Source: Bugula neritina
Lineage: Eukaryota; Animalia; Bryozoa
NCBI GenBank assembly: GCA_964035545.1
Contig: OZ037766.1
Coordinates: 32,726,773 to 32,790,772 of the forward strand
Reading direction: 5' to 3'
Length of the DNA stretch: 64,000 nucleotides
Both the position numbers and the translations under genes were made by a program. Below the pieces are notes generated by a model, which saw nothing but the letters and a program-made list of their open reading frames with translations, made no database searches and was not told the DNA's origin. The first letter of the stretch is position 1; each line of letters starts with the position of its first letter. Below, piece by piece: positions 1 through 64,000 of this stretch.

Positions 1-192
1 ACATCTTTGATCTTGTTGGTATAGTAGTTTACATTCATACAGCCAGTAGTTGGACAAACAGACAGACAATTTAGCAACTTGGGAGAAAGATCAGTTTATG
101 AGTGCTTTTCCAAGTTTCAATCTGCATGAGTAAAACTTAAGTAATGATGACGAGGGAGGTTTTATCATGACTAGTTCAGTGCTGCTTTTATC
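1..192 (-). pseudogene. Degenerate orphan PAN/Apple exon copy (runs off window edge)
   Basis: Minus strand reads LLNCLSVCPTTGCMNVNY, matching [18 protein letters not shown] of the PAN exons at 1166-1398 and 10532-10770. It has a 2-nt insertion (plus gtatagtag vs gtggtag) that shifts the frame, and an upstream in-frame stop. No pentraxin exons lie between it and the gene ending at 1166. Confidence 0.65.
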
Positions 193-1165
193 TAGATTAC
201 ATTGGTTTCTGCTTAATAATTGATGCCAGAGACGGTAACAGAATTCATGACTTTTTACTAGCTACTCTTATTGCAGATGTACACCAACCACCATTTTTCA
301 ATCCACTTCAATGCAACAGCAATTGCTTAATGCAGCAAAAACAGAAAGATATGACATGTTTTCTATTATATATATGTGAAGCATAACATACCATTTGAAG
401 CATTGGTGTGTTATGTAATTCAATAAGGTGAAACCGAAAATGGTTTATGACAAAAGCTATTGGGACAAAAATAAATTTATTTCAACTAGACCAAACCAAT
501 ATTGCAGAAAGAGTATTTGCTTTTTACACAAATAGAAACCACTTTGAGCCACAAAGTGATAAGAGCTAGAGTAACTCCAAATTCTTTAATTGCACAGTAT
601 GACTCTTAAAGGATATAGAAAGTACAATTTATCTAATTTATAATATTAAATATTTAAAAAACTTATTAATAATTATATTAACACAACCTTAAACATAAAG
701 TATAAGCACAATTCAATGTAACTCATCATTTTTGTAGTTCATATTGCTTTTAAAAATTAAAACCATGATTTCAATTAAATTGATGTAAAACACTGACTCA
801 TCTAAAAAATTCAATTCAAAGAAACTGCAAATTATTAAAATTACTTTTTTTGTGAAAATACAATTCCTACAGATAAACAATGTTTTTATTATTACCAATA
901 ATAAGTCAAATACTATACACAGCAACTTCACAGCAGTTTTCTAAGTAACAGTAAAGAATATAAGTATTTAACAAGGCGACAAAACTCTCAATCAAAAGCA
1001 AAATTGTCCATGCAGGTAGGTTTTTCCTAACATTGATTATATAAACTGACCAGTTTTTAATTATATTTTAGATAAACAACTTTATCACTATGATGATTAC
1101 TTTAGTGAAAATACAACATCTATAATAACTAAGCTGAAGTGGAATTTGCAGCGTGACAATGACAG

Positions 1166-4100
1166 TCAAACTAGTCTATAGTATGTAACACCCTTAGCAG
1201 CTTCCAAAGAGATTGAGCAGTACCCAGGTCCAGTCTCACATCTCTCATCTTGTTGGTGGTAGTTTACATTCACACAGCCAGTAGATATACAAACAGACAG
1301 ACAACTTAGCAAGGAAGGATGACTCAGAGGTTGAACAGATAATCTAGGCATCTGGAATCCTGGATGGATCTCAAACTTCTGCCAGATGTTTGTCAGATCT
1401 ACAATCACGATTGAAAAAATATCAGTTTATAAAGTCAGTATGTCTAAGAAAAACATACAACTGTGAATTTTTTTTCAGCAATAATGTAAATTGACCTTTG
1501 ACAACCACAATGCAACAACTAAACATAAATGTGACATGATGCCAGTGGCAGCTAGATTATAACGATACTAATTGTATGAAAAAGGAGTTACACTACTTTA
1601 GGCATGAAAGTGAGAAATAAGCTCTCTTTTTACAACACGGTATTTTAAATTACTCATTTTACTGCATCCAATTACATGTGCTACATCAATGTTTTAAATG
1701 CATTTTCTTTTATAAAAGCAAGTCTGTGAAATTGCTACAATACACCAACTAAATAGAAAATTGACATTTTATTAGACATCAGTATAACAGGTTATATTAT
1801 AGTAAGCAATACTTGTACAAGAATTCTTTAAGCATGAAAGCGAAAAACCAGCTCTATCCACAGCTAAAAGTCTGCAGCTATAACTTTATATATGTGTGTG
1901 TCAGTGTGTGTGTCAGTGTGTGCGTGCGTGCGTGTGTGCGTGTGTGCGTGTGCGCGTGTGCGTGTGTGCGCGTGTGCGCGCGTGTGTGTGTGTGTGCGTG
2001 TGTGCGTGTGCGCGTGTGCGTGTGTGTGTGTGTTACATATCTTGTATTTTCCCTGCACACCCTTTTATGTGTGTTACACTAAAAACTATAGCTCTATTTA
2101 AATGCATTCTAATTTTTATTTCTAAAATGAGTTCAGTGCAGATTTGTAGAAAATATAAAAGTTAGTGAAAATTCTTCGGTCAATCCCAGCCAGCTAGGTA
2201 GACAAAAATTCAAACTTGTAATTTAGTCAAGAGAGATTTTTAAAAGTTAGATACTCATTTATTACCACTCTATTGATATTTCCTATATAAATTTTACTCT
2301 GGGACCACGTTTCCTATTTTGGCTTATAATTTAACATGTGCTCTTAAAAATAGTTGAAATTAAAGTAAAAAGCAAACAAGAAAGGATCAAGTTTAGCAAA
2401 TATAATATAATATTATATTCAGTAATTCACCTGGGCTCCTTGCTTCATTCAAAACAGGGTTCATTTCTGAAGTTATCTTCCCATGAATAGCCAGAGCACC
2501 TGGCTTCATTGTGAACGCATCACCTTCTTGTTTACAGTCAGCAAAATCTACCAGTTGGTCTTCTTGATAAACTGAGCTCCAGATGTTCAGACAGGAAATA
2601 GAACCAACAGCTACTTGCTTTGAATTAAATCCTCCTGCATGTAAATAGAATAAAGATTATAAATTTTTTAAAAAGAACAAAAAAAACAAACAAAAATTTG
2701 ATGCTCTAACTATTTTGACTTTAAGGTTTGCAATGACCTTTGTGCATCAAGCAGGTAACAAATGAAATGCTCGTATAGTTGAAGAATAGAGTATTATATT
2801 GTGAAACCTTGTTTTTTGCAGTAGCTATATGTATTTTGATTCATCAAAAATGGATTGCAAATGTTACTATAAAGTGTTTTAGTTTTAAGTAAGTGCAGTG
2901 TTTTTAATAATAATGACTGCATGGCAATATAATCATGTTGCCAGTTTTTCTCATAAAGCATCTGTAACAATAAACATGTTGAAATACAAACATACCAAAC
3001 CATTCATCTTGATCACTGAACAGTACAAGTCCAACAGCATAGCATTCTTGAAAATCTAACGGCTTCTCAATAACATTGCTGAATATTTTAATCCAGACCA
3101 AATTACGGGTATCTTCACCAATACTCAACTACAAAATTACTTCTTTTATAGCAGAATAAAGTATAGTTATTATAGGCATTATCTTAGTCACTCATTTGCT
3201 GTATCTTGTTATTATATCTATAAATCAAATAGAATAATTGCATGGTCACTAGCTTTTGCTAACTTCACGTCATTACTGTAACATTTTGTGACCTTATAGC
3301 TGATTCAACTCATGCAAGTTTATATATAGTCACTATCCCTGTGAGAAAGCCTCTGAGAGAAAGGGTTTTTGTTAAATCGGGCTAAGGACTTATTAAGATG
3401 AGGCACAGGAGCAATTATGACAGGATGCTCTTCCTAACATCACTAATGGCCTTTGTCTGGGCTCGAACCCATGACCTTCGTGCTTAATGGGCAACCGCTC
3501 TAACCCCTAGAACAAGGCTGCTCCATACCCTAACTGATTCAAGTATTTCTGTTTTATTTCCAATTCATGATTTTGTCAAGGCGTTGCTATATAATTATAT
3601 ATATAAATAATTTTTTTCTAAATACATTGGAACAATGTAAATAATACGCGATTTAAAAGTAAGTAAGTTTTTTCCCTTGGTATAAGATATAGTATTAATA
3701 TATAGGCGTAATACATGACTTACCGTGTACTGGTAGTCTGTCAGAGTTTCCTCAGCTAACACACAGTAGAAGTACCACTTACTCAGTTCTGTCTCAAAAT
3801 AACGGACAGATATTCGTTTGTCTCTGATCACAAAGGTTATTATAGTGCTCGTTAATTTCCAAGATATCCAGTTAGGATGTGCTAAAGTTCACACAATAAT
3901 ATAAAATAGCTTTAGTTTCATTTACCACAAACTGCTCAATTGTTTATATTTTGTTTTTGTACACAAGCTGTGTTATTTCAAAACAGATTTTACAATAAAA
4001 TAGTGGATAATTTTTTTTAAATACACAAAATGAATTTTTCAAAATGCATGGGTATGCTGTTTAATTATAATTTCAATGCTGAATTCGCAATTACTGAATA

Positions 4101-4389
4101 TCAGAAGTCTTTATCTTTATAATATTATTTTGTTATTAGAGTATATATATAGATAAATATTATAATTTGCTACTTCTCACACCTGACGTAGCCATGCTAA
4201 GGATTACACTTTTTCTTGTTTCATGCCAACTATCTATCTTAACCCAGAAACAGATGGTAAAGTTGATACCAGGCATAGTGACATTGGCTCCAGCCCAGTT
4301 GGTGACATCACGGACTTTATTAGTTAGAATGTAGCTACCTGGCATTTCTTCATTGTCTGCTACAAAAATGAATTATACCAAAATTACCT

Positions 4390-4462
<73 letters not shown>

Positions 4463-7400
4463 ATATATAAACAAATGCATGGACTATAAAGAACAATAAT
4501 GTCAACTATAATAAACATTTGTCAATACATATTTCTTGTTACTCTAAGTTGAATTATCTATGCACTTTTAATAAAGAATAAGTGAAAAGCGTAAAATCAA
4601 TTACAGCCTTTTTATGTTTCTATAATCAAAATCTTTTGCAATTTTTTGTTGAATAACTTTTAAGAAAAATGTTCAAACGTGAGATAATTATTCTGATGCT
4701 GTTATGCGACCATTGCACTGGCGCTACATCCTTTCACGTATGTATGAGCAAAAATTTGTAATTCCATTTCACTCAACAAAGTGATTACATTTCAGCCAAC
4801 AAAGTGATTACATTTCAGTCAACAAAGTGATATTACATTTCGGTTATTAAACTTATTCAAATCACTGAAAGAAGATTGTTTGTTTGATCCCACATCTTTG
4901 GCAACTATTCACAGTTATTATTGTGTCTGCTTGAACAATTCTCCAGCTTTAAAACTTTACACTTACTCTTTGATAATTCCCACCTAAACTTTTACTTCTT
5001 ATAAAATAATGCTTATTTGTGGCACATATATAGAAAGAGTATAAAATAAACTGCAACTATAACAGGCAGCATGGAGCTACAGGATGAGATTGGCTTGCTG
5101 TGTGTGTATATACTAACACGTAGACAAAACTCTAGCAAGCCAGCTGTAGGCTATGCAAAAGGTATTAACCTTTGTCACTACCTTCAACTATATATAATTA
5201 CTTGTGCATTTCCAGACAGGAGGCTTACTGAAATGAGACCATCTATTTTTGAGATAACCATAGCTTTCAGTATTTTCCTTGCCTTAATGTTTCTATTTTA
5301 TTACTTGCTCAATTGTTACTGTTAGTTTATTAGTATCTTTGTTTAATATAAATTTCTGAGTTATACAATTTCAGATTTATACATATTTTATCTACTAATA
5401 TAAATTTCTACCTGGATGGGCAGTTATATTGGTAAAGCTTAGCTCTGTGGTAGAAGCTGTGGTAAGATTGGTGTTCACAAACTCTTCAGCTATGGATCCA
5501 TGGATCTCTAAACTTCCACGTGTCATGGAGAAAACACCACCATTAGCTGTACAGTTTGCAGAAGTAACCAACTCGGTTGGCTGGAATACAGAGCTCCAGA
5601 TGTTGAGACAGGAGATGGCTGCAACTGCTACCAACCCTTGGTCTAAGTCTCCTGATATGAGAAATGCAATTAATTAAGCATGTAAAACAAATATTTGTAT
5701 ACGAAAACTTTTACATTTTACTTAAGTTATCTGTTATACCATAAACATAATATTATATAAGATAATATTACATGAACTGTTTATATATCATATATTATTA
5801 TATAAGATATTACATAAACTGTTTATATCATACATATTATATAAGATATTACATAAACTGTTTATATCATATATTATTATATAAGATATTACATAAACTG
5901 TTTATATATCATATATTATTATATAAGATATTACATAAACTGTTTATATCTCATATACTATTACATAAGATATTACATAAACTGTTTATATCATACATAT
6001 TATATAAGATATTACATACTGCTTATATATCATATATTATTATATTAGATATTACATAAACTGTCTATATCATATTTTATTATCTAAGATATTACATAAA
6101 CTGTTTATATTATATCTTATTATATATAAGATATTACATAAACTGTTTATATCATATATTATTATATATGATATTACATAAACTGTTCATTAGTTTGTTA
6201 TTTGTTTATTATTTATTATTCATTGTCAATCCTGACAGGTGCTTGACTCTCTATATTTTATTATACATGAATTCTAGTATGTATGTATTGTGACATAAAG
6301 TTGATATAATATTGTTATAGTGACAATATAATGCTAATTATTTCATTAAAATAATGGCTCTCAACTTTATATAACTACAAAAAAGTTAATATTTGTAGTC
6401 ACTCACCAAAAATATCGTCTTGGAAACTGAACAACGCAAGTTTAGCTGAATTGAATTTTCTACTTGATTGAATGGCTTCTATGCTTCTTTCAAAGCTTTG
6501 TGACAGGACTAAATCAGGCCACTCCTCGCCAATGTCCACCTTTAAATGTGAAAATGGTAGTTTTTACAAATAATATGGTAAATCCTTTTAAAATAAATAG
6601 CACCTGCAAAACAAAATGTTGTTTTCTCATTCGAAATAGAAAATCAAATAACAAGAAAGTTACCAAAGCTTAGCATATTGAAAATTGTGTAAAGCCAATG
6701 AAAATTTAACGTTAGAATGCTGAATTGTCCCATCATAATATTATATTGGCAGATGTTACATGAGAAAGATGCAAAAAATATATAAGTTATTTATATTCAA
6801 ACTTTCTCCATGAAAGCTTTTGATCATATTCTTCTAATGGCAACATTTTAGTCATTATGATGTGAAAACTTTTATATTAAATTATTATTACCTTAAAAGA
6901 AGTATCAATTACTCCGTGGCCCATAACTTCCTTTACTATTCGTAAGCAGTAGTAATACCAGACAGATAGAGATATAGCAGGTCTAACATAGAATGCAAAA
7001 TATATCCCATCGAAACCAATTCCTATGCCACTTTCTGCAAACTGGAGTACTAGCCAATCAGCATCACCTAAATAAATCAAAAGTTGAACAGCTGTATCAG
7101 TTACATGAATGGGTATAGTTTTATCAACTGAGAATATAAATGTGCATTATCTCACCTATAAACTGCAAACGAGGCAAGCATGGTTCTGATATTTTTAAAC
7201 CTTTGACTTTAGCAGCTGTTCTATTGCTTATATTCACTTATATACATGCAATTTTTCTGTACTTGCATATATGCATTCTGCATTTGTATAAGTATAGCAG
7301 TGGTTGAAACTGTTGTATATAAAGATTGCATAAAGCTTTTAGAACGTTTTATCAAATATTGCAAATTGTATATAAACTATATAATAATAGACAGAGTTAC

Positions 7401-8026
7401 CTTCAGTAGCGATACTAAGTAAAGTACTTCTTCCTGTAACATAATCCCACATGTCCATCCTCGCCCAGAAACAAATGGTGAAGTTACCGTCAGGCATGAG
7501 AATTTCCGTTCCAGCCCAATTATTCACATCATGAGCACTGTTAGTCAGGGTGTATTTACCAGGCATTATATCACTACCTGAAAACATACTATAGCCTGTT
7601 AAAAGGATCATTCTATTTAACTGTAGTTGAAATAACATCAAAATATTATACAATATATATTACGTAAAATATTATAATGCATATCTTGCTATATCTCTGT
7701 AAAAAGGGAAGCTCAAATACCTTTTTTAAGCAAGTAACAATAAATAAGTATAAAGTTATTTGAAGCTAGCATGTGCTGCACAACAATTTAAAACACGCAA
7801 CTTTCTTTTGAATAAACTGTTTCCCATAAAATTTATTAGTAACAAGTTATACACGCATTGGATATATGATACTATGCAATATAATATGTTGCAATATGAT
7901 ATGATGCAATATGATACAATACTATATGATATGATACTATATGATACGATACTATATGATAATAAACTTACCTGTTGTACTTAGAATGATTTGACCTAAA
8001 GCAGCTGTTATTATCAACCACCCCAT
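1166..8026 (-). CDS. Secreted double-pentraxin + PAN/Apple domain protein (gene B), 10 exons, ~561 aa
   Basis: Phase-consistent GT-AG exons: 8026-7972 (signal peptide [19 protein letters not shown]), 7577-7401, 7067-6892, 6539-6407, 5651-5412, 4359-4183, 3881-3724, 3128-2996, 2634-2431, 1398-1166. Pentraxin motifs FTICFW, WYFYC and [30 protein letters not shown] (cf. pentraxin LILGQEQD..GGF...Q.F.G......NIW). Last exon has the PAN pattern SLLSCLSVC...CVNVNY....RC. Confidence 0.85.
1891..2032. repeat. (GT)n/(GC)n microsatellite, intronic
   Basis: Direct inspection. Confidence 0.95.
3400..3524 (-). mobile_element. tRNA-derived SINE-like element in intron
   Basis: Minus strand has a tRNA-like head with A-box-like GTTCTAGGGGTTAGAGCG and B-box GGGTTCGAGCCC (plus 3459-3470), followed by a body GGCCATTAGTGATGTTAGGAAGAGCATCC. 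A related partial copy lies at 36210-36270. Confidence 0.7.
4392..4468. repeat. (AT)n microsatellite
   Basis: Direct inspection. Confidence 0.95.
5750..6185. repeat. ~40-43 bp intronic minisatellite (tataagatattacataaactgtttatatcatatattat)
   Basis: About 10 tandem copies visible. Confidence 0.9.
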
Positions 8027-8296
8027 TCTCACATCTACCTCTAACAAATGCTCAGTAACCAATAACCTACTGTGAAGAAAACATGAAACATACAAGTTTA
8101 TTGATTTTGAAACATAAAAGTTTGCCTTGTAGTTACATATAACATCTGATTACAAGTGTGTTTGATTTCTATTTGTGATTGAAAATAATGCAGCCAATGA
8201 GCAGCTTTCTTACAAATAATTGACCACTTTCAAGCAGCAGCTTCAAGTGATTATGTTAGATGTTTGTTAAAGTATTATTGTAAGTTGCTAATATAA

Positions 8297-9597
<1,301 letters not shown>

Positions 9598-10531
9598 TGA
9601 TTCACCGTCATTATTTAGTTACTTTTTAATTAGTTGACTTTTAAATAAATTATGGTTTAGTTTTTAGTAACAACATTTATTTGACTATATATATCTTGAC
9701 ATTTCACATCTAGAATGTTTCTAAACAAAACAAGATTTTTTCTAGATTTTGGCTTTAGACTTTTTTAAAATATATATTGTTTTGGGTGACATGCAATTAT
9801 TTTTAAGCTGAGATATAAGCAAAAAAGAAATGTTCTTTTCACAATAAACATTGAACATAAAATTTAACAGAAAAATGGGATTATTTATTGAAAACTAATA
9901 TAATGATTAATTATAGAGTGGAGATTCAGCTGTTAAACTTTAATTTCTGCAATAATTTTTGGTTTTACTGATAATTGTACAGCTTCAGTAAATAGCAAAT
10001 ACATGAAGGTGGCTGTGAATAAACTATTAAAAAATGTTAAATAAGCGCAGGTAAAAACTGTATGCATGATATTGTAATACCATGTAGAATAATTACTTGC
10101 AATAAACACTGTAGCTATTAAAAACCAAGTACAGCGGTAAGCAGTGGTTTTTAACTTGAAGAGAAGACACTATCTAACATCATTGTCAACAGCTCCATGA
10201 AAATATGTCAATAGCTATAGGTTGGAGAAATAGACATCATTTTCCACATACATGTTATTGGTGATATTAAAAGAGGCTGTTAATCACTCAAACTTGGTTA
10301 GTAAAAATAGGTACTAGTTTAGAAGCAAAGACAACCGCAAGTTAAAAGTTTACTGAATTGAACAAATTTGCAAAGTTATACAAAAGTATACCACATTATA
10401 CAAGGGTTATAGCCTGCATTCAGTAAGTAACTCTACTTATGCATTCTAGAAGATTATAGGTATAAGACTATGACTCGCTTCTGGAAGTTACAGCGAAAAG
10501 CTAAAACTCTGATAAAATGATCTTTCACTTT

Positions 10532-13500
10532 TTATTTCAAATTGAGTCTATAATGCATAACCCCTCTAGCAGCTTCAAAAGAGCTTGAGCTATACCCAGG
10601 TCCAATCTCACATCTCTGATCTTGTTGGTGGTAGTTTACATTCACACAACCAGTAGTTATACAAACAGACAGACAACTTAGCAAGGAAGGATAACTCAGA
10701 GGTTGAACAGATAATCCGTGCATCTGGAATCCTGGATGGATCTCAAACTTTTGCCAGATGTCTCTTGTATCTATAAATAACATAAATCAAAAAGATGGTT
10801 ATTTTAAAAATATGTTAGTCTAGGAAAACATAATATATAGTTGTGTGGTTTTGTGTTGAAAATAAAAGGAATGGATTAGTGATAGTCGCAAAACAACAAC
10901 CATCATAATTCAAACAGTTCAAAGGTCACCATTTTACAGAAGGTTATGCACAAAATAAGTAATGGAATATATACATGATTGTCACAGTACATCAAATAAA
11001 AACAAAAATCTGCTCAGCATTGAAGCCAGTAAAACAAAACTTGTAGCAGACATATACTTAACTCATTTAAATTTTAGAAGTTGAACACTGATTATGTTTT
11101 CATTGCTGATTTGCTTATAAAACTTTTATTTTCAACTCAACAAATATTTTGTTTATGCTAGTAAATAGAGCTTTGTTTTGTATTTTCTCTTGTTTTAAGT
11201 GGGGGAAGCTGGCGCACCTTTCATTCCTTTCAATCTGCTTTTAACATCTTTTAGAACAGAATTTTCAAGATGCTGTCCAGGCAGTCTCTTTCTAGCTATT
11301 GTACTTTTTTGAAAATAAAAACTAATTAAAAACAAAAAAGCAAGTGCAGCAAGTATATTATAATACTGCATCAGTGATTCACCTGATTTCCTTGCTTCAT
11401 TCAAAACAGGTTTTATCTCTGAAGTTATCGTCCCATGAATAGTCAAAGCACCTGGTTTCATTGTGAACACATCACCTTCTTGTTTACAGCCAGCAAAATC
11501 TACCAGTTGGTCTTCTTGATAGACTGAGCTCCAGATGTTCAGACAGGAAATAGATCCAACAGCTACTTGTTCTGCATTAAATCCTCCTGTAAACAGAAAA
11601 TATATAGCTTTGAATTTCATGCAGTCATATAGGTGTCAACTATTTACAGAAATAATTTCCCAATTGTCTTCTAACTTTAATCTCTGGAATTTACTTGGAG
11701 GAAAACCAAATGAATAAACAATAATCAAGTAAAGCACATATTACGTGTTGAAAGTGTGTATAGCGTTTATTGTTAATGGCCACCAGCAATTCTTATACAA
11801 CTGATCTCCAATTAAATAGTAACTATTATATTAAGGGTTTGTCAAAGTGATTACTCATAGCAGCAGATTTTAGAGTTATACTCTTTTTGTTTGCCGGAAT
11901 TCACAACTTGAAGATGTTGGCATAAAACTATATTTTCACTTGATTTCAGCAAGAAATGTTGCAGGCCTGATGCTAGTCGAATTTTTTTTCTTGTTATGTA
12001 CCTGAGTATTTTAACTATTTAAATATTTTGCAAAACTTCCAGCAGATTATAACATTGTTTCTTTAAACATCTGTAAAAAGATGTGTTGAATACAAACATA
12101 CCAAACAACTCATCTTGATCACTGAACAGTACAAGTCCCACAGCATAGCCTCGTTGGGAATCTAATGGTTTCTTAATAACTTTGCTAGATGTAAACTATC
12201 ATCCCTGGTTTGTAAACAGGCACAATGTGGTCTTCAGTCTCTACTGATGTTTTATTGGTAAAACTGTCGTGAAAACTACAATTAATGAAATTGTGAATAT
12301 GCTATAATGAATGATAATATGTGATAAAACTTTTATCAGTGATAATTTGACACTAACTAATAAGCTTCAAGTAAAGAACAAGTCTTGCTATAAAAATCAG
12401 TATACACCATCTAAATTATTAAAATTGATATTAAAAAAGATAATATAAATGCCATAAATGATTGTCAAAAATACTACAATAACAATAATTACCTTGTTAG
12501 ACCATCCAGGAATGGAGCTTATAACTTTGATGTTAATGTAGTAGATATTTATTCTCTACTTTGACAATATTGATTTAAATGCAACAAAATATTTAATATA
12601 ACATAAGTGAAAAGTTACTCAGCAGTCTATGCTACATGTTAGCTGACTGAAAGTGTAGCATAGAATGAGAGCTGAGAGTAAAATATACTTCAATGGATGA
12701 ATCATTTCAGGAAGCTGATGGTGTAAAAAACTATTTATATAACTTAGTCATAGTGAAATCATACACATGAGGAAATCTTGTTGACTTTCGTGTGCAAATT
12801 TGTCATAGCTATAAAAGCAAAACAGCTACATATACATGACTAATGTAATGGTTTTCTAATTATGGGCACGTTGGTTAACTTTGTTTGTTTTGATGAGAGC
12901 AAGAAATTTCACTGGCATTCCAATTAATTACACTCCCACCTGAAATTTCTAAAAGTGACTTGTAATTTTGAATGTATGTTTAGCTCGATCGGACTAGTAC
13001 AACTAATTTTGATATTGGTCGAATTAAATAGACTCTTTTATTGGAGTCTTTGGGGTATGTTTTACTACCAACAAGCACCTTAACTGATCTAACAACGCTG
13101 TCATGAGACAGGTTGCATTCTACGACACGTGCTAAAGGCCACTGATTTCTTACTGTATTGTCATCACACAGTAGAACGATATCCCCCACCTTGATCTCTG
13201 GTACTTTATTTACCCATTTTTGCCGCGACTGTAAATAAAGCAAGTATTGCTTGCGCCAGCGTGTCCAAAATTCATTTGCCAACTGCTGGACCACTCTCCA
13301 ACGCTTCCTCGCATATATGTCTGCCTCCTCAAATGTGCTTGGAGGTGGTAGAACAACGTCAGACTTCATAGTCAACAACATGTTTGGGGTGATTGGAAGC
13401 ATGTCATCAGTTGTTGAGGTTAATGGGCGACAGTTTATGATGGCCATCACTTCATAAAACAAAGTTCGTAGCAAAGAGGTAGAGAGCCTCCCACCATGTC

Positions 13501-16500
13501 TCGTTCCAAGGCCTTGTAGCACAGAGCGGATAGTCCTTATCTGCCTTTCCCACACTCCTCCAAAATTGCTAGAGTGAGGAGGGTTGAAATTCATTGTGAT
13601 GTTCATAGATTTAAGTTTGCTGTCGGTCCCATCACTTTGTAGAAGACTCGCGGCACCAATGAAGTTGGTACCTTGGTCTGATTGAATTGTCTGAATTGGA
13701 CCCCTAATGGCTACCACAGTCCTGATAGCGTTTATAAAGCTGTCAGTAGTCATGTCCTCTAAAAGTTCAATGTGAACAGCTCGTGAGGCCATACATGTGA
13801 CTATCAAGCCATATCGTTTCGATTCCTTTCTACCATCCTTGACAATAAAAGGGCCGAAACAATCTAATCCACAGTGGGTGAAAGGAGGGGCTTCGTTAAC
13901 TCTCACTGATGGTAATGTTGCCATTTGTGGTGTCAAGGGTTTAGCTTTGATTCTTTTACATGTTACACAGAGACGTAGCTTTGATGAAATTGTGGATTTA
14001 CCACCGATGATCCAAAATCCCTGTGATCTTATTTTAGACAGAGTATACTCTAAGCCAAGATGTCCTAGTTTTGCATGTGTGTCATTTATGATAAGCGTAG
14101 TGAGATGACTATGCTTAGGTAAGAGTAAAGGATGTTTTTCTTCGAATGATAGCAATTTACTGTTTTGTAGCCTTCCTCCCACCCTGAGTAGACCCGCCTT
14201 ATCTAGAAATGGGCATAGTTTTGCAATGGAGCTATGCTTAGATGTAGTCTGAGTTTGTTGGAGTTGCTTGATTTCTGGAGTGAAGAATTCTGATTGAACT
14301 GACTTGACCAAAGAGTGGAACGCTTTTTGGCGTTTCTCTTGCTGAGTGAGAGGGGTTTTGCATAGTGCTGTTTGGATTCTAGCAATAACCTTAAGAGTGT
14401 AATCTAGGTTAGAGAAAATGGTTATACGCTGACTAAGAGGAGCAAGGATGTGTTGAGTGGCTAATGAAACTTTCACTTCTTGATCGTCATGTGAGTTGAT
14501 GAATTTTTTCTGATGAGGGAGTATGAGAGGTTCATTCCACAAGAAGTCTGGTCCTGTGAACCAAATGCACTCAGGAGAGAAAATTTGCTTTGGTGATAAC
14601 CCACGTGATGCATGATCTGCAGGGTTGAGTTTAGTTGGGACATGAAACCAGTTGTCAGCATTGGAGCCGTCACGGATTTGCTGAACTCGATTTGCAACAA
14701 ATGTGTGATATCTAGCCTGTGTGTTCTTTATATAACCAAGAACTACTTCTGAGTCAGAATAAAAGTACTGAGCTACATTGTCCATACCTAGCTCTTCTGC
14801 TGCCTTGAGGCTTAAATCTACAGCCCCACGTGCTGCTTGAAGTTCCAATCTGGGAACAGTAATAGCTTTGAGCGGAGTGACACGACCTTTGCTACAGATT
14901 AAAGCAACATGCACACGTTTGGCTGGGCTTACAAATCGCAAGTAGGAGCATTGGCCGTAGCCCGTTGTACTCGCGTCGCTAAAGGTATGGAGCTCAACCT
15001 TAGCAGGTGTTCCAAATGATGATGGTACGTAGTTTCTAGGAATTGATAGGTGTTCAAGATCGTTGAGGCTTTGTTTCCATGGCAACCATTTTGCCAGCAT
15101 GCTTTCATCTAAAGGATCATCCCAGTCTAAATGTTTTCTGCAAAGATCTTGGAGAACCATTTTACCTTGCAGTATAACCGGTGATATGAGGCCAAGTGGA
15201 TCAAAGACCGAGGCTACATTTGAGAGCACACCTCGTCTAGTGTTGGGCTTATCAGCGAGATTAACTTGAAACTGAAAGGAATCTTGCTCAGAATTCCACA
15301 TCAATCCCAAAGTTCTTTCAGTTGGAAGACAGTCAGAGTTTAGGTCAAGATCATGCAGAGTTGCAGATTGTTCAGATTTGGGGAATGAATTTAATACTTC
15401 TTTCTCGTTAGAAAGAATCTTGTGCAAGTGTACTTTACCTTGTTGGCAAATTCTCATTGCCTCAGTAAGTACTTTTGTTGCAGATGTTGCGTCAGGCATA
15501 CTAAGCAAGCCGTCATCCACATAGAACTGATTTCTAATGAAGTTTCGGGCTTGTTGACTTGATGGATCATCTGTGCTGTATTGGTCAGCCAGATAACGTA
15601 GGCCATATGTTGCACATGCAGGAGACGAGGTCGCTCCAAACACATGCACTTTCATGCGGAACACTGCTATTTCACCACGTTCATCTAGCCAGAAAAATCG
15701 GAGATAATCTGTATCTTCCGTTGCAACACGAAATTGGTGAAACATTCGCTCAATATCACATGTAACAGCAATCTGTTCCTGGCGGAAGCGAAGGAGGATA
15801 CCAGTTAGACTGTTTAGATGATCTGGACCTGTCATGAGATAGTCGTTTATGCACTTTCCATCTGTCTTTGCAGCACCATCGAAGACTACTCTAATCTTGC
15901 CTGGCTTCTTTGGATGCCATACCTCGAAATGTGGTATGTACCATGTGCTGTCCTCATGGCTAGCTAAGCCTTGTGGAACTATTTCAGCCTCACCCTTGCT
16001 AATGAGGTCTTCCATGAACTTTTTGTACTGGTTTTCCAAGTTTTGATTCTTAGAGAACTTTTTCAGTAGTGAATTGAATCGGTTTTTTGCTGTTTTAAAA
16101 CTGTTATTTCGTGGTGGTTTGTGTTTGAAAGGTAGAGGCATGGTGACATGACCATCAATGATCTTTGTTTCTTGTTTCATGAGAGACAAAAATGCTCGGT
16201 CTTCTACAGAAGCCGCTTCTTTGTCTGTTACACATTCCTTGAAATCTTGAGCCAATATATTTATTATTTTGTTAATTTGTTTTGATGTTTCAGTTTGGCA
16301 TTTGAAAGATACCGTGGTTTTAGCTTTCTTGGGTGAATGAGTTACGGTTTTATTGACTATTGTTGTTTTGCTGCCTGAATTGTCATCATGTGTGTTATTT
16401 GTAGCTAGACTACCCATGATAACCCACCCTAGGTCAGTACGTACGCCAAATGGTTCATCGTCTGCGTCGTTTCCCACTACTACCTCTCTAGGTTTGAAGG

Positions 16501-19500
16501 CTAATGGGCAGTTGCCTCCAATGAGTAGACCTACTGAAATGTTTTGTCCCTTGACCATGTTTTTTGCCAAGTCTTGTAAATGTGGCCAGGCGGTAAGAGC
16601 ACCCGCCTGTGGAATAGACTCATACTTAGCAGGTATTTCTTCTGCAGAATACACATTAGGAAGTTTCACCTCCTTATTGCAGCTATATCCTTTGATGATT
16701 AGGTCATCGGTTACCATTGTATCTAGCTCAAAGTTTTGGTGTGTCATTGTTGCCATTGGCAGTTTAGTTGGTTTTTTGGTGCATGTGAGTTGTTCAACAA
16801 TAGAATTGGTTATATAACATGAGTCGCTGCCTGAGTCAAGGTTGGCATATGTTAATACTTTTGTATGTGGATCTTTGACAGAAGAAACCCAAACAGGAAG
16901 AGTCATAGACATGAGTGTTTGTGATGTATTTATGGAAAGATTATTGCATACTGTGCTATCTTTATTTTGGTTTGAACATTGCATTTTACTTTCATCTGCT
17001 TGCTTTGTGGGTTGAGATGTGTATTTCTGGTGAAATATTGTGGGATGAGCTTGCTTACATGTCTCACATACTGGTTTCATGTTGCAGTTTTTGTAACTGT
17101 GACCGCTTACGGCACATTTGAAACATAAGCTGTTGCTAGCAAGGAAGTCATTTACTTGTTGAGCAGAAAGTTTTGCTAAATTCCAGCAGTGAGCAGTGTG
17201 GTGTTTCCATCTGGGTTTTTTGTTTGAGAGGCAGTATGCACATTCTGGTTCTTTTCTCTGCTTTTGGTCAAATGACAGGCTGTTTTGTTGTTTTGCTGAC
17301 TGGCTGTCAGTGTGTTGTGACTTATTAGCATGTTTTTGTTGATTTTTGACTAATTCTGAAGTTTTTGAAACTAGTGGTGTTGGTAATGTTGTTTCAGATT
17401 TTAATGTAATTGAGTGTTTGCTGTTGTTTTGTTTGGTGTATGGCTTGAATGCAGTTTTACTGGACCCACTTTTATATTTTTCTCTCAAATTGCTACAAGA
17501 AATTTTAGCCTCATGTGCTACAAAGTCTGCAAATTTATGAAAGGAAGGGAACACTTTTCTCTTTTCCTCCTCTGCAATGGCATGTCTTAACCATCGTTCT
17601 TGAAGGTTGTTGGGCAGAACACTCGCTAGCTTTTTGTTCTCCCGTTTTCTGTCCAGGACTTTCAAACCAGATATCTGCCTTGAGGCAGATAGACATTGGT
17701 TTAAGAAGTAACTGTAACTCTTGAGAGATTTGGCATCAGTTACTCTAGGCCATGCTTCTAGTCGGTCTAGAAACTGCTCTTCAATCAGCTCTTCCGAACC
17801 AAACTCAGTTTCGAGAGCATGTAATGCATCTTGATACGCATTTGAACTTTGCAATGAAAAATAGCCCCTTATAGCCTGCTTGGCATCGCCATCCACATAC
17901 TCTCTCAACAAATGGAGCTTCTGTAAATCGGTATATGGACAAGAACCAATCAAACCATCAAAGGCCAGCTTCCAATCTGCGTACTCAAGCGGATCACCAG
18001 TAAACTTGTCAGGAGTGGGAAGATGATTGGCTTGCATTGTCATAGCGGCGGCCATTGAGTCACCTATACTCTTCCCTATAGCAGCAGAGAAATCTGTAGT
18101 GGTCAGATTGGTAAGTGGGTTAGGTGATTGCAAGTGTGTATGTGTGGGATGAGTATTTTGGTGTGCGGGAAGATGAGCAGCTGAGTTGACTTGTGGATAT
18201 TGTTCATAAGGATCTTTGTGGATACCTGGGCTTTGGTGAGGCAACTCCTCCTTAGTCATTAAAGACTGCTTTATATCGTGAGCTGGTTGACCTCCAGTTG
18301 ATGGGAATTGATTTGAGAGGTCAATATGATGTGGAGAATGCAGAAATGGTGAAGGCTTCGATGAGTTATGAGATGCTCTAGAAGGGGGTCTCATGAGAGT
18401 ATCTCTAAGCTCAGTTTCAAGCTCATCGTCTAGGGCTTGCTGAAATGCATTTAGCTGAGCTTTCTCTGCATCGATTTCAGCTTTGAGTTTCAGCTCGGCA
18501 ATGTGGCCTTTGCGAGTGAGGATTTGCTCTTTGTGCTTGAGCTCAAGACGCTGTATTTCCTCTTCAACCTGCCGAGCTTCACACTCTGCTTGAAACTTTG
18601 CTTCAGCAGCAGCAACTTTAGCCGCAGATTTAGCTAATTGAGCTTTATAGTATGATGCGTTAGATTTGGAAGATCTAGATGTACCAGTAGTTCTTGTTTT
18701 CCAAGAACCACTAGCGGAATCAGGTGCATGAGATGAGGATATGTCACTAGCTCCAGAATGTCTAGAATTGCCAATATGGTGACTAGAATGATGAGATTTC
18801 TTTGACTTGGAGTGATTAGATTGATAATCAGAACTATGTACGCTGACGGATTTGGCAGGCCCAGCGCGTTCCGACTCAACTGAATTTTTTGACTTACTCG
18901 AGGAATGACTAGCATGCGATTTGACAATTTTTGAATTATCTGAGGGAGGGATGGATGGTAACACGCGAGATCTTACATCAACTTTTGCTATTTTGAAAGT
19001 GCTATTTTCGCCGTCAGAACTATTGGCGTCCATTTCATGAAGCCAATGCTCAAGTTTTGTTAAAATAGTTTTTCTATCGCCTGCAATACGATCAAATTCA
19101 CGCAGTATATTTCGCAGCTTCTCCTCACTTATACCTAAACCGCGAGCTTCTGTTAAATGTTGTTCGGCTTCTTGTACAGTTTGATTGTTTAGAAGCTGTT
19201 TTCGCAGCTCTTTTGCGCGAATTAATGTAATGTTGTCCGCCAATTCTTGAGTTACTAGCAAATGGAATTCACTAATAATTTCTAATGATATTTTTATATG
19301 CTCTAAGTGTTGCTGAACACGCAGCCGTGCGCTATGATAATGACTCATAGGCTACTGAATTTGAGTGCCAGCCAATGAAATTAATTGCTCTCAAAAAGTT
19401 TCTAATGTATGATTGTGCAATAGTGCATGCAAAACTAAGTAGTATTTGTCTAATATATGTAGCTGAATTTAAAAAATGAATACTGCACCTACTTGCAGTA

Positions 19501-22500
19501 TAAGACTGCCTCTATATGTATGATTTCACTATTACACAAGTAAATTTGATACCTAGTGTCAGTGATAAATAATATAAAGAACAGATTTACAGAATGAGTA
19601 TAAGGAAATGATTCCCTATGACTACAAAAAGACAAATATTTTCAATATTACAATACCCAGAAAAGAAATTATTTTTTAATCAAGTCTTGTGTGATAAAAA
19701 AGTAGTTTCTGTGTAATGTTTGATCAAAGCTAGCAACGTTCTACTGAATTCCAATGAGTCTGATACTGCTAATTTGTGTGATTAGCAGTGAATGAATTCT
19801 TAGAAGTAATGGTTACTTAGCTGTAACTTGTATGTATGACAGGAGTGTGAGTGCTGGTTACTATAGTGGTTGGCAGTGTAGCTATTGTTGACAATGCTGG
19901 AGACTTGGCAGTAGAGTTGATGGATGCTATACTGATCTAACAATGCTGAGGCTGGATCGGTAGTTGTCTTTTCTAGCTGCTGTTTGTCTCGCTGGTCTCA
20001 AGTTAGCGCAAGCCACTGGTTGTAGGATTAGCAAGCTGTTTACTCCAGTCACAAGTTTTCACTGTAAACTATCATCCCTGGTTTGTAAACAGGCACAATG
20101 TGGTCTTCAGTCTCTACTGATGTTTTATTGGTAAAACTGTCGTGAAAACTACAATTAATGAAATTGTGAATATGCTATAATGAATGATAATATGTGATAA
20201 AACTTTTATCAGTGATAATTTGACACTAACTAATAAGCTTCAAGTAAAGAACAAGTCTTGCTATAAAAATCAGTATACACCATCTAAATTATTAAAATTG
20301 ATATTAAAAAAGATAATATAAATGCCATAAATGATTGTCAAAAATACTACAATAACAATAATTACCTTGTTAGACCATCCAGGAATGGAGCTTATAACTT
20401 TGATGTTAATGTAGTAGATATTTATTCTCTACTTTGACAATATTGATTTAAATGCAACAAAATATTTAATATAACATAAGTGAAAAGTTACTCAGCAGTC
20501 TATGCTACATGTTAGCTGACTGAAAGTGTAGCATAGAATGAGAGCTGAGAGTAAAATATACTTCAATGGATGAATCATTTCAGGAAGCTGATGGTGTAAA
20601 AAACTATTTATATAACTTAGTCATAGTGAAATCATACACATGAGGAAATCTTGTTGACTTTCGTGTGCAAATTTGTCATAGCTATAAAAGCAAAACAGCT
20701 ACATATACATGACTAATGTAATGGTTTTCTAATTATGGGCACGTTGGTTAACTTTGTTTGTTTTGATGAGAGCAAGAAATTTCACTGGCATTCCAATTAA
20801 TTACACTAGAGCTCTGAACCCAGATCAAATTACTCTCATTTTCAGCAATATTCACCTACCAAGCAAAACAAACAATTAGGATTTTAAGACTGAGTACATT
20901 TGTTACAGTAGTTTGAGAATTGATTTGTAGTAGAGCAAAACCTACCGTGTACCAATTATCCGTCACAATTTCCTTCATTGAAAAGCAGTAGAAGTACCAC
21001 TTGTACAATTCTGTCTCAAAATCAATAACAGAGATGACCTTGCCTCTGCTTACAAAGGTCATTCTACTGTTCCTCAATTCAAAGACAAACCAATTGTCTT
21101 GCTCTAAAAAATAATACTGAACTATGACAAGCAAGTTGTTTTACTTTGTCAAACCCGCACACATCTTGATTTATTTAATATTTAGTTTGATGCAAATAAG
21201 TCTCTTAAAACTGGTAATAGAAAACATTGTTTTTATATTTTATAAACTAAGTCATTATATGTAGGCTACCTTGTTTGAAGGATACGTGTTGTTGCTTTAT
21301 TTTTAAATATTGTAAACCAATACTATAGGCTAAATGTTGAATGTTAAATGTCATTATTTCCCACACCTGGCGTAGCAATGCTAAGAATTGTACTTCCTAT
21401 AGCGTCATTCCAGCTATCAATTTCAGCCCAGAAACAGATGGTGAAGTTGATACCGGGCATAGTGACATTGGCTCCAGCCCAGTTGGTGACATCACGAACT
21501 TTATTAGTTAGAATGTAGCTACCTGGCATTTCAATATCTACTAAGTTAAAAAACCGCTAAAAAGCTCTGAAAAATATAAATAAACTTGAAAAATATTGTT
21601 TTAATGCAATTATTCATTAAGCTAAATAGCTTTTCCATCAGTCATATACAAAGACAGTGCAATAGGCAGGGCATGTATAAGACGCGTTTATTATATTTAT
21701 AGAATGCATATATAAGGAGAGTAGAACTAGAGGATAGAGTGATATTGTTTGTAAAGTATAGCTAGTAAGTTAATGAATGATATGTTTCTTATTCTAAAGT
21801 CACAGCTGTATGGAGTACAAACATGCTGATGTTTGCATTAATTTATTGCAGGGTACTTAAACTTGCTGGTACCTTCACATACTGATACCTTCACATTCTG
21901 ACACCTTCCCATACTGATACCTTCCCATACTGACACCTTCACATACTGACACCTTCACATACTGATACCTTTATATACTGACACCTTCACATACATTGAA
22001 TCAAAATACAGGATACCTGGACAATATTTTTGCCTATTAAACTTAAAGCTAAACTGTTACTATAAATGACCACTATATATAACCGTTGTATTATAACGCA
22101 GGACCTAAAGTAAAACTGTTAGGCTCAAAGAGTTTGTGGCGTTGAATATTATAAGCTAACAGTTATTAGTAAAACACTCTAGCTTTCTGAGCAATATGAA
22201 ACTGTACTTTTACGCCATTGTCTATTATCTGTATGCAACAGCAGCAATTTATATCAAATCTTCTTCAATATCACCATCCAGGCCCTTACAAACCAAGTAC
22301 CAGAAAGAGCCCTATTGGACAGTGCTGGTTGCAAATGACCTAGTTTTGTGTGACAGGAAATTAGACACCATGGAAAAAAGACTGGAGCTATTGAAGCGAG
22401 TTCCAAACTGAGCAGGGCAATATTGAACATATGGTAGAGGCTATGGTAGCACGGCAGCTAATTTGAGAATAGAAAAGGATGATGAGAATGGGTATGCTGA

Positions 22501-25398
22501 GCTACCACTAACAAGTATTTTAAACACCTTGAGGAAACAATCCACCAAGATGAAAATGCAAGTGCGGATAATAGGATAAGCATAGGACAATTGAAGTGCT
22601 AGCTATCATGAGACAAAGTGGTTTCAAAAGATTGAAGATTTTCAAATATATATATATACAAAGTGTGCATTTGACCACCATGGCAATGAGATGACACAGC
22701 ACCTACATATAGAAGATCCCTTTTGTTTTGCAGAAATGAAGAAAAAAAGGATGTTTTATAAAGTAATACACTTTATGTTTTTGATAAATAAATACCAAAG
22801 CATGTAAAGCAAAATGTCATTGATATCATGTAATTGCCCTTGCTACTTTACCTATTAAAAAGTGTTAACATGTTGAACAATATTTACTTATCAAATATAG
22901 CCCATAATTCTCAAAAGTGTTTGCAATTTGATAAAAATGTTGTTAATAGTTATAGGCATAACATAATTGACAAATAAATAAATTATGAAGAAGAAAGTCG
23001 AAAAATGTAAGTAGCAACTAAGAAAATATGCAAATATGCTGGTGAGATTGTTTAACAGATCTCATATTTGCTAAACTTTAAAAATTCTCTTAAAAAGTTC
23101 AGTAGAATCTTTCATTCAGAAATCCCCAGATACAGCACAATTTAGTTACAGCTATAGGTTGTTAGGTGATTAGACATATGCAAGAGTATAGCATTGTTAT
23201 AGGATGAATTATGATACAGTAGCCTTACCACTATGAACAGGAACTGTATCAGCTTGTTGTACTGTAGAGAGTGCGGTAGTTGTGGTAGCAGGTACAGTAA
23301 CTGTAGTACCAGATTCTGCTGTCTCCGTTACACCAGGTTCTTCAACTATTGCTCCATGAAGGTTCAAGGCTCCTGGCTTTAATGTAAACACATCTCCTTC
23401 TGTTTGACAATCGGCAAAACTTTCTTTTTTCAGTTTGTAGGAGTCTGAGTTCCAGATGTTCAGACAGGAAATGGATCCTACCGTCATTTGCTCCGCATCA
23501 AAAGATCCTAGTACAATCAAAAGATGAAGCAAATAATTGACTGCATCCTTCAAGGTGTTTGACATATTCATAAACTAATTAAAAAACTGTAATATTTCAA
23601 CAGTAAACAAAAGTTACAAAAATACAAGTAAACCATTTGCAGCCTTTACCACGAAAGCCAACTCTAAAGGGGAAAAGTTGAAAAGCAGGACTGATTTGAC
23701 TGCAAGAATCACCTTCTATATACAACATATGTAATAGTTTTTATCAGTGAATGTTTTAGGTGCACCATCTAATGTTAGCCAGCAAGTTAGGTAGGTTTGC
23801 CCCAAGTAGATGAGCTTAACCTCAGACTATAAAGTTGCAAATTAACAAATAAAGGGCCTTACAGCTTACTGACAGATTGACTGGATAGAAGGGAATATAC
23901 CAACGCCAACAATATGCAACCATATTATGATATTTTGAGATATTAATTTGTAACGCCTAATGTTGTACACTATTGATATTGTGGTTACTTGCTCTCTAGG
24001 GAGAACCCTGTTAGACTACACATACGATATTATTATTATATATTATTTAAATTACCAAACATAGAGTCTTGATCACTGAAGAGTACCAAGGCTGTGAAAG
24101 CTGCAGCCTCAGAATTTCCTGCAGGTTTTGAAAACTCTTCCGTGTAGCTTCCATTTTGAACCAAATTAGGCCAATCGGTAAACATTTTCAGCTACAGAAT
24201 TGTAATTTCTGAGTTTAGAAATTGTTAGTTTTAAAAAATTTAAAAAGTCTGAGTGTAAAAAACTAAAAAACTGTAACTACTATGATTTAATGTAGTTTAG
24301 ACAAAATTTTACCACCAACGTTACAAAATATACTGCAGTTATGAAACTTATAGGCACTGGACATTGCTTGTTAACACAGCTCACCTTGTACTTGTATTTG
24401 TAGTTGTCTTCTCTCTCAATAGATGTGCAGATATAATACCACAGGTTGAGACTTAGGTTAACTTCGTAAATGAGAGAACGCCACTGAAACTCTAAGCGGA
24501 TAGCATTTTTGCCAAGTCGTAACAGCAGCCAATCTGGAACATCTATTTTAAAAAAACAACCGTATTAACTGGATATATACCTGAGACTGTTATAGGTGAA
24601 TTGAAAATGAATGAAAACCTAAAGTGATGGTGTTGAGGTTTGCAAACAAATTAAATGGCTATAATATTTTTTGCAAAATTGAGGGTAAACAAGATTACAT
24701 TTGTGAAAAAAGTTAAAACAAGATTATGTTCTTTCACGCGCACACACATGCACACACACACACATTATATATATTACTTTCCCTTACTTGGTCTAGCCAT
24801 GCTTACAACTGAACTTTTCATGGAGCCATACCATTGGTTCACTTTAACCCACAAGCAGATAGTAAAATCAACAGAAGGCATAAGTATAGTCTCTCCAGCC
24901 CAATTCTTAACATCTCTATCGTTATTAGTTAGAGTATAGAAACTTGGCTTTTCACTGCTAACAGCTATAGAAGTATAATTCATGCATTGTATCAGTTCTA
25001 TTAATAGCTTTATAATAGTGGTCTATCATTTAACTTTTGGCTCATCTATAGCTAATTCCTATTTAGTACAAACTTATAAGAGCCAATAAACCTCAGGAAT
25101 TTCAACTATACTTAAGTAAAAAATAGCTTCAGAGGTCAATTATAGTCAGTGTTCTACTTATTTTCAAAATTTAAATAGAAAAGTAATACATACTAGCGTT
25201 GCTATATTTCCATATTTTGAAAATAAATTTAGAATTTTGTAGTTTTTCATGCGAAAACAAAATTTTTGCTGAAAATAAAAAAGAGTCATATCAATATTTT
25301 GAAACCTAATTATATTTTTACCAAGTAATTAATGGCTTACCTAATATAACAGTGACCACCACAGCTAAGCTGAAAGCAATTTCTTTCAACAACATCAT
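10532..25398 (-). CDS. Secreted double-pentraxin + PAN/Apple domain protein (gene A), ~571 aa if restored; exon 8 disrupted by BEL/Pao insertion
   Basis: Exons 25398-25341 (MMLLKEIAFSLAVVVTVIL), 24964-24788, 24542-24385, 24191-24056, 23507-23229 (ends in Thr-rich linker), 21540-21367, 21103-20946, [20855-20811 + 12189-12102], 11586-11383, 10770-10532. Exon sizes 158/133/204 equal those of gene B. Removing the element and one TSD restores [45 protein letters not shown]. Confidence 0.85.
12190..12932 (-). repeat. 3' LTR (743 bp)
   Basis: Identical by eye to 20063-20805. Minus-strand AATAAA at 12251-12256 and TATATAAA at 12734-12741. Confidence 0.97.
12933..12942 (-). other. Polypurine tract
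   Basis: Minus strand CAGGTGGGAG immediately precedes the TGTAA start of the 3' LTR. Confidence 0.8.
12980..19348 (-). CDS. BEL/Pao Gag-Pol polyprotein (2122 aa, uninterrupted)
   Basis: Triple Gag zinc knuckle (CAYC..H..C, CFKCAVSGHSYKNC, CETCKQAHPTIFH), protease LDSGS, RT YVDD, RNase H ELHTFSDAS, integrase HHCC plus GLDCFG/QSDQG/WERQ catalytic DDE. PR-RT-RH-IN order in one ORF. Confidence 0.97.
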   Translation of the reverse strand: MSHYHSARLRVQQHLEHIKISLEIISEFHLLVTQELADNITLIRAKELRKQLLNNQTVQEAEQHLTEARGLGISEEKLRNILREFDRIAGDRKTILTKLEHWLHEMDANSSDGENSTFKIAKVDVRSRVLPSIPPSDNSKIVKSHASHSSSKSKNSVESERAGPAKSVSVHSSDYQSNHSKSKKSHHSSHHIGNSRHSGASDISSSHAPDSASGSWKTRTTGTSRSSKSNASYYKAQLAKSAAKVAAAEAKFQAECEARQVEEEIQRLELKHKEQILTRKGHIAELKLKAEIDAEKAQLNAFQQALDDELETELRDTLMRPPSRASHNSSKPSPFLHSPHHIDLSNQFPSTGGQPAHDIKQSLMTKEELPHQSPGIHKDPYEQYPQVNSAAHLPAHQNTHPTHTHLQSPNPLTNLTTTDFSAAIGKSIGDSMAAAMTMQANHLPTPDKFTGDPLEYADWKLAFDGLIGSCPYTDLQKLHLLREYVDGDAKQAIRGYFSLQSSNAYQDALHALETEFGSEELIEEQFLDRLEAWPRVTDAKSLKSYSYFLNQCLSASRQISGLKVLDRKRENKKLASVLPNNLQERWLRHAIAEEEKRKVFPSFHKFADFVAHEAKISCSNLREKYKSGSSKTAFKPYTKQNNSKHSITLKSETTLPTPLVSKTSELVKNQQKHANKSQHTDSQSAKQQNSLSFDQKQRKEPECAYCLSNKKPRWKHHTAHCWNLAKLSAQQVNDFLASNSLCFKCAVSGHSYKNCNMKPVCETCKQAHPTIFHQKYTSQPTKQADESKMQCSNQNKDSTVCNNLSINTSQTLMSMTLPVWVSSVKDPHTKVLTYANLDSGSDSCYITNSIVEQLTCTKKPTKLPMATMTHQNFELDTMVTDDLIIKGYSCNKEVKLPNVYSAEEIPAKYESIPQAGALTAWPHLQDLAKNMVKGQNISVGLLIGGNCPLAFKPREVVVGNDADDEPFGVRTDLGWVIMGSLATNNTHDDNSGSKTTIVNKTVTHSPKKAKTTVSFKCQTETSKQINKIINILAQDFKECVTDKEAASVEDRAFLSLMKQETKIIDGHVTMPLPFKHKPPRNNSFKTAKNRFNSLLKKFSKNQNLENQYKKFMEDLISKGEAEIVPQGLASHEDSTWYIPHFEVWHPKKPGKIRVVFDGAAKTDGKCINDYLMTGPDHLNSLTGILLRFRQEQIAVTCDIERMFHQFRVATEDTDYLRFFWLDERGEIAVFRMKVHVFGATSSPACATYGLRYLADQYSTDDPSSQQARNFIRNQFYVDDGLLSMPDATSATKVLTEAMRICQQGKVHLHKILSNEKEVLNSFPKSEQSATLHDLDLNSDCLPTERTLGLMWNSEQDSFQFQVNLADKPNTRRGVLSNVASVFDPLGLISPVILQGKMVLQDLCRKHLDWDDPLDESMLAKWLPWKQSLNDLEHLSIPRNYVPSSFGTPAKVELHTFSDASTTGYGQCSYLRFVSPAKRVHVALICSKGRVTPLKAITVPRLELQAARGAVDLSLKAAEELGMDNVAQYFYSDSEVVLGYIKNTQARYHTFVANRVQQIRDGSNADNWFHVPTKLNPADHASRGLSPKQIFSPECIWFTGPDFLWNEPLILPHQKKFINSHDDQEVKVSLATQHILAPLSQRITIFSNLDYTLKVIARIQTALCKTPLTQQEKRQKAFHSLVKSVQSEFFTPEIKQLQQTQTTSKHSSIAKLCPFLDKAGLLRVGGRLQNSKLLSFEEKHPLLLPKHSHLTTLIINDTHAKLGHLGLEYTLSKIRSQGFWIIGGKSTISSKLRLCVTCKRIKAKPLTPQMATLPSVRVNEAPPFTHCGLDCFGPFIVKDGRKESKRYGLIVTCMASRAVHIELLEDMTTDSFINAIRTVVAIRGPIQTIQSDQGTNFIGAASLLQSDGTDSKLKSMNITMNFNPPHSSNFGGVWERQIRTIRSVLQGLGTRHGGRLSTSLLRTLFYEVMAIINCRPLTSTTDDMLPITPNMLLTMKSDVVLPPPSTFEEADIYARKRWRVVQQLANEFWTRWRKQYLLYLQSRQKWVNKVPEIKVGDIVLLCDDNTVRNQWPLARVVECNLSHDSVVRSVKVLVGSKTYPKDSNKRVYLIRPISKLVVLVRSS
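20063..20805 (-). repeat. 5' LTR (743 bp)
   Basis: Direct repeat of 12190-12932. Followed on the element strand by GTGAAAACTTGT rather than TGG. Confidence 0.97.
21870..21995. repeat. 16-bp intronic minisatellite (actgataccttcacat)
   Basis: About 7 copies. Confidence 0.85.
22295..22410 (+). mobile_element. Degenerate RTE-clade LINE reverse-transcriptase fragment
   Basis: KEPYWTVLVANDLVLCDRKLDTMEKRLE resembles the RTE RT segment PWTMxFADDxVxC...ME..LE, with the FADD motif degraded. Confidence 0.55.
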
Positions 25399-25949
25399 TA
25401 CGCTGTCTCTAATCTTCAACTGAACTTCTATTATTAACTCAGTTGTTTATATCTCTAAATTACTTATTGATTGGAAAATGAAATTACTGAAGTTGAAGCA
25501 TCAGAAATACTAATAATATTGTAAAGTAAATTTGCAATGAAAATAATATATTCATGATATGGCTGAAGTAGTATAATCACTTGTGCTTTTTATCTGCAAA
25601 ACCACCAGATTTAATCACATAATTGCTAAGATTTTCAAAAATTTAAAGTGACTTATATTGATATTCACTTTTTTTAAAATAGTTTGCATTAAATTTGACA
25701 TTTTTACAAATATAAAGTGCATAAATAACACCTAATTGAATTTGAAAAAAATTTGAACAGGCAAGCCAGAAAAGCTGCTCATTCAGACAAATGTTAACAG
25801 TGATAGCTATCAACAACTTATTTGCTTTGGCTTTTAATATTCCATGTATAAGCTTTACAGCCATGTCAAACTATATTCACTATTGAATCACTATAGTTTG
25901 TTTGTTACTATTACACTTGCTATTGAATGTAATGGGAAAATATTACAGT

Positions 25950-26390
25950 TGGGAGACCGTAAAGACTAGGGGGCTATCGTGGAACTTCGCTTCTGTCAAT
26001 TGCAGGGAACATAAAGGCTGCTGAATCGCTTAAGTCTAAGCATAGCTGCTGAGGTTCTGCCAGAAACTCAATGTGGTTTTCTAGAAGGCAGCAGTACTAT
26101 ATTGATATAGTGTTCAGCCTCCGTCAGGTTCAGGATAAATGCCAAAAGCAAAACATTTCTCTCTATATATGCAGTATCCATTTATTCTACGAAGGCTTTT
26201 GACTGCACTGTTATACCAAGAGATGGACTTTGACTTGTATTAAAGAAGCTAGGAGCACGCCTAAAATAGTTAAGTTGATTCGATCACTACATGATGGCAT
26301 TGTGCAGGCTCAAGTAGTGCAAGCACAAGTGTCGTCTGGCGAGTTTCCAGTACAAAATTGGGTCAAGCAGGGCTGCGTCTTAGCTTCGGG
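25950..26390 (+). mobile_element. Degenerate RTE-clade LINE reverse-transcriptase fragment
   Basis: Frameshifted pieces GDRKD*GGYRGTSLLSIAG, VLPETQCGF, DIVFSLRQVQDKC, PKIVKLIRSLHDG and VKQGCVLA match conserved RTE RT blocks. Confidence 0.85.
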
Positions 26391-27237
26391 CCTACCCTGC
26401 TCTCTCTGCATGTTAATATTTGATAGTTTCAATTTAGTATATTTATTATTGAAATTATCAAATTCTTAAAATTAATCTTCACTTATAGTTCCCAAAACCA
26501 CTTATGTATAAAAATATGCTGCCTATATAGCCCTATATATTGTAAAATTTTGCAGGTAATATTTGAAATTTGTTTAATAATTAATTTTCTGTAGTCTTCA
26601 GTCTTCTTTTACCAAGACGATAGGCTGTGGGGGATTTTATATCACACTATTTATACAACTTGTTATGTAATACTAAATGCTGAAAGTGTAAGACCCTTAT
26701 CAAACTTAGAATCTCTGCTGAATAGAATCCTTGCAAATAGCCGTTGCACAATCACTTGTAAAACCTCTTAGGCAGCATCATGCAAGTAATTTGGAATGGT
26801 CTTTTGATGTTACCTTATGAAGTAAGTATATATAATCAATTTTATTTTCTGTATTAATTCTAATTGAAATAGGATTTTGCCACTAAATCAAATCTATTGC
26901 ATTCAGTTTAGGAAATGAGTTTATTCCAGGATTGAATAAACGTTCATCAAAGTCTAACCAAGTAGGCGGAAGCTGGTGAATGAGAAACTCAAAATATATC
27001 AGTTAAAGTAAAATGAAATTCAGAAAGCAGCCATCTTGTCTCAAGTTTGTAGGTTTGATCTTTAGCAACTCGTTATTTATAAGTGTTTCAAGTTTCCTAA
27101 CGTTATTTCTTATTCATAAAATTGGCTGTTTAAAAGTGCTGCACATAATTTGATTGTTAGAGTTGAGAATTAATTGTGACCTTTCTTTTACCATTTTTAT
27201 GTTAGACCTTTTGACTTGATAGGTGTAGTATTGCATT

Positions 27238-28480
27238 GTGTCACAGTAGTACAGTATGTCACAGTAGTACAGTATGTCACAGTATTACAGTATGTCACAG
27301 TAGTACAATATTTCACAGTGGTATATATAGTATGTCACAGTATTACAGTATGTCACAGTAGTACAGTATGTCACAGTAGTACAGTATATCACAGTAGTAC
27401 AGTATGTCACAGTAGTATAGTATGTCACAGTAGTACAGTATGTCACAGTAGTATATATAGTATATCACAGTATTACAGTATGTCACAGTAGTACAGTATG
27501 TCACAGTAGTACAGTATATCACAGTAGTACAGTATGTCACAGTAGTATAGTATGTCACAGTAGTACAGTATGTCACAGTAGTACAGTATATCACAGTATA
27601 ACAGTATGTCACAGTAGTACAGTATGTCACAGTAGTACAGTATGTCACAGTAGTATAGTATGTCACAGTAGTACAGTATGTCACAGTAGTATAGTATGTC
27701 ACAGTAGTACAGTATGTCACAGTAGTACAGTATGTTACAGTAGTATATATAGTATGTCACAGTATTACAGTATGTCACAGTAGTACAGTATGTCACAGTA
27801 GTACAGTATGTCACAGTAGTATAGTATGTCACAGTAGTACAGTATGTCACAGTAGTACAGTATGTTACAGTAGTATATATAGTATGTCACAGTAGTACAG
27901 TATATCACAGTAGTACAGTATGTCACAGTAGTACAGTATATCACAGTAGTACAATATGTCACAGTAGTACAGTATGTCACAGTAGTACAGTATGTCACAG
28001 TAGTACAGTATATCACAGTATAACAGTATGTCACAGTAGTACAGTATGTCACAGTAGTACAGTATGTCACAGTAGTATAGTATGTCACAGTAGTACAGTA
28101 TGTCACAGTAGTATAGTATGTCACAGTAGTACAGTATGTCACAGTAGTACAGTATGTTACAGTAGTATATATAGTATGTCACAGTATTACAGTATGTCAC
28201 AGTAGTACAGTATGTCACAGTAGTACAGTATGTCACAGTAGTATAGTATGTCACAGTAGTACAGTATGTCACAGTAGTACAGTATGTTACAGTAGTATAT
28301 ATAGTATGTCACAGTAGTACAGTATATCACAGTAGTACAGTATGTCACAGTAGTATAGTATGTCACAGTAGTACAGTATGTCACAGTAGTACAGTATGTC
28401 ACAGTATTACAGTATGTCACAGTAGTACAGTATGTCACAGTAGTATATATAGTATATCAAGGTATTACAGTATGTAACAG
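27238..28480. repeat. 18-bp satellite (tatgtcacagtagtacag) with 422-bp higher-order structure
   Basis: The gtatatatag variant recurs at alternating 130/292-bp spacing. Confidence 0.95.
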
Positions 28481-28793
28481 CAGTTTGTAAATGTTTGACC
28501 TTCCTTAATATCCTAAACATACTTTATAGTCAAAAGCCAATCTCAATAATCAAAGCTTGGTTTGACTTTTCATTGTTTTATTTATTTTCAGTGATACTAC
28601 ATAATAAGTTCATACGATGAAAAAGTGAGCAAAAATTACATAAATGGTTAAATATCTGTGACACAAAATTAAAACAATAAAAATTAGTTTAAAGTATGTC
28701 AAATAATAGCCTAAGTTGGCTGCTTTCAGCCAAAGCGGTGATGCTTCAACTGACTCAACTCAATTGCAGTATTCTTTATATCTGGTTTTTTTC

Positions 28794-30116
28794 TTAGGGC
28801 TCAACAGGTAAGTATGGACCTGCGGGTTTTGAGTAACATCTACATCTGTAGGCAGGGCAACTCCTAAAATAGTAGTTAATGAAACCAACTCAGCGAAACA
28901 GTTGATTAAAGTAATATGCCATCAATTAATTTTAAGAAGTATCATTTTTCTGGAGCATATTTGTAAAATATACCCATTTAAGGGTTGTCCTCTCTTACCT
29001 TACTTTTGGAGTAGCTACAATGCAGCTATTTACACACCAACTTTGGTTTGTTTCTCTTTTCCTTCCTCTATTATATGAGCCAACGGAGTTGCACTCCCAT
29101 ACTTTGTCTTTGATTGGGACACCCTACCACAGAATCTCAGATAATTAAAGTCTAGGAGGTAATAATAAGGCTTTTTATAGTAAGACATATAATAATACAT
29201 CAAATGTATATAATGCAGAGTCATGGTGAAGGTGAAGGTCAAGGTAAAGATCAAAGTCAAGGTCAAGGTAAAGGTGAACGAGTTATTCGCGGTGTGAACT
29301 CACAAACTGATCCGTTTTAAAGTTGAGTATTTCTCTTGTCATTTTGGGCAAGACGGGCAGTGGACCACCCTTCACTGTAATCTTGACGTCTGCACAGTTT
29401 ACAAATGTTTCCTGGGGAGTTGTCTCTTCTGGGCCAAAGTTATTTCCTGTAACCATAGCAACAGTAAAACTTTATTATTATCATTTAGTAAAACACAAAG
29501 AACACTTTGGGTTTTGAATAGCCTAGCAATTATGTAATATTATAGTAACTAACATTTGCATATTATATTCAATTGTTTTTCCATATATTAGTTTAGATTA
29601 TACAAGTAGCAGTGAGGGCACACCAGACAATAACAGCAGTTGCAGATACTTAGAAGAGTAGCGGAAAATGTGCTGACACAAACCGATGTTGATACAAAAA
29701 AATATTGACACAAACAGCTGTGTTGCTGCAAACTGCTAAACTTGTAACTTTTACCTGCCCTGTAGGTCCATTGTATGACACACTGATCACAAGTGAGTTG
29801 TTTGGGTAGCTGCAACTTAGCCGTTACAATTCCCGCCATATTTCCAATTTGCTCGGTTATGTAAACTCTTTTAGTGCCATCTGTCGTAGCTAAGGGGTAC
29901 CTATAAATGCATTATATTATTATATTATTTTGTATTATGATATTGTTGTATTTTATAACATTATAATACTGTAAAATGCATACTATATCATAATTTAAGA
30001 CTTCTGATGTAATAGTTTAATACATGTACAGTCTAATGTGTAATATAGATATACAACTCATATATATATATATATAATATTATAACAAATATATATTATT
30101 ATAATATTATATAGAG

Positions 30117-30197
<81 letters not shown>

Positions 30198-31625
30198 GAA
30201 CAGAAATGAAATGTATCTACAATGACTTACTTGTCAAGACAAGATTGCGTTACTTTAGTGTTTGGGTTGTTCACAGGACAAATCTTAAAGGTCAGATAGC
30301 CCTTGTGGTTGGCAGTGATTTTAGCTTTCACTGTAATTATCTCCCCTACTCGATAATGTTGCCCTATTATTCCTGTATAACAATAGTTTAAATCATTTAT
30401 ACTCAATTCTACGGGGATATTGTAATGCAATAAATATAAACTCAATGAATAGGAAATTGAATAAAGCATAAAACTTTTATGTGAAGCAAAAAGCTGATTT
30501 ATTCAATTACTATGATTAATAATTTGTTATGTTGAAACAATTATATAATGTTATTTGACTCGCAAACTTTCTTGTCAAAATGAAATGAGCATATAAAAGT
30601 ATACACACATACTGACAGTTATACCTCTAACCCCACATTAGTTTGTTATGTAACCAACTATATTCACCTCTGATGTACAACTAACCGTTTGCATAGCCTC
30701 CTGGGTATCCAGCTTGATGCTTTAGAGGACCTTGGTACGGGTCGCCACAGACCCCGCACTTACCATTGTTGCGATACCACTGGTTCTACGCAAAGGCAAC
30801 ATAATGTGTTATATACAATACAAAACAAGATGAAGTCAGTTAGCAACAAAGTGTTAGCAAAAGCAGAATAATTGACAGACTAGTAATTATTTTCGATACT
30901 AGTACTACTTTTTTTATTATTGTAGATTCACAGCATTATGACAATAATATACTCTTGTGTTGATTATGTAATCAATACAAGCACTCTTATAATGTTGATG
31001 ATGTCATCAATACTTATAGTAACCTTATGCTGGTGATGTCATCAATACTAGCACCCTTATGCTGGTGATGTAATCAATACTAGTACCCTTATGCTGATGA
31101 TGTCATCAATACTTATAGTAACCTTATGCTGATGATGTCATCAATACTTATAGTAACCTTATGCTGATGATGTCATCAATACTAGTACCCCTATGCTGAT
31201 GATGTAATCAGAGCCACCTGGCTAGTTTTAGAAGTGAGTTGAAACTATGTGCATATATAAATGAGATTGAAAAAACTCTATAAGAACTGGAGTTATCTTC
31301 TTACAAACATGGTTTACTTTGAGTAGCAGTTTACTCACGTAGAATCCGCCACAATTTAGCGCCATGTCATCATAGTTGATTGGATTGTCAAAGCCAAGTC
31401 TCCATATTGTATTTCTTGCGGGTGGGTCAACCATAAGTCCGTGTCCCTTTGCATTGAAAACAGAGAAAAAAAATTAAGATTTTCAACAACAGCTAATGAT
31501 AAAAAGATGATATAGCCGTTTGATGATATTCTGTGAAATAGTAAAAGAGTAGAATGAGTCACATATTAACTTACATCTGCCAGCTCTATGCTGAGAAGAC
31601 ACAGTGTTAAGACTTTTAGTAGCAT
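28794..31625 (-). CDS. AA15-family lytic polysaccharide monooxygenase with C-terminal Cys-rich domain, 8 coding exons, ~294 aa
   Basis: Exons 31625-31575, 31446-31339, 30785-30686, 30372-30231, 29900-29755, 29446-29304, 29123-28999, 28863-28794. Signal peptide MLLKVLTLCLLSIELADG, then His1 in HGLMVDPPARNTIWR; also CGVCGDP, TANHKG (second His), CDQCVIQW, QETFVNCAD and C-terminal C..G.Y...WC..SC...CP...C.C. Confidence 0.92.
30995..31210. repeat. ~33-36 bp intronic minisatellite (gctgatgatgtcatcaatact...)
   Basis: About 6 copies. Confidence 0.85.
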
Positions 31626-32281
31626 GTCGACTAATTCTCACTGAGAAGTCAGAAACTGCAACAAATTTATTACAACATGATTAAACAAATGGTATGTAAT
31701 TGTGTTAACACGCTGCCTTAACAACATTGACAAGTTTATTAAAGTTCAATTTATCAAATCTGCAAAGTTTGCAACAATTTTAAATAAAAATTAAATTATT
31801 AAAAAGTTATTACAAAAGTTTTGTTTTATGGTGGAAGAATATAAGTAAAAGTTTTCAACAGCTTTGAATAGCATTAATTTCATTGGCATAATTATTTACC
31901 TATGTGTAAAATATAGATACAATAAAGTCTTTATATGTATTACATGCATTTGACATTATAATATATTATGGCATTATAATAATATATTAGTATATTAAAA
32001 TACTGTTGTACCGTTGTAAGTTTATATAGCATTATGCAATTTATAGCATATAGTTAGCTGACAGCTATTAAATTTTTTTGAAATAAGCAGATAATTTTTG
32101 TTAAGAAAAATAATTTTTTCCACTATTAGTAATTTTGAGGTGCACTAACCTTTTTTGCGGAGAAGTAATCTTTTACTTGCAGGTATAAATTGTTTTGTGA
32201 CTCTATAAGATGAAGAATCGTACCTGCGAGTGGACGCTCTTCAGTCTTCAGAAGTTTTGAAAAAAGAGAAGCTTGGCAGCT

Positions 32282-32289
32282 CTTTTATA
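32282..32289 (-). promoter_or_regulatory. Putative TATA box of the LPMO gene
   Basis: Minus-strand TATAAAAG about 60 nt upstream of a CAG|GTACGA donor (32223) that could end a non-coding first exon. Confidence 0.45.
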
Positions 32290-35200
32290 CACATGATTTA
32301 GAAAAGACTGGAGTCTTTAAAACTTTTGCAAGTGAAAGGGGACACTCATTATAGCACCCCAAACATTTTGAAAAGACGATCTTTGCCCCACATGTACTCA
32401 GCTATTATTCTAGTTTGTTTTGGTTAAGAATCATGCATTTTCTTACTGGAAGAATTGATCTGAAAGTTGGGTGGCATCAACCCCTTTTCTCAACTCAGGA
32501 ATTCATCTCGAGCTAAATTTTGTGTATCATCACCACCAAGCTATTAGCATATCCTGTCTAATTGTATAATCTTTAGATTATCAGAAAATTAGGTAATTAA
32601 AAGGTGATTCAAAAATGGCATCCTGTTATCATTTTGAATATGGGTTACTTAAGTTAGTTTAATTATTTATACTCTGAATGAAAGGAAAAACCACAAAAAG
32701 TTGATCAAAATAAAAAGCCAGGTTTCAAGAACTTTACTGTATTCAAAGTATAATTGTTATAAATACAGTATTATTCTATTATTTTTAAAAAAAAGAACCT
32801 ATAGTCTGCAGTTTAGCCTTTAGTTTTCAGGCTATGGGAATGTTAGCAGGAATATTTGTTTTTTTCAACAAATATTTTAAAGAAATACATTAAATAATAA
32901 AATTATTCATGTGGTAATAGTTATGTTACAGACTTGCAATAATTATATTTAATACATATAACTCTATATACATGACAATAACAGGTTTATAAAGAACATG
33001 GTAGGTGATAATCAAGCTTTAATTCGCAGTAGAAATTATGTATTAAGTAGAATTTCTTTCAGTCTTGTGTATGCTTTTGCTAAAGCATGCCATTTGGTAC
33101 TCAGACAAAATATTTCCAAATTGCAAACCTCGATTAACCTCTACTTTGTTAAGAAGGAAATCCTAACTTAGGATAAATTGGATTAGAGGGTATTATCATA
33201 TGATATCATTGTTGTTTTTAACTTATGCACATCATTCAAACCTCAATTCTGTCCAATAATTAAGTGTTTAAATAGAAGTTTGAAATTCAGCTTTGTTACT
33301 GAAAGGGTATTTCTATTCTTGTGTTATATCACCAATGCTATAAAGCTGTAGCAACTTGACCTGTTATATGTATGTTTATTAAACTATAGCCAATTATAGA
33401 AAGGAGTTCATATTTGACTTATATATAATAGAGAATGTTGTGTAGCCAGACTATAGCCAGTATAGCTGATTATAGTAAGGAGCTCATATAATAGAGAATA
33501 TTGTGTATAGCCAGACTATAGCCAGTATAGCTGATTATAGTAAGGAGCTCATATAATAAAGAATGTTGTGTAGCCAGACTAATCATGTATAGTTTCTGTT
33601 TTCTGTCAGCTGATAATTTTCATACTTTGTTGACATTCAAAATATTTGTGTCTTTATTTCACAATTTGCTCATAATTGAAGTGCATTTCCAGTATTTCAT
33701 TTGTAATACTATTATGCTAATCTTTTGGAGGAGATGCAGTGCTTTATCTTATAGATTCACAATTTCCTGTTTTTATTATGTTTGGAGAAAATAATTCATG
33801 CAACTGGTCAATAAAGAAAACATTCTATAAAGGAAATGACTAACGACACCTGTGTATGCTACATGTTTTGATAAAATCTATTCAATTATAACCAAATTAT
33901 AGAGCTTTCTTAATTCCAAAAGACTTTTTTTGCAAAATTAGCTTGAAAAAATATATGTTCAAAAGTTGGAGTATACTTCAACATTTTGGTGAGCTTTGTA
34001 TCATATATAGGTAACATGCAAGAATGCAAATAAGACTGGTGGCTCTACAGGTCTTAAACAAATGCTATAGTTTGAAGCTTTGGAAAAATGACCCACCAGT
34101 AAGAAAATAATATGCATGTAATGCAACTTCTCATTTCTTCAATATTACTTCAAGCTAATGGTTTTAGACAAAATTGAGAGAAAAGATCAAACTATAATGC
34201 AGAGTGTTTTGGCAGATTACACTGTTTATATTGTCTATGAAAGCTCCTGGAACTGATTGACATGTTCAAATATGTTTATTTCTATAGAACTAGTAGGAAA
34301 TTCATATTAGTAAAAATATATTAGAAAACATATATATTTTTGTCTCATTCAATTCAAGTTGCTAGATTTTTATTTGGCACAATAATGGTATATATTCCTG
34401 GAGTTATGTTCTCAGCATTCGGGTGAGACAACTCTTAAGTTGATTGAGTATCTACAATATTCCAACAGATTCACTGCCGAATGTCAAGGTCACTTGCTAG
34501 CAGCAGCATGCAGGTTGCTAGCAGACACTCTACTTTGCACCCTCATAGCTTGAATGCTGACTCTTGCTATATACAGCATCCATTTCTGTGACAATCAAAC
34601 ATGTGCAATACTTTATTTGTTATAAACCATGTTTGAAATTTATTTCTTAGCTCGCTAAATATTTTAAGATCTTATATAAACATATCTAGACTTTGAGAAA
34701 TGTTCTTTCAACTGAAAGTTTTATAAACGTTCTGTTCAGTGATATTACTGTGACAATACGATAAGGGAATGGAAATGGTGGATTAGTATGCCCTGATGAT
34801 TAATGAAATGGAACTATCAAAGCCTCCCGTAAGCTACACATAAACAAGGATTAGCTGAGTTGATGAAACTCATTTTATCTGGTTGTGTAGCGTTGTGTAT
34901 CCAATTCATTATTCATATGTCAGTTGACAATTCAGTGCGTGGAAAATAAATATTTTGTATTTTCTATGCAGTTTAATAAGAGGCAATGCATTTGATTGGT
35001 ATAATTCATTGGTATCTCCAATGATATGGGCTGGAGCTAGAGGGTTTGGGGTTAAATATATGTGTGACCTTATAGTCAACAGTACCTAATTCATTTTAGA
35101 GGGAGTGACTTTCATGAATATAAAAATACAAATGTAATATAATTGAATAAAATGAATTAAACTATAATAACTGCAGTTCCTTGTAGATCGGTTGAGCTAA

Positions 35201-35549
35201 ATTTCAGGCTAACTAAATGCTGATTGTGATGTTAAGAAATTATAAAGAGTTATACACACTAACTGATTTATTATTCAACTACATAAAAAAATAAAAAAAC
35301 AGAAAGATTTTATGATTTTTCAATGAATTCTTTGCCAAATATAAAGATATCAAACCATAGTGTTGTTACTTAACTATGATATTATGTTTAGGCAATAAGT
35401 AATAGCTGTTAATACTAAGAACTGTTTGATATAATAACTATATCCGATCAGCTTAAGGAAAAGTTTGTTAGCTGTAGATGGTGTACGTAGCACACCAGCA
35501 TCTGTTTGATTGCAGTTGTTCATCCTATAAGAAAAGAGTATCTACTCTT

Positions 35550-35808
35550 GTGTGAGAACCCCTGTTGGTGAAACTTCCTATTGGTGAGAACCCCTGTTGG
35601 AGAGAACCCCTGTTGGACAGACCCCTGTTGGTGAGAACCCCTGTTAGACAGACCCCTGTTGGTGAGACTTCCTGTTAGACAGACCCCTGTTGGTGAGACT
35701 TCCTGTTGGTGAGAACCCCTGTTGGTGAGAACCCCTGTTGGACATACCCCTGTTGGAGAGAACCCCTGTTGGTGAGAACCCCTGTTGGTGAGAACCCCTG
35801 TTGGTGAA
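35550..35808. repeat. 16-bp minisatellite (gagaacccctgttggt)
   Basis: About 16 copies. Confidence 0.9.
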
Positions 35809-36209
35809 GATTTTAAACAAGGATGGAAGAAACAGATAAAGAAGCTCTTTCTGACCTCACCAATAGCTACACCAGCCTTCTGATCTGAGCACTGACAGCA
35901 GAACTGCACTCTGAGCAATAAACATAGGCTTCTGCAGATTGGCTAAACTGGAAACAAGGAATTGTGAATATGCTGAACCACTGGAAGACAAACTGGAGCT
36001 GATATTAAAGCATAGGCTGGTATGAGAAATTACAATAAACCAACCACGTCATCTGGTACAGCTAACTTGAGGGATAAACAGAAAATTAAGCAAATCATGC
36101 ATACGTCAGAAAAAGATGAACATAAAACTTGAGAGAGTTTACAGTGAGAGCTACTCTAATGGAAAGGTTTTTAAGCAGGCAGCTATGTACTTTTTCTATT
36201 GTATCAACA

Positions 36210-36270
36210 GAGCAATTATGACTTAATGCCCTTCCTAGCATTGATAATGGCCTTTATGGGGTTCGAACCT
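36210..36270 (-). mobile_element. Partial copy of the tRNA-derived SINE seen at 3400-3524
   Basis: gagcaattatgac...cttccta..at...taatggccttt...ggg.tcgaacc aligns with 3410-3470. Confidence 0.6.
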
Positions 36271-36469
36271 TGTGTTTATTATAAAAAAAAAATTTGTTTG
36301 TCACCATTCAGTTTGTAGAAGTTCAAAAAGCAAGTGTGACAGCTAATAATAGAATGTGCTGGGCAATATTTCATTGGTGAGAGTTTATTGTGGAAACAAC
36401 GGATTTGGTTACACCTAACCATGACATCATGTTTAGTTGCATCACCATTCCTTTCTCTCAAATGGAATA

Positions 36470-36900
36470 GCTGACATCTTACAGCAAGTATAACCTGTCA
36501 TTTAGTAGAAACTCTATGACATGCTAGAGCAGGTACCTGTCACTTAATAGACTTCATGACATCCTACAGCAAGTACCTGTCACTTAGTAAAGACTCCATG
36601 ACATGTTAGAGCAGGTACCTGTCACTTATATATAGTAACTGGCTTCTTGACATGCTAGATCAGGTACTTGTCACTTAATAGACTTCATGACATCCTACAG
36701 CAAATACCTGTCACTTATAGTATAGCTAGCTTCTTGTCATGCTAGATCAGGTACCTGTCACTTAATAGACTTCATGGCATCCTACAGCAAGTACCTGTCA
36801 CTTATAGTATAGCTGGCTTCTTGACATGCTAGACCAGGTACCTGTCACTTAGTAGAGACTCCGTGACATCTTACAGCAGGTACCTGCCACTTGATAGAGA
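36470..36900. repeat. ~40-bp minisatellite (gacatgctagagcaggtacctgtcactta...) upstream of WAP gene 1
   Basis: About 10 alternating variant copies. Confidence 0.85.
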
Positions 36901-37080
36901 AGCCATGAAGATGAAATGAGGGGATTATTGCATATTGCAATGGGATTAGTGACTCTTTCTACCACTTAGCATCAAGTCTTCTGTATCACACGTAAGTCAT
37001 TAATCATATTAAGACTGGGTATATTTATGTATGCATAGATTAGTGTTGGTGATTATTTCATCTGAGCTTCAACTATCAAC

Positions 37081-42095
<5,015 letters not shown>

Positions 42096-43674
42096 AGAAC
42101 AAGAAGCTGTCAGCTCACACTAAACATTGTACATACAGAAAAAATTGAACAAAACAAATAAAAAAGTGCTTATTCATGCTTGTTAAATAACTATCTTATA
42201 TTAAATAGAAAACAAGTTAATTTTGTAATGAATAAAACAGTTTATCTAAAGGAATTTCCAAAGATATACCAATAATATGATATTAAAATCTGTAAAGTAT
42301 AATATATGCCCGACATTTTTAACTGATTCTGGTTGGTGCTAACCCTTTGGAAATATTCTGCTAGTATTTATTAATTTCAAGTCAATAAAATAGAAAATAC
42401 AATCATATATACTCAATAAAAACTTGTGTGCGCCATGCCTTCATTAGCTTTGGGTTAGATATACCATCTATAGCAAAACAGTAACATTTGCATTATACAA
42501 GACAAAAGGGAAATATTGCTATCATAATGACATAGCTATAAGTTAAATGTCTTGATTATAAATCACCAAAACTCAAAATATTACTGAACACCTAATGGTC
42601 GTTAAAATATATGCACTACTTTCCTCTCCTTAAGACAAATCTCAACATCCCATGGGAAAGACAACTCTTAACACCCTAGTTGGACAGATAAATAACAAAC
42701 TAGTCTTATAAAGTTTTAAAGCATTACCAGCCCAAGAGAGAAAGTCCTTATAGCTTCATATAAATAACTTGCAGCAAGAGTGTCCAGATTCAAACATAAT
42801 ATTAGATATGTAAGTCGCTTTGACTTTTTGGGAATTTTTCTGTGGTTAAAAATTTCACAAAAAGTGCTATAGCTTATGCACTCAAGAGCTAGAATTTCAA
42901 GAACGCATCATCTTCAGTATTTGTGTATTTCAATTGTGTTAGTTTAAAATGAAGTTTGTTTATTGCATTTTGTGTGGGTTTGATATTCCAAATACAATAT
43001 GACAATTAATTATTGTAAGAATATAAAAATTGTGTTTTTATTTTGAATTATATACTTTTAAAGGCATATCATATAGTCCTCATGCAGAAAGCTTTTTGCA
43101 ATACATGTATCACCCACCAGTAACACACGAATTTCATCAAATACAACTGAAACGATAAGATTAGATTTCCTGCTTCAGAGAAAGATAAGTTTAGGTTTTG
43201 CTGAAGTTTTAAGTTGTTAAAATCTGTATGTAAAATATTGTATAAAGAAAAAGCGTTAGTCTGATTGATTTGGTAGCATTCAACTGTTGCTAGTAAAGTG
43301 CAATGCATGAACATAGCACAGGTAGGGTGGTTATTGTCAGTTAGTTTTCTGGTCAACCAGAAAAGCCGTTAAGCCTTGATAATGCAACTTTCAGCCCACT
43401 AACCACTGCAACTCACAAATCTTGAGTATTTCTTTATTACACTCGAACCCAGCTGCTATAAATAGATTATAGCCTGAGGTACAGCATACTATAGCTGAGT
43501 TTTCTAATCATAATGTTTCCAAAAACAACATTTAATCTTATTTAGGATGTGAAGTGAACTGATGCATTTGGGTAATTACAGTAAGCTAATCCTGGTTAAG
43601 TAGATATTATTATAATTTGTAGAAATCTTAGGTAAGGTAGCATTCGCTCTCAGGTATTCTGTACACTAAGCAAC

Positions 43675-46600
43675 ATGAAGGTTAGTACTAATCATACTAC
43701 TCTCTATTGCCTGTACTTTCTAGCTGACTCAAACTGTCTTTCTTTTTATTTAGAGTTGCATGATGAAATTCTATGTTTCTATGCAAATGTTGCTCATATA
43801 CTTTGCTCTAAAACCTATATACTCTTCTAATTATAACTAAAGAAATGTTTCTTATATTAAAGATTTAAATACTTAGTCTATGATAAAGGAGTTATCCACA
43901 AATCATAAGTTTTTAATAATACATATTAATACAATTTCTTAAAGGAGTTATGGTAAAAGTCTTAGACAAATACATTCTAAGAAATGTTGATCTTTCAAGG
44001 CAGCCAAATTTTATCACTTTGATGCTTACAATCAGAGTTAATTACAATTTTGAAAATTAAATAAAATCTTATTTTTAAAAGTCAATGAGAATTTACACTC
44101 CAAAGGGTGGAGTATATTAAAATAGACTGTTGTAACAAACCCTCTAGTTCTAACATTTCAAAACCAATTTCAAATTGTGGTTTTTCCACAAGTAAAATCT
44201 TATAATGAAATTACAAGCTCTCAGATTTGTAGGTTACAGGAGAAGTAAAGTTAGCACAAGGTTTGTCAATGTGGCTAAAATATTTGATATTTGGTAACAT
44301 TCACTACTATAGAAGAAATATGAAACATTGGATGCTTTTCAGCTTATAATTGTGAATCATGATTACATATGACTCATATTTCTGAGTCATGAGTGATTAT
44401 GACTCATATAGTATTTGAATCTTACTATAAACTTTGTTACTTTTGTTAGAAATATGTGCAAATGACATCTCACACCATTTTCCATGCTAACTAAAAGCAA
44501 ACTTCTATACAAATGTTAAATATGCGACAAAGACCTCCATTTTAATAGATTGAGATCCTGTTCTGTAAACATGGTTAGGAGGAACATCTTTAACTCTTTG
44601 GAAACTGCTCCACAGCAGCTGAAGTGTTGGTGTCATCCCAGTTAGACGCTATTAATTTATTTTGGTACAATATATATTTTATGTACAATTTATTTGAATA
44701 TTATTGAAATATAATGCATATTTAAATAAACTTGGATCAATTGTTTGCTATTTAGCTCATAAATAAAGTCCTTTGATCAGTATTAATTTATTAATTTTGC
44801 ATATTCTATACTTTTTGTTGTTTGAAAAAATATTTCTTTAATAGGTATTCATTAAAAATAATGTCTATTATTAATGTATTACTGTTTTTTGTCCCACACA
44901 AATCTATGAAAAGTGGGCTATTGTTTCAGATACTTTATATTAGCTATTATAGCTATAATTAGCACATTAGCTATTTAGCAATAAATACAACAGTTATATA
45001 CACTATTATGGTACCAAAATAAAAAATGGCGTCTAATTGGGAAGCGTCTATCTGGGGTGAAACTGGAGTGTTTTGATATAAAGATAGGCAGCTTTTTATT
45101 AACTTCGAGGAGGGAGGGTCTGTGCGGGATCAAAATCACTTCTTGCATCATGCACAGTCTACAGCCTACTTGAGCAAAGCTTTATTACCAGAGATTCTCA
45201 CAAGGACAGCAATTTAGAATTTTATAAATTTCTCAGCTTAGTTTTATTTAAGTTCTAGAGCATTCTGTTTGAGGTGCAAGTGTGTACCTACCAGTCTTGT
45301 CTCCGGGTAACACCGACAGTTAAAAATAGAAATAATCTCCAGATAATTACGTGTAGTTTATAGATAAGTTTATCACCAAGGAAAGGTATTAAATTCCTAA
45401 AGTAGATTTATAATTTGCCAACATTATACTTAGTTCATGTTTTTATAGGACTAGTAAAACTGAAAAAAAAAACATTAACGGATTAAAGTGTGATTACAAA
45501 TGGTACCGAAGGGTAGAACTATTCCGGAATTCTGCTAAATGTTTACTTTAGAAATTCTTTAGAAATTCTTCATAAAGTTTTCAAACTATTTGTAGTCTTT
45601 ACCTACAATTATTGCCCAAGACATTTCGCAATAACTACTTTATCTTCGCAGTAACTCATAGCTTCTTATTACAAAACAAAGCAGATATATTATAATATAC
45701 TGAGAAACATGTTAGGTTCTACTAACTATGGTTTATACTGTAACAGGTGACTGTTGTTTTACAGCGAGCTCTCTACACAAAGTTGTACTTGGGTCTACAG
45801 TTACTCCTCGCTGGACTTATTCATACAGACTGTCTCGTTAACAATAAAGATGGTATTGAAGTGGTACGGCCAAAACTCTTCTACAGTCCAACACTTTTCC
45901 TATCATAAGAAATCAATTCTAGCTAACAAAAGCATTGAGAAATCATTTTATTCCCACACAAAGAATGGAAAACCCATAAACTCGCTTTTAAATAAATTAT
46001 TTATGGAACGCAATGGCAAGATATCAGTAGCGTTATATTATTATATTGTATTGCTTTATTTATATTGCTAATATTATAGCATAATTATATAATTTTATGT
46101 TATGCTATATCCTTATATCTCTTATATTAAATTACATTTTGTACCTTACTATAATATAATATTTCAGCACATACATACTTAACATATTGGTGGTAACTTT
46201 TCTATTTCCTTTACTCTTTAGGTGCTGAACTTAAAACAACTAAGAGACCGCCTGGTGGAAATAGCAAGTCCCTCAGCTCTCCCCCACTCACAAGTTCCCT
46301 CTGTATCCACCACTGTAGCACCTTCTACCACAACAGACCCAAGGGTTGGTTTTTTAGTAATGCAGGATACGTTACAATAGTTATTGATTGCTTATCACAT
46401 AACATATTCACCATTTTGTTGGCTAATGTTTAAAGGGCAAGTTAGTCTGTCCCCAACCCTTAACCTGGTTCGTGACAGAAAGAGACGAGAGGTTCTGTGA
46501 ATCTGATTTAGACTGCTCATATCCCACAGAGAAGTGCTGTGATTGGTTTGACAAGAAACACTGCCTAAGGGGAATAGATACTACCCCTCATCCAGGTGCA

Positions 46601-49444
46601 CATCTCTGCTCATTATAATATACTGCTAGATACTACCCCTCACTCACAACTCTGTTTATTATAATATACTGCCAAATACTACCCCTCATCCAGGTACATA
46701 GCTCTGTTTATTATAATATACTGCTAGATACTACCCCTCATCCAGGTGCACATCTCTGCTCATTATAATATACTGCTAGATACTACCCCTCACTCACAAC
46801 TCTGTTTATTATAATATACTGCCAAATACTACCCCTCATCCAGGTACACAGCTCTGTTTATTATAATATACTGCTAGATACTACCCCTCATCCAGGTACA
46901 CAGCTCTGTTTATTATAATATACTGCTAGATACTACCCCTCATCCAGGTACACAGCTCTGTTTATTATAATATACTGCTAGATACTACCCCTCATCCAGG
47001 TACACAGCTCTGTTTATTATAATAATTTACTAGATACTACCCCTCCTTCAGGTTGACATCTTTAGTTACCTGAGTAAGCTTTACAAGTTAGATGTTACCC
47101 CTTGCTAATTTTTATCAGTTTTATGGAAAAGTTCAATTACGTAATACAATGTCACAGTATCTTATTAGGACAAATTACAATAATATAATACAATGTCACA
47201 AAACCTGCAGGACAATGCTCAACTGTGATAAATGATGGCTGCTTGGCTGACCACGTGAGTTGTGAGTACGATGGACAATGCGGAAGTATAGATGAGAAGT
47301 GTTGTTTCAACTTTGGCTGTGGCTACATGGAGTGTCAGAATATACGTCAGGTAATCTTTAAAACATCTCTGCTGATGAATATATCATAGTAGGCTATATG
47401 GTTTTACTGCGGAGGAAAATTCTCCAAGTAGTATGAATGCTGCATATTCATTCACTGCAGTTTCTGCACCACATTTTACAGTAGGCAACTTTTAGTTGAA
47501 GTGAATAGAGTAAACGCTATGCATTGCCTAAAACCCCTCAGTTGTGGTCCCAAATCCCCCCTCACCATTTGCATTACGCCCCTTTTCTGTAACATTCTCT
47601 ATCATGCTGACTGTAGCATCTGGCGTGTCCCAGCAGCTCCGAGATTTCTCTAACGTCTGCTGCCAACTGCACAGCAGACGTTAACTGTACTGCAGAGGAG
47701 AAGTGCTGTGAGACAGATGGTGGATACAAGTGTGTCAGCGGCATCAGTACACTGCCCAGACCAGGTATGGTGTTGTAGGGTAACATATTGTTATTAGACA
47801 GTGGTATCACTACCCAGACCAGGTATGGTGTTGTAGAGTAACATATTGTTACATCCTGTATCACAGTGTCACTATATACTCTCTAATGCCATCCCCTAGG
47901 GTTCTGCCCCATGCCTGTTAGTGGGAGAGATACAGAGTGTACTGACAAACAGCAGTGTGAGTACGACTCCCAGTGCAGCTCCTCTCATCACAAGTGCTGC
48001 CTCGACCCAGATTGTGGACGTCACGTCTGCTCTGATATGAATAGGGTATGAAAAGAATGTTCACTGTTCTATGATCATATTATTAATACCTTTCCCACAA
48101 CATACCACATATTTTATATATATTTTATATTTATATTTTATAGAACATGTAGTACACATTTTCTAGTGTATTATATATTATGGTATACTTTATATGACTT
48201 AGCTTTTATAGTATCTGTTGTATGTCATATATTATATATGTTGTTGTTTAGTATATTATATAATACATGTTTTAGTATGCTTTATACTTGACATGTATTT
48301 CATATGTTGTAATTGACATGTTACTTATTATATGTTTCATATTATATGATAGATATTGAATACAATATATTACTATCCATCCAGGACTTCGCATGCCCAG
48401 TCACTAACCCCACTCAGTTTCCCACCAACTCCAGCTCTTCATGCTCAGATATCTGTGGAAGTTTTGGAATTCTGTGCTGTCCAATTGGTGTGGACCCACA
48501 AGACAACCTGGTAAAGCACTGCATACCAGGAGTGTTACACCTTCCCAAGCCAGGTATGTTGGTTACTGTTTGTTTACTTGTCTCCTAGCTATCAACTCTC
48601 TAGAAATAATTCTATACAACACATGTTTAAAGTACATTTCAGCAATTAAATAGACATATTTGTGTGACCTTATAGGTCAATGCCCCACCCCCGTGGAACA
48701 GAGCAACGTAACGTGTTCTCCAGACTCCCTGGACGCTTGTCTCTACGACTCTGAATGCTGGTCAGAACACAAATGCTGTGAGAATAGCTGTGGGTTTAAA
48801 GACTGTGTTCAGCCAGAAGATCACAGGGCGGTAAGTAAAGATGCTGCGTTCTTTTTAAACAAAAGTGTGTGGACCAAATGACGAGCTCAGTGGAAAGCTG
48901 AGGGCAGCTTTAATTAGTAACATGATGTCATATTGTATGACCAAATCAGGGATAGCTTGGAATTGTTTCATGAAATCAAAAATGCAAAAATATATAAATA
49001 GTTCTGCAATGAAGTATCTGTAAATTCTCATGACCCACAGTTGATTGATTGATACATTTCTGTTAGAGATACTATACTACATACTCGGCCATTGTTTTGC
49101 CAGTTTTGGTGCACAGAAAGACAGCGCAGGTGTACTGAAATGTGCCCCTCCCCAATACCTTGGTACATGACTCTCACAGATAGTTTATCAGGTTGAGAAA
49201 CCAGTCTTTAGAGTCTGTGGTCTAGTTGGTTGCATGGCTTCTGGTTAGTTAGTAGTTGATGATTTCACAGATAGTTATCTGGGATTAGTTACATGTTTGT
49301 GGCATGCAGCTGTAAACAGGATTACATGTAGCAAGGTTATCTTCATATCTCTATTTAGTGCAATGTGGATAGTACTGACCTCTTTACTTATTTCCTTTGC
49401 AGGTACTACTAGAAAAGGTTGTGGAGCTCATGGGAGGTGCCTAA
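43675..49444 (+). CDS. Secreted multi-WAP protein 2, [6Cys-8Cys]x3, ~391 aa (paralog of gene 1)
   Basis: Exons 43675-43680 (MK; same caacATGxAG|GT context as gene 1), 45765-45852 (signal peptide), 46222-46343 (S/T/P-rich), 46436-46595, 47211-47350, 47617-47764, 47900-48045, 48385-48553, 48676-48830, 49403-49444. Shares WFDKKHCL, DMNR|DFACP and PKPG motifs with gene 1. Confidence 0.82.
46575..47055 (+). repeat. ~52-bp x10 tandem repeat spanning an exon end and splice donor
   Basis: tactacccctc recurs at 46579, 46631, 46677, 46729, 46781, 46827, 46879, 46931, 46983 and 47035; most copies retain CAG|GT. Confidence 0.9.
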
Positions 49445-51192
49445 CAGGTGGCCCAGAAAAAGTATTTTTGTAAATAATGTTGACTAACTAAAAGTCAAAC
49501 ACACCATTAACATTGTAAATTGCAATGAGGCCACAATAAGGAGGAATCACAATGAGGCCACAAAAAGGAGAAACCTCATGACAAAGTAACTCTTCCATAC
49601 TTTTTCAACAATAATCAAATTAATCAATATTACTTTATTAATCAAACTGATCAATATTCAATAATCAAAATGATATTTTTATGATTTTATTAGCTGCTTT
49701 TTTATAGAATATTGTGTTATTTCTTTAGCTGTACTTTGCTATATTATATATAATAGTGATCACCTTTACAATATTGGACTATTTTATACATGCAGCTAAG
49801 CATCTATATGATCTAAAACTTCTAGAGATAATGGAAGACTCATGGGCATGTTGCTATGAGGTAACTGAGAGTATAATATTTTGTTATAACTGGTGGGAAG
49901 AAACATAAGGATGCTGGAGTGTAAATAATACAATATATATAATTAATAAATAAGAACTATTACTTGTAAATGCATGACTATGGGACAAAGAATCAACTTG
50001 AGGCTCCTATGTTTCCTGATGATGGTAGCTCTGAATCTGAGTCAGACTTTTGATGACTTAGTGGTACGTCCGTTATACACTACTACTAGAATCTAGGCTG
50101 ACAAATCTTTCACTCAGGCTGACAAATAGCATGCATGTAAAAGAAAGCTATACTGTAGCGTTGATTCAGCAAATGTAGGTGTTGTGTGCATATCACCTTT
50201 TTTTCCATTGAAGCAACTGTAACATCATGGTTGTCTAGCCAAATAAACACGCATTGGCTTCATTTTTTAAGAAACCATATTCGACTAAACACCTAGACTT
50301 TGGCGTTCTCTTTATCTTTACTGAGTTACATATTCCAAGTTTTTTCCTTAAAACTTGGTCAATTTTGAGGAAAGTACAGCAAGGGAAAATATTAGAAAAG
50401 CTTGTATTATTAATGAGAAACCTTCTAAAAAGTTATGTTTTTACAAAACCTTCTACCAGTGTTTCTAATCAAAATATTTTAGGAAAATTAAGTACATACA
50501 TAGGCCATTAAACATTATTACACTTTAATTTTTTTTGTCAAGTGAGAACTTAAAATTACAAAGTGTATGTACAGCGCAAAGGGTTTGTTGTCATAGAGTC
50601 TTTGAAACACACGGCAGGTTGCAGCAGGTGTCTGCATAGTACTACAGCTAGAAAGTGTCATCAGGCGTGTCATAGTGTATATTTGTATAGTGAGGTACAT
50701 GTAAGGCAGCAGGCATCACTTTTAAATCTTGGAAGGACTTAGAATTTTAAACTCATGAATCACTCTGACAAAGAGAAAAGTCGATGAACAAATTACAACC
50801 AATAGTTTTGTTTTCTGATTATTTCAAGATTGGCTAATCTCTTGTGGTTTACAAAACTATGCATAGAGATTACATTACATATTGTATTATGTACTCTTGA
50901 TTCGCAAATCTTAGCTTTTTGCTGAAATACGTAATATTGTAAGATGATGCAAGAATCAAAAACATTATTTGTGCACTAAAAGTATTATGGCTAGATGCTT
51001 CATTACACACCAGATATTTTCAGTGGGCCGACGTCATGAGGTGATGAAGATAAAATCTCCCAAAACATTAGTTAACTTGTCTGATGAGGTTAAACTAACA
51101 GAAGAAATTCTTCCAATTCTGCAGGATGCCCTTTGTGCAGATACAAAATGTTTTGAGTTGATTCTGTGTGGTGTTGAACGTTGTTACTTCAG

Positions 51193-52352
51193 ATAGAGTA
51201 CGCGCAATACGGAGCCTGCTGCGTAAACCAGGATCCACCAATCGTAACAGTGGAAAAGCTGACAGTGCAGGCTCGCACGAGGACCGTGACTGTGAAGCAG
51301 AGAATAGCCGGAAGATGTGGTGTTTTTGGTTGGGATAGCTGCACTCGCTACACAACTAACTTAGTGTGAGTTCCAATAGTATCAACTATGCGTAGGCTTC
51401 AGGCCTCGTATTGTGGTAGCTTCATGCTAATAGCTCACAGTCTTATTTGAAGCTCAATAGTCTCATTACAAGTTATAGCAAGTACTTGGAGGGCAAAACA
51501 CGCTAAAATGGATTAAGTAAATACTGAGCACACATTCAGTTCTGGCCAAGGGTTGGTTGATATTAATGAAATGAATTCATTCTACAAGTAAAATTATGAC
51601 TTGGCAACTTTTTTATTTTCAACCGTCTTTCTACACTATAGCTACAACGTAGTAAGATTTTTCTGTTTTTACATATATTGTACGTTATTGCTATTTTATA
51701 TATGCTATATAATGTTATTATAGGCTCTGTGTATATTGTATATTATGCTCCATATGTATATTATGTTAAATAATATATACTATGTACTATACTATGTACT
51801 AGCATATATGCTAATTTAGAAAGAAAGCAAACCACGTCTATTAAATATTAAGTATCCATTGTCTCCCCACGCATTGAAGCCACTGGTTAGCCAACCACAT
51901 GTAAACTTTAGAGACACCACGACTAGCTTAGCAGTAGTTTCGATACGTAGAAATATGATGAATATATTTTGCTATTGCTATATATTCTGTCTCCCTGCAA
52001 TGATATTAATGTTGCTGTATTTATTGCTCTGTTCTGCAGCCCACAGCAGTACTACGTCCAGCTGTACACCCACAACACCAAGTATTCTCCTTGCAAGAAG
52101 TTCAGCTGCTGTGATGGTTTTCAGCAATTGCTAGACAAGTGCATAGGTACAGTATAATCTTATATAATACAACTATGTGTCTGCAGCAACTGTTGTGAGA
52201 CTATTTTATGGAGTTGTCCTTTCTCTCCTGTAGACTTGAAGAACTTTTCCAAGGTAGTCACGCTGCTAGCTGATTGGAGAGAGAACAACCCCGCGGGTGA
52301 GCTAAAGGCAGCCCTGGCTAATATCTTAGTGAAAGAGAAGATCTTTGGCTAA
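51193..52352 (+). CDS. Small EMI-domain-like cysteine-rich protein (5' exons unresolved)
   Basis: Exons 51193-51365, 52040-52146 and 52234-52352 give ACC...(beta-rich)...RCGVFGWDSCTRY...YYVQ...CCDGFQQLLDKC, the EMI cysteine/aromatic pattern, then a helical tail and stop. Confidence 0.65.
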
Positions 52353-52609
52353 GGCATAGCAAACTGAAAAACTCACTTCTGGGGCCAGGAAAAATTAAGA
52401 AACTGGTTTTAGTGAAAATACATTTATTTGAATAAGAAATGATAACTCCAAGATATATACAACAAAATAAATGCACCAATCATAATAAATATACATCCCA
52501 CTAATTCTACAGTCAAGCGCACTTCATAACTATATTGTACTTTGAATTATAAAATTAATGAGCAAACGACTCTAATTGTCATAGATATAATTTTAAGAAA
52601 CACTACTGG

Positions 52610-52878
52610 GAAAAGGGGTGGAGAAGGGGGTGGAGAAGAGGGGAGAAGAGGTAGAGGAGAGGAGAGGAGGGGAGAAGAGGTGGAGAAAGGGGTGGAGCAG
52701 GGGTGGAGAAGAGGTGGAGAAAGGGGTGGAGAAGGGGTGGAGAAGAGGTGGAGAAGAGGGTAGAGAAAGGGGTAGAGAAGGGGGAGAAGAGGTGGAGAAG
52801 AGGTGGAGAAAGGGGTAGAGAAGAGGTGGAGAAAGGGGTGGAGAAGAGGTGGAGAAAGGGGTGGAGAAGGGGTGGAAA
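52610..52878. repeat. Purine-rich (GGTGGAGAAG-type) repeat in the MCEE 3' UTR
   Basis: Begins 3 nt beyond the MCEE stop codon. Confidence 0.9.
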
Positions 52879-52881
52879 GAG

Positions 52882-55014
52882 TCACACTTGCTCTAGTTCA
52901 GTCAGAACTCCATTGCAGTCCTTAGGGTGAAGGAATATAACAGGCTTGCCGTGAGCTCCAATTCTAGAGGTCTCGGTGAGAGTTCGAATTCCTTTGCTCT
53001 TCACATCCAAGATGGCAGCCTCGATGTCATTAACCTGTTGAACCAATCATCATCAAGAACACAGTGAGTATATTGTATTGCATGCACAAAATATCAACAA
53101 ATATTATACATTCACAGTTGCAGTAATAGAAAAGCAAAAAACATTTTCTCAGACAACTCCCATGTAAAGTAAAACACAAAATAAGCAGAAAATAAAAACA
53201 CAGCACGAAGTGAAAAACTGAGCCATGGTTATTTGTTACTAACAAAATTATTTTACAAGGAAAAATAAATAATTTGAGTAACTACCCATATTCTTAACAG
53301 GGGAGGCAATTCCACAACATACAACAACTTTTACAGCCCTTTCCCCTGCCCCTTGCACACCCTTTCTATGCCCCCTGTTCTCAACACACTACCTCTAGAC
53401 AGATATGGTGAAGACCACCAGACTTATTCTTGTCTAGAAATGATTGTATTGGACTCTTGTCTCCGTATGGTAACAGTAACTGTAATATAATATAATATTT
53501 TTATAGCAGTAACTGTAATATAATATAATATTTTTATAGCAGTAACTGTAATATAATATAATATTTTTATAACAGTAACTGTAATATAATATAATATTCT
53601 TATAGCAGTAACTGTAATATAATATAATATTCTTATAGCAGTAACAGTAATATAATATAATATTCTTATAGCAGTAACTGTAATATAATATAATATTCTT
53701 ATCACTGTAGTCACTAGAAGTAGGAGAGAAGAAACACTGACCTCTATCTTAGTATTGTCCAGCTCCACAAACACCGTATAGACACCATGCTCAGGGAGAG
53801 CCTGCAACACACAGCAAACAATTGTTTATTCTAAAGAAATGCAAACAATATCTACAATGTACAACATAGAGCCTGATAACTCCAAAGTATAGTGGTGTGT
53901 GCAACTAACATGTTTCCATGGGAACTAAATATTGCCACATTAAATTTGTAAATTTATGAACCTGAATATTAATATTAGTCACTTACACTAGATACATACA
54001 TGCTATACTTACACTAGATACACACATGCTATACTTATACTAGACACACACATGCTATACTTACACTAGACACATACACTAGACACATACATGCTATACT
54101 TACACTAGACACATACATGCTATACTTACACTAGACACATACATGCTATACTTACACTAGACACATACATGCTATACTTACACTAGACACTTACACTAGA
54201 CACATACACGTGTATAAAGACTTACCACGACATCGGACACCTTTGCACCAAGGATATCCCGGTAGAGGGCTGCGGCTTGCTTAATGTCTGGCACAGCTAA
54301 GGCCACATGGTTCAGTCTGCCGACCTTCCAAACTGGCGATGATGTAATCTACAGATAGATGCGCAAGAAGCAATCTGCAGCCAGGAATTGAAACATGTAA
54401 TCTCACCGCACATAGCTTAGTTTTAAGTAATGTAAATTGTGGAGTTTTCATTGAAAAGGGTGAATGTCAAAAGAAGAGCATTAAAGACTTTGAAATGATG
54501 TCACTCATAGCCTGAGAGTTGCAATTAGTTGTGGAAATGAGGCTATGGCTCAGTATAAAATTAAGAAATAACACATAAAATATTTATAGAAGTGGCTGCA
54601 TTGACTTTGTATGATGTATATACCTTTGAATCAGTTGTGTAGAGTTTGATCTGAAATTTCTGTGGAATGCACCTCAATTCCGGCCTTATCTAAAAGATAT
54701 GTAAAGCCAACAAAATTTTAAAACTGTCTTATCCAATTTCTAACAATATGGCGCAATAATTAAAATTATATTATTACCTTCATTTATTACCACCAAACCT
54801 ATTTAATTTGACTCAAACTAAGAACTTGATTGAATTATCAAAAGCAACAACTTATAGCAAAACATAACTGCTTCTAGTTTTGACAGATGATTTGTATAGC
54901 AATCATAGAACACTATAAAACTGTTCGACTAGACTATTAGTAGATTATGTCACTTACACTACAGAACCGACTGAGTGAGAGAAGTTTCGGTAGAGTAGAC
55001 TTTGGAATCAACAT
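52882..55014 (-). CDS. MCEE: Methylmalonyl-CoA epimerase, mitochondrial, 5 exons, ~159 aa
   Basis: Exons 55014-54958 (transit-peptide-like MLIPKSTLPKLLSLSRFCS), 54348-54226 (WKVGRLNHVALAVPD), 53801-53742 (LPEHGVYTVFVEL), 53479-53393 (SPI..FL.KNKSGGLHHICLE), 53034-52882 (IGAHGKPVIFLHPKDCNGVLTELEQ). Confidence 0.96.
53474..53702 (-). repeat. 33-bp x7 tandem repeat spanning a splice acceptor of MCEE
   Basis: Units at 53474, 53507, 53540, 53573, 53606, 53639 and 53672; six retain minus-strand TTACAG|TTACTG. Confidence 0.92.
53980..54208. repeat. 26-bp intronic minisatellite (cacatacatgctatacttacactaga)
   Basis: About 8 copies; on the MCEE strand each full unit contains GTAAGT. Confidence 0.88.
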
Positions 55015-57626
55015 TCTACTAGAGTTTAGACTCTGGTATCTGCTATAAATCACAGTAAAACAATAACATAACTTGACATGGCTAGATAAAATTTATTATA
55101 GTTTTTTGTTCAAGTTAATTTTAAAAAACAGTTACAGTGTCACCAGTACTACAGTATGAGTAGCGCAGAAGAATGTTTGAGTTATGATTATCAGTGGGTA
55201 GGATCAAATTTAATCTAATTCTAAGAAATCAACTAAAAAACTTCTCGGTAGTAGTACTACTACTAGTTTAACTACAGCATAACAGTATTATAAAATTAGA
55301 AATTTACTTTTAGATTATAAATATAATTAATATTATAATTACAATTATTCGATGACATTTTGATTCGATCAAAATTGGTGTTTTAATAAATCGATATTGC
55401 AAAAAAAATGCCTATTATTTTATTAGTGCATTTATATATATTGCATATAACACTTTAACAGTTCTTACTACTAAATACATAACAGTTTGCACCTTCACCT
55501 TGTGATTGTAACTAATTCATTCAATCACAATGTGAATGGTATCGTAGGTCGTAATAATGACAAATGTTTAACTATTGACCTCAACAACGTACGACCTTAG
55601 CCGCAGTCTAGTAAGAAGCTGGGAATACGAGTTTTAGGGTGGAACGACTTCAAACCCAATAAAGGAGTGGCGTAAGTATAGTACATTTCTGTAAACGTAG
55701 CTTCAGATTATGGCTTCGGATTTATCTTCTCAGAGGAGACAACTCTCAAAATGTCGAAGTACATAATATGTAACTGCAGTATACCCATTAGGTGTTGTAT
55801 TATAGCATTGTTGCCATACAAATGTTTTCGAGAAAAAGCTCCGAACAGCTAATTCATATATATTCATTTCACCCTCTCTGTACAGTTTAACTAATTAGGT
55901 AACATATGTTCTGCATGTGCAAAGTAAAACATATTTAGGGTATATGTATATAATCCTAGAATAGCCAAATAACACATTATTGTAGCATGTAAATAGTAAT
56001 ATATTATATAGTACCTTGTCAATTAAATGTTATTGTGGACAATGATCCACTGTTATGTATTAGAAAACAATAATATAATAATTATGGCATTTATCATAAA
56101 AACAATTACCGGTGTGTTTGCTGAATCAAGTGTAATTGAATGCCACGCTTAGTTTTCTCTAATAATCTCATAACTTTCATGGTTTATTACAGTATAAATC
56201 TGTTCAAGCATATGGACACTGAGCCAGTATTTCAAGGCTGAACAAAAATTAACTTAAACTTTTACAAATGTAATTTACATGTCACAGTTAACATTAATTA
56301 GTCTTAGCCCCAAACCTACTTCTTTTCTAGATAATTACTAGCTATAGCTTGTTGGAACTTTCGAGTGACTCTAGTATCCAACACTCTGTCACATGACCAC
56401 AGTCTAGACAAGGATAGGATACACATTGTATGGTGTTTCTTAGTTTATTGATAAAAAATTATTATGTAATAAATCTCCTGCAATGAACACTGCGCTATGT
56501 AAGCCAAGAAGAAGACTAATTAGTAAATTAATAGCTGTTTAACTCTGCATGTACAGTAGGTTGTCTTATTCATTCAACTTTGATCTCTACCCAATAGCAA
56601 CTTTTCCAAAATTATTAGACCGGTGTATTAAACTGACAAGAACAATTCAATTACTACAAATGTGGACAAGATGTAAACTCAGCAAGTAATCAACCATGGT
56701 GATGACTTTCAGATCAGGATTGCTTAACCATGTAATTATCAACAAGTTAGATCAACTGCATAAATGGCCCAGCATTCCACACACTACATGAGGCCAATGC
56801 AGCCATGTTAGTTAATAGTTGCTTTCTTTCACCAAGTTTAATTACAAAATAAGAAGTCAAGCAGTGAAATCCAGTTTCCCAGTTTTCTTTGTGAATATTA
56901 GTTAGTGGCCCAATTTGAAACTGGTGTACTTTCAACAATCTGTTCTTCATAACACAGGCTGTGCTGCTACTGCTGCTTAAACACAAGGAAATGGGACAGG
57001 GTGGAGTGTATCAGTTATATTTTTGAAAAGAATATAATAATTGATGAAGAAATAACATGTGTTGTGAGGAACAAGCACTACAAAAGTAAAGAACTAATGC
57101 AATACTCGATGTACTTGGACTAACTAGGTTAGATAAGCTGCAGTCCTTTAGTAAAGGGAATACTCTAGTGCCAAATTAAATGCACAAATTGAAATGTTAT
57201 GTCCCAACAGTAAAACATATATTATATTAAAATTGTTTGGAATTAGACAAAGTAAATTACAGAATGTTACACAAGACAGTGTGTAAGATGTTAGAATATA
57301 CTAGTAGATCAACAAAATCTCTTCAGCCACTGCAAACACTTGTTATAGTTATCAGTAGATGGACTTCACCCAAGGGCTAGATAAGGTCAAAGTTAACTAA
57401 GGATTGACATGAGTGATAAGGTGCTTGCAGTGGGCTGTTGTTAACCCCAGTATGATAGTACACAATCATGTGACAATCTATCACATCCTTTGCTTTAGAG
57501 TGAATTTGTTCACAAATATTTATTACAAGACGAATAACTGGTGAATCTGTATTATGAAGTAACTTATAAATCATGCAATTTGGCTATTTATAAACTAGGT
57601 CACGAGTAGATATAGGTCAAAGTGCA

Positions 57627-60590
57627 TTAGGAGTTCATAGCTTGGTATCCAGCCATGGTCCTTCTTCTGCCAATACAGTAGCCAATGAGTACAATAACAA
57701 CCATAGCAGCAAGGGCTGCCCCAACAGCAATAGGTACTATAGCATCAGTCTTAGTGCCGCTGTCACCGCCGCCATTGGAATCACAGCTCATACCTTCAAT
57801 ACAAATAAAAGGCATTAAGAGCTAAGATTATATTTTAAGTGAATAGATGAATGTAGACTGTTCATTGCCCGCAAGCAGCATTGTTAAGCTTCACTTCTAA
57901 CTAAACCTACATGTTGTACCAGTATAATAATGTCCCAATATTTAGCCTTCAGTATCTTATCCCACTGCATGTCTATGATCACTTGGCAACAAGCAATGTT
58001 AAGTATACAGGTAGCCAGGTACATGTATGTCCACCTTCATACCTGTAGATCCAAACGACGGCTTCCCCGATTTGTCATCCATGAAGGCCTGAACTTTGAA
58101 GTCGGTCATTTTAACCATCACGCCTGTTTCCAGGGTCAAGTTGAAGCCTTTAGAGCAGTTGTAGTAAGTACCTAGATTTGAGTACATCTTGGAGGTGTAG
58201 GTCTGGCTGGCTTCGTGACTGAAATCTGAAGTAGATAGAGACACGTGAGGTTGACAGCCAGTGCTTTGTCAAACACTAAAGTTAAGGAACCAGAAACTAG
58301 CCAAAGCGTGGAAATAAACAGAAAATATATAAGCTATATATAGAAACTACAGCTCCAAAATAAAAAAGACTGAGAGTGAGGGTATTAGGAGTTCCTCAAA
58401 CTAAGAGAGAGGGGGCTAATAGCCTGCATATTGGAACAGGTTAGAGGTTACTTTGGATAGCCCAGTCAAAGTGAGGGGATAGTAAAAGTCACATAGAAAC
58501 AGTACTCTAGTTTCCAGACTATTACCTTCTCCCATATAAGTCAGGTTGGCGGCGGTCAAGTTGAACATTGTTGACGAGTTGGTAAAGTGCAACTCCAAGG
58601 AACACGTCAAGTTGCCACACGGAAACTCGATGTTGATGGCCTCGGTCTTGCTGCCGCATTGTCCATCATAATTGGCATTTCTTGGGACGTAAGAGTCAAC
58701 GTGGGTGGTAGTCTGAAGAGTCACATGACATACAGTTTTGGGTAACATTATACAAAAATGTCTCAAAAACTCAGATCAATTCCTGTATATTCGAGAAATT
58801 TAGATTCATGTGTACTACACAGATACATGTACCATAAAAAAAATTCTTACTATAGGAGAGTAAAAGCACCTTACTGTGATCAGAGTAGTTGAAACCTACC
58901 TTGTTTATGGTGTAGTTGAAACCTACCTTGTTTATGGTGTAGTTGAAACCTACCTTGTTTATGGTGTAGTTGAAACCTACCTTGTTTATGGTGTAGTTGA
59001 AACCTACCTTGTTTATGGTGTAGTTGAAAGTGACGGAGATGTTAGCTTGTAGCAGAAGGCAAGTTACATTGGACTCGTGCTCATGCACTGCGTATATGGG
59101 CGTTTTATCTACATAAACATCAACACATGCAACATCAATAGGACAATCTACGACAGCTCTAAATATGCTGACTGTACACCCGATGACATCACAGCAGGTA
59201 CTTCTTTACACCTGCTGCCGCTGCTGTTACTAAATATCGCTTGTTTCAAGATTTACGCACTACAATTAGATGGTTACATTTATGAAGGAATAAATATTCC
59301 GACTAAATTATTGTGTTTACAAGAGCTACTTATTCAACTATATATTCTATGTCAACATGTCTTCAGTTATTCCATGAGCTTGGGCAAATGTGATGTTGCA
59401 AAGCTGGGAAGAAGTCCGTTTGAGTTTTGTCCTGCATAGCATTGTCCCTCTAAATATTTGTTGTTCAGTCAATACCTCCTCTGCAGTCTTTACATGTTAT
59501 AGCATACTCAACGGTTATAACCTTGTGGTTACTATATTTTGTTGGCTCTTTGTTTGTATTTATCCCATTTAGACTCAACTTAACTCAACCCAACTGATTT
59601 GTGTATTACAGCAGCTAAGAATAACACGTAAAAACTAACAAAATTATCAGCAAGAATGCTTTGATGCTGCGGCACCGAATCAGATACTATTAATTAAAAA
59701 CACTGCGACAGCTGCACCAGGATGAAATAAACTTATAAAACAGCATCTACTTTGTAGTGAAACTAATTATTTTTAGATTGTAATACCGCCATGAATATAA
59801 AACTCGGTTCTAAAAAGTAATTGGCTGGCCAAGCATACACAAGCCAAACCTTTTTTGTGACATAAATTCGTAAAACATTTGCTGAAATAAGACACTTTGA
59901 AGATATTACGGCAAGAATTCCAAATAACTGCATAAGACAACAATAAAAAATTATATCATTAAAAAATATATATCTTAATGATATGCGTACACCAAACTTA
60001 CTTTTTGGCTTCGGAGTGGTAGTAGGTGAGGAAGGTTTGGTAGTAGGTGAGGAAGGTTTGGTAGTAGGTGAGGAAGGTTTAGTAGTAGGTGAGGAAGGTT
60101 TGGTAGTAGGTGAGGAAGGTTTGGTAGTAGGTGAGGAAGGTTTAGTAGTAGGTGAGGAAGGTTTGGTAGTAGGTGAGGAAGGTTTAGTAGTAGGTGAGGA
60201 AGGTTTAGTAGTAGGTGAGGAAGGTTTGGTAGTAGGTGAGGAAGGTTTAGTAGTAGATGTAGGAGTGGTAGTTGGAGATGTAGGAGTGGTAGTTGGAGTT
60301 GTAGGAGTGGTAGTTGAAGTTTGGGTAGTGGTAGTTGAATTTTGGGTAGTGGTTATATTAACATTTCCGCCGTCTACTCCTTGACTGTAGACCATAGCTG
60401 TGCTCAAAGCTAAAACATATTTACTACAATGAATAATTTTTATTTAATCTAATTTCAAAGTTAAGAAATTGAGCACAGTTGATTGTTATATGACCGAATA
60501 TTAAGTAACTCCCAAATGTTTCACGTTAAGCCAAGTGTTGACTATAAACAACTTACCTAGGACTAATACTAAGGCCATACAGTTCTTCAT
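57627..60590 (-). CDS. LAMP1: LAMP-family lysosomal membrane glycoprotein with N-terminal mucin domain (CD68/LAMP architecture), ~359 aa
   Basis: Exons 60590-60557, 60409-60002 (mucin, TTKPSSP x11), 59108-59008 (NVTCLLLQANI), 58712-58526, 58225-58043 (YNC...KVQAF), 57793-57627 (IVPIAVGAALA TM, tail GRRRTMAGYQAMNS). The symbol is a family-level assignment. Confidence 0.88.
58885..59028 (-). repeat. 27-bp x5 in-frame repeat spanning a LAMP splice donor
   Basis: AAG|GTAGGT donors with exon ends at 59008, 58981, 58954, 58927 and 58900; encodes FNYTINK/VG. Confidence 0.93.
60025..60255 (-). repeat. 21-bp x11 coding VNTR (TTKPSSP mucin repeat)
   Basis: 231 bp = 11 x 21 within the mucin exon. Confidence 0.95.
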
Positions 60591-62418
60591 TATTGACTCG
60601 TGATCTGTGAATAAACATTATAAGACTTATAATAAACATCTGATTAAATACTGTACTGCCGAAATCTCGAATCATTACTTAAAACCTACTTATTTGAATT
60701 CACTTGAAAAAAACTACTGTTGATTTAGAAAATTAAAGCAACAACTTCACAAGTGATGCGCTTGTTATTTAATGTGTTCAAATGGAAATCTACTACCAAG
60801 TCTGAAAGTAACTCTAATTTATTTGCAGCCCCAGTCACAGTTACTGAACTTAACTAATAACACTTGAAGTTGTAAAATTAGGACTGAAGAGTAGATATAG
60901 TCTAGATCTTTACTATTATCATTAGGACTATGTTAAATAATAAATATCTATATTATGATTAAAGTAAAGTTCAACTACATAAATAGCATCAACTTTAAGC
61001 CTAATTTAAATTATAGGCCTGATTAGTAATTATATATACTAATATATGTTAATAGCAATATTAATACTTACTAAGTTAGTCTTATACTGATAGTAATACT
61101 CAATCTTATAGCTATACTTATACTTATGGTAATAGTTACAGTAAATTACAAAATGAGTAAATGTTTATTAGAATACTAGTGATAATCATAATGATACTCA
61201 TACTGACATGCTCATAGTGATACTCATACAAAGTCTTATAGTAATAGTAACAGCCAAAAGTACATCTACTACTAGTAAAGTACAGGCAGTAGAGTTCAAG
61301 TAGTAATAAAATACTACAAAACGGCATTTAACACTTGTGAATATTTTTTATTATGATTACATAATACAAACATTTAATTTTATAATCATTATCTAATAAA
61401 TATGATCATTATGTTTATTAAATACCGATTAATGGTATCAATATTGAATGATATTGATTATCACCATCAGTATCATATTATTATTATTTTATCAATCATA
61501 ATGATAGTTATAAACTGAAACTCATAGTCATAATGAAAATTATAATTCATAATAATATAATTATCAGTATCACTTTATGGTTATGATAATGATCATGATT
61601 ATCAACAAATAATATTAACATATTTAATATTTATTACCCCGATAAGTAATAAGTGAATGTGATAGTCATAGTGATACTCAATCCCATACATGATACATTG
61701 ACTTATAGTTATACTTATAAATTATAGTTATACTTATAGTTATAGTCATAGTAGAAGTGAGAATCTTAGTAACTCTCTTAGTCTAAGTGATACAGACACT
61801 GAGACTACCGATACTGACAGTGATACTGATAGTCACTATGGCTATGATATTGATATTCATACAGTATGACCCATAGCCATACTTATAGCGATAGCCAAGC
61901 TGATACTGATACTCAAAAGCCAAAGTCAATCCCATAGTCATACTGACACTATGAGTATGACTATGAGTCCAATAGTAATACTAATACTAATAGTAATAGT
62001 AATAATAACTAATAGTAATAGTAATATTCATAGTGATGGTGACTAAGTTCCATTTCTAGTGATACTCATACTGATGATCATGATGATGACCGTGATACCT
62101 TTTATAGTTTATAATTATCACATTTGATTTAGTTTTACTTTTACTTTTAGTTTTACAAAACTCGAAGTCTAAGTCAAAGTGAAAGTCCATCTCTGATCAG
62201 TGATCTCAATCATACTCAAGTGATAGTGAGTCAATATAAATCTAATCTTATAGTTATTAACCTCAGGTTTTGTAAAAGTTACAGTGGTAGCGTATTGAAG
62301 CTTCTCTACTGACTAATAGTAATAGTCAATAATCAATAACCTGTAAAGGCTAAATTAAAATTGAGAAGGACAAGTCGTCGTTGGTTCACTCCCTTGAGTT
62401 TGACACTGATGTTATGTA

Positions 62419-62427
62419 TCACATGAC
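62419..62427 (-). promoter_or_regulatory. M-box/CLEAR-like E-box (GTCATGTGA) in a probable divergent promoter
   Basis: MiT/TFE-type motif upstream of a lysosomal gene and about 80 nt before the next gene's ATG. A single motif could be chance. Confidence 0.35.
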
Positions 62428-62509
62428 CATTGCGCTAATCTATTATTGCGAAATGCTAGCTTATCAAGCGCCTGAAATAATTCGTTATATCTTATACAAA
62501 CTTTAAAAG

Positions 62510-63973
62510 ATGTCGTGTCCCTTAGTGCTATATGTGAAGGTAAGATAAGTCTGAGCTCATGAAAAATTTAGCAGTCCGGTGCTATCAGTGAATTAAAACT
62601 TGCTATAGTTTATAATTGGGTGTTGTAGTTTTAAACATCAATAATTCATGGGCGCTCTCACTGAGCTGGAATATGAATTATAACCCGAATATTAATCCGA
62701 TTCAGTGGGCGTTCAAACTTAGCAAAATAAGAAAAGTCTGAGGTTTTTCAAGGCCGTTTTTATAAACTTTTGGGGTGTCTCGAGTTGGGGACATAACCCC
62801 AAACGTCAAACTCTGAGCTAAAATCGTCCTTCACACCAACTTGGAGCTGCTGATAAACCCATTCAATAGCAACAGCTCGGCATAAAGCGTCCTATCACTT
62901 GGTGCAATTTGAGTTTACGGTCAATTTATTTTTCGAAATTCAAACCCCAAATCCCACTGCACTCAATGAGTGTGACTTCAACTTCAAGCTTTGTACTGCA
63001 TCAATTTAAAAGTTATCTTTATTGAAAGAGATATTCTATATAATTTTATATTTCAGTGGGTATGGCATTAACTTTAAGTTTTATCTTCAAGTTTAAAATT
63101 ATTATTATACCTAATTACTATTACTATTAGTAATTACTGAATTGGTAATTTTAATTTAAATTATAACTATAACATTAACTGTATAAGTATAAGTTATTTG
63201 ATTGGTAGTAATACTGTTACTCTTCGTGTTATGATTTAATTCAAATAACAATATTCACAGTTTTATGATTCTACATTAACATGTCATTATTATTAATATT
63301 AAGGTCATCATGATTATGGTGCATACTAACTTGATGCTCTTTTGGCTTTTCTTTTTGAACATTATCAGTCAGCTTTGTAAAATTGAATTACCAGCCCAAC
63401 ATGACCATGTATGTTTTTTACATTCACTGAAAATCGTGTTGTAAATTATGCAGAAAATGGTGTCCCCTGAGAGTAGTGTTGATGAAGAAAGGTATTTGGA
63501 GACATTTGATGAGTTATCTCAGTCACTCACTTATACTAGAAGCAAATCTGTTGATCCCAGTTTGAATTCATCTACTGTTGACAGCAGAAGTGGCTTGTGG
63601 GTATTTATCTTTCAATTTTTTCTAAACACTGTCCATATTGATAAACAATATATACATCTATTATTTGTTTGCAGATTAGACGTGAGTTGTAAATAAGAAT
63701 GATTTTATGTAGAACGCTACACGTCATTTACTTTTCGCATGCCCGAAAGCACGTTTTTAGGTTTAAGTTTGTATAATTTTATTTTAGTGATTTAAAAAAA
63801 GAAACAAGCAATTATTATTCAAAAGATGATTATTCAGAAGATTTTGCTAGTTGCACCCCTAGTAGCACTCCCACTTTAGAACTTAGTCTATCCCAGGAAT
63901 ATCTCACTGATTTCTGTTCAATAGACACAACTAAGGATTCCGTCAATGCAGGTGATGTGTCTTGCTGTCAGCA
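62510..63973 (+). CDS. 5' part of an unidentified gene (Ser/acidic low-complexity exons), runs off window
   Basis: ATG...AAG|GTAAGA at 62510-62539, an open exon from 63454 (KMVSPESSVDEERY...) and another open segment at about 63788-63973. Exon phases are not fully resolved. Confidence 0.4.
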
Positions 63974-64000
63974 GGTATCAACTCATAGTCACAGTGTCAC

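What the first reader, a model, noticed from the sequence alone, without database searches (positions are those of the whole stretch)
19358..19614. Inverted, degenerate copy of the LTR U3 region inside the leader, ending ~10 nt before the gag-pol AUG
Seen: five colinear blocks of the leader are reverse-complementary to the first ~235 nt of the LTR. They are 19358-19371 with 12912-12925 (12/14), 19376-19393 with 12894-12911 (16/18), 19454-19465 with 12823-12834 (12/12), 19517-19532 with 12750-12765 (16/16) and 19605-19614 with 12699-12708 (10/10). The region spans U3 through the TATA box. Inference, two options: (a) long-range pairing of the 5' leader with the 3' U3 circularises the genomic RNA and may gate translation or strand transfer (analogous to Ty1 cyclisation or DIRS internal complementary regions); (b) an inverted promoter copy (ATATAAA near 19572) drives antisense RNA across the PBS.
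Basis: partly seen in the sequence, partly recalled or inferred. Interest (0 to 1): 0.8.

Follow-up and report, generated by a model that had tools for sequence, protein, structure and literature searches.

The report
Mirror-image LTR copy in retrotransposon leader
In a young BEL/Pao retrotransposon of a moss animal, the last ~260 bases before the gag start codon are a decayed mirror image of the first ~230 bases of its LTR; related families each keep their own version, so it most likely lets the two ends of the RNA genome pair.

Summary
All five blocks are exact as reported. A gapped alignment joins LTR 12699-12930 to leader 19614-19353 in inverted orientation: score 100 against 43 +/- 5.5 for dinucleotide shuffles, z about 10.

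The element is an intact BEL/Pao retrotransposon on the minus strand. Its LTRs are 100% identical, the target-site duplication (TSD) is CTAGA, and the ORF is 2122 aa.

The feature is not private to this family. In 10 of 17 BEL/Pao elements from this genome, another bryozoan and unidentified assemblies, the element's own leader matches its own LTR in inverted orientation better than any of 34 cross-family pairings. Direct orientation shows nothing. The blocks are colinear, lie 5-335 nt upstream of the AUG, and fall in U3. Predicted duplex gain is -23 to -46 kcal/mol, against -9 +/- 4 cross-family. Mismatches favour G:U over A:C on the sense strand, 30:9.

Best reading (about 0.5): a long-range leader-to-3' U3 RNA pairing kept by selection, comparable in principle to Ty1 or HIV-1 cyclisation. 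I found no report of this for BEL/Pao.

The parts
12185..12189 (.). Target-site duplication CTAGA (left copy)
   Evidence: Same 5 nt at 20806-20810
12190..12932 (-). 3' LTR, 743 nt, TG..CA; LTR position 1 = window 12932
   Evidence: 100% identical to 20063-20805 at offset 7873
12699..12930 (-). U3 arm: LTR positions 3-234, complementary to the leader arm
   Evidence: Gapped inverted alignment, z about 10; predicted helices of 19, 13, 12, 10 and 9 bp
12269..12277 (-). AGTTTTCAC motif in the LTR (positions 656-664), complementary to the 9 nt after the 5' LTR; likely start of R. Second copy at 20142-20150
   Evidence: Family-specific covariation with the PBS-position motif in most of the 18 elements
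12933..12941 (-). Polypurine tract AGGTGGGAG abutting the 3' LTR
   Evidence: Read from the sequence; a similar tract precedes the LTR in M1, M2 and C
12980..19348 (-). gag-pol ORF, 2122 aa, BEL/Pao
   Evidence: Pfam Peptidase_A17 2.6e-48, DUF5641, DUF1759, Integrase_H2C2
19353..19614 (-). Leader arm: degenerate inverted copy of LTR positions 3-234, ending 4 nt before the AUG
19349..20062 (-). 5' untranslated leader, 714 nt, with a single upstream AUG (at 19428)
   Evidence: 1 uAUG against 10.6 +/- 2.4 in shuffles; the antisense strand is not depleted
20054..20062 (-). PBS-position motif GTGAAAACT (does not match a tRNA 3' end)
20063..20805 (-). 5' LTR
20806..20810 (.). Target-site duplication CTAGA (right copy)

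Best explanation
The last ~260 nt of the 5' UTR is a diverged reverse-complement of the first ~230 nt of the LTR. Genomic RNA runs from R in the 5' LTR to R in the 3' LTR, so it carries U3 only at its 3' end. The leader arm can therefore pair with the 3' U3 arm, either within one RNA or between two co-packaged RNAs. This would form a long, interrupted duplex whose loop-side end lies between the gag AUG and the polypurine tract.

I propose that this pairing is kept by selection as a cyclisation element. It would hold the 3' R close to the 5' R-U5-PBS region and so help minus-strand transfer. That would be useful if R is only about 45 nt and priming is by the RNA's own 5' end. Because it covers the bases directly upstream of the AUG in a scanned 5' UTR, it could also switch the RNA between translation and packaging or reverse transcription.

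Shown: the homology; the family-specific conservation of complementarity; the own-family-only predicted duplex energy; the sense-strand wobble bias; the depletion of upstream AUGs.

Inferred: that the duplex forms in vivo, and what it does.
For: 1. The similarity is real: z about 10 against shuffles, with a direct-orientation control at background.

2. Own-versus-cross test on 18 BEL/Pao elements. The own-leader/own-LTR inverted score is the unique maximum among 34 row and column comparators for A, B, C, D, E, F, W1, M1, M2 and N1. It is also the unique maximum for G, but G's match is of a different kind. W2 and Hc are borderline. In direct orientation only 1 of 18 is a maximum (first seen). 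LTRs and leaders give no blastn hits between families.

3. The architecture is shared. Blocks lie 5-335 nt upstream of the AUG and are colinear-inverted. In A and F, LTR position x matches roughly x nt upstream of the AUG.

4. All blocks lie upstream of the likely R start, so they are in U3.

5. Cofold ddG for own pairs is -39.6 (A), -28.9 (B), -46.0 (C), -31.0 (F), -35.4 (W2), -23.1 (M1) and -39.1 (M2) kcal/mol. Cross-family pairs give -9.0 +/- 4.2, with a minimum of -20.5.

6. Transition mismatches are G:U 30 against A:C 9 on the sense strand. P = 0.001 against 0.5, and P = 0.003 against the cross-family null fraction of 0.53.

7. Changes are shared by both arms in homologous blocks. B has T/T where M2 has A/A. 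A has ACTAT in both arms where M1 and W1 have ACTGY in both. In the 95%-identical element, leader 1375 T>C is matched by A>G at U3 78 in its own 3' LTR, and two further changes keep G:U.

8. Elements lacking the feature form a single clade in a quick Pol tree. The feature is therefore old and phylogenetically structured.

9. Upstream AUGs are depleted on the sense strand only, so the arm is part of a scanned mRNA leader.
Against:
- The wobble bias rests on 39 mismatches. Family A alone shows none: 6 G:U against 9 A:C, and sense ddG -39.6 against antisense -41.2.
- ADAR-type A-to-G editing of a non-functional duplex would give the same bias.
- The duplex in A is patchy, with 94 gap columns.
- In the old dead fragment L009 the arm is no better conserved than the rest of the leader: 86% against 85-87%.
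- Families C to F exceed the null only modestly (z 2.2-2.9), although each is top-ranked.
- A core motif shared between families, RTG-N4-CAC, could be a protein-binding site rather than a pairing element.
- The arm lies 450-710 nt from the PBS, not next to it as in Ty1.
Confidence: 0.5

Rival explanations
1. Duplicated regulatory DNA. The U3 5' region is an enhancer or transcription-factor site cluster. Its inverted copy downstream of the RNA start acts as a second, orientation-independent enhancer, or as an antisense promoter driving RNA across the PBS and 5' LTR. Both copies would track the same factors.
For: A core motif RTG-N4-CAC is shared by both copies in five families. A TATA-like ATATAAA sits at 19572. 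TATA-like boxes fall inside the best blocks of C and E.
Against: Factor sites do not need colinear 20-40-nt near-identical blocks. The sense-strand G:U excess is not predicted by this model. The TATA region of A aligns poorly. The likely RNA start is near LTR 656, so the copied part lacks the core promoter. No ORF of 100 aa or more lies on the antisense strand of the leader or 5' LTR.
Confidence: 0.2
2. Non-functional by-product. An inverted U3 copy is occasionally re-created next to gag, by a reverse-transcription error, autointegration-type inversion or gene conversion, and then decays neutrally. Each family would show a copy of a different age.
For: The copy ends at the LTR terminus, which is a natural DNA end. 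Run lengths of perfect identity in A are compatible with uniform decay (my estimate). There is no extra conservation in L009. Both arms share indels, for example GCG in B against its absence in M2.
Against: It needs the same rare event at the same place in at least 10 lineages separated by 0.2-1.5 substitutions per site in Pol. No standard step of LTR replication copies U3 into the leader. The identical blocks are too short for efficient homologous conversion. It does not predict the sense-strand wobble bias unless the duplex forms and is edited.
Confidence: 0.17
3. Chance similarity or shared low-complexity composition.
For: Both regions are AT-rich.
Against: z about 10 against dinucleotide shuffles. 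The direct-orientation and cross-family controls are at background.
Confidence: 0.01

Closest known systems
Ty1 CYC5-CYC3 cyclisation (yeast Ty1/copia element)
   Same: [quoted passage not shown]
   Different: The Ty1 motifs are short and CYC5 adjoins the extended PBS. Here the arms are about 230-260 nt, sit 450-710 nt from the PBS, abut the gag AUG and mirror the start of the LTR. The superfamily is also different (BEL/Pao).
HIV-1 genome circularisation (gag region with 3' U3/R)
   Same: A 5'-3' RNA interaction shown in vitro between the terminal ~1-kb regions of the HIV-1 genome (abstract of PMC1976439). From my own recollection, not read here, it involves the 3' U3/R.
   Different: From my own recollection, the HIV-1 5' partner lies inside the gag coding sequence and is short. 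Here the 5' partner is a non-coding mirror copy of U3.
Ty3 bipartite primer-binding site
   Same: 5' and 3' (U3) sequences of the RNA are bridged during initiation of reverse transcription (own knowledge, not checked here).
   Different: In Ty3 the bridge is the tRNA primer, not direct RNA-RNA complementarity.
DIRS internal complementary region
   Same: An internal sequence is complementary to terminal repeat sequence.
   Different: DIRS elements have a tyrosine recombinase and inverted or split repeats, and use the region to rebuild their termini. This element has direct LTRs, a TSD and a DDE integrase.
Flavivirus 5'-3' cyclisation sequences
   Same: Family-specific, co-evolving 5'-3' complementarity that forms a genome panhandle (own knowledge).
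   Different: That is an RNA virus replicase system with short motifs and no reverse transcription.

Membership tests
BEL/Pao LTR retrotransposon | Pao-type aspartic peptidase (Peptidase_A17) | tested here: met
   E = 2.6e-48, 164.5 bits against a cutoff of 22.3
BEL/Pao LTR retrotransposon | Gag DUF1759, Integrase_H2C2 and C-terminal DUF5641 | tested here: met
   All three above the gathering score; RVT_1 is below its cutoff (21.3 against 29.6)
BEL/Pao LTR retrotransposon | Direct LTRs with TG..CA ends and a short TSD | tested here: met
   743-nt identical LTRs and a 5-bp CTAGA duplication
BEL/Pao LTR retrotransposon | PBS complementary to a tRNA 3' end | tested here: not met
   No TGG-type PBS after the LTR. 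Instead GTGAAAACT pairs with LTR 656-664. No tRNA set was compared.
Retroelement 5'-3' cyclisation element (Ty1 CYC type) | Complementarity between the 5' region and the 3' end of the genomic RNA | tested here: met
Retroelement 5'-3' cyclisation element (Ty1 CYC type) | Complementarity kept through sequence change (covariation) | tested here: met
   Own-versus-cross matrices and block-level shared changes. The number of single-base compensatory events is small.
Retroelement 5'-3' cyclisation element (Ty1 CYC type) | 5' partner adjacent to the PBS | tested here: not met
   The leader arm is 450-710 nt downstream of the PBS position
Retroelement 5'-3' cyclisation element (Ty1 CYC type) | Duplex forms in vivo and is needed for reverse transcription | not testable with these tools
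DIRS-like element with internal complementary region | Tyrosine recombinase and inverted or split terminal repeats | tested here: not met
   Integrase_H2C2 and DUF5641 domains, direct LTRs and a TSD
Antisense promoter in a retroelement leader | Transcripts starting on the antisense strand near 19600 | not testable with these tools
   No RNA data. The TATA-like ATATAAA at 19572 exists but the promoter part aligns poorly.

The most novel reading that the evidence does not exclude
A whole clade of BEL/Pao retrotransposons, found in bryozoans and in relatives from unidentified assemblies, keeps a 200-350-nt co-evolving RNA duplex between the AUG-proximal leader and the start of the 3' U3. It would enclose gag-pol and the polypurine tract in one loop. 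Together with Tf1-like self-priming and a very short R, it would form a previously undescribed replication architecture for this superfamily.
Probability: 0.4. Interest if true: 0.75.

Novelty: new variant of a known kind. Interest (0 to 1): 0.62.

Why it matters
BEL/Pao is the least studied LTR superfamily, and nothing I could find in the searchable literature describes its RNA cis-elements. A long, family-specific 5'-3' complementarity that persists while the underlying sequences turn over would extend genome cyclisation, known from Ty1 and HIV-1, to a third retroelement lineage and to a much larger scale. It also gives a simple sequence signature, own leader against own LTR in inverted orientation, that can be surveyed across animal genomes. 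Combined with the apparent self-priming motif, it makes the replication mechanism of these elements directly testable.

Tried and rejected
Extra families therefore came from the look-up of encoding contigs instead.
- RNA.duplexfold on full-length arms gave meaningless whole-length duplexes. I replaced it with cofold ddG.
- Whole-LTR palindrome idea (leader = inverted copy of the entire LTR): rejected. LTR beyond nt 350 against the leader minus its last 350 nt shows no own-family signal, mean z 0.07.
- Within-family covariation: the copies are 95-100% identical. Only one compensated pair and two G:U-preserving changes were found. B and B2 are nearly identical.
- Conservation among diverged solo LTRs: paired positions are slightly more conserved (0.84 against 1.49 variants, P = 0.009), but this is expected from how pairs are defined.
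- Leader as an intron (GT after the LTR): unlikely, given sense-strand uAUG depletion across the leader.
- Rfam: no family matched. There are no tRNA genes in the window.
- CCAAT boxes appear in some blocks, but at about the number expected by chance (my own estimate).
- Family G's 24-30-nt match lies next to the LTR end and looks like PBS/self-priming pairing, not the U3 mirror.
Full report
**What is there**

The window holds one full-length LTR retrotransposon on the minus strand.
- The LTRs are 12190-12932 and 20063-20805. They are 743 nt, identical at every position, and start TG and end CA.
- They are flanked by a 5-bp duplication, CTAGA.
- Between the LTRs lie a 714-nt leader (20062->19349) and one 2122-aa ORF (19348->12980).
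- The ORF carries the BEL/Pao markers Peptidase_A17 (2.6e-48), DUF1759, Integrase_H2C2 and DUF5641.
- A polypurine tract, AGGTGGGAG, abuts the 3' LTR.

The identical LTRs show that this insertion is very recent.

**Check of the observation**

A gapped local alignment of the reverse-complemented leader against the LTR joins them into one colinear alignment. It covers LTR 3-234 (window 12930-12699) and window 19353-19614, with 161 matches, 39 mismatches and 94 gap columns.

Its score of 100 compares with 43 +/- 5.5 (maximum 64-65) for dinucleotide-preserving shuffles and 49 for the same sequences in direct orientation. Four other scoring schemes give z of 5.8-7.9. Against the whole 7.1-kb internal region, the three best inverted LTR matches all fall in this segment.

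The arm ends 4 nt before the AUG.

**Is it private to this family?**

No. I compared 18 BEL/Pao elements:
- seven families from this genome (A = the window, and B to G);
- two from the bryozoan Watersipora subatra (W1, W2);
- one each from a sea star, a hemichordate and a fish;
- six from unidentified ENA or NCBI assemblies.

For every leader-LTR combination I computed the best local alignment in inverted and in direct orientation.

In inverted orientation, the own-family score is the unique maximum of its row and column (0 of 34 comparators as high) for A, B, C, D, E, F, W1, M1, M2 and N1. It is also the maximum for G, but G's match is of another kind. W2 and the hemichordate element are borderline, with 2 and 3 of 34 as high. 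Off-diagonal scores are 22.7 +/- 2.9. In direct orientation only one of the 18 diagonals is a maximum (earlier versions). If each diagonal had a 1/35 chance of ranking first, ten of 17 would have a probability of order 1e-11 (my calculation).

The LTRs and leaders of the different families give no blastn hits to each other. Only short core motifs are shared.

The elements without the signal (sea star, fish, N2, N3, N4, and weakly the hemichordate) form one clade in a quick Pol tree. All other branches carry it (the careful tree search did not finish).

**Shared architecture**

In every positive family the best blocks lie 5-335 nt upstream of the gag AUG, and they are colinear in the inverted sense. 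In A and F, LTR position x pairs with the base about x nt upstream of the AUG. The signal is confined to the first ~350 nt of the LTR and the last ~350 nt of the leader. The remaining halves show nothing.

**Where is U3?**

The 9-12 nt after the 5' LTR are not a tRNA-type PBS. In most of the 18 elements they are complementary to a motif inside the same LTR, 80-145 nt before its end. In A this is GTGAAAACT pairing with AGTTTTCAC at LTR 656-664. The motif follows an initiator-like YAG and precedes AATAAA, and the two motifs covary between families.

This looks like Tf1-type self-priming. It places the RNA start near LTR 656 in A, so U3 would be about 655 nt and R about 45 nt. Earlier notes s1-472094 and s1-472096 raise a related idea for another family.

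Two consequences follow:
- All mirrored blocks are in U3, which the genomic RNA carries only at its 3' end.
- The TATATAA at LTR 192 is probably not the core promoter.

**RNA or DNA?**

Several results point to the sense RNA.

1. Cofolding the last 340 nt of each leader with the first 400 nt of each LTR, minus the two self-folds, gives -23 to -46 kcal/mol for the own pairs of A, B, C, F, W2, M1 and M2. Cross-family pairs give -9.0 +/- 4.2, with a minimum of -20.5. For A the model has 154 intermolecular pairs, including helices of 19, 13, 12, 10 and 9 bp.

2. Among transition mismatches in the own-family alignments of 11 families, 30 would be G:U and 9 A:C on the sense strand. P = 0.001 against an even split, and P = 0.003 against the cross-family null fraction of 0.53. 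The G falls equally often in either arm (first seen). A DNA-level explanation predicts symmetry. Selection for pairing, or A-to-I editing of a duplex that actually forms, predicts the bias.

3. The sense duplex is more stable than the antisense one in five of the seven strong families. This is weak evidence.

4. The leaders are strongly depleted of AUG on the sense strand only: 1 in A against 10.6 +/- 2.4 expected. The same holds for B to F, M1 and M2. The arm is therefore part of a scanned 5' UTR.

**Covariation**

Within family A the copies are too similar to say much. The 95% element has leader 1375 T>C matched by A>G at U3 78 in its own 3' LTR, plus two changes that keep G:U. By my estimate such a match has a chance of roughly 0.1.

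Between families, homologous blocks show changes present in both arms:
- B has T/T where M2 has A/A in TGTGTTGNCAC.
- B has GCG in both arms and M2 lacks it in both.
- A has ACTAT in both arms where M1 and W1 have ACTGY in both.
- A has TGATTTCAC where W1 has TGATATCAC, each in both arms.

This is concerted change. On its own it does not separate selection for pairing from conversion, or from co-evolving protein-binding sites.

**Mechanism I consider most likely (about 0.5)**

The leader arm pairs with the 3' U3 arm in genomic RNA, within one molecule or between two. The loop-side end of the duplex lies between the AUG and the polypurine tract. The open end leaves two single-stranded arms of similar length, about 540 nt to the RNA 5' end and about 420-470 nt to the 3' R.

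This would tether the short 3' R near the 5' R-U5-PBS region and help minus-strand transfer, as CYC5-CYC3 does in Ty1 (PMC3681743) and as proposed for HIV-1 (PMC1976439). It would also occlude the AUG-proximal leader. The function is inferred, not shown.

**Rivals**

- Duplicated enhancer or antisense promoter (0.2).
- Recurrent non-functional duplication or conversion (0.17).
- Chance (0.01).

**Weak points**

- No RNA data could be obtained.
- The wobble statistic rests on 39 sites, and family A itself does not show it.
- The duplex is interrupted by many indels.
- Families C to F are only modestly above the null.
- The dead 79% fragment L009 shows no special conservation of the arm.
- The shared RTG-N4-CAC core could be a protein site.

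**Limits**

**Verdict**

Reading (a) is partly supported and reading (b) is unsupported. The feature is conserved in a BEL/Pao clade and appears undescribed in the literature I could search. I rate it a new variant of a known kind.

Noticed in passing
window 20054-20062 with 20142-20150 (and 12269-12277); also L043-L062: The 9-12 nt after the 5' LTR (GTGAAAACT) do not match a tRNA 3' end. They pair with a motif inside the same LTR (AGTTTTCAC, LTR 656-664) that follows an initiator-like YAG and precedes AATAAA. Family-specific variants covary in most of the 18 elements, including the fish, sea star and hemichordate ones. This suggests Tf1-like self-priming and a short R in BEL/Pao.
   Followed up: partly
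window 19349-20062: The 714-nt leader has one upstream AUG (at 19428, an 8-codon ORF) against 10.6 +/- 2.4 expected. The same sense-only depletion is seen in 7 other families.
   Followed up: yes
L049 against L050 (family G, 28% aa identity to A): In L049 an 18-24-nt perfect inverted match joins LTR 203-226 to the bases 5-30 nt after the LTR. The sister copy L050 diverges after 12 nt. This is probably a PBS/self-priming pairing and differs from the U3 mirror.
   Followed up: partly
L027/L029 (G000 C6:2106114-2107558): Two family-A LTRs are joined head-to-head in inverted orientation, both truncated near LTR 720-729, next to the 3' end of an element. This is a palindromic LTR-LTR junction.
   Followed up: no
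L009/L010 (G000 C3:19274689-19275372): An old 79% fragment keeps only the last 44 nt of the LTR, the leader and about 350 nt of gag. A 10-bp-period tandem repeat takes the place of the LTR.
   Followed up: partly
window 1173-1404/10545-10776, 2419-2665/11371-11617, 4156-4348/21340-21532, 3718-3857/20940-21079: The element sits inside one unit of a tandem duplication of about 9 kb, with 72-89% identity between units.
   Followed up: no
window 8194-9640, 21834-22009, 27097-28300, 40652-40956, 41670-42063, 46575-47030, 59954-60352: There are several short-period tandem repeat arrays (periods of about 8-10, 16, 18, 61, 37, 52 and 21 nt). The long ORFs at 8343-9629 are artefacts of the first array.
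   Followed up: no
window 12933-12960 and L054, L055, L045: The polypurine tract and its upstream context (GAAATTTYAGRTGGGAG) are conserved between families whose LTRs are otherwise unalignable.
   Followed up: no

What the first reader, a model, noticed from the sequence alone, without database searches (positions are those of the whole stretch)
20046..20380. BEL/Pao element without a tRNA PBS: splicing of an LTR intron would create its own primer
Seen: the element strand after the 5' LTR reads GTGAAAACTTGTGACTG (plus 20046-20062), with no TGG to pair with a tRNA CCA end. The LTR contains a donor AACAAG|GTAATT (GT at 20365-20364) and an acceptor TTTCATTAATTGTAG|TTTTCAC (AG at 20150-20149), defining a 217-nt intron. 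The spliced junction reads ...TGGTCTAACAAG/TTTTCAC. Its last 12 nt (ACAAGTTTTCAC) are the perfect complement of the 12 nt after the LTR, extending 5 more pairs (two G:U) past a 2-nt bulge. The unspliced RNA gives only 9 bp. The 3' C of this segment pairs with the first base outside the LTR, exactly where minus-strand synthesis must start. The 79 nt between them contain AATAAA, so a short strong-stop DNA could still transfer to the RNA 3' end. Established: Tf1-type elements self-prime with their RNA 5' end after RNase H cleavage. Inference: a splicing-dependent self-priming mechanism in a BEL/Pao lineage, which I do not know to be described.
Basis: partly seen in the sequence, partly recalled or inferred. 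Interest (0 to 1): 0.9.

Follow-up and report, generated by a model that had tools for sequence, protein, structure and literature searches.

The report
Splice-made self-primer in BEL/Pao retrotransposons
A young BEL/Pao retrotransposon, and most of its relatives checked, has no tRNA primer site; the bases right after its 5' LTR pair with a sequence that exists only once a real intron inside the LTR is spliced out, which points to a self-priming route for reverse transcription that I found described nowhere.

Summary

**The element.** It lies on the minus strand at 12190-20805. It is an intact BEL/Pao element with identical 743-bp LTRs and a TCTAG target duplication.

**The intron is real.** Contigs in three of four public runs join 20366 to 20148 (GT..AG, 217 nt). 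No genomic LTR copy of this family lacks the intron.

**The junction matches the primer site.** ACAAG|TTTTCAC is the exact complement of the 12 nt after the LTR.

**Relatives show the same thing.**
- Five other families in this genome and four relatives on metagenome or Logan contigs have different junctions that match their own post-LTR bases.
- Positions 1-11 are Watson-Crick paired in 110 of 110 cells, with compensatory changes at 8 positions.
- Random-sequence controls give P of about 0.001-0.005 per family.

**Other support.**
- In one sister family the predicted intron is precisely missing from several genomic LTR copies.
- Fragments in two families run exactly from the LTR end to the base after the predicted primer, as minus-strand strong-stop DNA would.
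- Two relatives carry an unsplit complement. One family fits poorly. Distant BEL/Pao elements have ordinary tRNA sites.

**Still open.** The transcription start, the cleavage step, and whether priming is in cis or in trans were not shown.

Other first readers of this scan noted the same idea on other DNA of this genome.

The parts
12190..20805 (-). Full-length BEL/Pao LTR retrotransposon (family A), flanked by the 5-bp target duplication TCTAG (20806-20810 and 12185-12189)
   Evidence: Identical LTRs at an offset of 7873. Ends and duplication read directly. At least 7 further near-identical full copies in the genome.
20063..20805 (-). 5' LTR, 743 bp, TGT..ACA
12190..12932 (-). 3' LTR, 100% identical to the 5' LTR. 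Its copy of the intron is 12276-12492.
20149..20365 (-). 217-nt GT..AG intron inside the LTR (GTAATT...TTGTAG)
   Evidence: Joint 20148->20366 in contigs of X1, X3 and X4, and zero depth inside it in X3. Retained in every genomic LTR copy of the family.
20366..20370 (-). Last 5 nt of LTR exon 1 (ACAAG), the 5' half of the predicted primer duplex
20142..20148 (-). First 7 nt of LTR exon 2 (TTTTCAC), the 3' half of the predicted primer. The inferred cut lies between 20142 and 20141 (CAC|G).
   Evidence: The base after the primer is G in 10 of the 13 families read (11 of 14 counting family C). Fossil fragments in families D and F start at this homologous base.
20051..20062 (-). Primer-binding site GTGAAACTTGT-type 12-mer (GTGAAAACTTGT), starting at the first base after the LTR. 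Weaker pairing continues to about 20045.
20063..20141 (-). 79-nt template of the predicted minus-strand strong-stop DNA (rest of R plus U5). Contains AATAAA at 20124-20129.
   Evidence: Inferred by analogy with the 93-nt and 134-nt fossils of families D and F.
20371..20395 (-). Part of exon 1 that is complementary to U5 (20063-20108) up to the LTR end. A second contact that crosses the primer duplex.
   Evidence: RNAduplex -22.8 kcal/mol against -13.6 +/- 3.0 for shuffles. Also seen in families B, E and F, marginal in D, not in G or L074.
12980..19348 (-). Single gag-pol ORF, 2122 aa
   Evidence: Pfam hits: Peptidase_A17, DUF1759, DUF5641, Integrase_H2C2, RVT_1.
12933..12941 (-). Polypurine tract (AGGTGGGAG) next to the 3' LTR

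Best explanation
This BEL/Pao lineage primes its own reverse transcription with its own LTR RNA, as Tf1 does. The difference is that the 11-13 nt that pair with the primer-binding site exist only after an intron inside the LTR has been spliced out.

**Shown here**
- The intron is spliced.
- The exon-exon junction is the exact complement of the bases that start immediately after the 5' LTR.
- That relation is kept by compensatory change across families.

**Inferred**
1. Transcription starts upstream of the donor.
2. The spliced 5' end folds back, or pairs in trans. In this element ACAAG|UUUUCAC pairs with GUGAAAACUUGU.
3. The RNA is cut after ...(C/U)AC, probably by the element's RNase H as in Tf1. 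The new 3' OH is extended through U5 and the rest of R (79 nt here) to the cut end.
4. This short strong-stop DNA jumps to the 3' R, which lies between the cut site and the poly(A) site after AATAAA.
5. Nearly all genomic copies keep the intron, so the 3' LTR copy of the template RNA must usually be unspliced. The rare processed copies are the cases where it was spliced.
For: 1. **Splicing at the predicted bases.** The joint 20148->20366 is present in 3 of 4 runs, and X3 has no intron depth. No genomic LTR copy of family A lacks the intron: all 40 candidates were scored. The joined form is therefore RNA.

2. **Co-variation of junction and post-LTR sequence**:

| family | junction (exon 1 \| exon 2) | first bases after the LTR |
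|---|---|---|
| A | ACAAG\|TTTTCAC | GTGAAAACTTGT |
| B | AAGAG\|TTTCAC | GTGAAACTCTT |
| D | ATAAAG\|TTTTTAC | GTAAAAACTTTAT |
| E | AAAGAG\|TTTTTAC | GTAAAAACTCTTT |
| F | TAAAG\|ATTTCAC | GTGAAATCTTTA |
| G/H | CAATATT\|GGTAC | GTACCAATATTG |
| L074 | AAT\|CTTTTCAC | GTGAAAAGATT |
| L095 | AAG\|TTTTTCAC | GTGAAAAACTT |
| L096 | AGAG\|TTTTCAC | GTGAAAACTCT |
| L097 | AGAG\|TTCTTAC | GTAAGAACTCT |

   - In G/H the unspliced LTR matches only 5 nt.
   - Positions 1-11 are Watson-Crick in 110/110 cells, with 2-4 pair types at 8 of 11 positions. Pairing falls to chance after position 11-13.

3. **Controls.** With any GT..AG pair allowed, random sequences reach the observed length in 0-10 of 1500-3000 trials per family.

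4. **Processed copies.** A full family-B element (L089, L090) and other B-type LTRs (L091-L094, L101) lack exactly the 162-nt intron that was predicted from the primer-site match.

5. **Strong-stop fossils.**
   - One family-D copy has an inverted 93-nt piece at its left end. It runs from the LTR end to the base after TTTTTAC and lies inside the CTTGC target duplication.
   - A lone family-F fragment has the same limits.
   - An old D-type fragment also starts at that base.

6. **Duplex energy.** -15 to -21 kcal/mol when spliced, against -7 to -13 unspliced.

7. **Contrast with distant relatives.** BEL/Pao elements at about 28% identity carry ordinary TGG... tRNA sites, as the ICTV profile describes (PMC8742986).
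Against: - The transcription start was not mapped, because only contigs were available. Splicing of the 5' LTR copy is therefore not separated from splicing of the 3' copy. Contigs that run from U3 into the donor come from the 3' copy.
- In most families splicing adds only 3-4 bp to an 8-9 bp unspliced match.
- Family C fits only as 7 bp, a 2-nt bulge, then 2 bp.
- A cis mechanism needs RNAs that are spliced at the 5' LTR copy but not at the 3' copy. In X3 the intron has no coverage at all.
- No cut RNA and no primer-DNA joint was observed.
- The strong-stop fossils are few (three loci). They would equally fit a transcription start at that base.
- Runs X1, X2 and X4 are only guessed to be RNA.
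Confidence: 0.76

Rival explanations
1. Tf1-like self-priming without any role for splicing. The contiguous 8-9 nt of the unspliced LTR (AG+TTTTCAC) is the primer, perhaps with transcription starting at or near the acceptor. The intron is then an unrelated feature of U3 or the 3' UTR.
For: - A 9-nt unspliced match exists.
- TATA-like AT-rich motifs lie about 30-38 nt upstream of the acceptor.
- Two relatives (L073, L098) have an unsplit 10-nt complement and no intron.
- The fossils ending at the base after the primer would also fit a transcription start there.
Against: - The exon-1 side co-varies with primer-site positions 8-13 in ten families. The bases upstream of the acceptor do not.
- In family G/H the unspliced match is only 5 nt, against 12 when spliced.
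- Exon 1 is also complementary to U5 in four families, so it is part of a functional RNA.
Confidence: 0.08
2. The junction-primer-site pairing is real but serves another purpose, for example a splicing-dependent switch for packaging, dimerisation or translation. Reverse transcription would then be primed by something else.
For: - Long-range 5' UTR pairings are common in retroelements.
- A second, crossing exon 1-U5 pairing exists.
Against: - In every family the pairing starts exactly at the first base after the LTR. That boundary is set by the primer's 3' end.
- Its length, 11-13 bp, equals the Tf1 primer duplex.
- No other primer site (TGG...) is present.
- The fossil fragments have exactly the ends expected from priming there.
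Confidence: 0.08
3. A host tRNA or tRNA half primes the element, for example the 5' half of tRNA-Glu(UUC), whose anticodon loop can read UUUUCAC.
For: - The 3' parts of the primers (TTTTCAC, TTTTTAC, ATTTCAC) look like anticodon loops of the form U-U-NNN-A-C.
- copia and some plant elements do use half-tRNAs (PMC6317226).
Against: - The 5' parts differ between families (ACAAG, AAGAG, ATAAAG, CAATATT...), and each equals its own LTR donor exon.
- Family G/H ends in GGTAC, which is not loop-like.
- The 12-mer is found 86 times in the genome against 47 for the control. The three clusters I checked (six loci) are not tRNA genes, and there is no tRNA in the window.
- The full tRNA set was not scanned.
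Confidence: 0.03
4. Chance complementarity found by free choice among many GT and AG dinucleotides.
For: For a single family, the step from the unspliced to the spliced match rests on only 3-4 extra bases.
Against: - Randomisation with free choice of sites gives P of about 0.0007-0.005 per family in 12 of 13 families. The combined value by Fisher's method, from my own arithmetic on those counts, is far below 1e-15.
- The sites predicted in this way were then confirmed by RNA in family A and by processed DNA copies in family B.
Confidence: 0.01

Closest known systems
Tf1/Tf2 and the Tf1/sushi group of Ty3/gypsy elements (self-primed reverse transcription; Levin 1995, Lin and Levin 1997, as summarised in PMC5341516; predicted also for the plant Tcn1 and TAR lineages, PMC6317226)
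   Same: - No tRNA site.
- A primer-binding site directly after the 5' LTR pairs with about 11 nt of the element's own R-region RNA.
- The template appears to end at the base after the primer, as it would after a cut.
- Strong-stop DNA is short.
   Different: - A different family: BEL/Pao by Pfam, not a chromovirus.
- The primer sequence is not contiguous in the DNA. It is put together by splicing a 100-540 nt intron inside the LTR.
- The primer probably carries a longer 5' exon rather than being the first 11 nt of the RNA.
- The cut has not been shown.
Choice of Tf2 transcription start site, which decides whether the mRNA carries the self-primer (PMC5341516)
   Same: An RNA-processing or initiation choice decides whether a given transcript is able to prime reverse transcription.
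   Different: There the choice is the start site. Here it would be splicing.
Canonical Belpaoviridae (ICTV profile, PMC8742986)
   Same: Gene content, LTR ends, 5-bp target duplication, polypurine tract.
   Different: The profile states an 18-nt site for the 3' end of tRNA-Arg or tRNA-Gly, and priming by a host tRNA. That was found here only in distant relatives (L086, L087), not in this clade.
Extra contacts between the primer and U5 in retroviruses (the primer activation signal and U5-TpsiC pairing of tRNA primers). From my own knowledge.
   Same: A segment of the primer upstream of its 3' end pairs with U5 upstream of the primer-binding site. Here that is exon 1 with U5.
   Different: Here both partners belong to the element. 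The contact is significant in only 4 of 7 families tested.
Spliced transcripts contained within the LTRs of maize LTR retrotransposons (bioRxiv 10.64898/2026.05.08.723830)
   Same: Introns lying wholly inside an LTR are spliced.
   Different: Plant elements, long introns, and a significance the authors call unclear. No link to priming has been reported.

Membership tests
BEL/Pao (Belpaoviridae) LTR retrotransposons | Pao-type aspartic peptidase with DUF1759 gag-like region, RT, integrase and DUF5641 in a single gag-pol | tested here: met
   Pfam: Peptidase_A17 2.6e-48, DUF5641 6.4e-25, DUF1759 1.4e-07, Integrase_H2C2 3.8e-07, RVT_1 weak.
BEL/Pao (Belpaoviridae) LTR retrotransposons | LTRs ending TG..CA, short target duplication, polypurine tract | tested here: met
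   743-bp LTRs TGT..ACA, duplication TCTAG, tract AGGTGGGAG.
BEL/Pao (Belpaoviridae) LTR retrotransposons | 18-nt primer-binding site complementary to the 3' end of host tRNA-Arg or tRNA-Gly (ICTV profile, PMC8742986) | tested here: not met
   The post-LTR sequence is GTGAAAACTTGTGACTGG, with no TGG near the LTR. Its complement is the element's own spliced LTR. Distant relatives L086 and L087 do have TGG sites.
Tf1-type self-priming elements (mechanistic class) | Primer-binding site next to the 5' LTR, complementary to about 11 nt of the element's own 5' RNA | tested here: met
   11-13 nt complement starting at the first base after the LTR in 12 of 13 families; the L072 contig shows only 9 nt because its donor is off the contig. 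It needs the splice in 10 families.
Tf1-type self-priming elements (mechanistic class) | The primer is the very 5' end (first 11 nt) of the transcript | not testable with these tools
   Only contigs were available, so there is no 5'-end information. The exon 1-U5 complementarity 10-40 nt upstream of the donor suggests a longer exon 1.
Tf1-type self-priming elements (mechanistic class) | RNase H-dependent cut between the primer and the rest of the RNA, so that strong-stop DNA ends at the cut | tested here: inconclusive
   DNA fossils in families D and F run from the LTR end exactly to the base after the primer. This fits a cut but does not show which enzyme made it or that any cut occurred.
Tf1-type self-priming elements (phylogenetic group Tf1/sushi, Ty3/gypsy) | Chromovirus-type pol | tested here: not met
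   The Pfam profile is BEL/Pao.
Elements primed by half-tRNAs (copia, Bianca and similar) | Primer-binding site complementary to an internal stretch of a host tRNA | tested here: inconclusive
   No tRNA at the 12-mer clusters I checked and none in the window. The primer sites differ by family and follow each family's own LTR. The full tRNA set was not scanned.

The most novel reading that the evidence does not exclude
A large clade of BEL/Pao elements in marine invertebrates has replaced tRNA priming with a self-primer that the spliceosome assembles. Only RNA whose 5' LTR intron is removed can start cDNA synthesis, while the same intron must stay in the 3' LTR copy to be inherited. Splicing would then license replication and separate the fates of otherwise identical transcripts. 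The very short terminal exon at the 3' LTR, or decay of RNAs spliced in the 3' UTR, might keep the 3' copy unspliced.
Probability: 0.45. Interest if true: 0.93.

Novelty: new variant of a known kind. Interest (0 to 1): 0.88.

Why it matters
- **Priming.** How reverse transcription is primed is a defining trait of retroelement families. Belpaoviridae are described as tRNA-primed (PMC8742986), and self-priming is known only from Tf1/sushi-type gypsy elements and has been predicted for a few plant lineages.
- **A role for the spliceosome.** Here a third superfamily appears to self-prime, and the primer is made by the host spliceosome. That ties replication competence to RNA processing.
- **A reason for LTR introns.** It would give a purpose to introns lying wholly inside LTRs, whose significance is otherwise called unclear (maize preprint 10.64898/2026.05.08.723830).
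- **Annotation.** It offers a rule for elements that pipelines flag as having no primer-binding site: look for the complement of the post-LTR bases across GT..AG junctions in the LTR. In two families that rule predicted splice sites which were then confirmed independently.
- **Testability.** The processed LTR copies and the strong-stop fossils are natural records of replication intermediates, so the model can be tested with plain sequencing.

Tried and rejected
- **tRNA primer.** There is no tRNA gene in the window. The exact 12-mer ACAAGTTTTCAC (the + strand of 20051-20062) occurs 86 times in the genome against 47 for the control. Six loci from the three clusters are coding-like repeats, not tRNAs. 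I did not scan the whole tRNA set.
- **Transcription start at the acceptor.** A TATA-like motif lies about 30 nt upstream. I set this idea aside because the exon-1 side co-varies, and because family G/H has only 5 unspliced matching bases.
- **Co-variation within family A.** None is available. All copies carry the same junction and primer site. One old, broken copy has an uncompensated T-to-C change in the primer site.
- **Family C.** No GT..AG junction matches its post-LTR bases, even with one mismatch allowed. None of its top 40 LTR copies is processed. Comparison with its relative L097 gives only a near miss. It remains an exception.
- **Processed LTR copies in other families.** None were found for A, D, E or F. 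For G/H only 40 of 127 candidates were scored.
- **L061** turned out to be a 5'-truncated family-A fragment and carried no information.
- **L085** has no 5' LTR on its contig.
- **Host identity.** Window ORFs gave only weak Pfam hits. COX1 on contig C321 reads TGA as a sense codon. I did not pursue this further. Earlier notes of this scan name a bryozoan.
- **Literature.** I found no paper describing self-priming in BEL/Pao or a primer made by splicing. This is not proof of absence, because subscription journals are not searched.
- The joined (spliced) sequence was never sent to a search tool or a collection scan. It was built only inside scripts, from referenced pieces, for folding, duplex energies and string matching.
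Full report
**1. What is at the locus.**

The window holds a complete LTR retrotransposon on the minus strand, from 20805 down to 12190.
- Its two LTRs are 743 bp long, 100% identical, begin TGT and end ACA, and are flanked by the 5-bp duplication TCTAG.
- One open frame of 2122 codons (19348..12980) carries Peptidase_A17, DUF1759, DUF5641, Integrase_H2C2 and a weak RVT_1 hit. That is the BEL/Pao signature.
- The genome (216 Mb, 321 contigs) holds at least seven more near-identical full copies with the frame open, one older broken copy, and about a dozen further LTRs.
- Earlier follow-up notes of this scan call the genome the bryozoan Bugula neritina. I did not verify this. It fits the 'symbiont metagenome' RNA runs that hold the element.

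**2. The observation.**

- After the LTR the element strand reads GTGAAAACTTGTGACTGG.
- The LTR contains AACAAG|GTAATT (exon 1 ends at 20366) and TTGTAG|TTTTCAC (exon 2 starts at 20148), 217 nt apart.
- ACAAG joined to TTTTCAC is the exact complement of the first 12 post-LTR bases. The unspliced LTR gives 9.
- 79 nt, containing AATAAA at 20129..20124, separate the primer segment from the LTR end.
- RNAduplex adds 4 more pairs beyond a 2-nt bulge, not 5.

**3. The intron is real.**

I laid the contigs of four public runs on 19300-20900.
- Three runs (X1, X3, X4, from three studies) contain a joint from 20148 to 20366 that skips 217 nt. The skipped ends are CT..AC on the + strand, which is GT..AG on the element strand.
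- In X3, the run on record as RNA-Seq, depth is zero at 20164-20325, while the flanking exons stand at about 900-6400.
- Among all 40 genomic candidates for this part of the LTR, none lacks the intron. The joined form is therefore RNA, not a DNA variant in this assembly.
- Limits: contigs cannot show starts, ends or phase. The contigs that run from U3 into the donor and carry PPT-side loose ends at 20807 come from the 3' LTR copy. Splicing of the 5' copy specifically is therefore not shown.

**4. Is the match more than chance?**

For one family the step from the unspliced to the spliced match is only three bases. I therefore ran a control that allows any GT..AG pair, or any contiguous site, in the LTR.
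- A match of 12 or more starting at the first base arose for 2 of 3000 random 20-mers.
- Among 950 other windows of the leader it arose for 8, five of which belong to one unrelated 16-nt complement.

**5.

A protein search of the genome found several other BEL/Pao families with open frames, at 29-55% identity over the RT-peptidase region. I fetched both LTRs of one copy of each. The LTR pairs are 99.5-100% identical, and their target duplications confirm the boundaries.

| family | junction (exon 1 \| exon 2) | first bases after the LTR | intron |
|---|---|---|---|
| B | AAGAG\|TTTCAC | GTGAAACTCTT | 162 nt |
| D | ATAAAG\|TTTTTAC | GTAAAAACTTTAT | 171 nt |
| E | AAAGAG\|TTTTTAC | GTAAAAACTCTTT | 217 nt |
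| F | TAAAG\|ATTTCAC | GTGAAATCTTTA | 221 nt |
| G/H | CAATATT\|GGTAC | GTACCAATATTG | 129 nt |

- In G/H the unspliced LTR matches only 5 nt, so there the match depends almost wholly on the splice.
- All donors are good (GTAAKT, GTATGC, GTTTGT). All acceptors follow T-rich tracts. AATAAA lies 18-44 nt into exon 2.

Relatives from other samples, found by protein search and fetched as contigs, behave alike.
- L095 (59% identity) has AAG|TTTTTCAC with GTGAAAAACTT. Compared with family A, its T-run and its A-run are each one base longer.
- L096 has AGAG|TTTTCAC, L097 has AGAG|TTCTTAC, and L074 has AAT|CTTTTCAC.
- L072, a Tara Oceans scaffold, shows the acceptor and a matching site, but its donor lies off the contig.
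- L073 and L098 have an unsplit 10-nt complement in shorter LTRs.
- Random controls give 0-10 hits per 1500-3000 trials in each of these.

Over the ten intron-type families, positions 1-11 counted from the primer's 3' end are Watson-Crick in 110 of 110 cells. Eight of those positions show two to four pair types. Beyond position 11-13, pairing falls to chance. An 11-nt duplex is what Tf1 uses. In 10 of the 13 families read (11 of 14 counting family C) the base after the primer is G, giving (C/T)AC|G.

Family C is the exception. Its homologous donor and acceptor give GAG|TTTCAC, while the site needs GAGTTTCTTAC. That is 7 bp, a 2-nt bulge, then 2 bp.

Two distant BEL/Pao elements (about 28% identity; L086 and the inner element of L087) carry ordinary TGG... 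tRNA sites, as the ICTV profile describes (PMC8742986).

**6. Independent checks from DNA.**

(a) Processed copies.
- One full family-B element on contig C3 has both LTRs (L089, L090) lacking exactly the 162 nt predicted as intron, and its frame is open.
- Five further B-type LTRs (L091-L094, L101) lack the same 162 nt. All read ...AAAGAG directly followed by TTTCA.
- Splice sites deduced only from the primer-site match are thus confirmed.
- It also follows that RNA spliced in its 3' LTR copy is sometimes reverse-transcribed.
- It is the minority. At least 16 B-type LTRs at 99-100% identity keep the intron. No processed copy was seen for A, D, E or F.

(b) Strong-stop fossils.
- One family-D copy carries an inverted 93-nt piece at its left end. 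The piece runs from the last LTR base to the base after TTTTTAC. It is joined to 37 nt of the polypurine-tract region and then to the 5' LTR.
- The CTTGC target duplication encloses the whole structure, so it was integrated as one cDNA.
- A lone 134-135-nt family-F fragment (99% identical) has the same two limits.
- An old palindromic D-type fragment also starts at that base.
- These are the ends expected of minus-strand strong-stop DNA primed at the first post-LTR base on a template that ends right after the primer.
- They would also fit a transcription start at that base, and there are only three loci.

**7. Mechanism.**

The best reading is Tf1-like self-priming (the model as summarised in PMC5341516) with a primer that splicing assembles.
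- *Shown:* the splice, the complementarity, its maintenance by compensatory change, and the position of the duplex at the LTR boundary.
- *Inferred:* a start site upstream of the donor, a cut after (C/U)AC, extension over U5 and R (79 nt here), and a jump to the 3' R.

An extra observation is that exon 1, 10-40 nt upstream of the donor, is complementary to U5 right up to the LTR end.
- The energies are -19 to -27 kcal/mol, against -14 to -17 for shuffles.
- P is 0.006 or lower in A, B, E and F, 0.07 in D, and not significant in G and L074.
- This pairing crosses the primer duplex. It is therefore either an alternative fold or a contact in trans. It recalls the U5 contacts of tRNA primers in retroviruses (my own knowledge).
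- It also argues that exon 1 is longer than a few bases.

The intron is inherited in nearly all copies, so the 3' LTR copy of the template must usually be unspliced. There are two ways to get this.
- One RNA that is spliced at the 5' LTR copy only. The terminal exon at the 3' LTR would be only about 40 nt long, and a splice about 490 nt after the stop codon could expose the RNA to decay. Both points are inference.
- A spliced RNA that primes an unspliced genome in trans.

The fossils favour a template that ends at the cut, which points to the cis version. I cannot decide between the two.

**8. Rivals.**
- Priming by the unspliced 8-9 nt, or a start site at the acceptor, is contradicted by the exon-1-side co-variation and by family G/H.
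- A tRNA or tRNA half is contradicted by the family-specific primer sites. The 12-mer clusters in the genome are not tRNA genes.
- A non-priming role for the pairing cannot be excluded. It does not explain why the duplex always starts at the first base after the LTR, why it is 11-13 bp long, or the fossils.
- Chance is excluded (section 4).

**9. Novelty.**
- Self-priming is established for Tf1/Tf2 and predicted for Tcn1 and TAR elements (PMC5341516, PMC6317226).
- BEL/Pao elements are described as tRNA-primed (PMC8742986).
- Spliced transcripts contained within LTRs are reported from maize, with a significance the authors call unclear (bioRxiv 10.64898/2026.05.08.723830).
- In six full-text searches I found no report of self-priming in BEL/Pao or of a primer created by splicing. 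Subscription-only literature was not covered.
- I class the finding as a new variant of a known kind of mechanism.
- Other first readers of this scan raised the same idea on other stretches of this genome, and one noted the 93-nt fossil. None of those notes had been followed up. I treated them as leads only.

**10. Procedure notes.**
- Junction strings, folds and duplex energies were computed inside scripts from referenced pieces.
- The one typed pattern (12 nt) is the + strand of window 20051-20062.
Copies were only compared.
- One functional test is listed under referred steps.

Noticed in passing
L066:1200-1331 (G000:C5, about 5974484-5974615), upstream of a family-D 5' LTR: The left end of this copy is an inverted 93-nt piece of R-U5, running from the LTR end to the base after the predicted primer. 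It is followed by a second 37-nt polypurine-tract segment. The whole lies inside the CTTGC target duplication. It looks like a cDNA whose plus strand was started by strong-stop DNA at a site of partial homology (TTAATTTT..AATC).
   Followed up: partly
G000:C3:2910346-2910480 (L099:271-405 on the reverse strand): A lone 134-135-nt family-F fragment, 99% identical, runs from the base after the primer ATTTCAC to the last LTR base, with unrelated flanks.
   Followed up: partly
G000:C3:6956107-6964160 (L089, L090): A full family-B element whose two LTRs both lack the 162-nt intron. The last primer base is T rather than C (TTTCAT), and the post-LTR sequence reads GTGAAACTCTTTCC.
   Followed up: partly
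L062:1742-1790 and L068:2175-2225: In families B and E the primer-binding motif occurs twice in tandem in the leader: GTGAAACTCTTACC...GTGAAACTCTTCCC in B, and GTAAAAACTCTTTCTCAAGTCCGG, then GA, then GTAAAAACTCTTACTCAAGTCCGG in E.
   Followed up: no
window 19517-19532 and 20623-20638 (minus strand): A perfect 16-nt complementarity between the leader (ATAGTGAAATCATACA) and U3 (TGTATGATTTCACTAT) of the same element. Its meaning is unknown.
   Followed up: no
L064/L065 (G000:C7, about 14952499-14961285), family C: An intact-looking family with identical 1086-bp LTRs whose post-LTR bases (GTAAGAAACTCAACC) do not match its own predicted junction. They would match a junction of the form GAG|TTTCTTAC, like that of its relative L097. 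It might be primed by another family's RNA, or it may have diverged recently.
   Followed up: partly
window 8194-9700 and 27097-28300: Two long tandem-repeat tracts, with spacings of about 8 nt and about 18 nt (with a higher order of about 420 nt). They produce long spurious ORFs on both strands.
   Followed up: no
L086:12286-15348 and L085:6616-9312: Distant BEL/Pao elements on metagenome contigs carry a second long ORF (1020 and 898 aa, no Pfam hit) after pol, possibly env-like. L086 has a normal tRNA-type primer site.
   Followed up: no
G000:C17:12213-13505, C214, C73, C6:11174072: Besides the mitochondrial COX1 on C321, which has 9 in-frame TGA codons, the assembly holds a COX1 without any TGA on C17 and further copies elsewhere. 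These may be other organisms or nuclear copies.
   Followed up: no
G000:C2:15363516-15364034: Two inverted 237-nt pieces of the family-F LTR (from mid-intron to the LTR end, 99% identical) face each other inside a family-F element.
   Followed up: no
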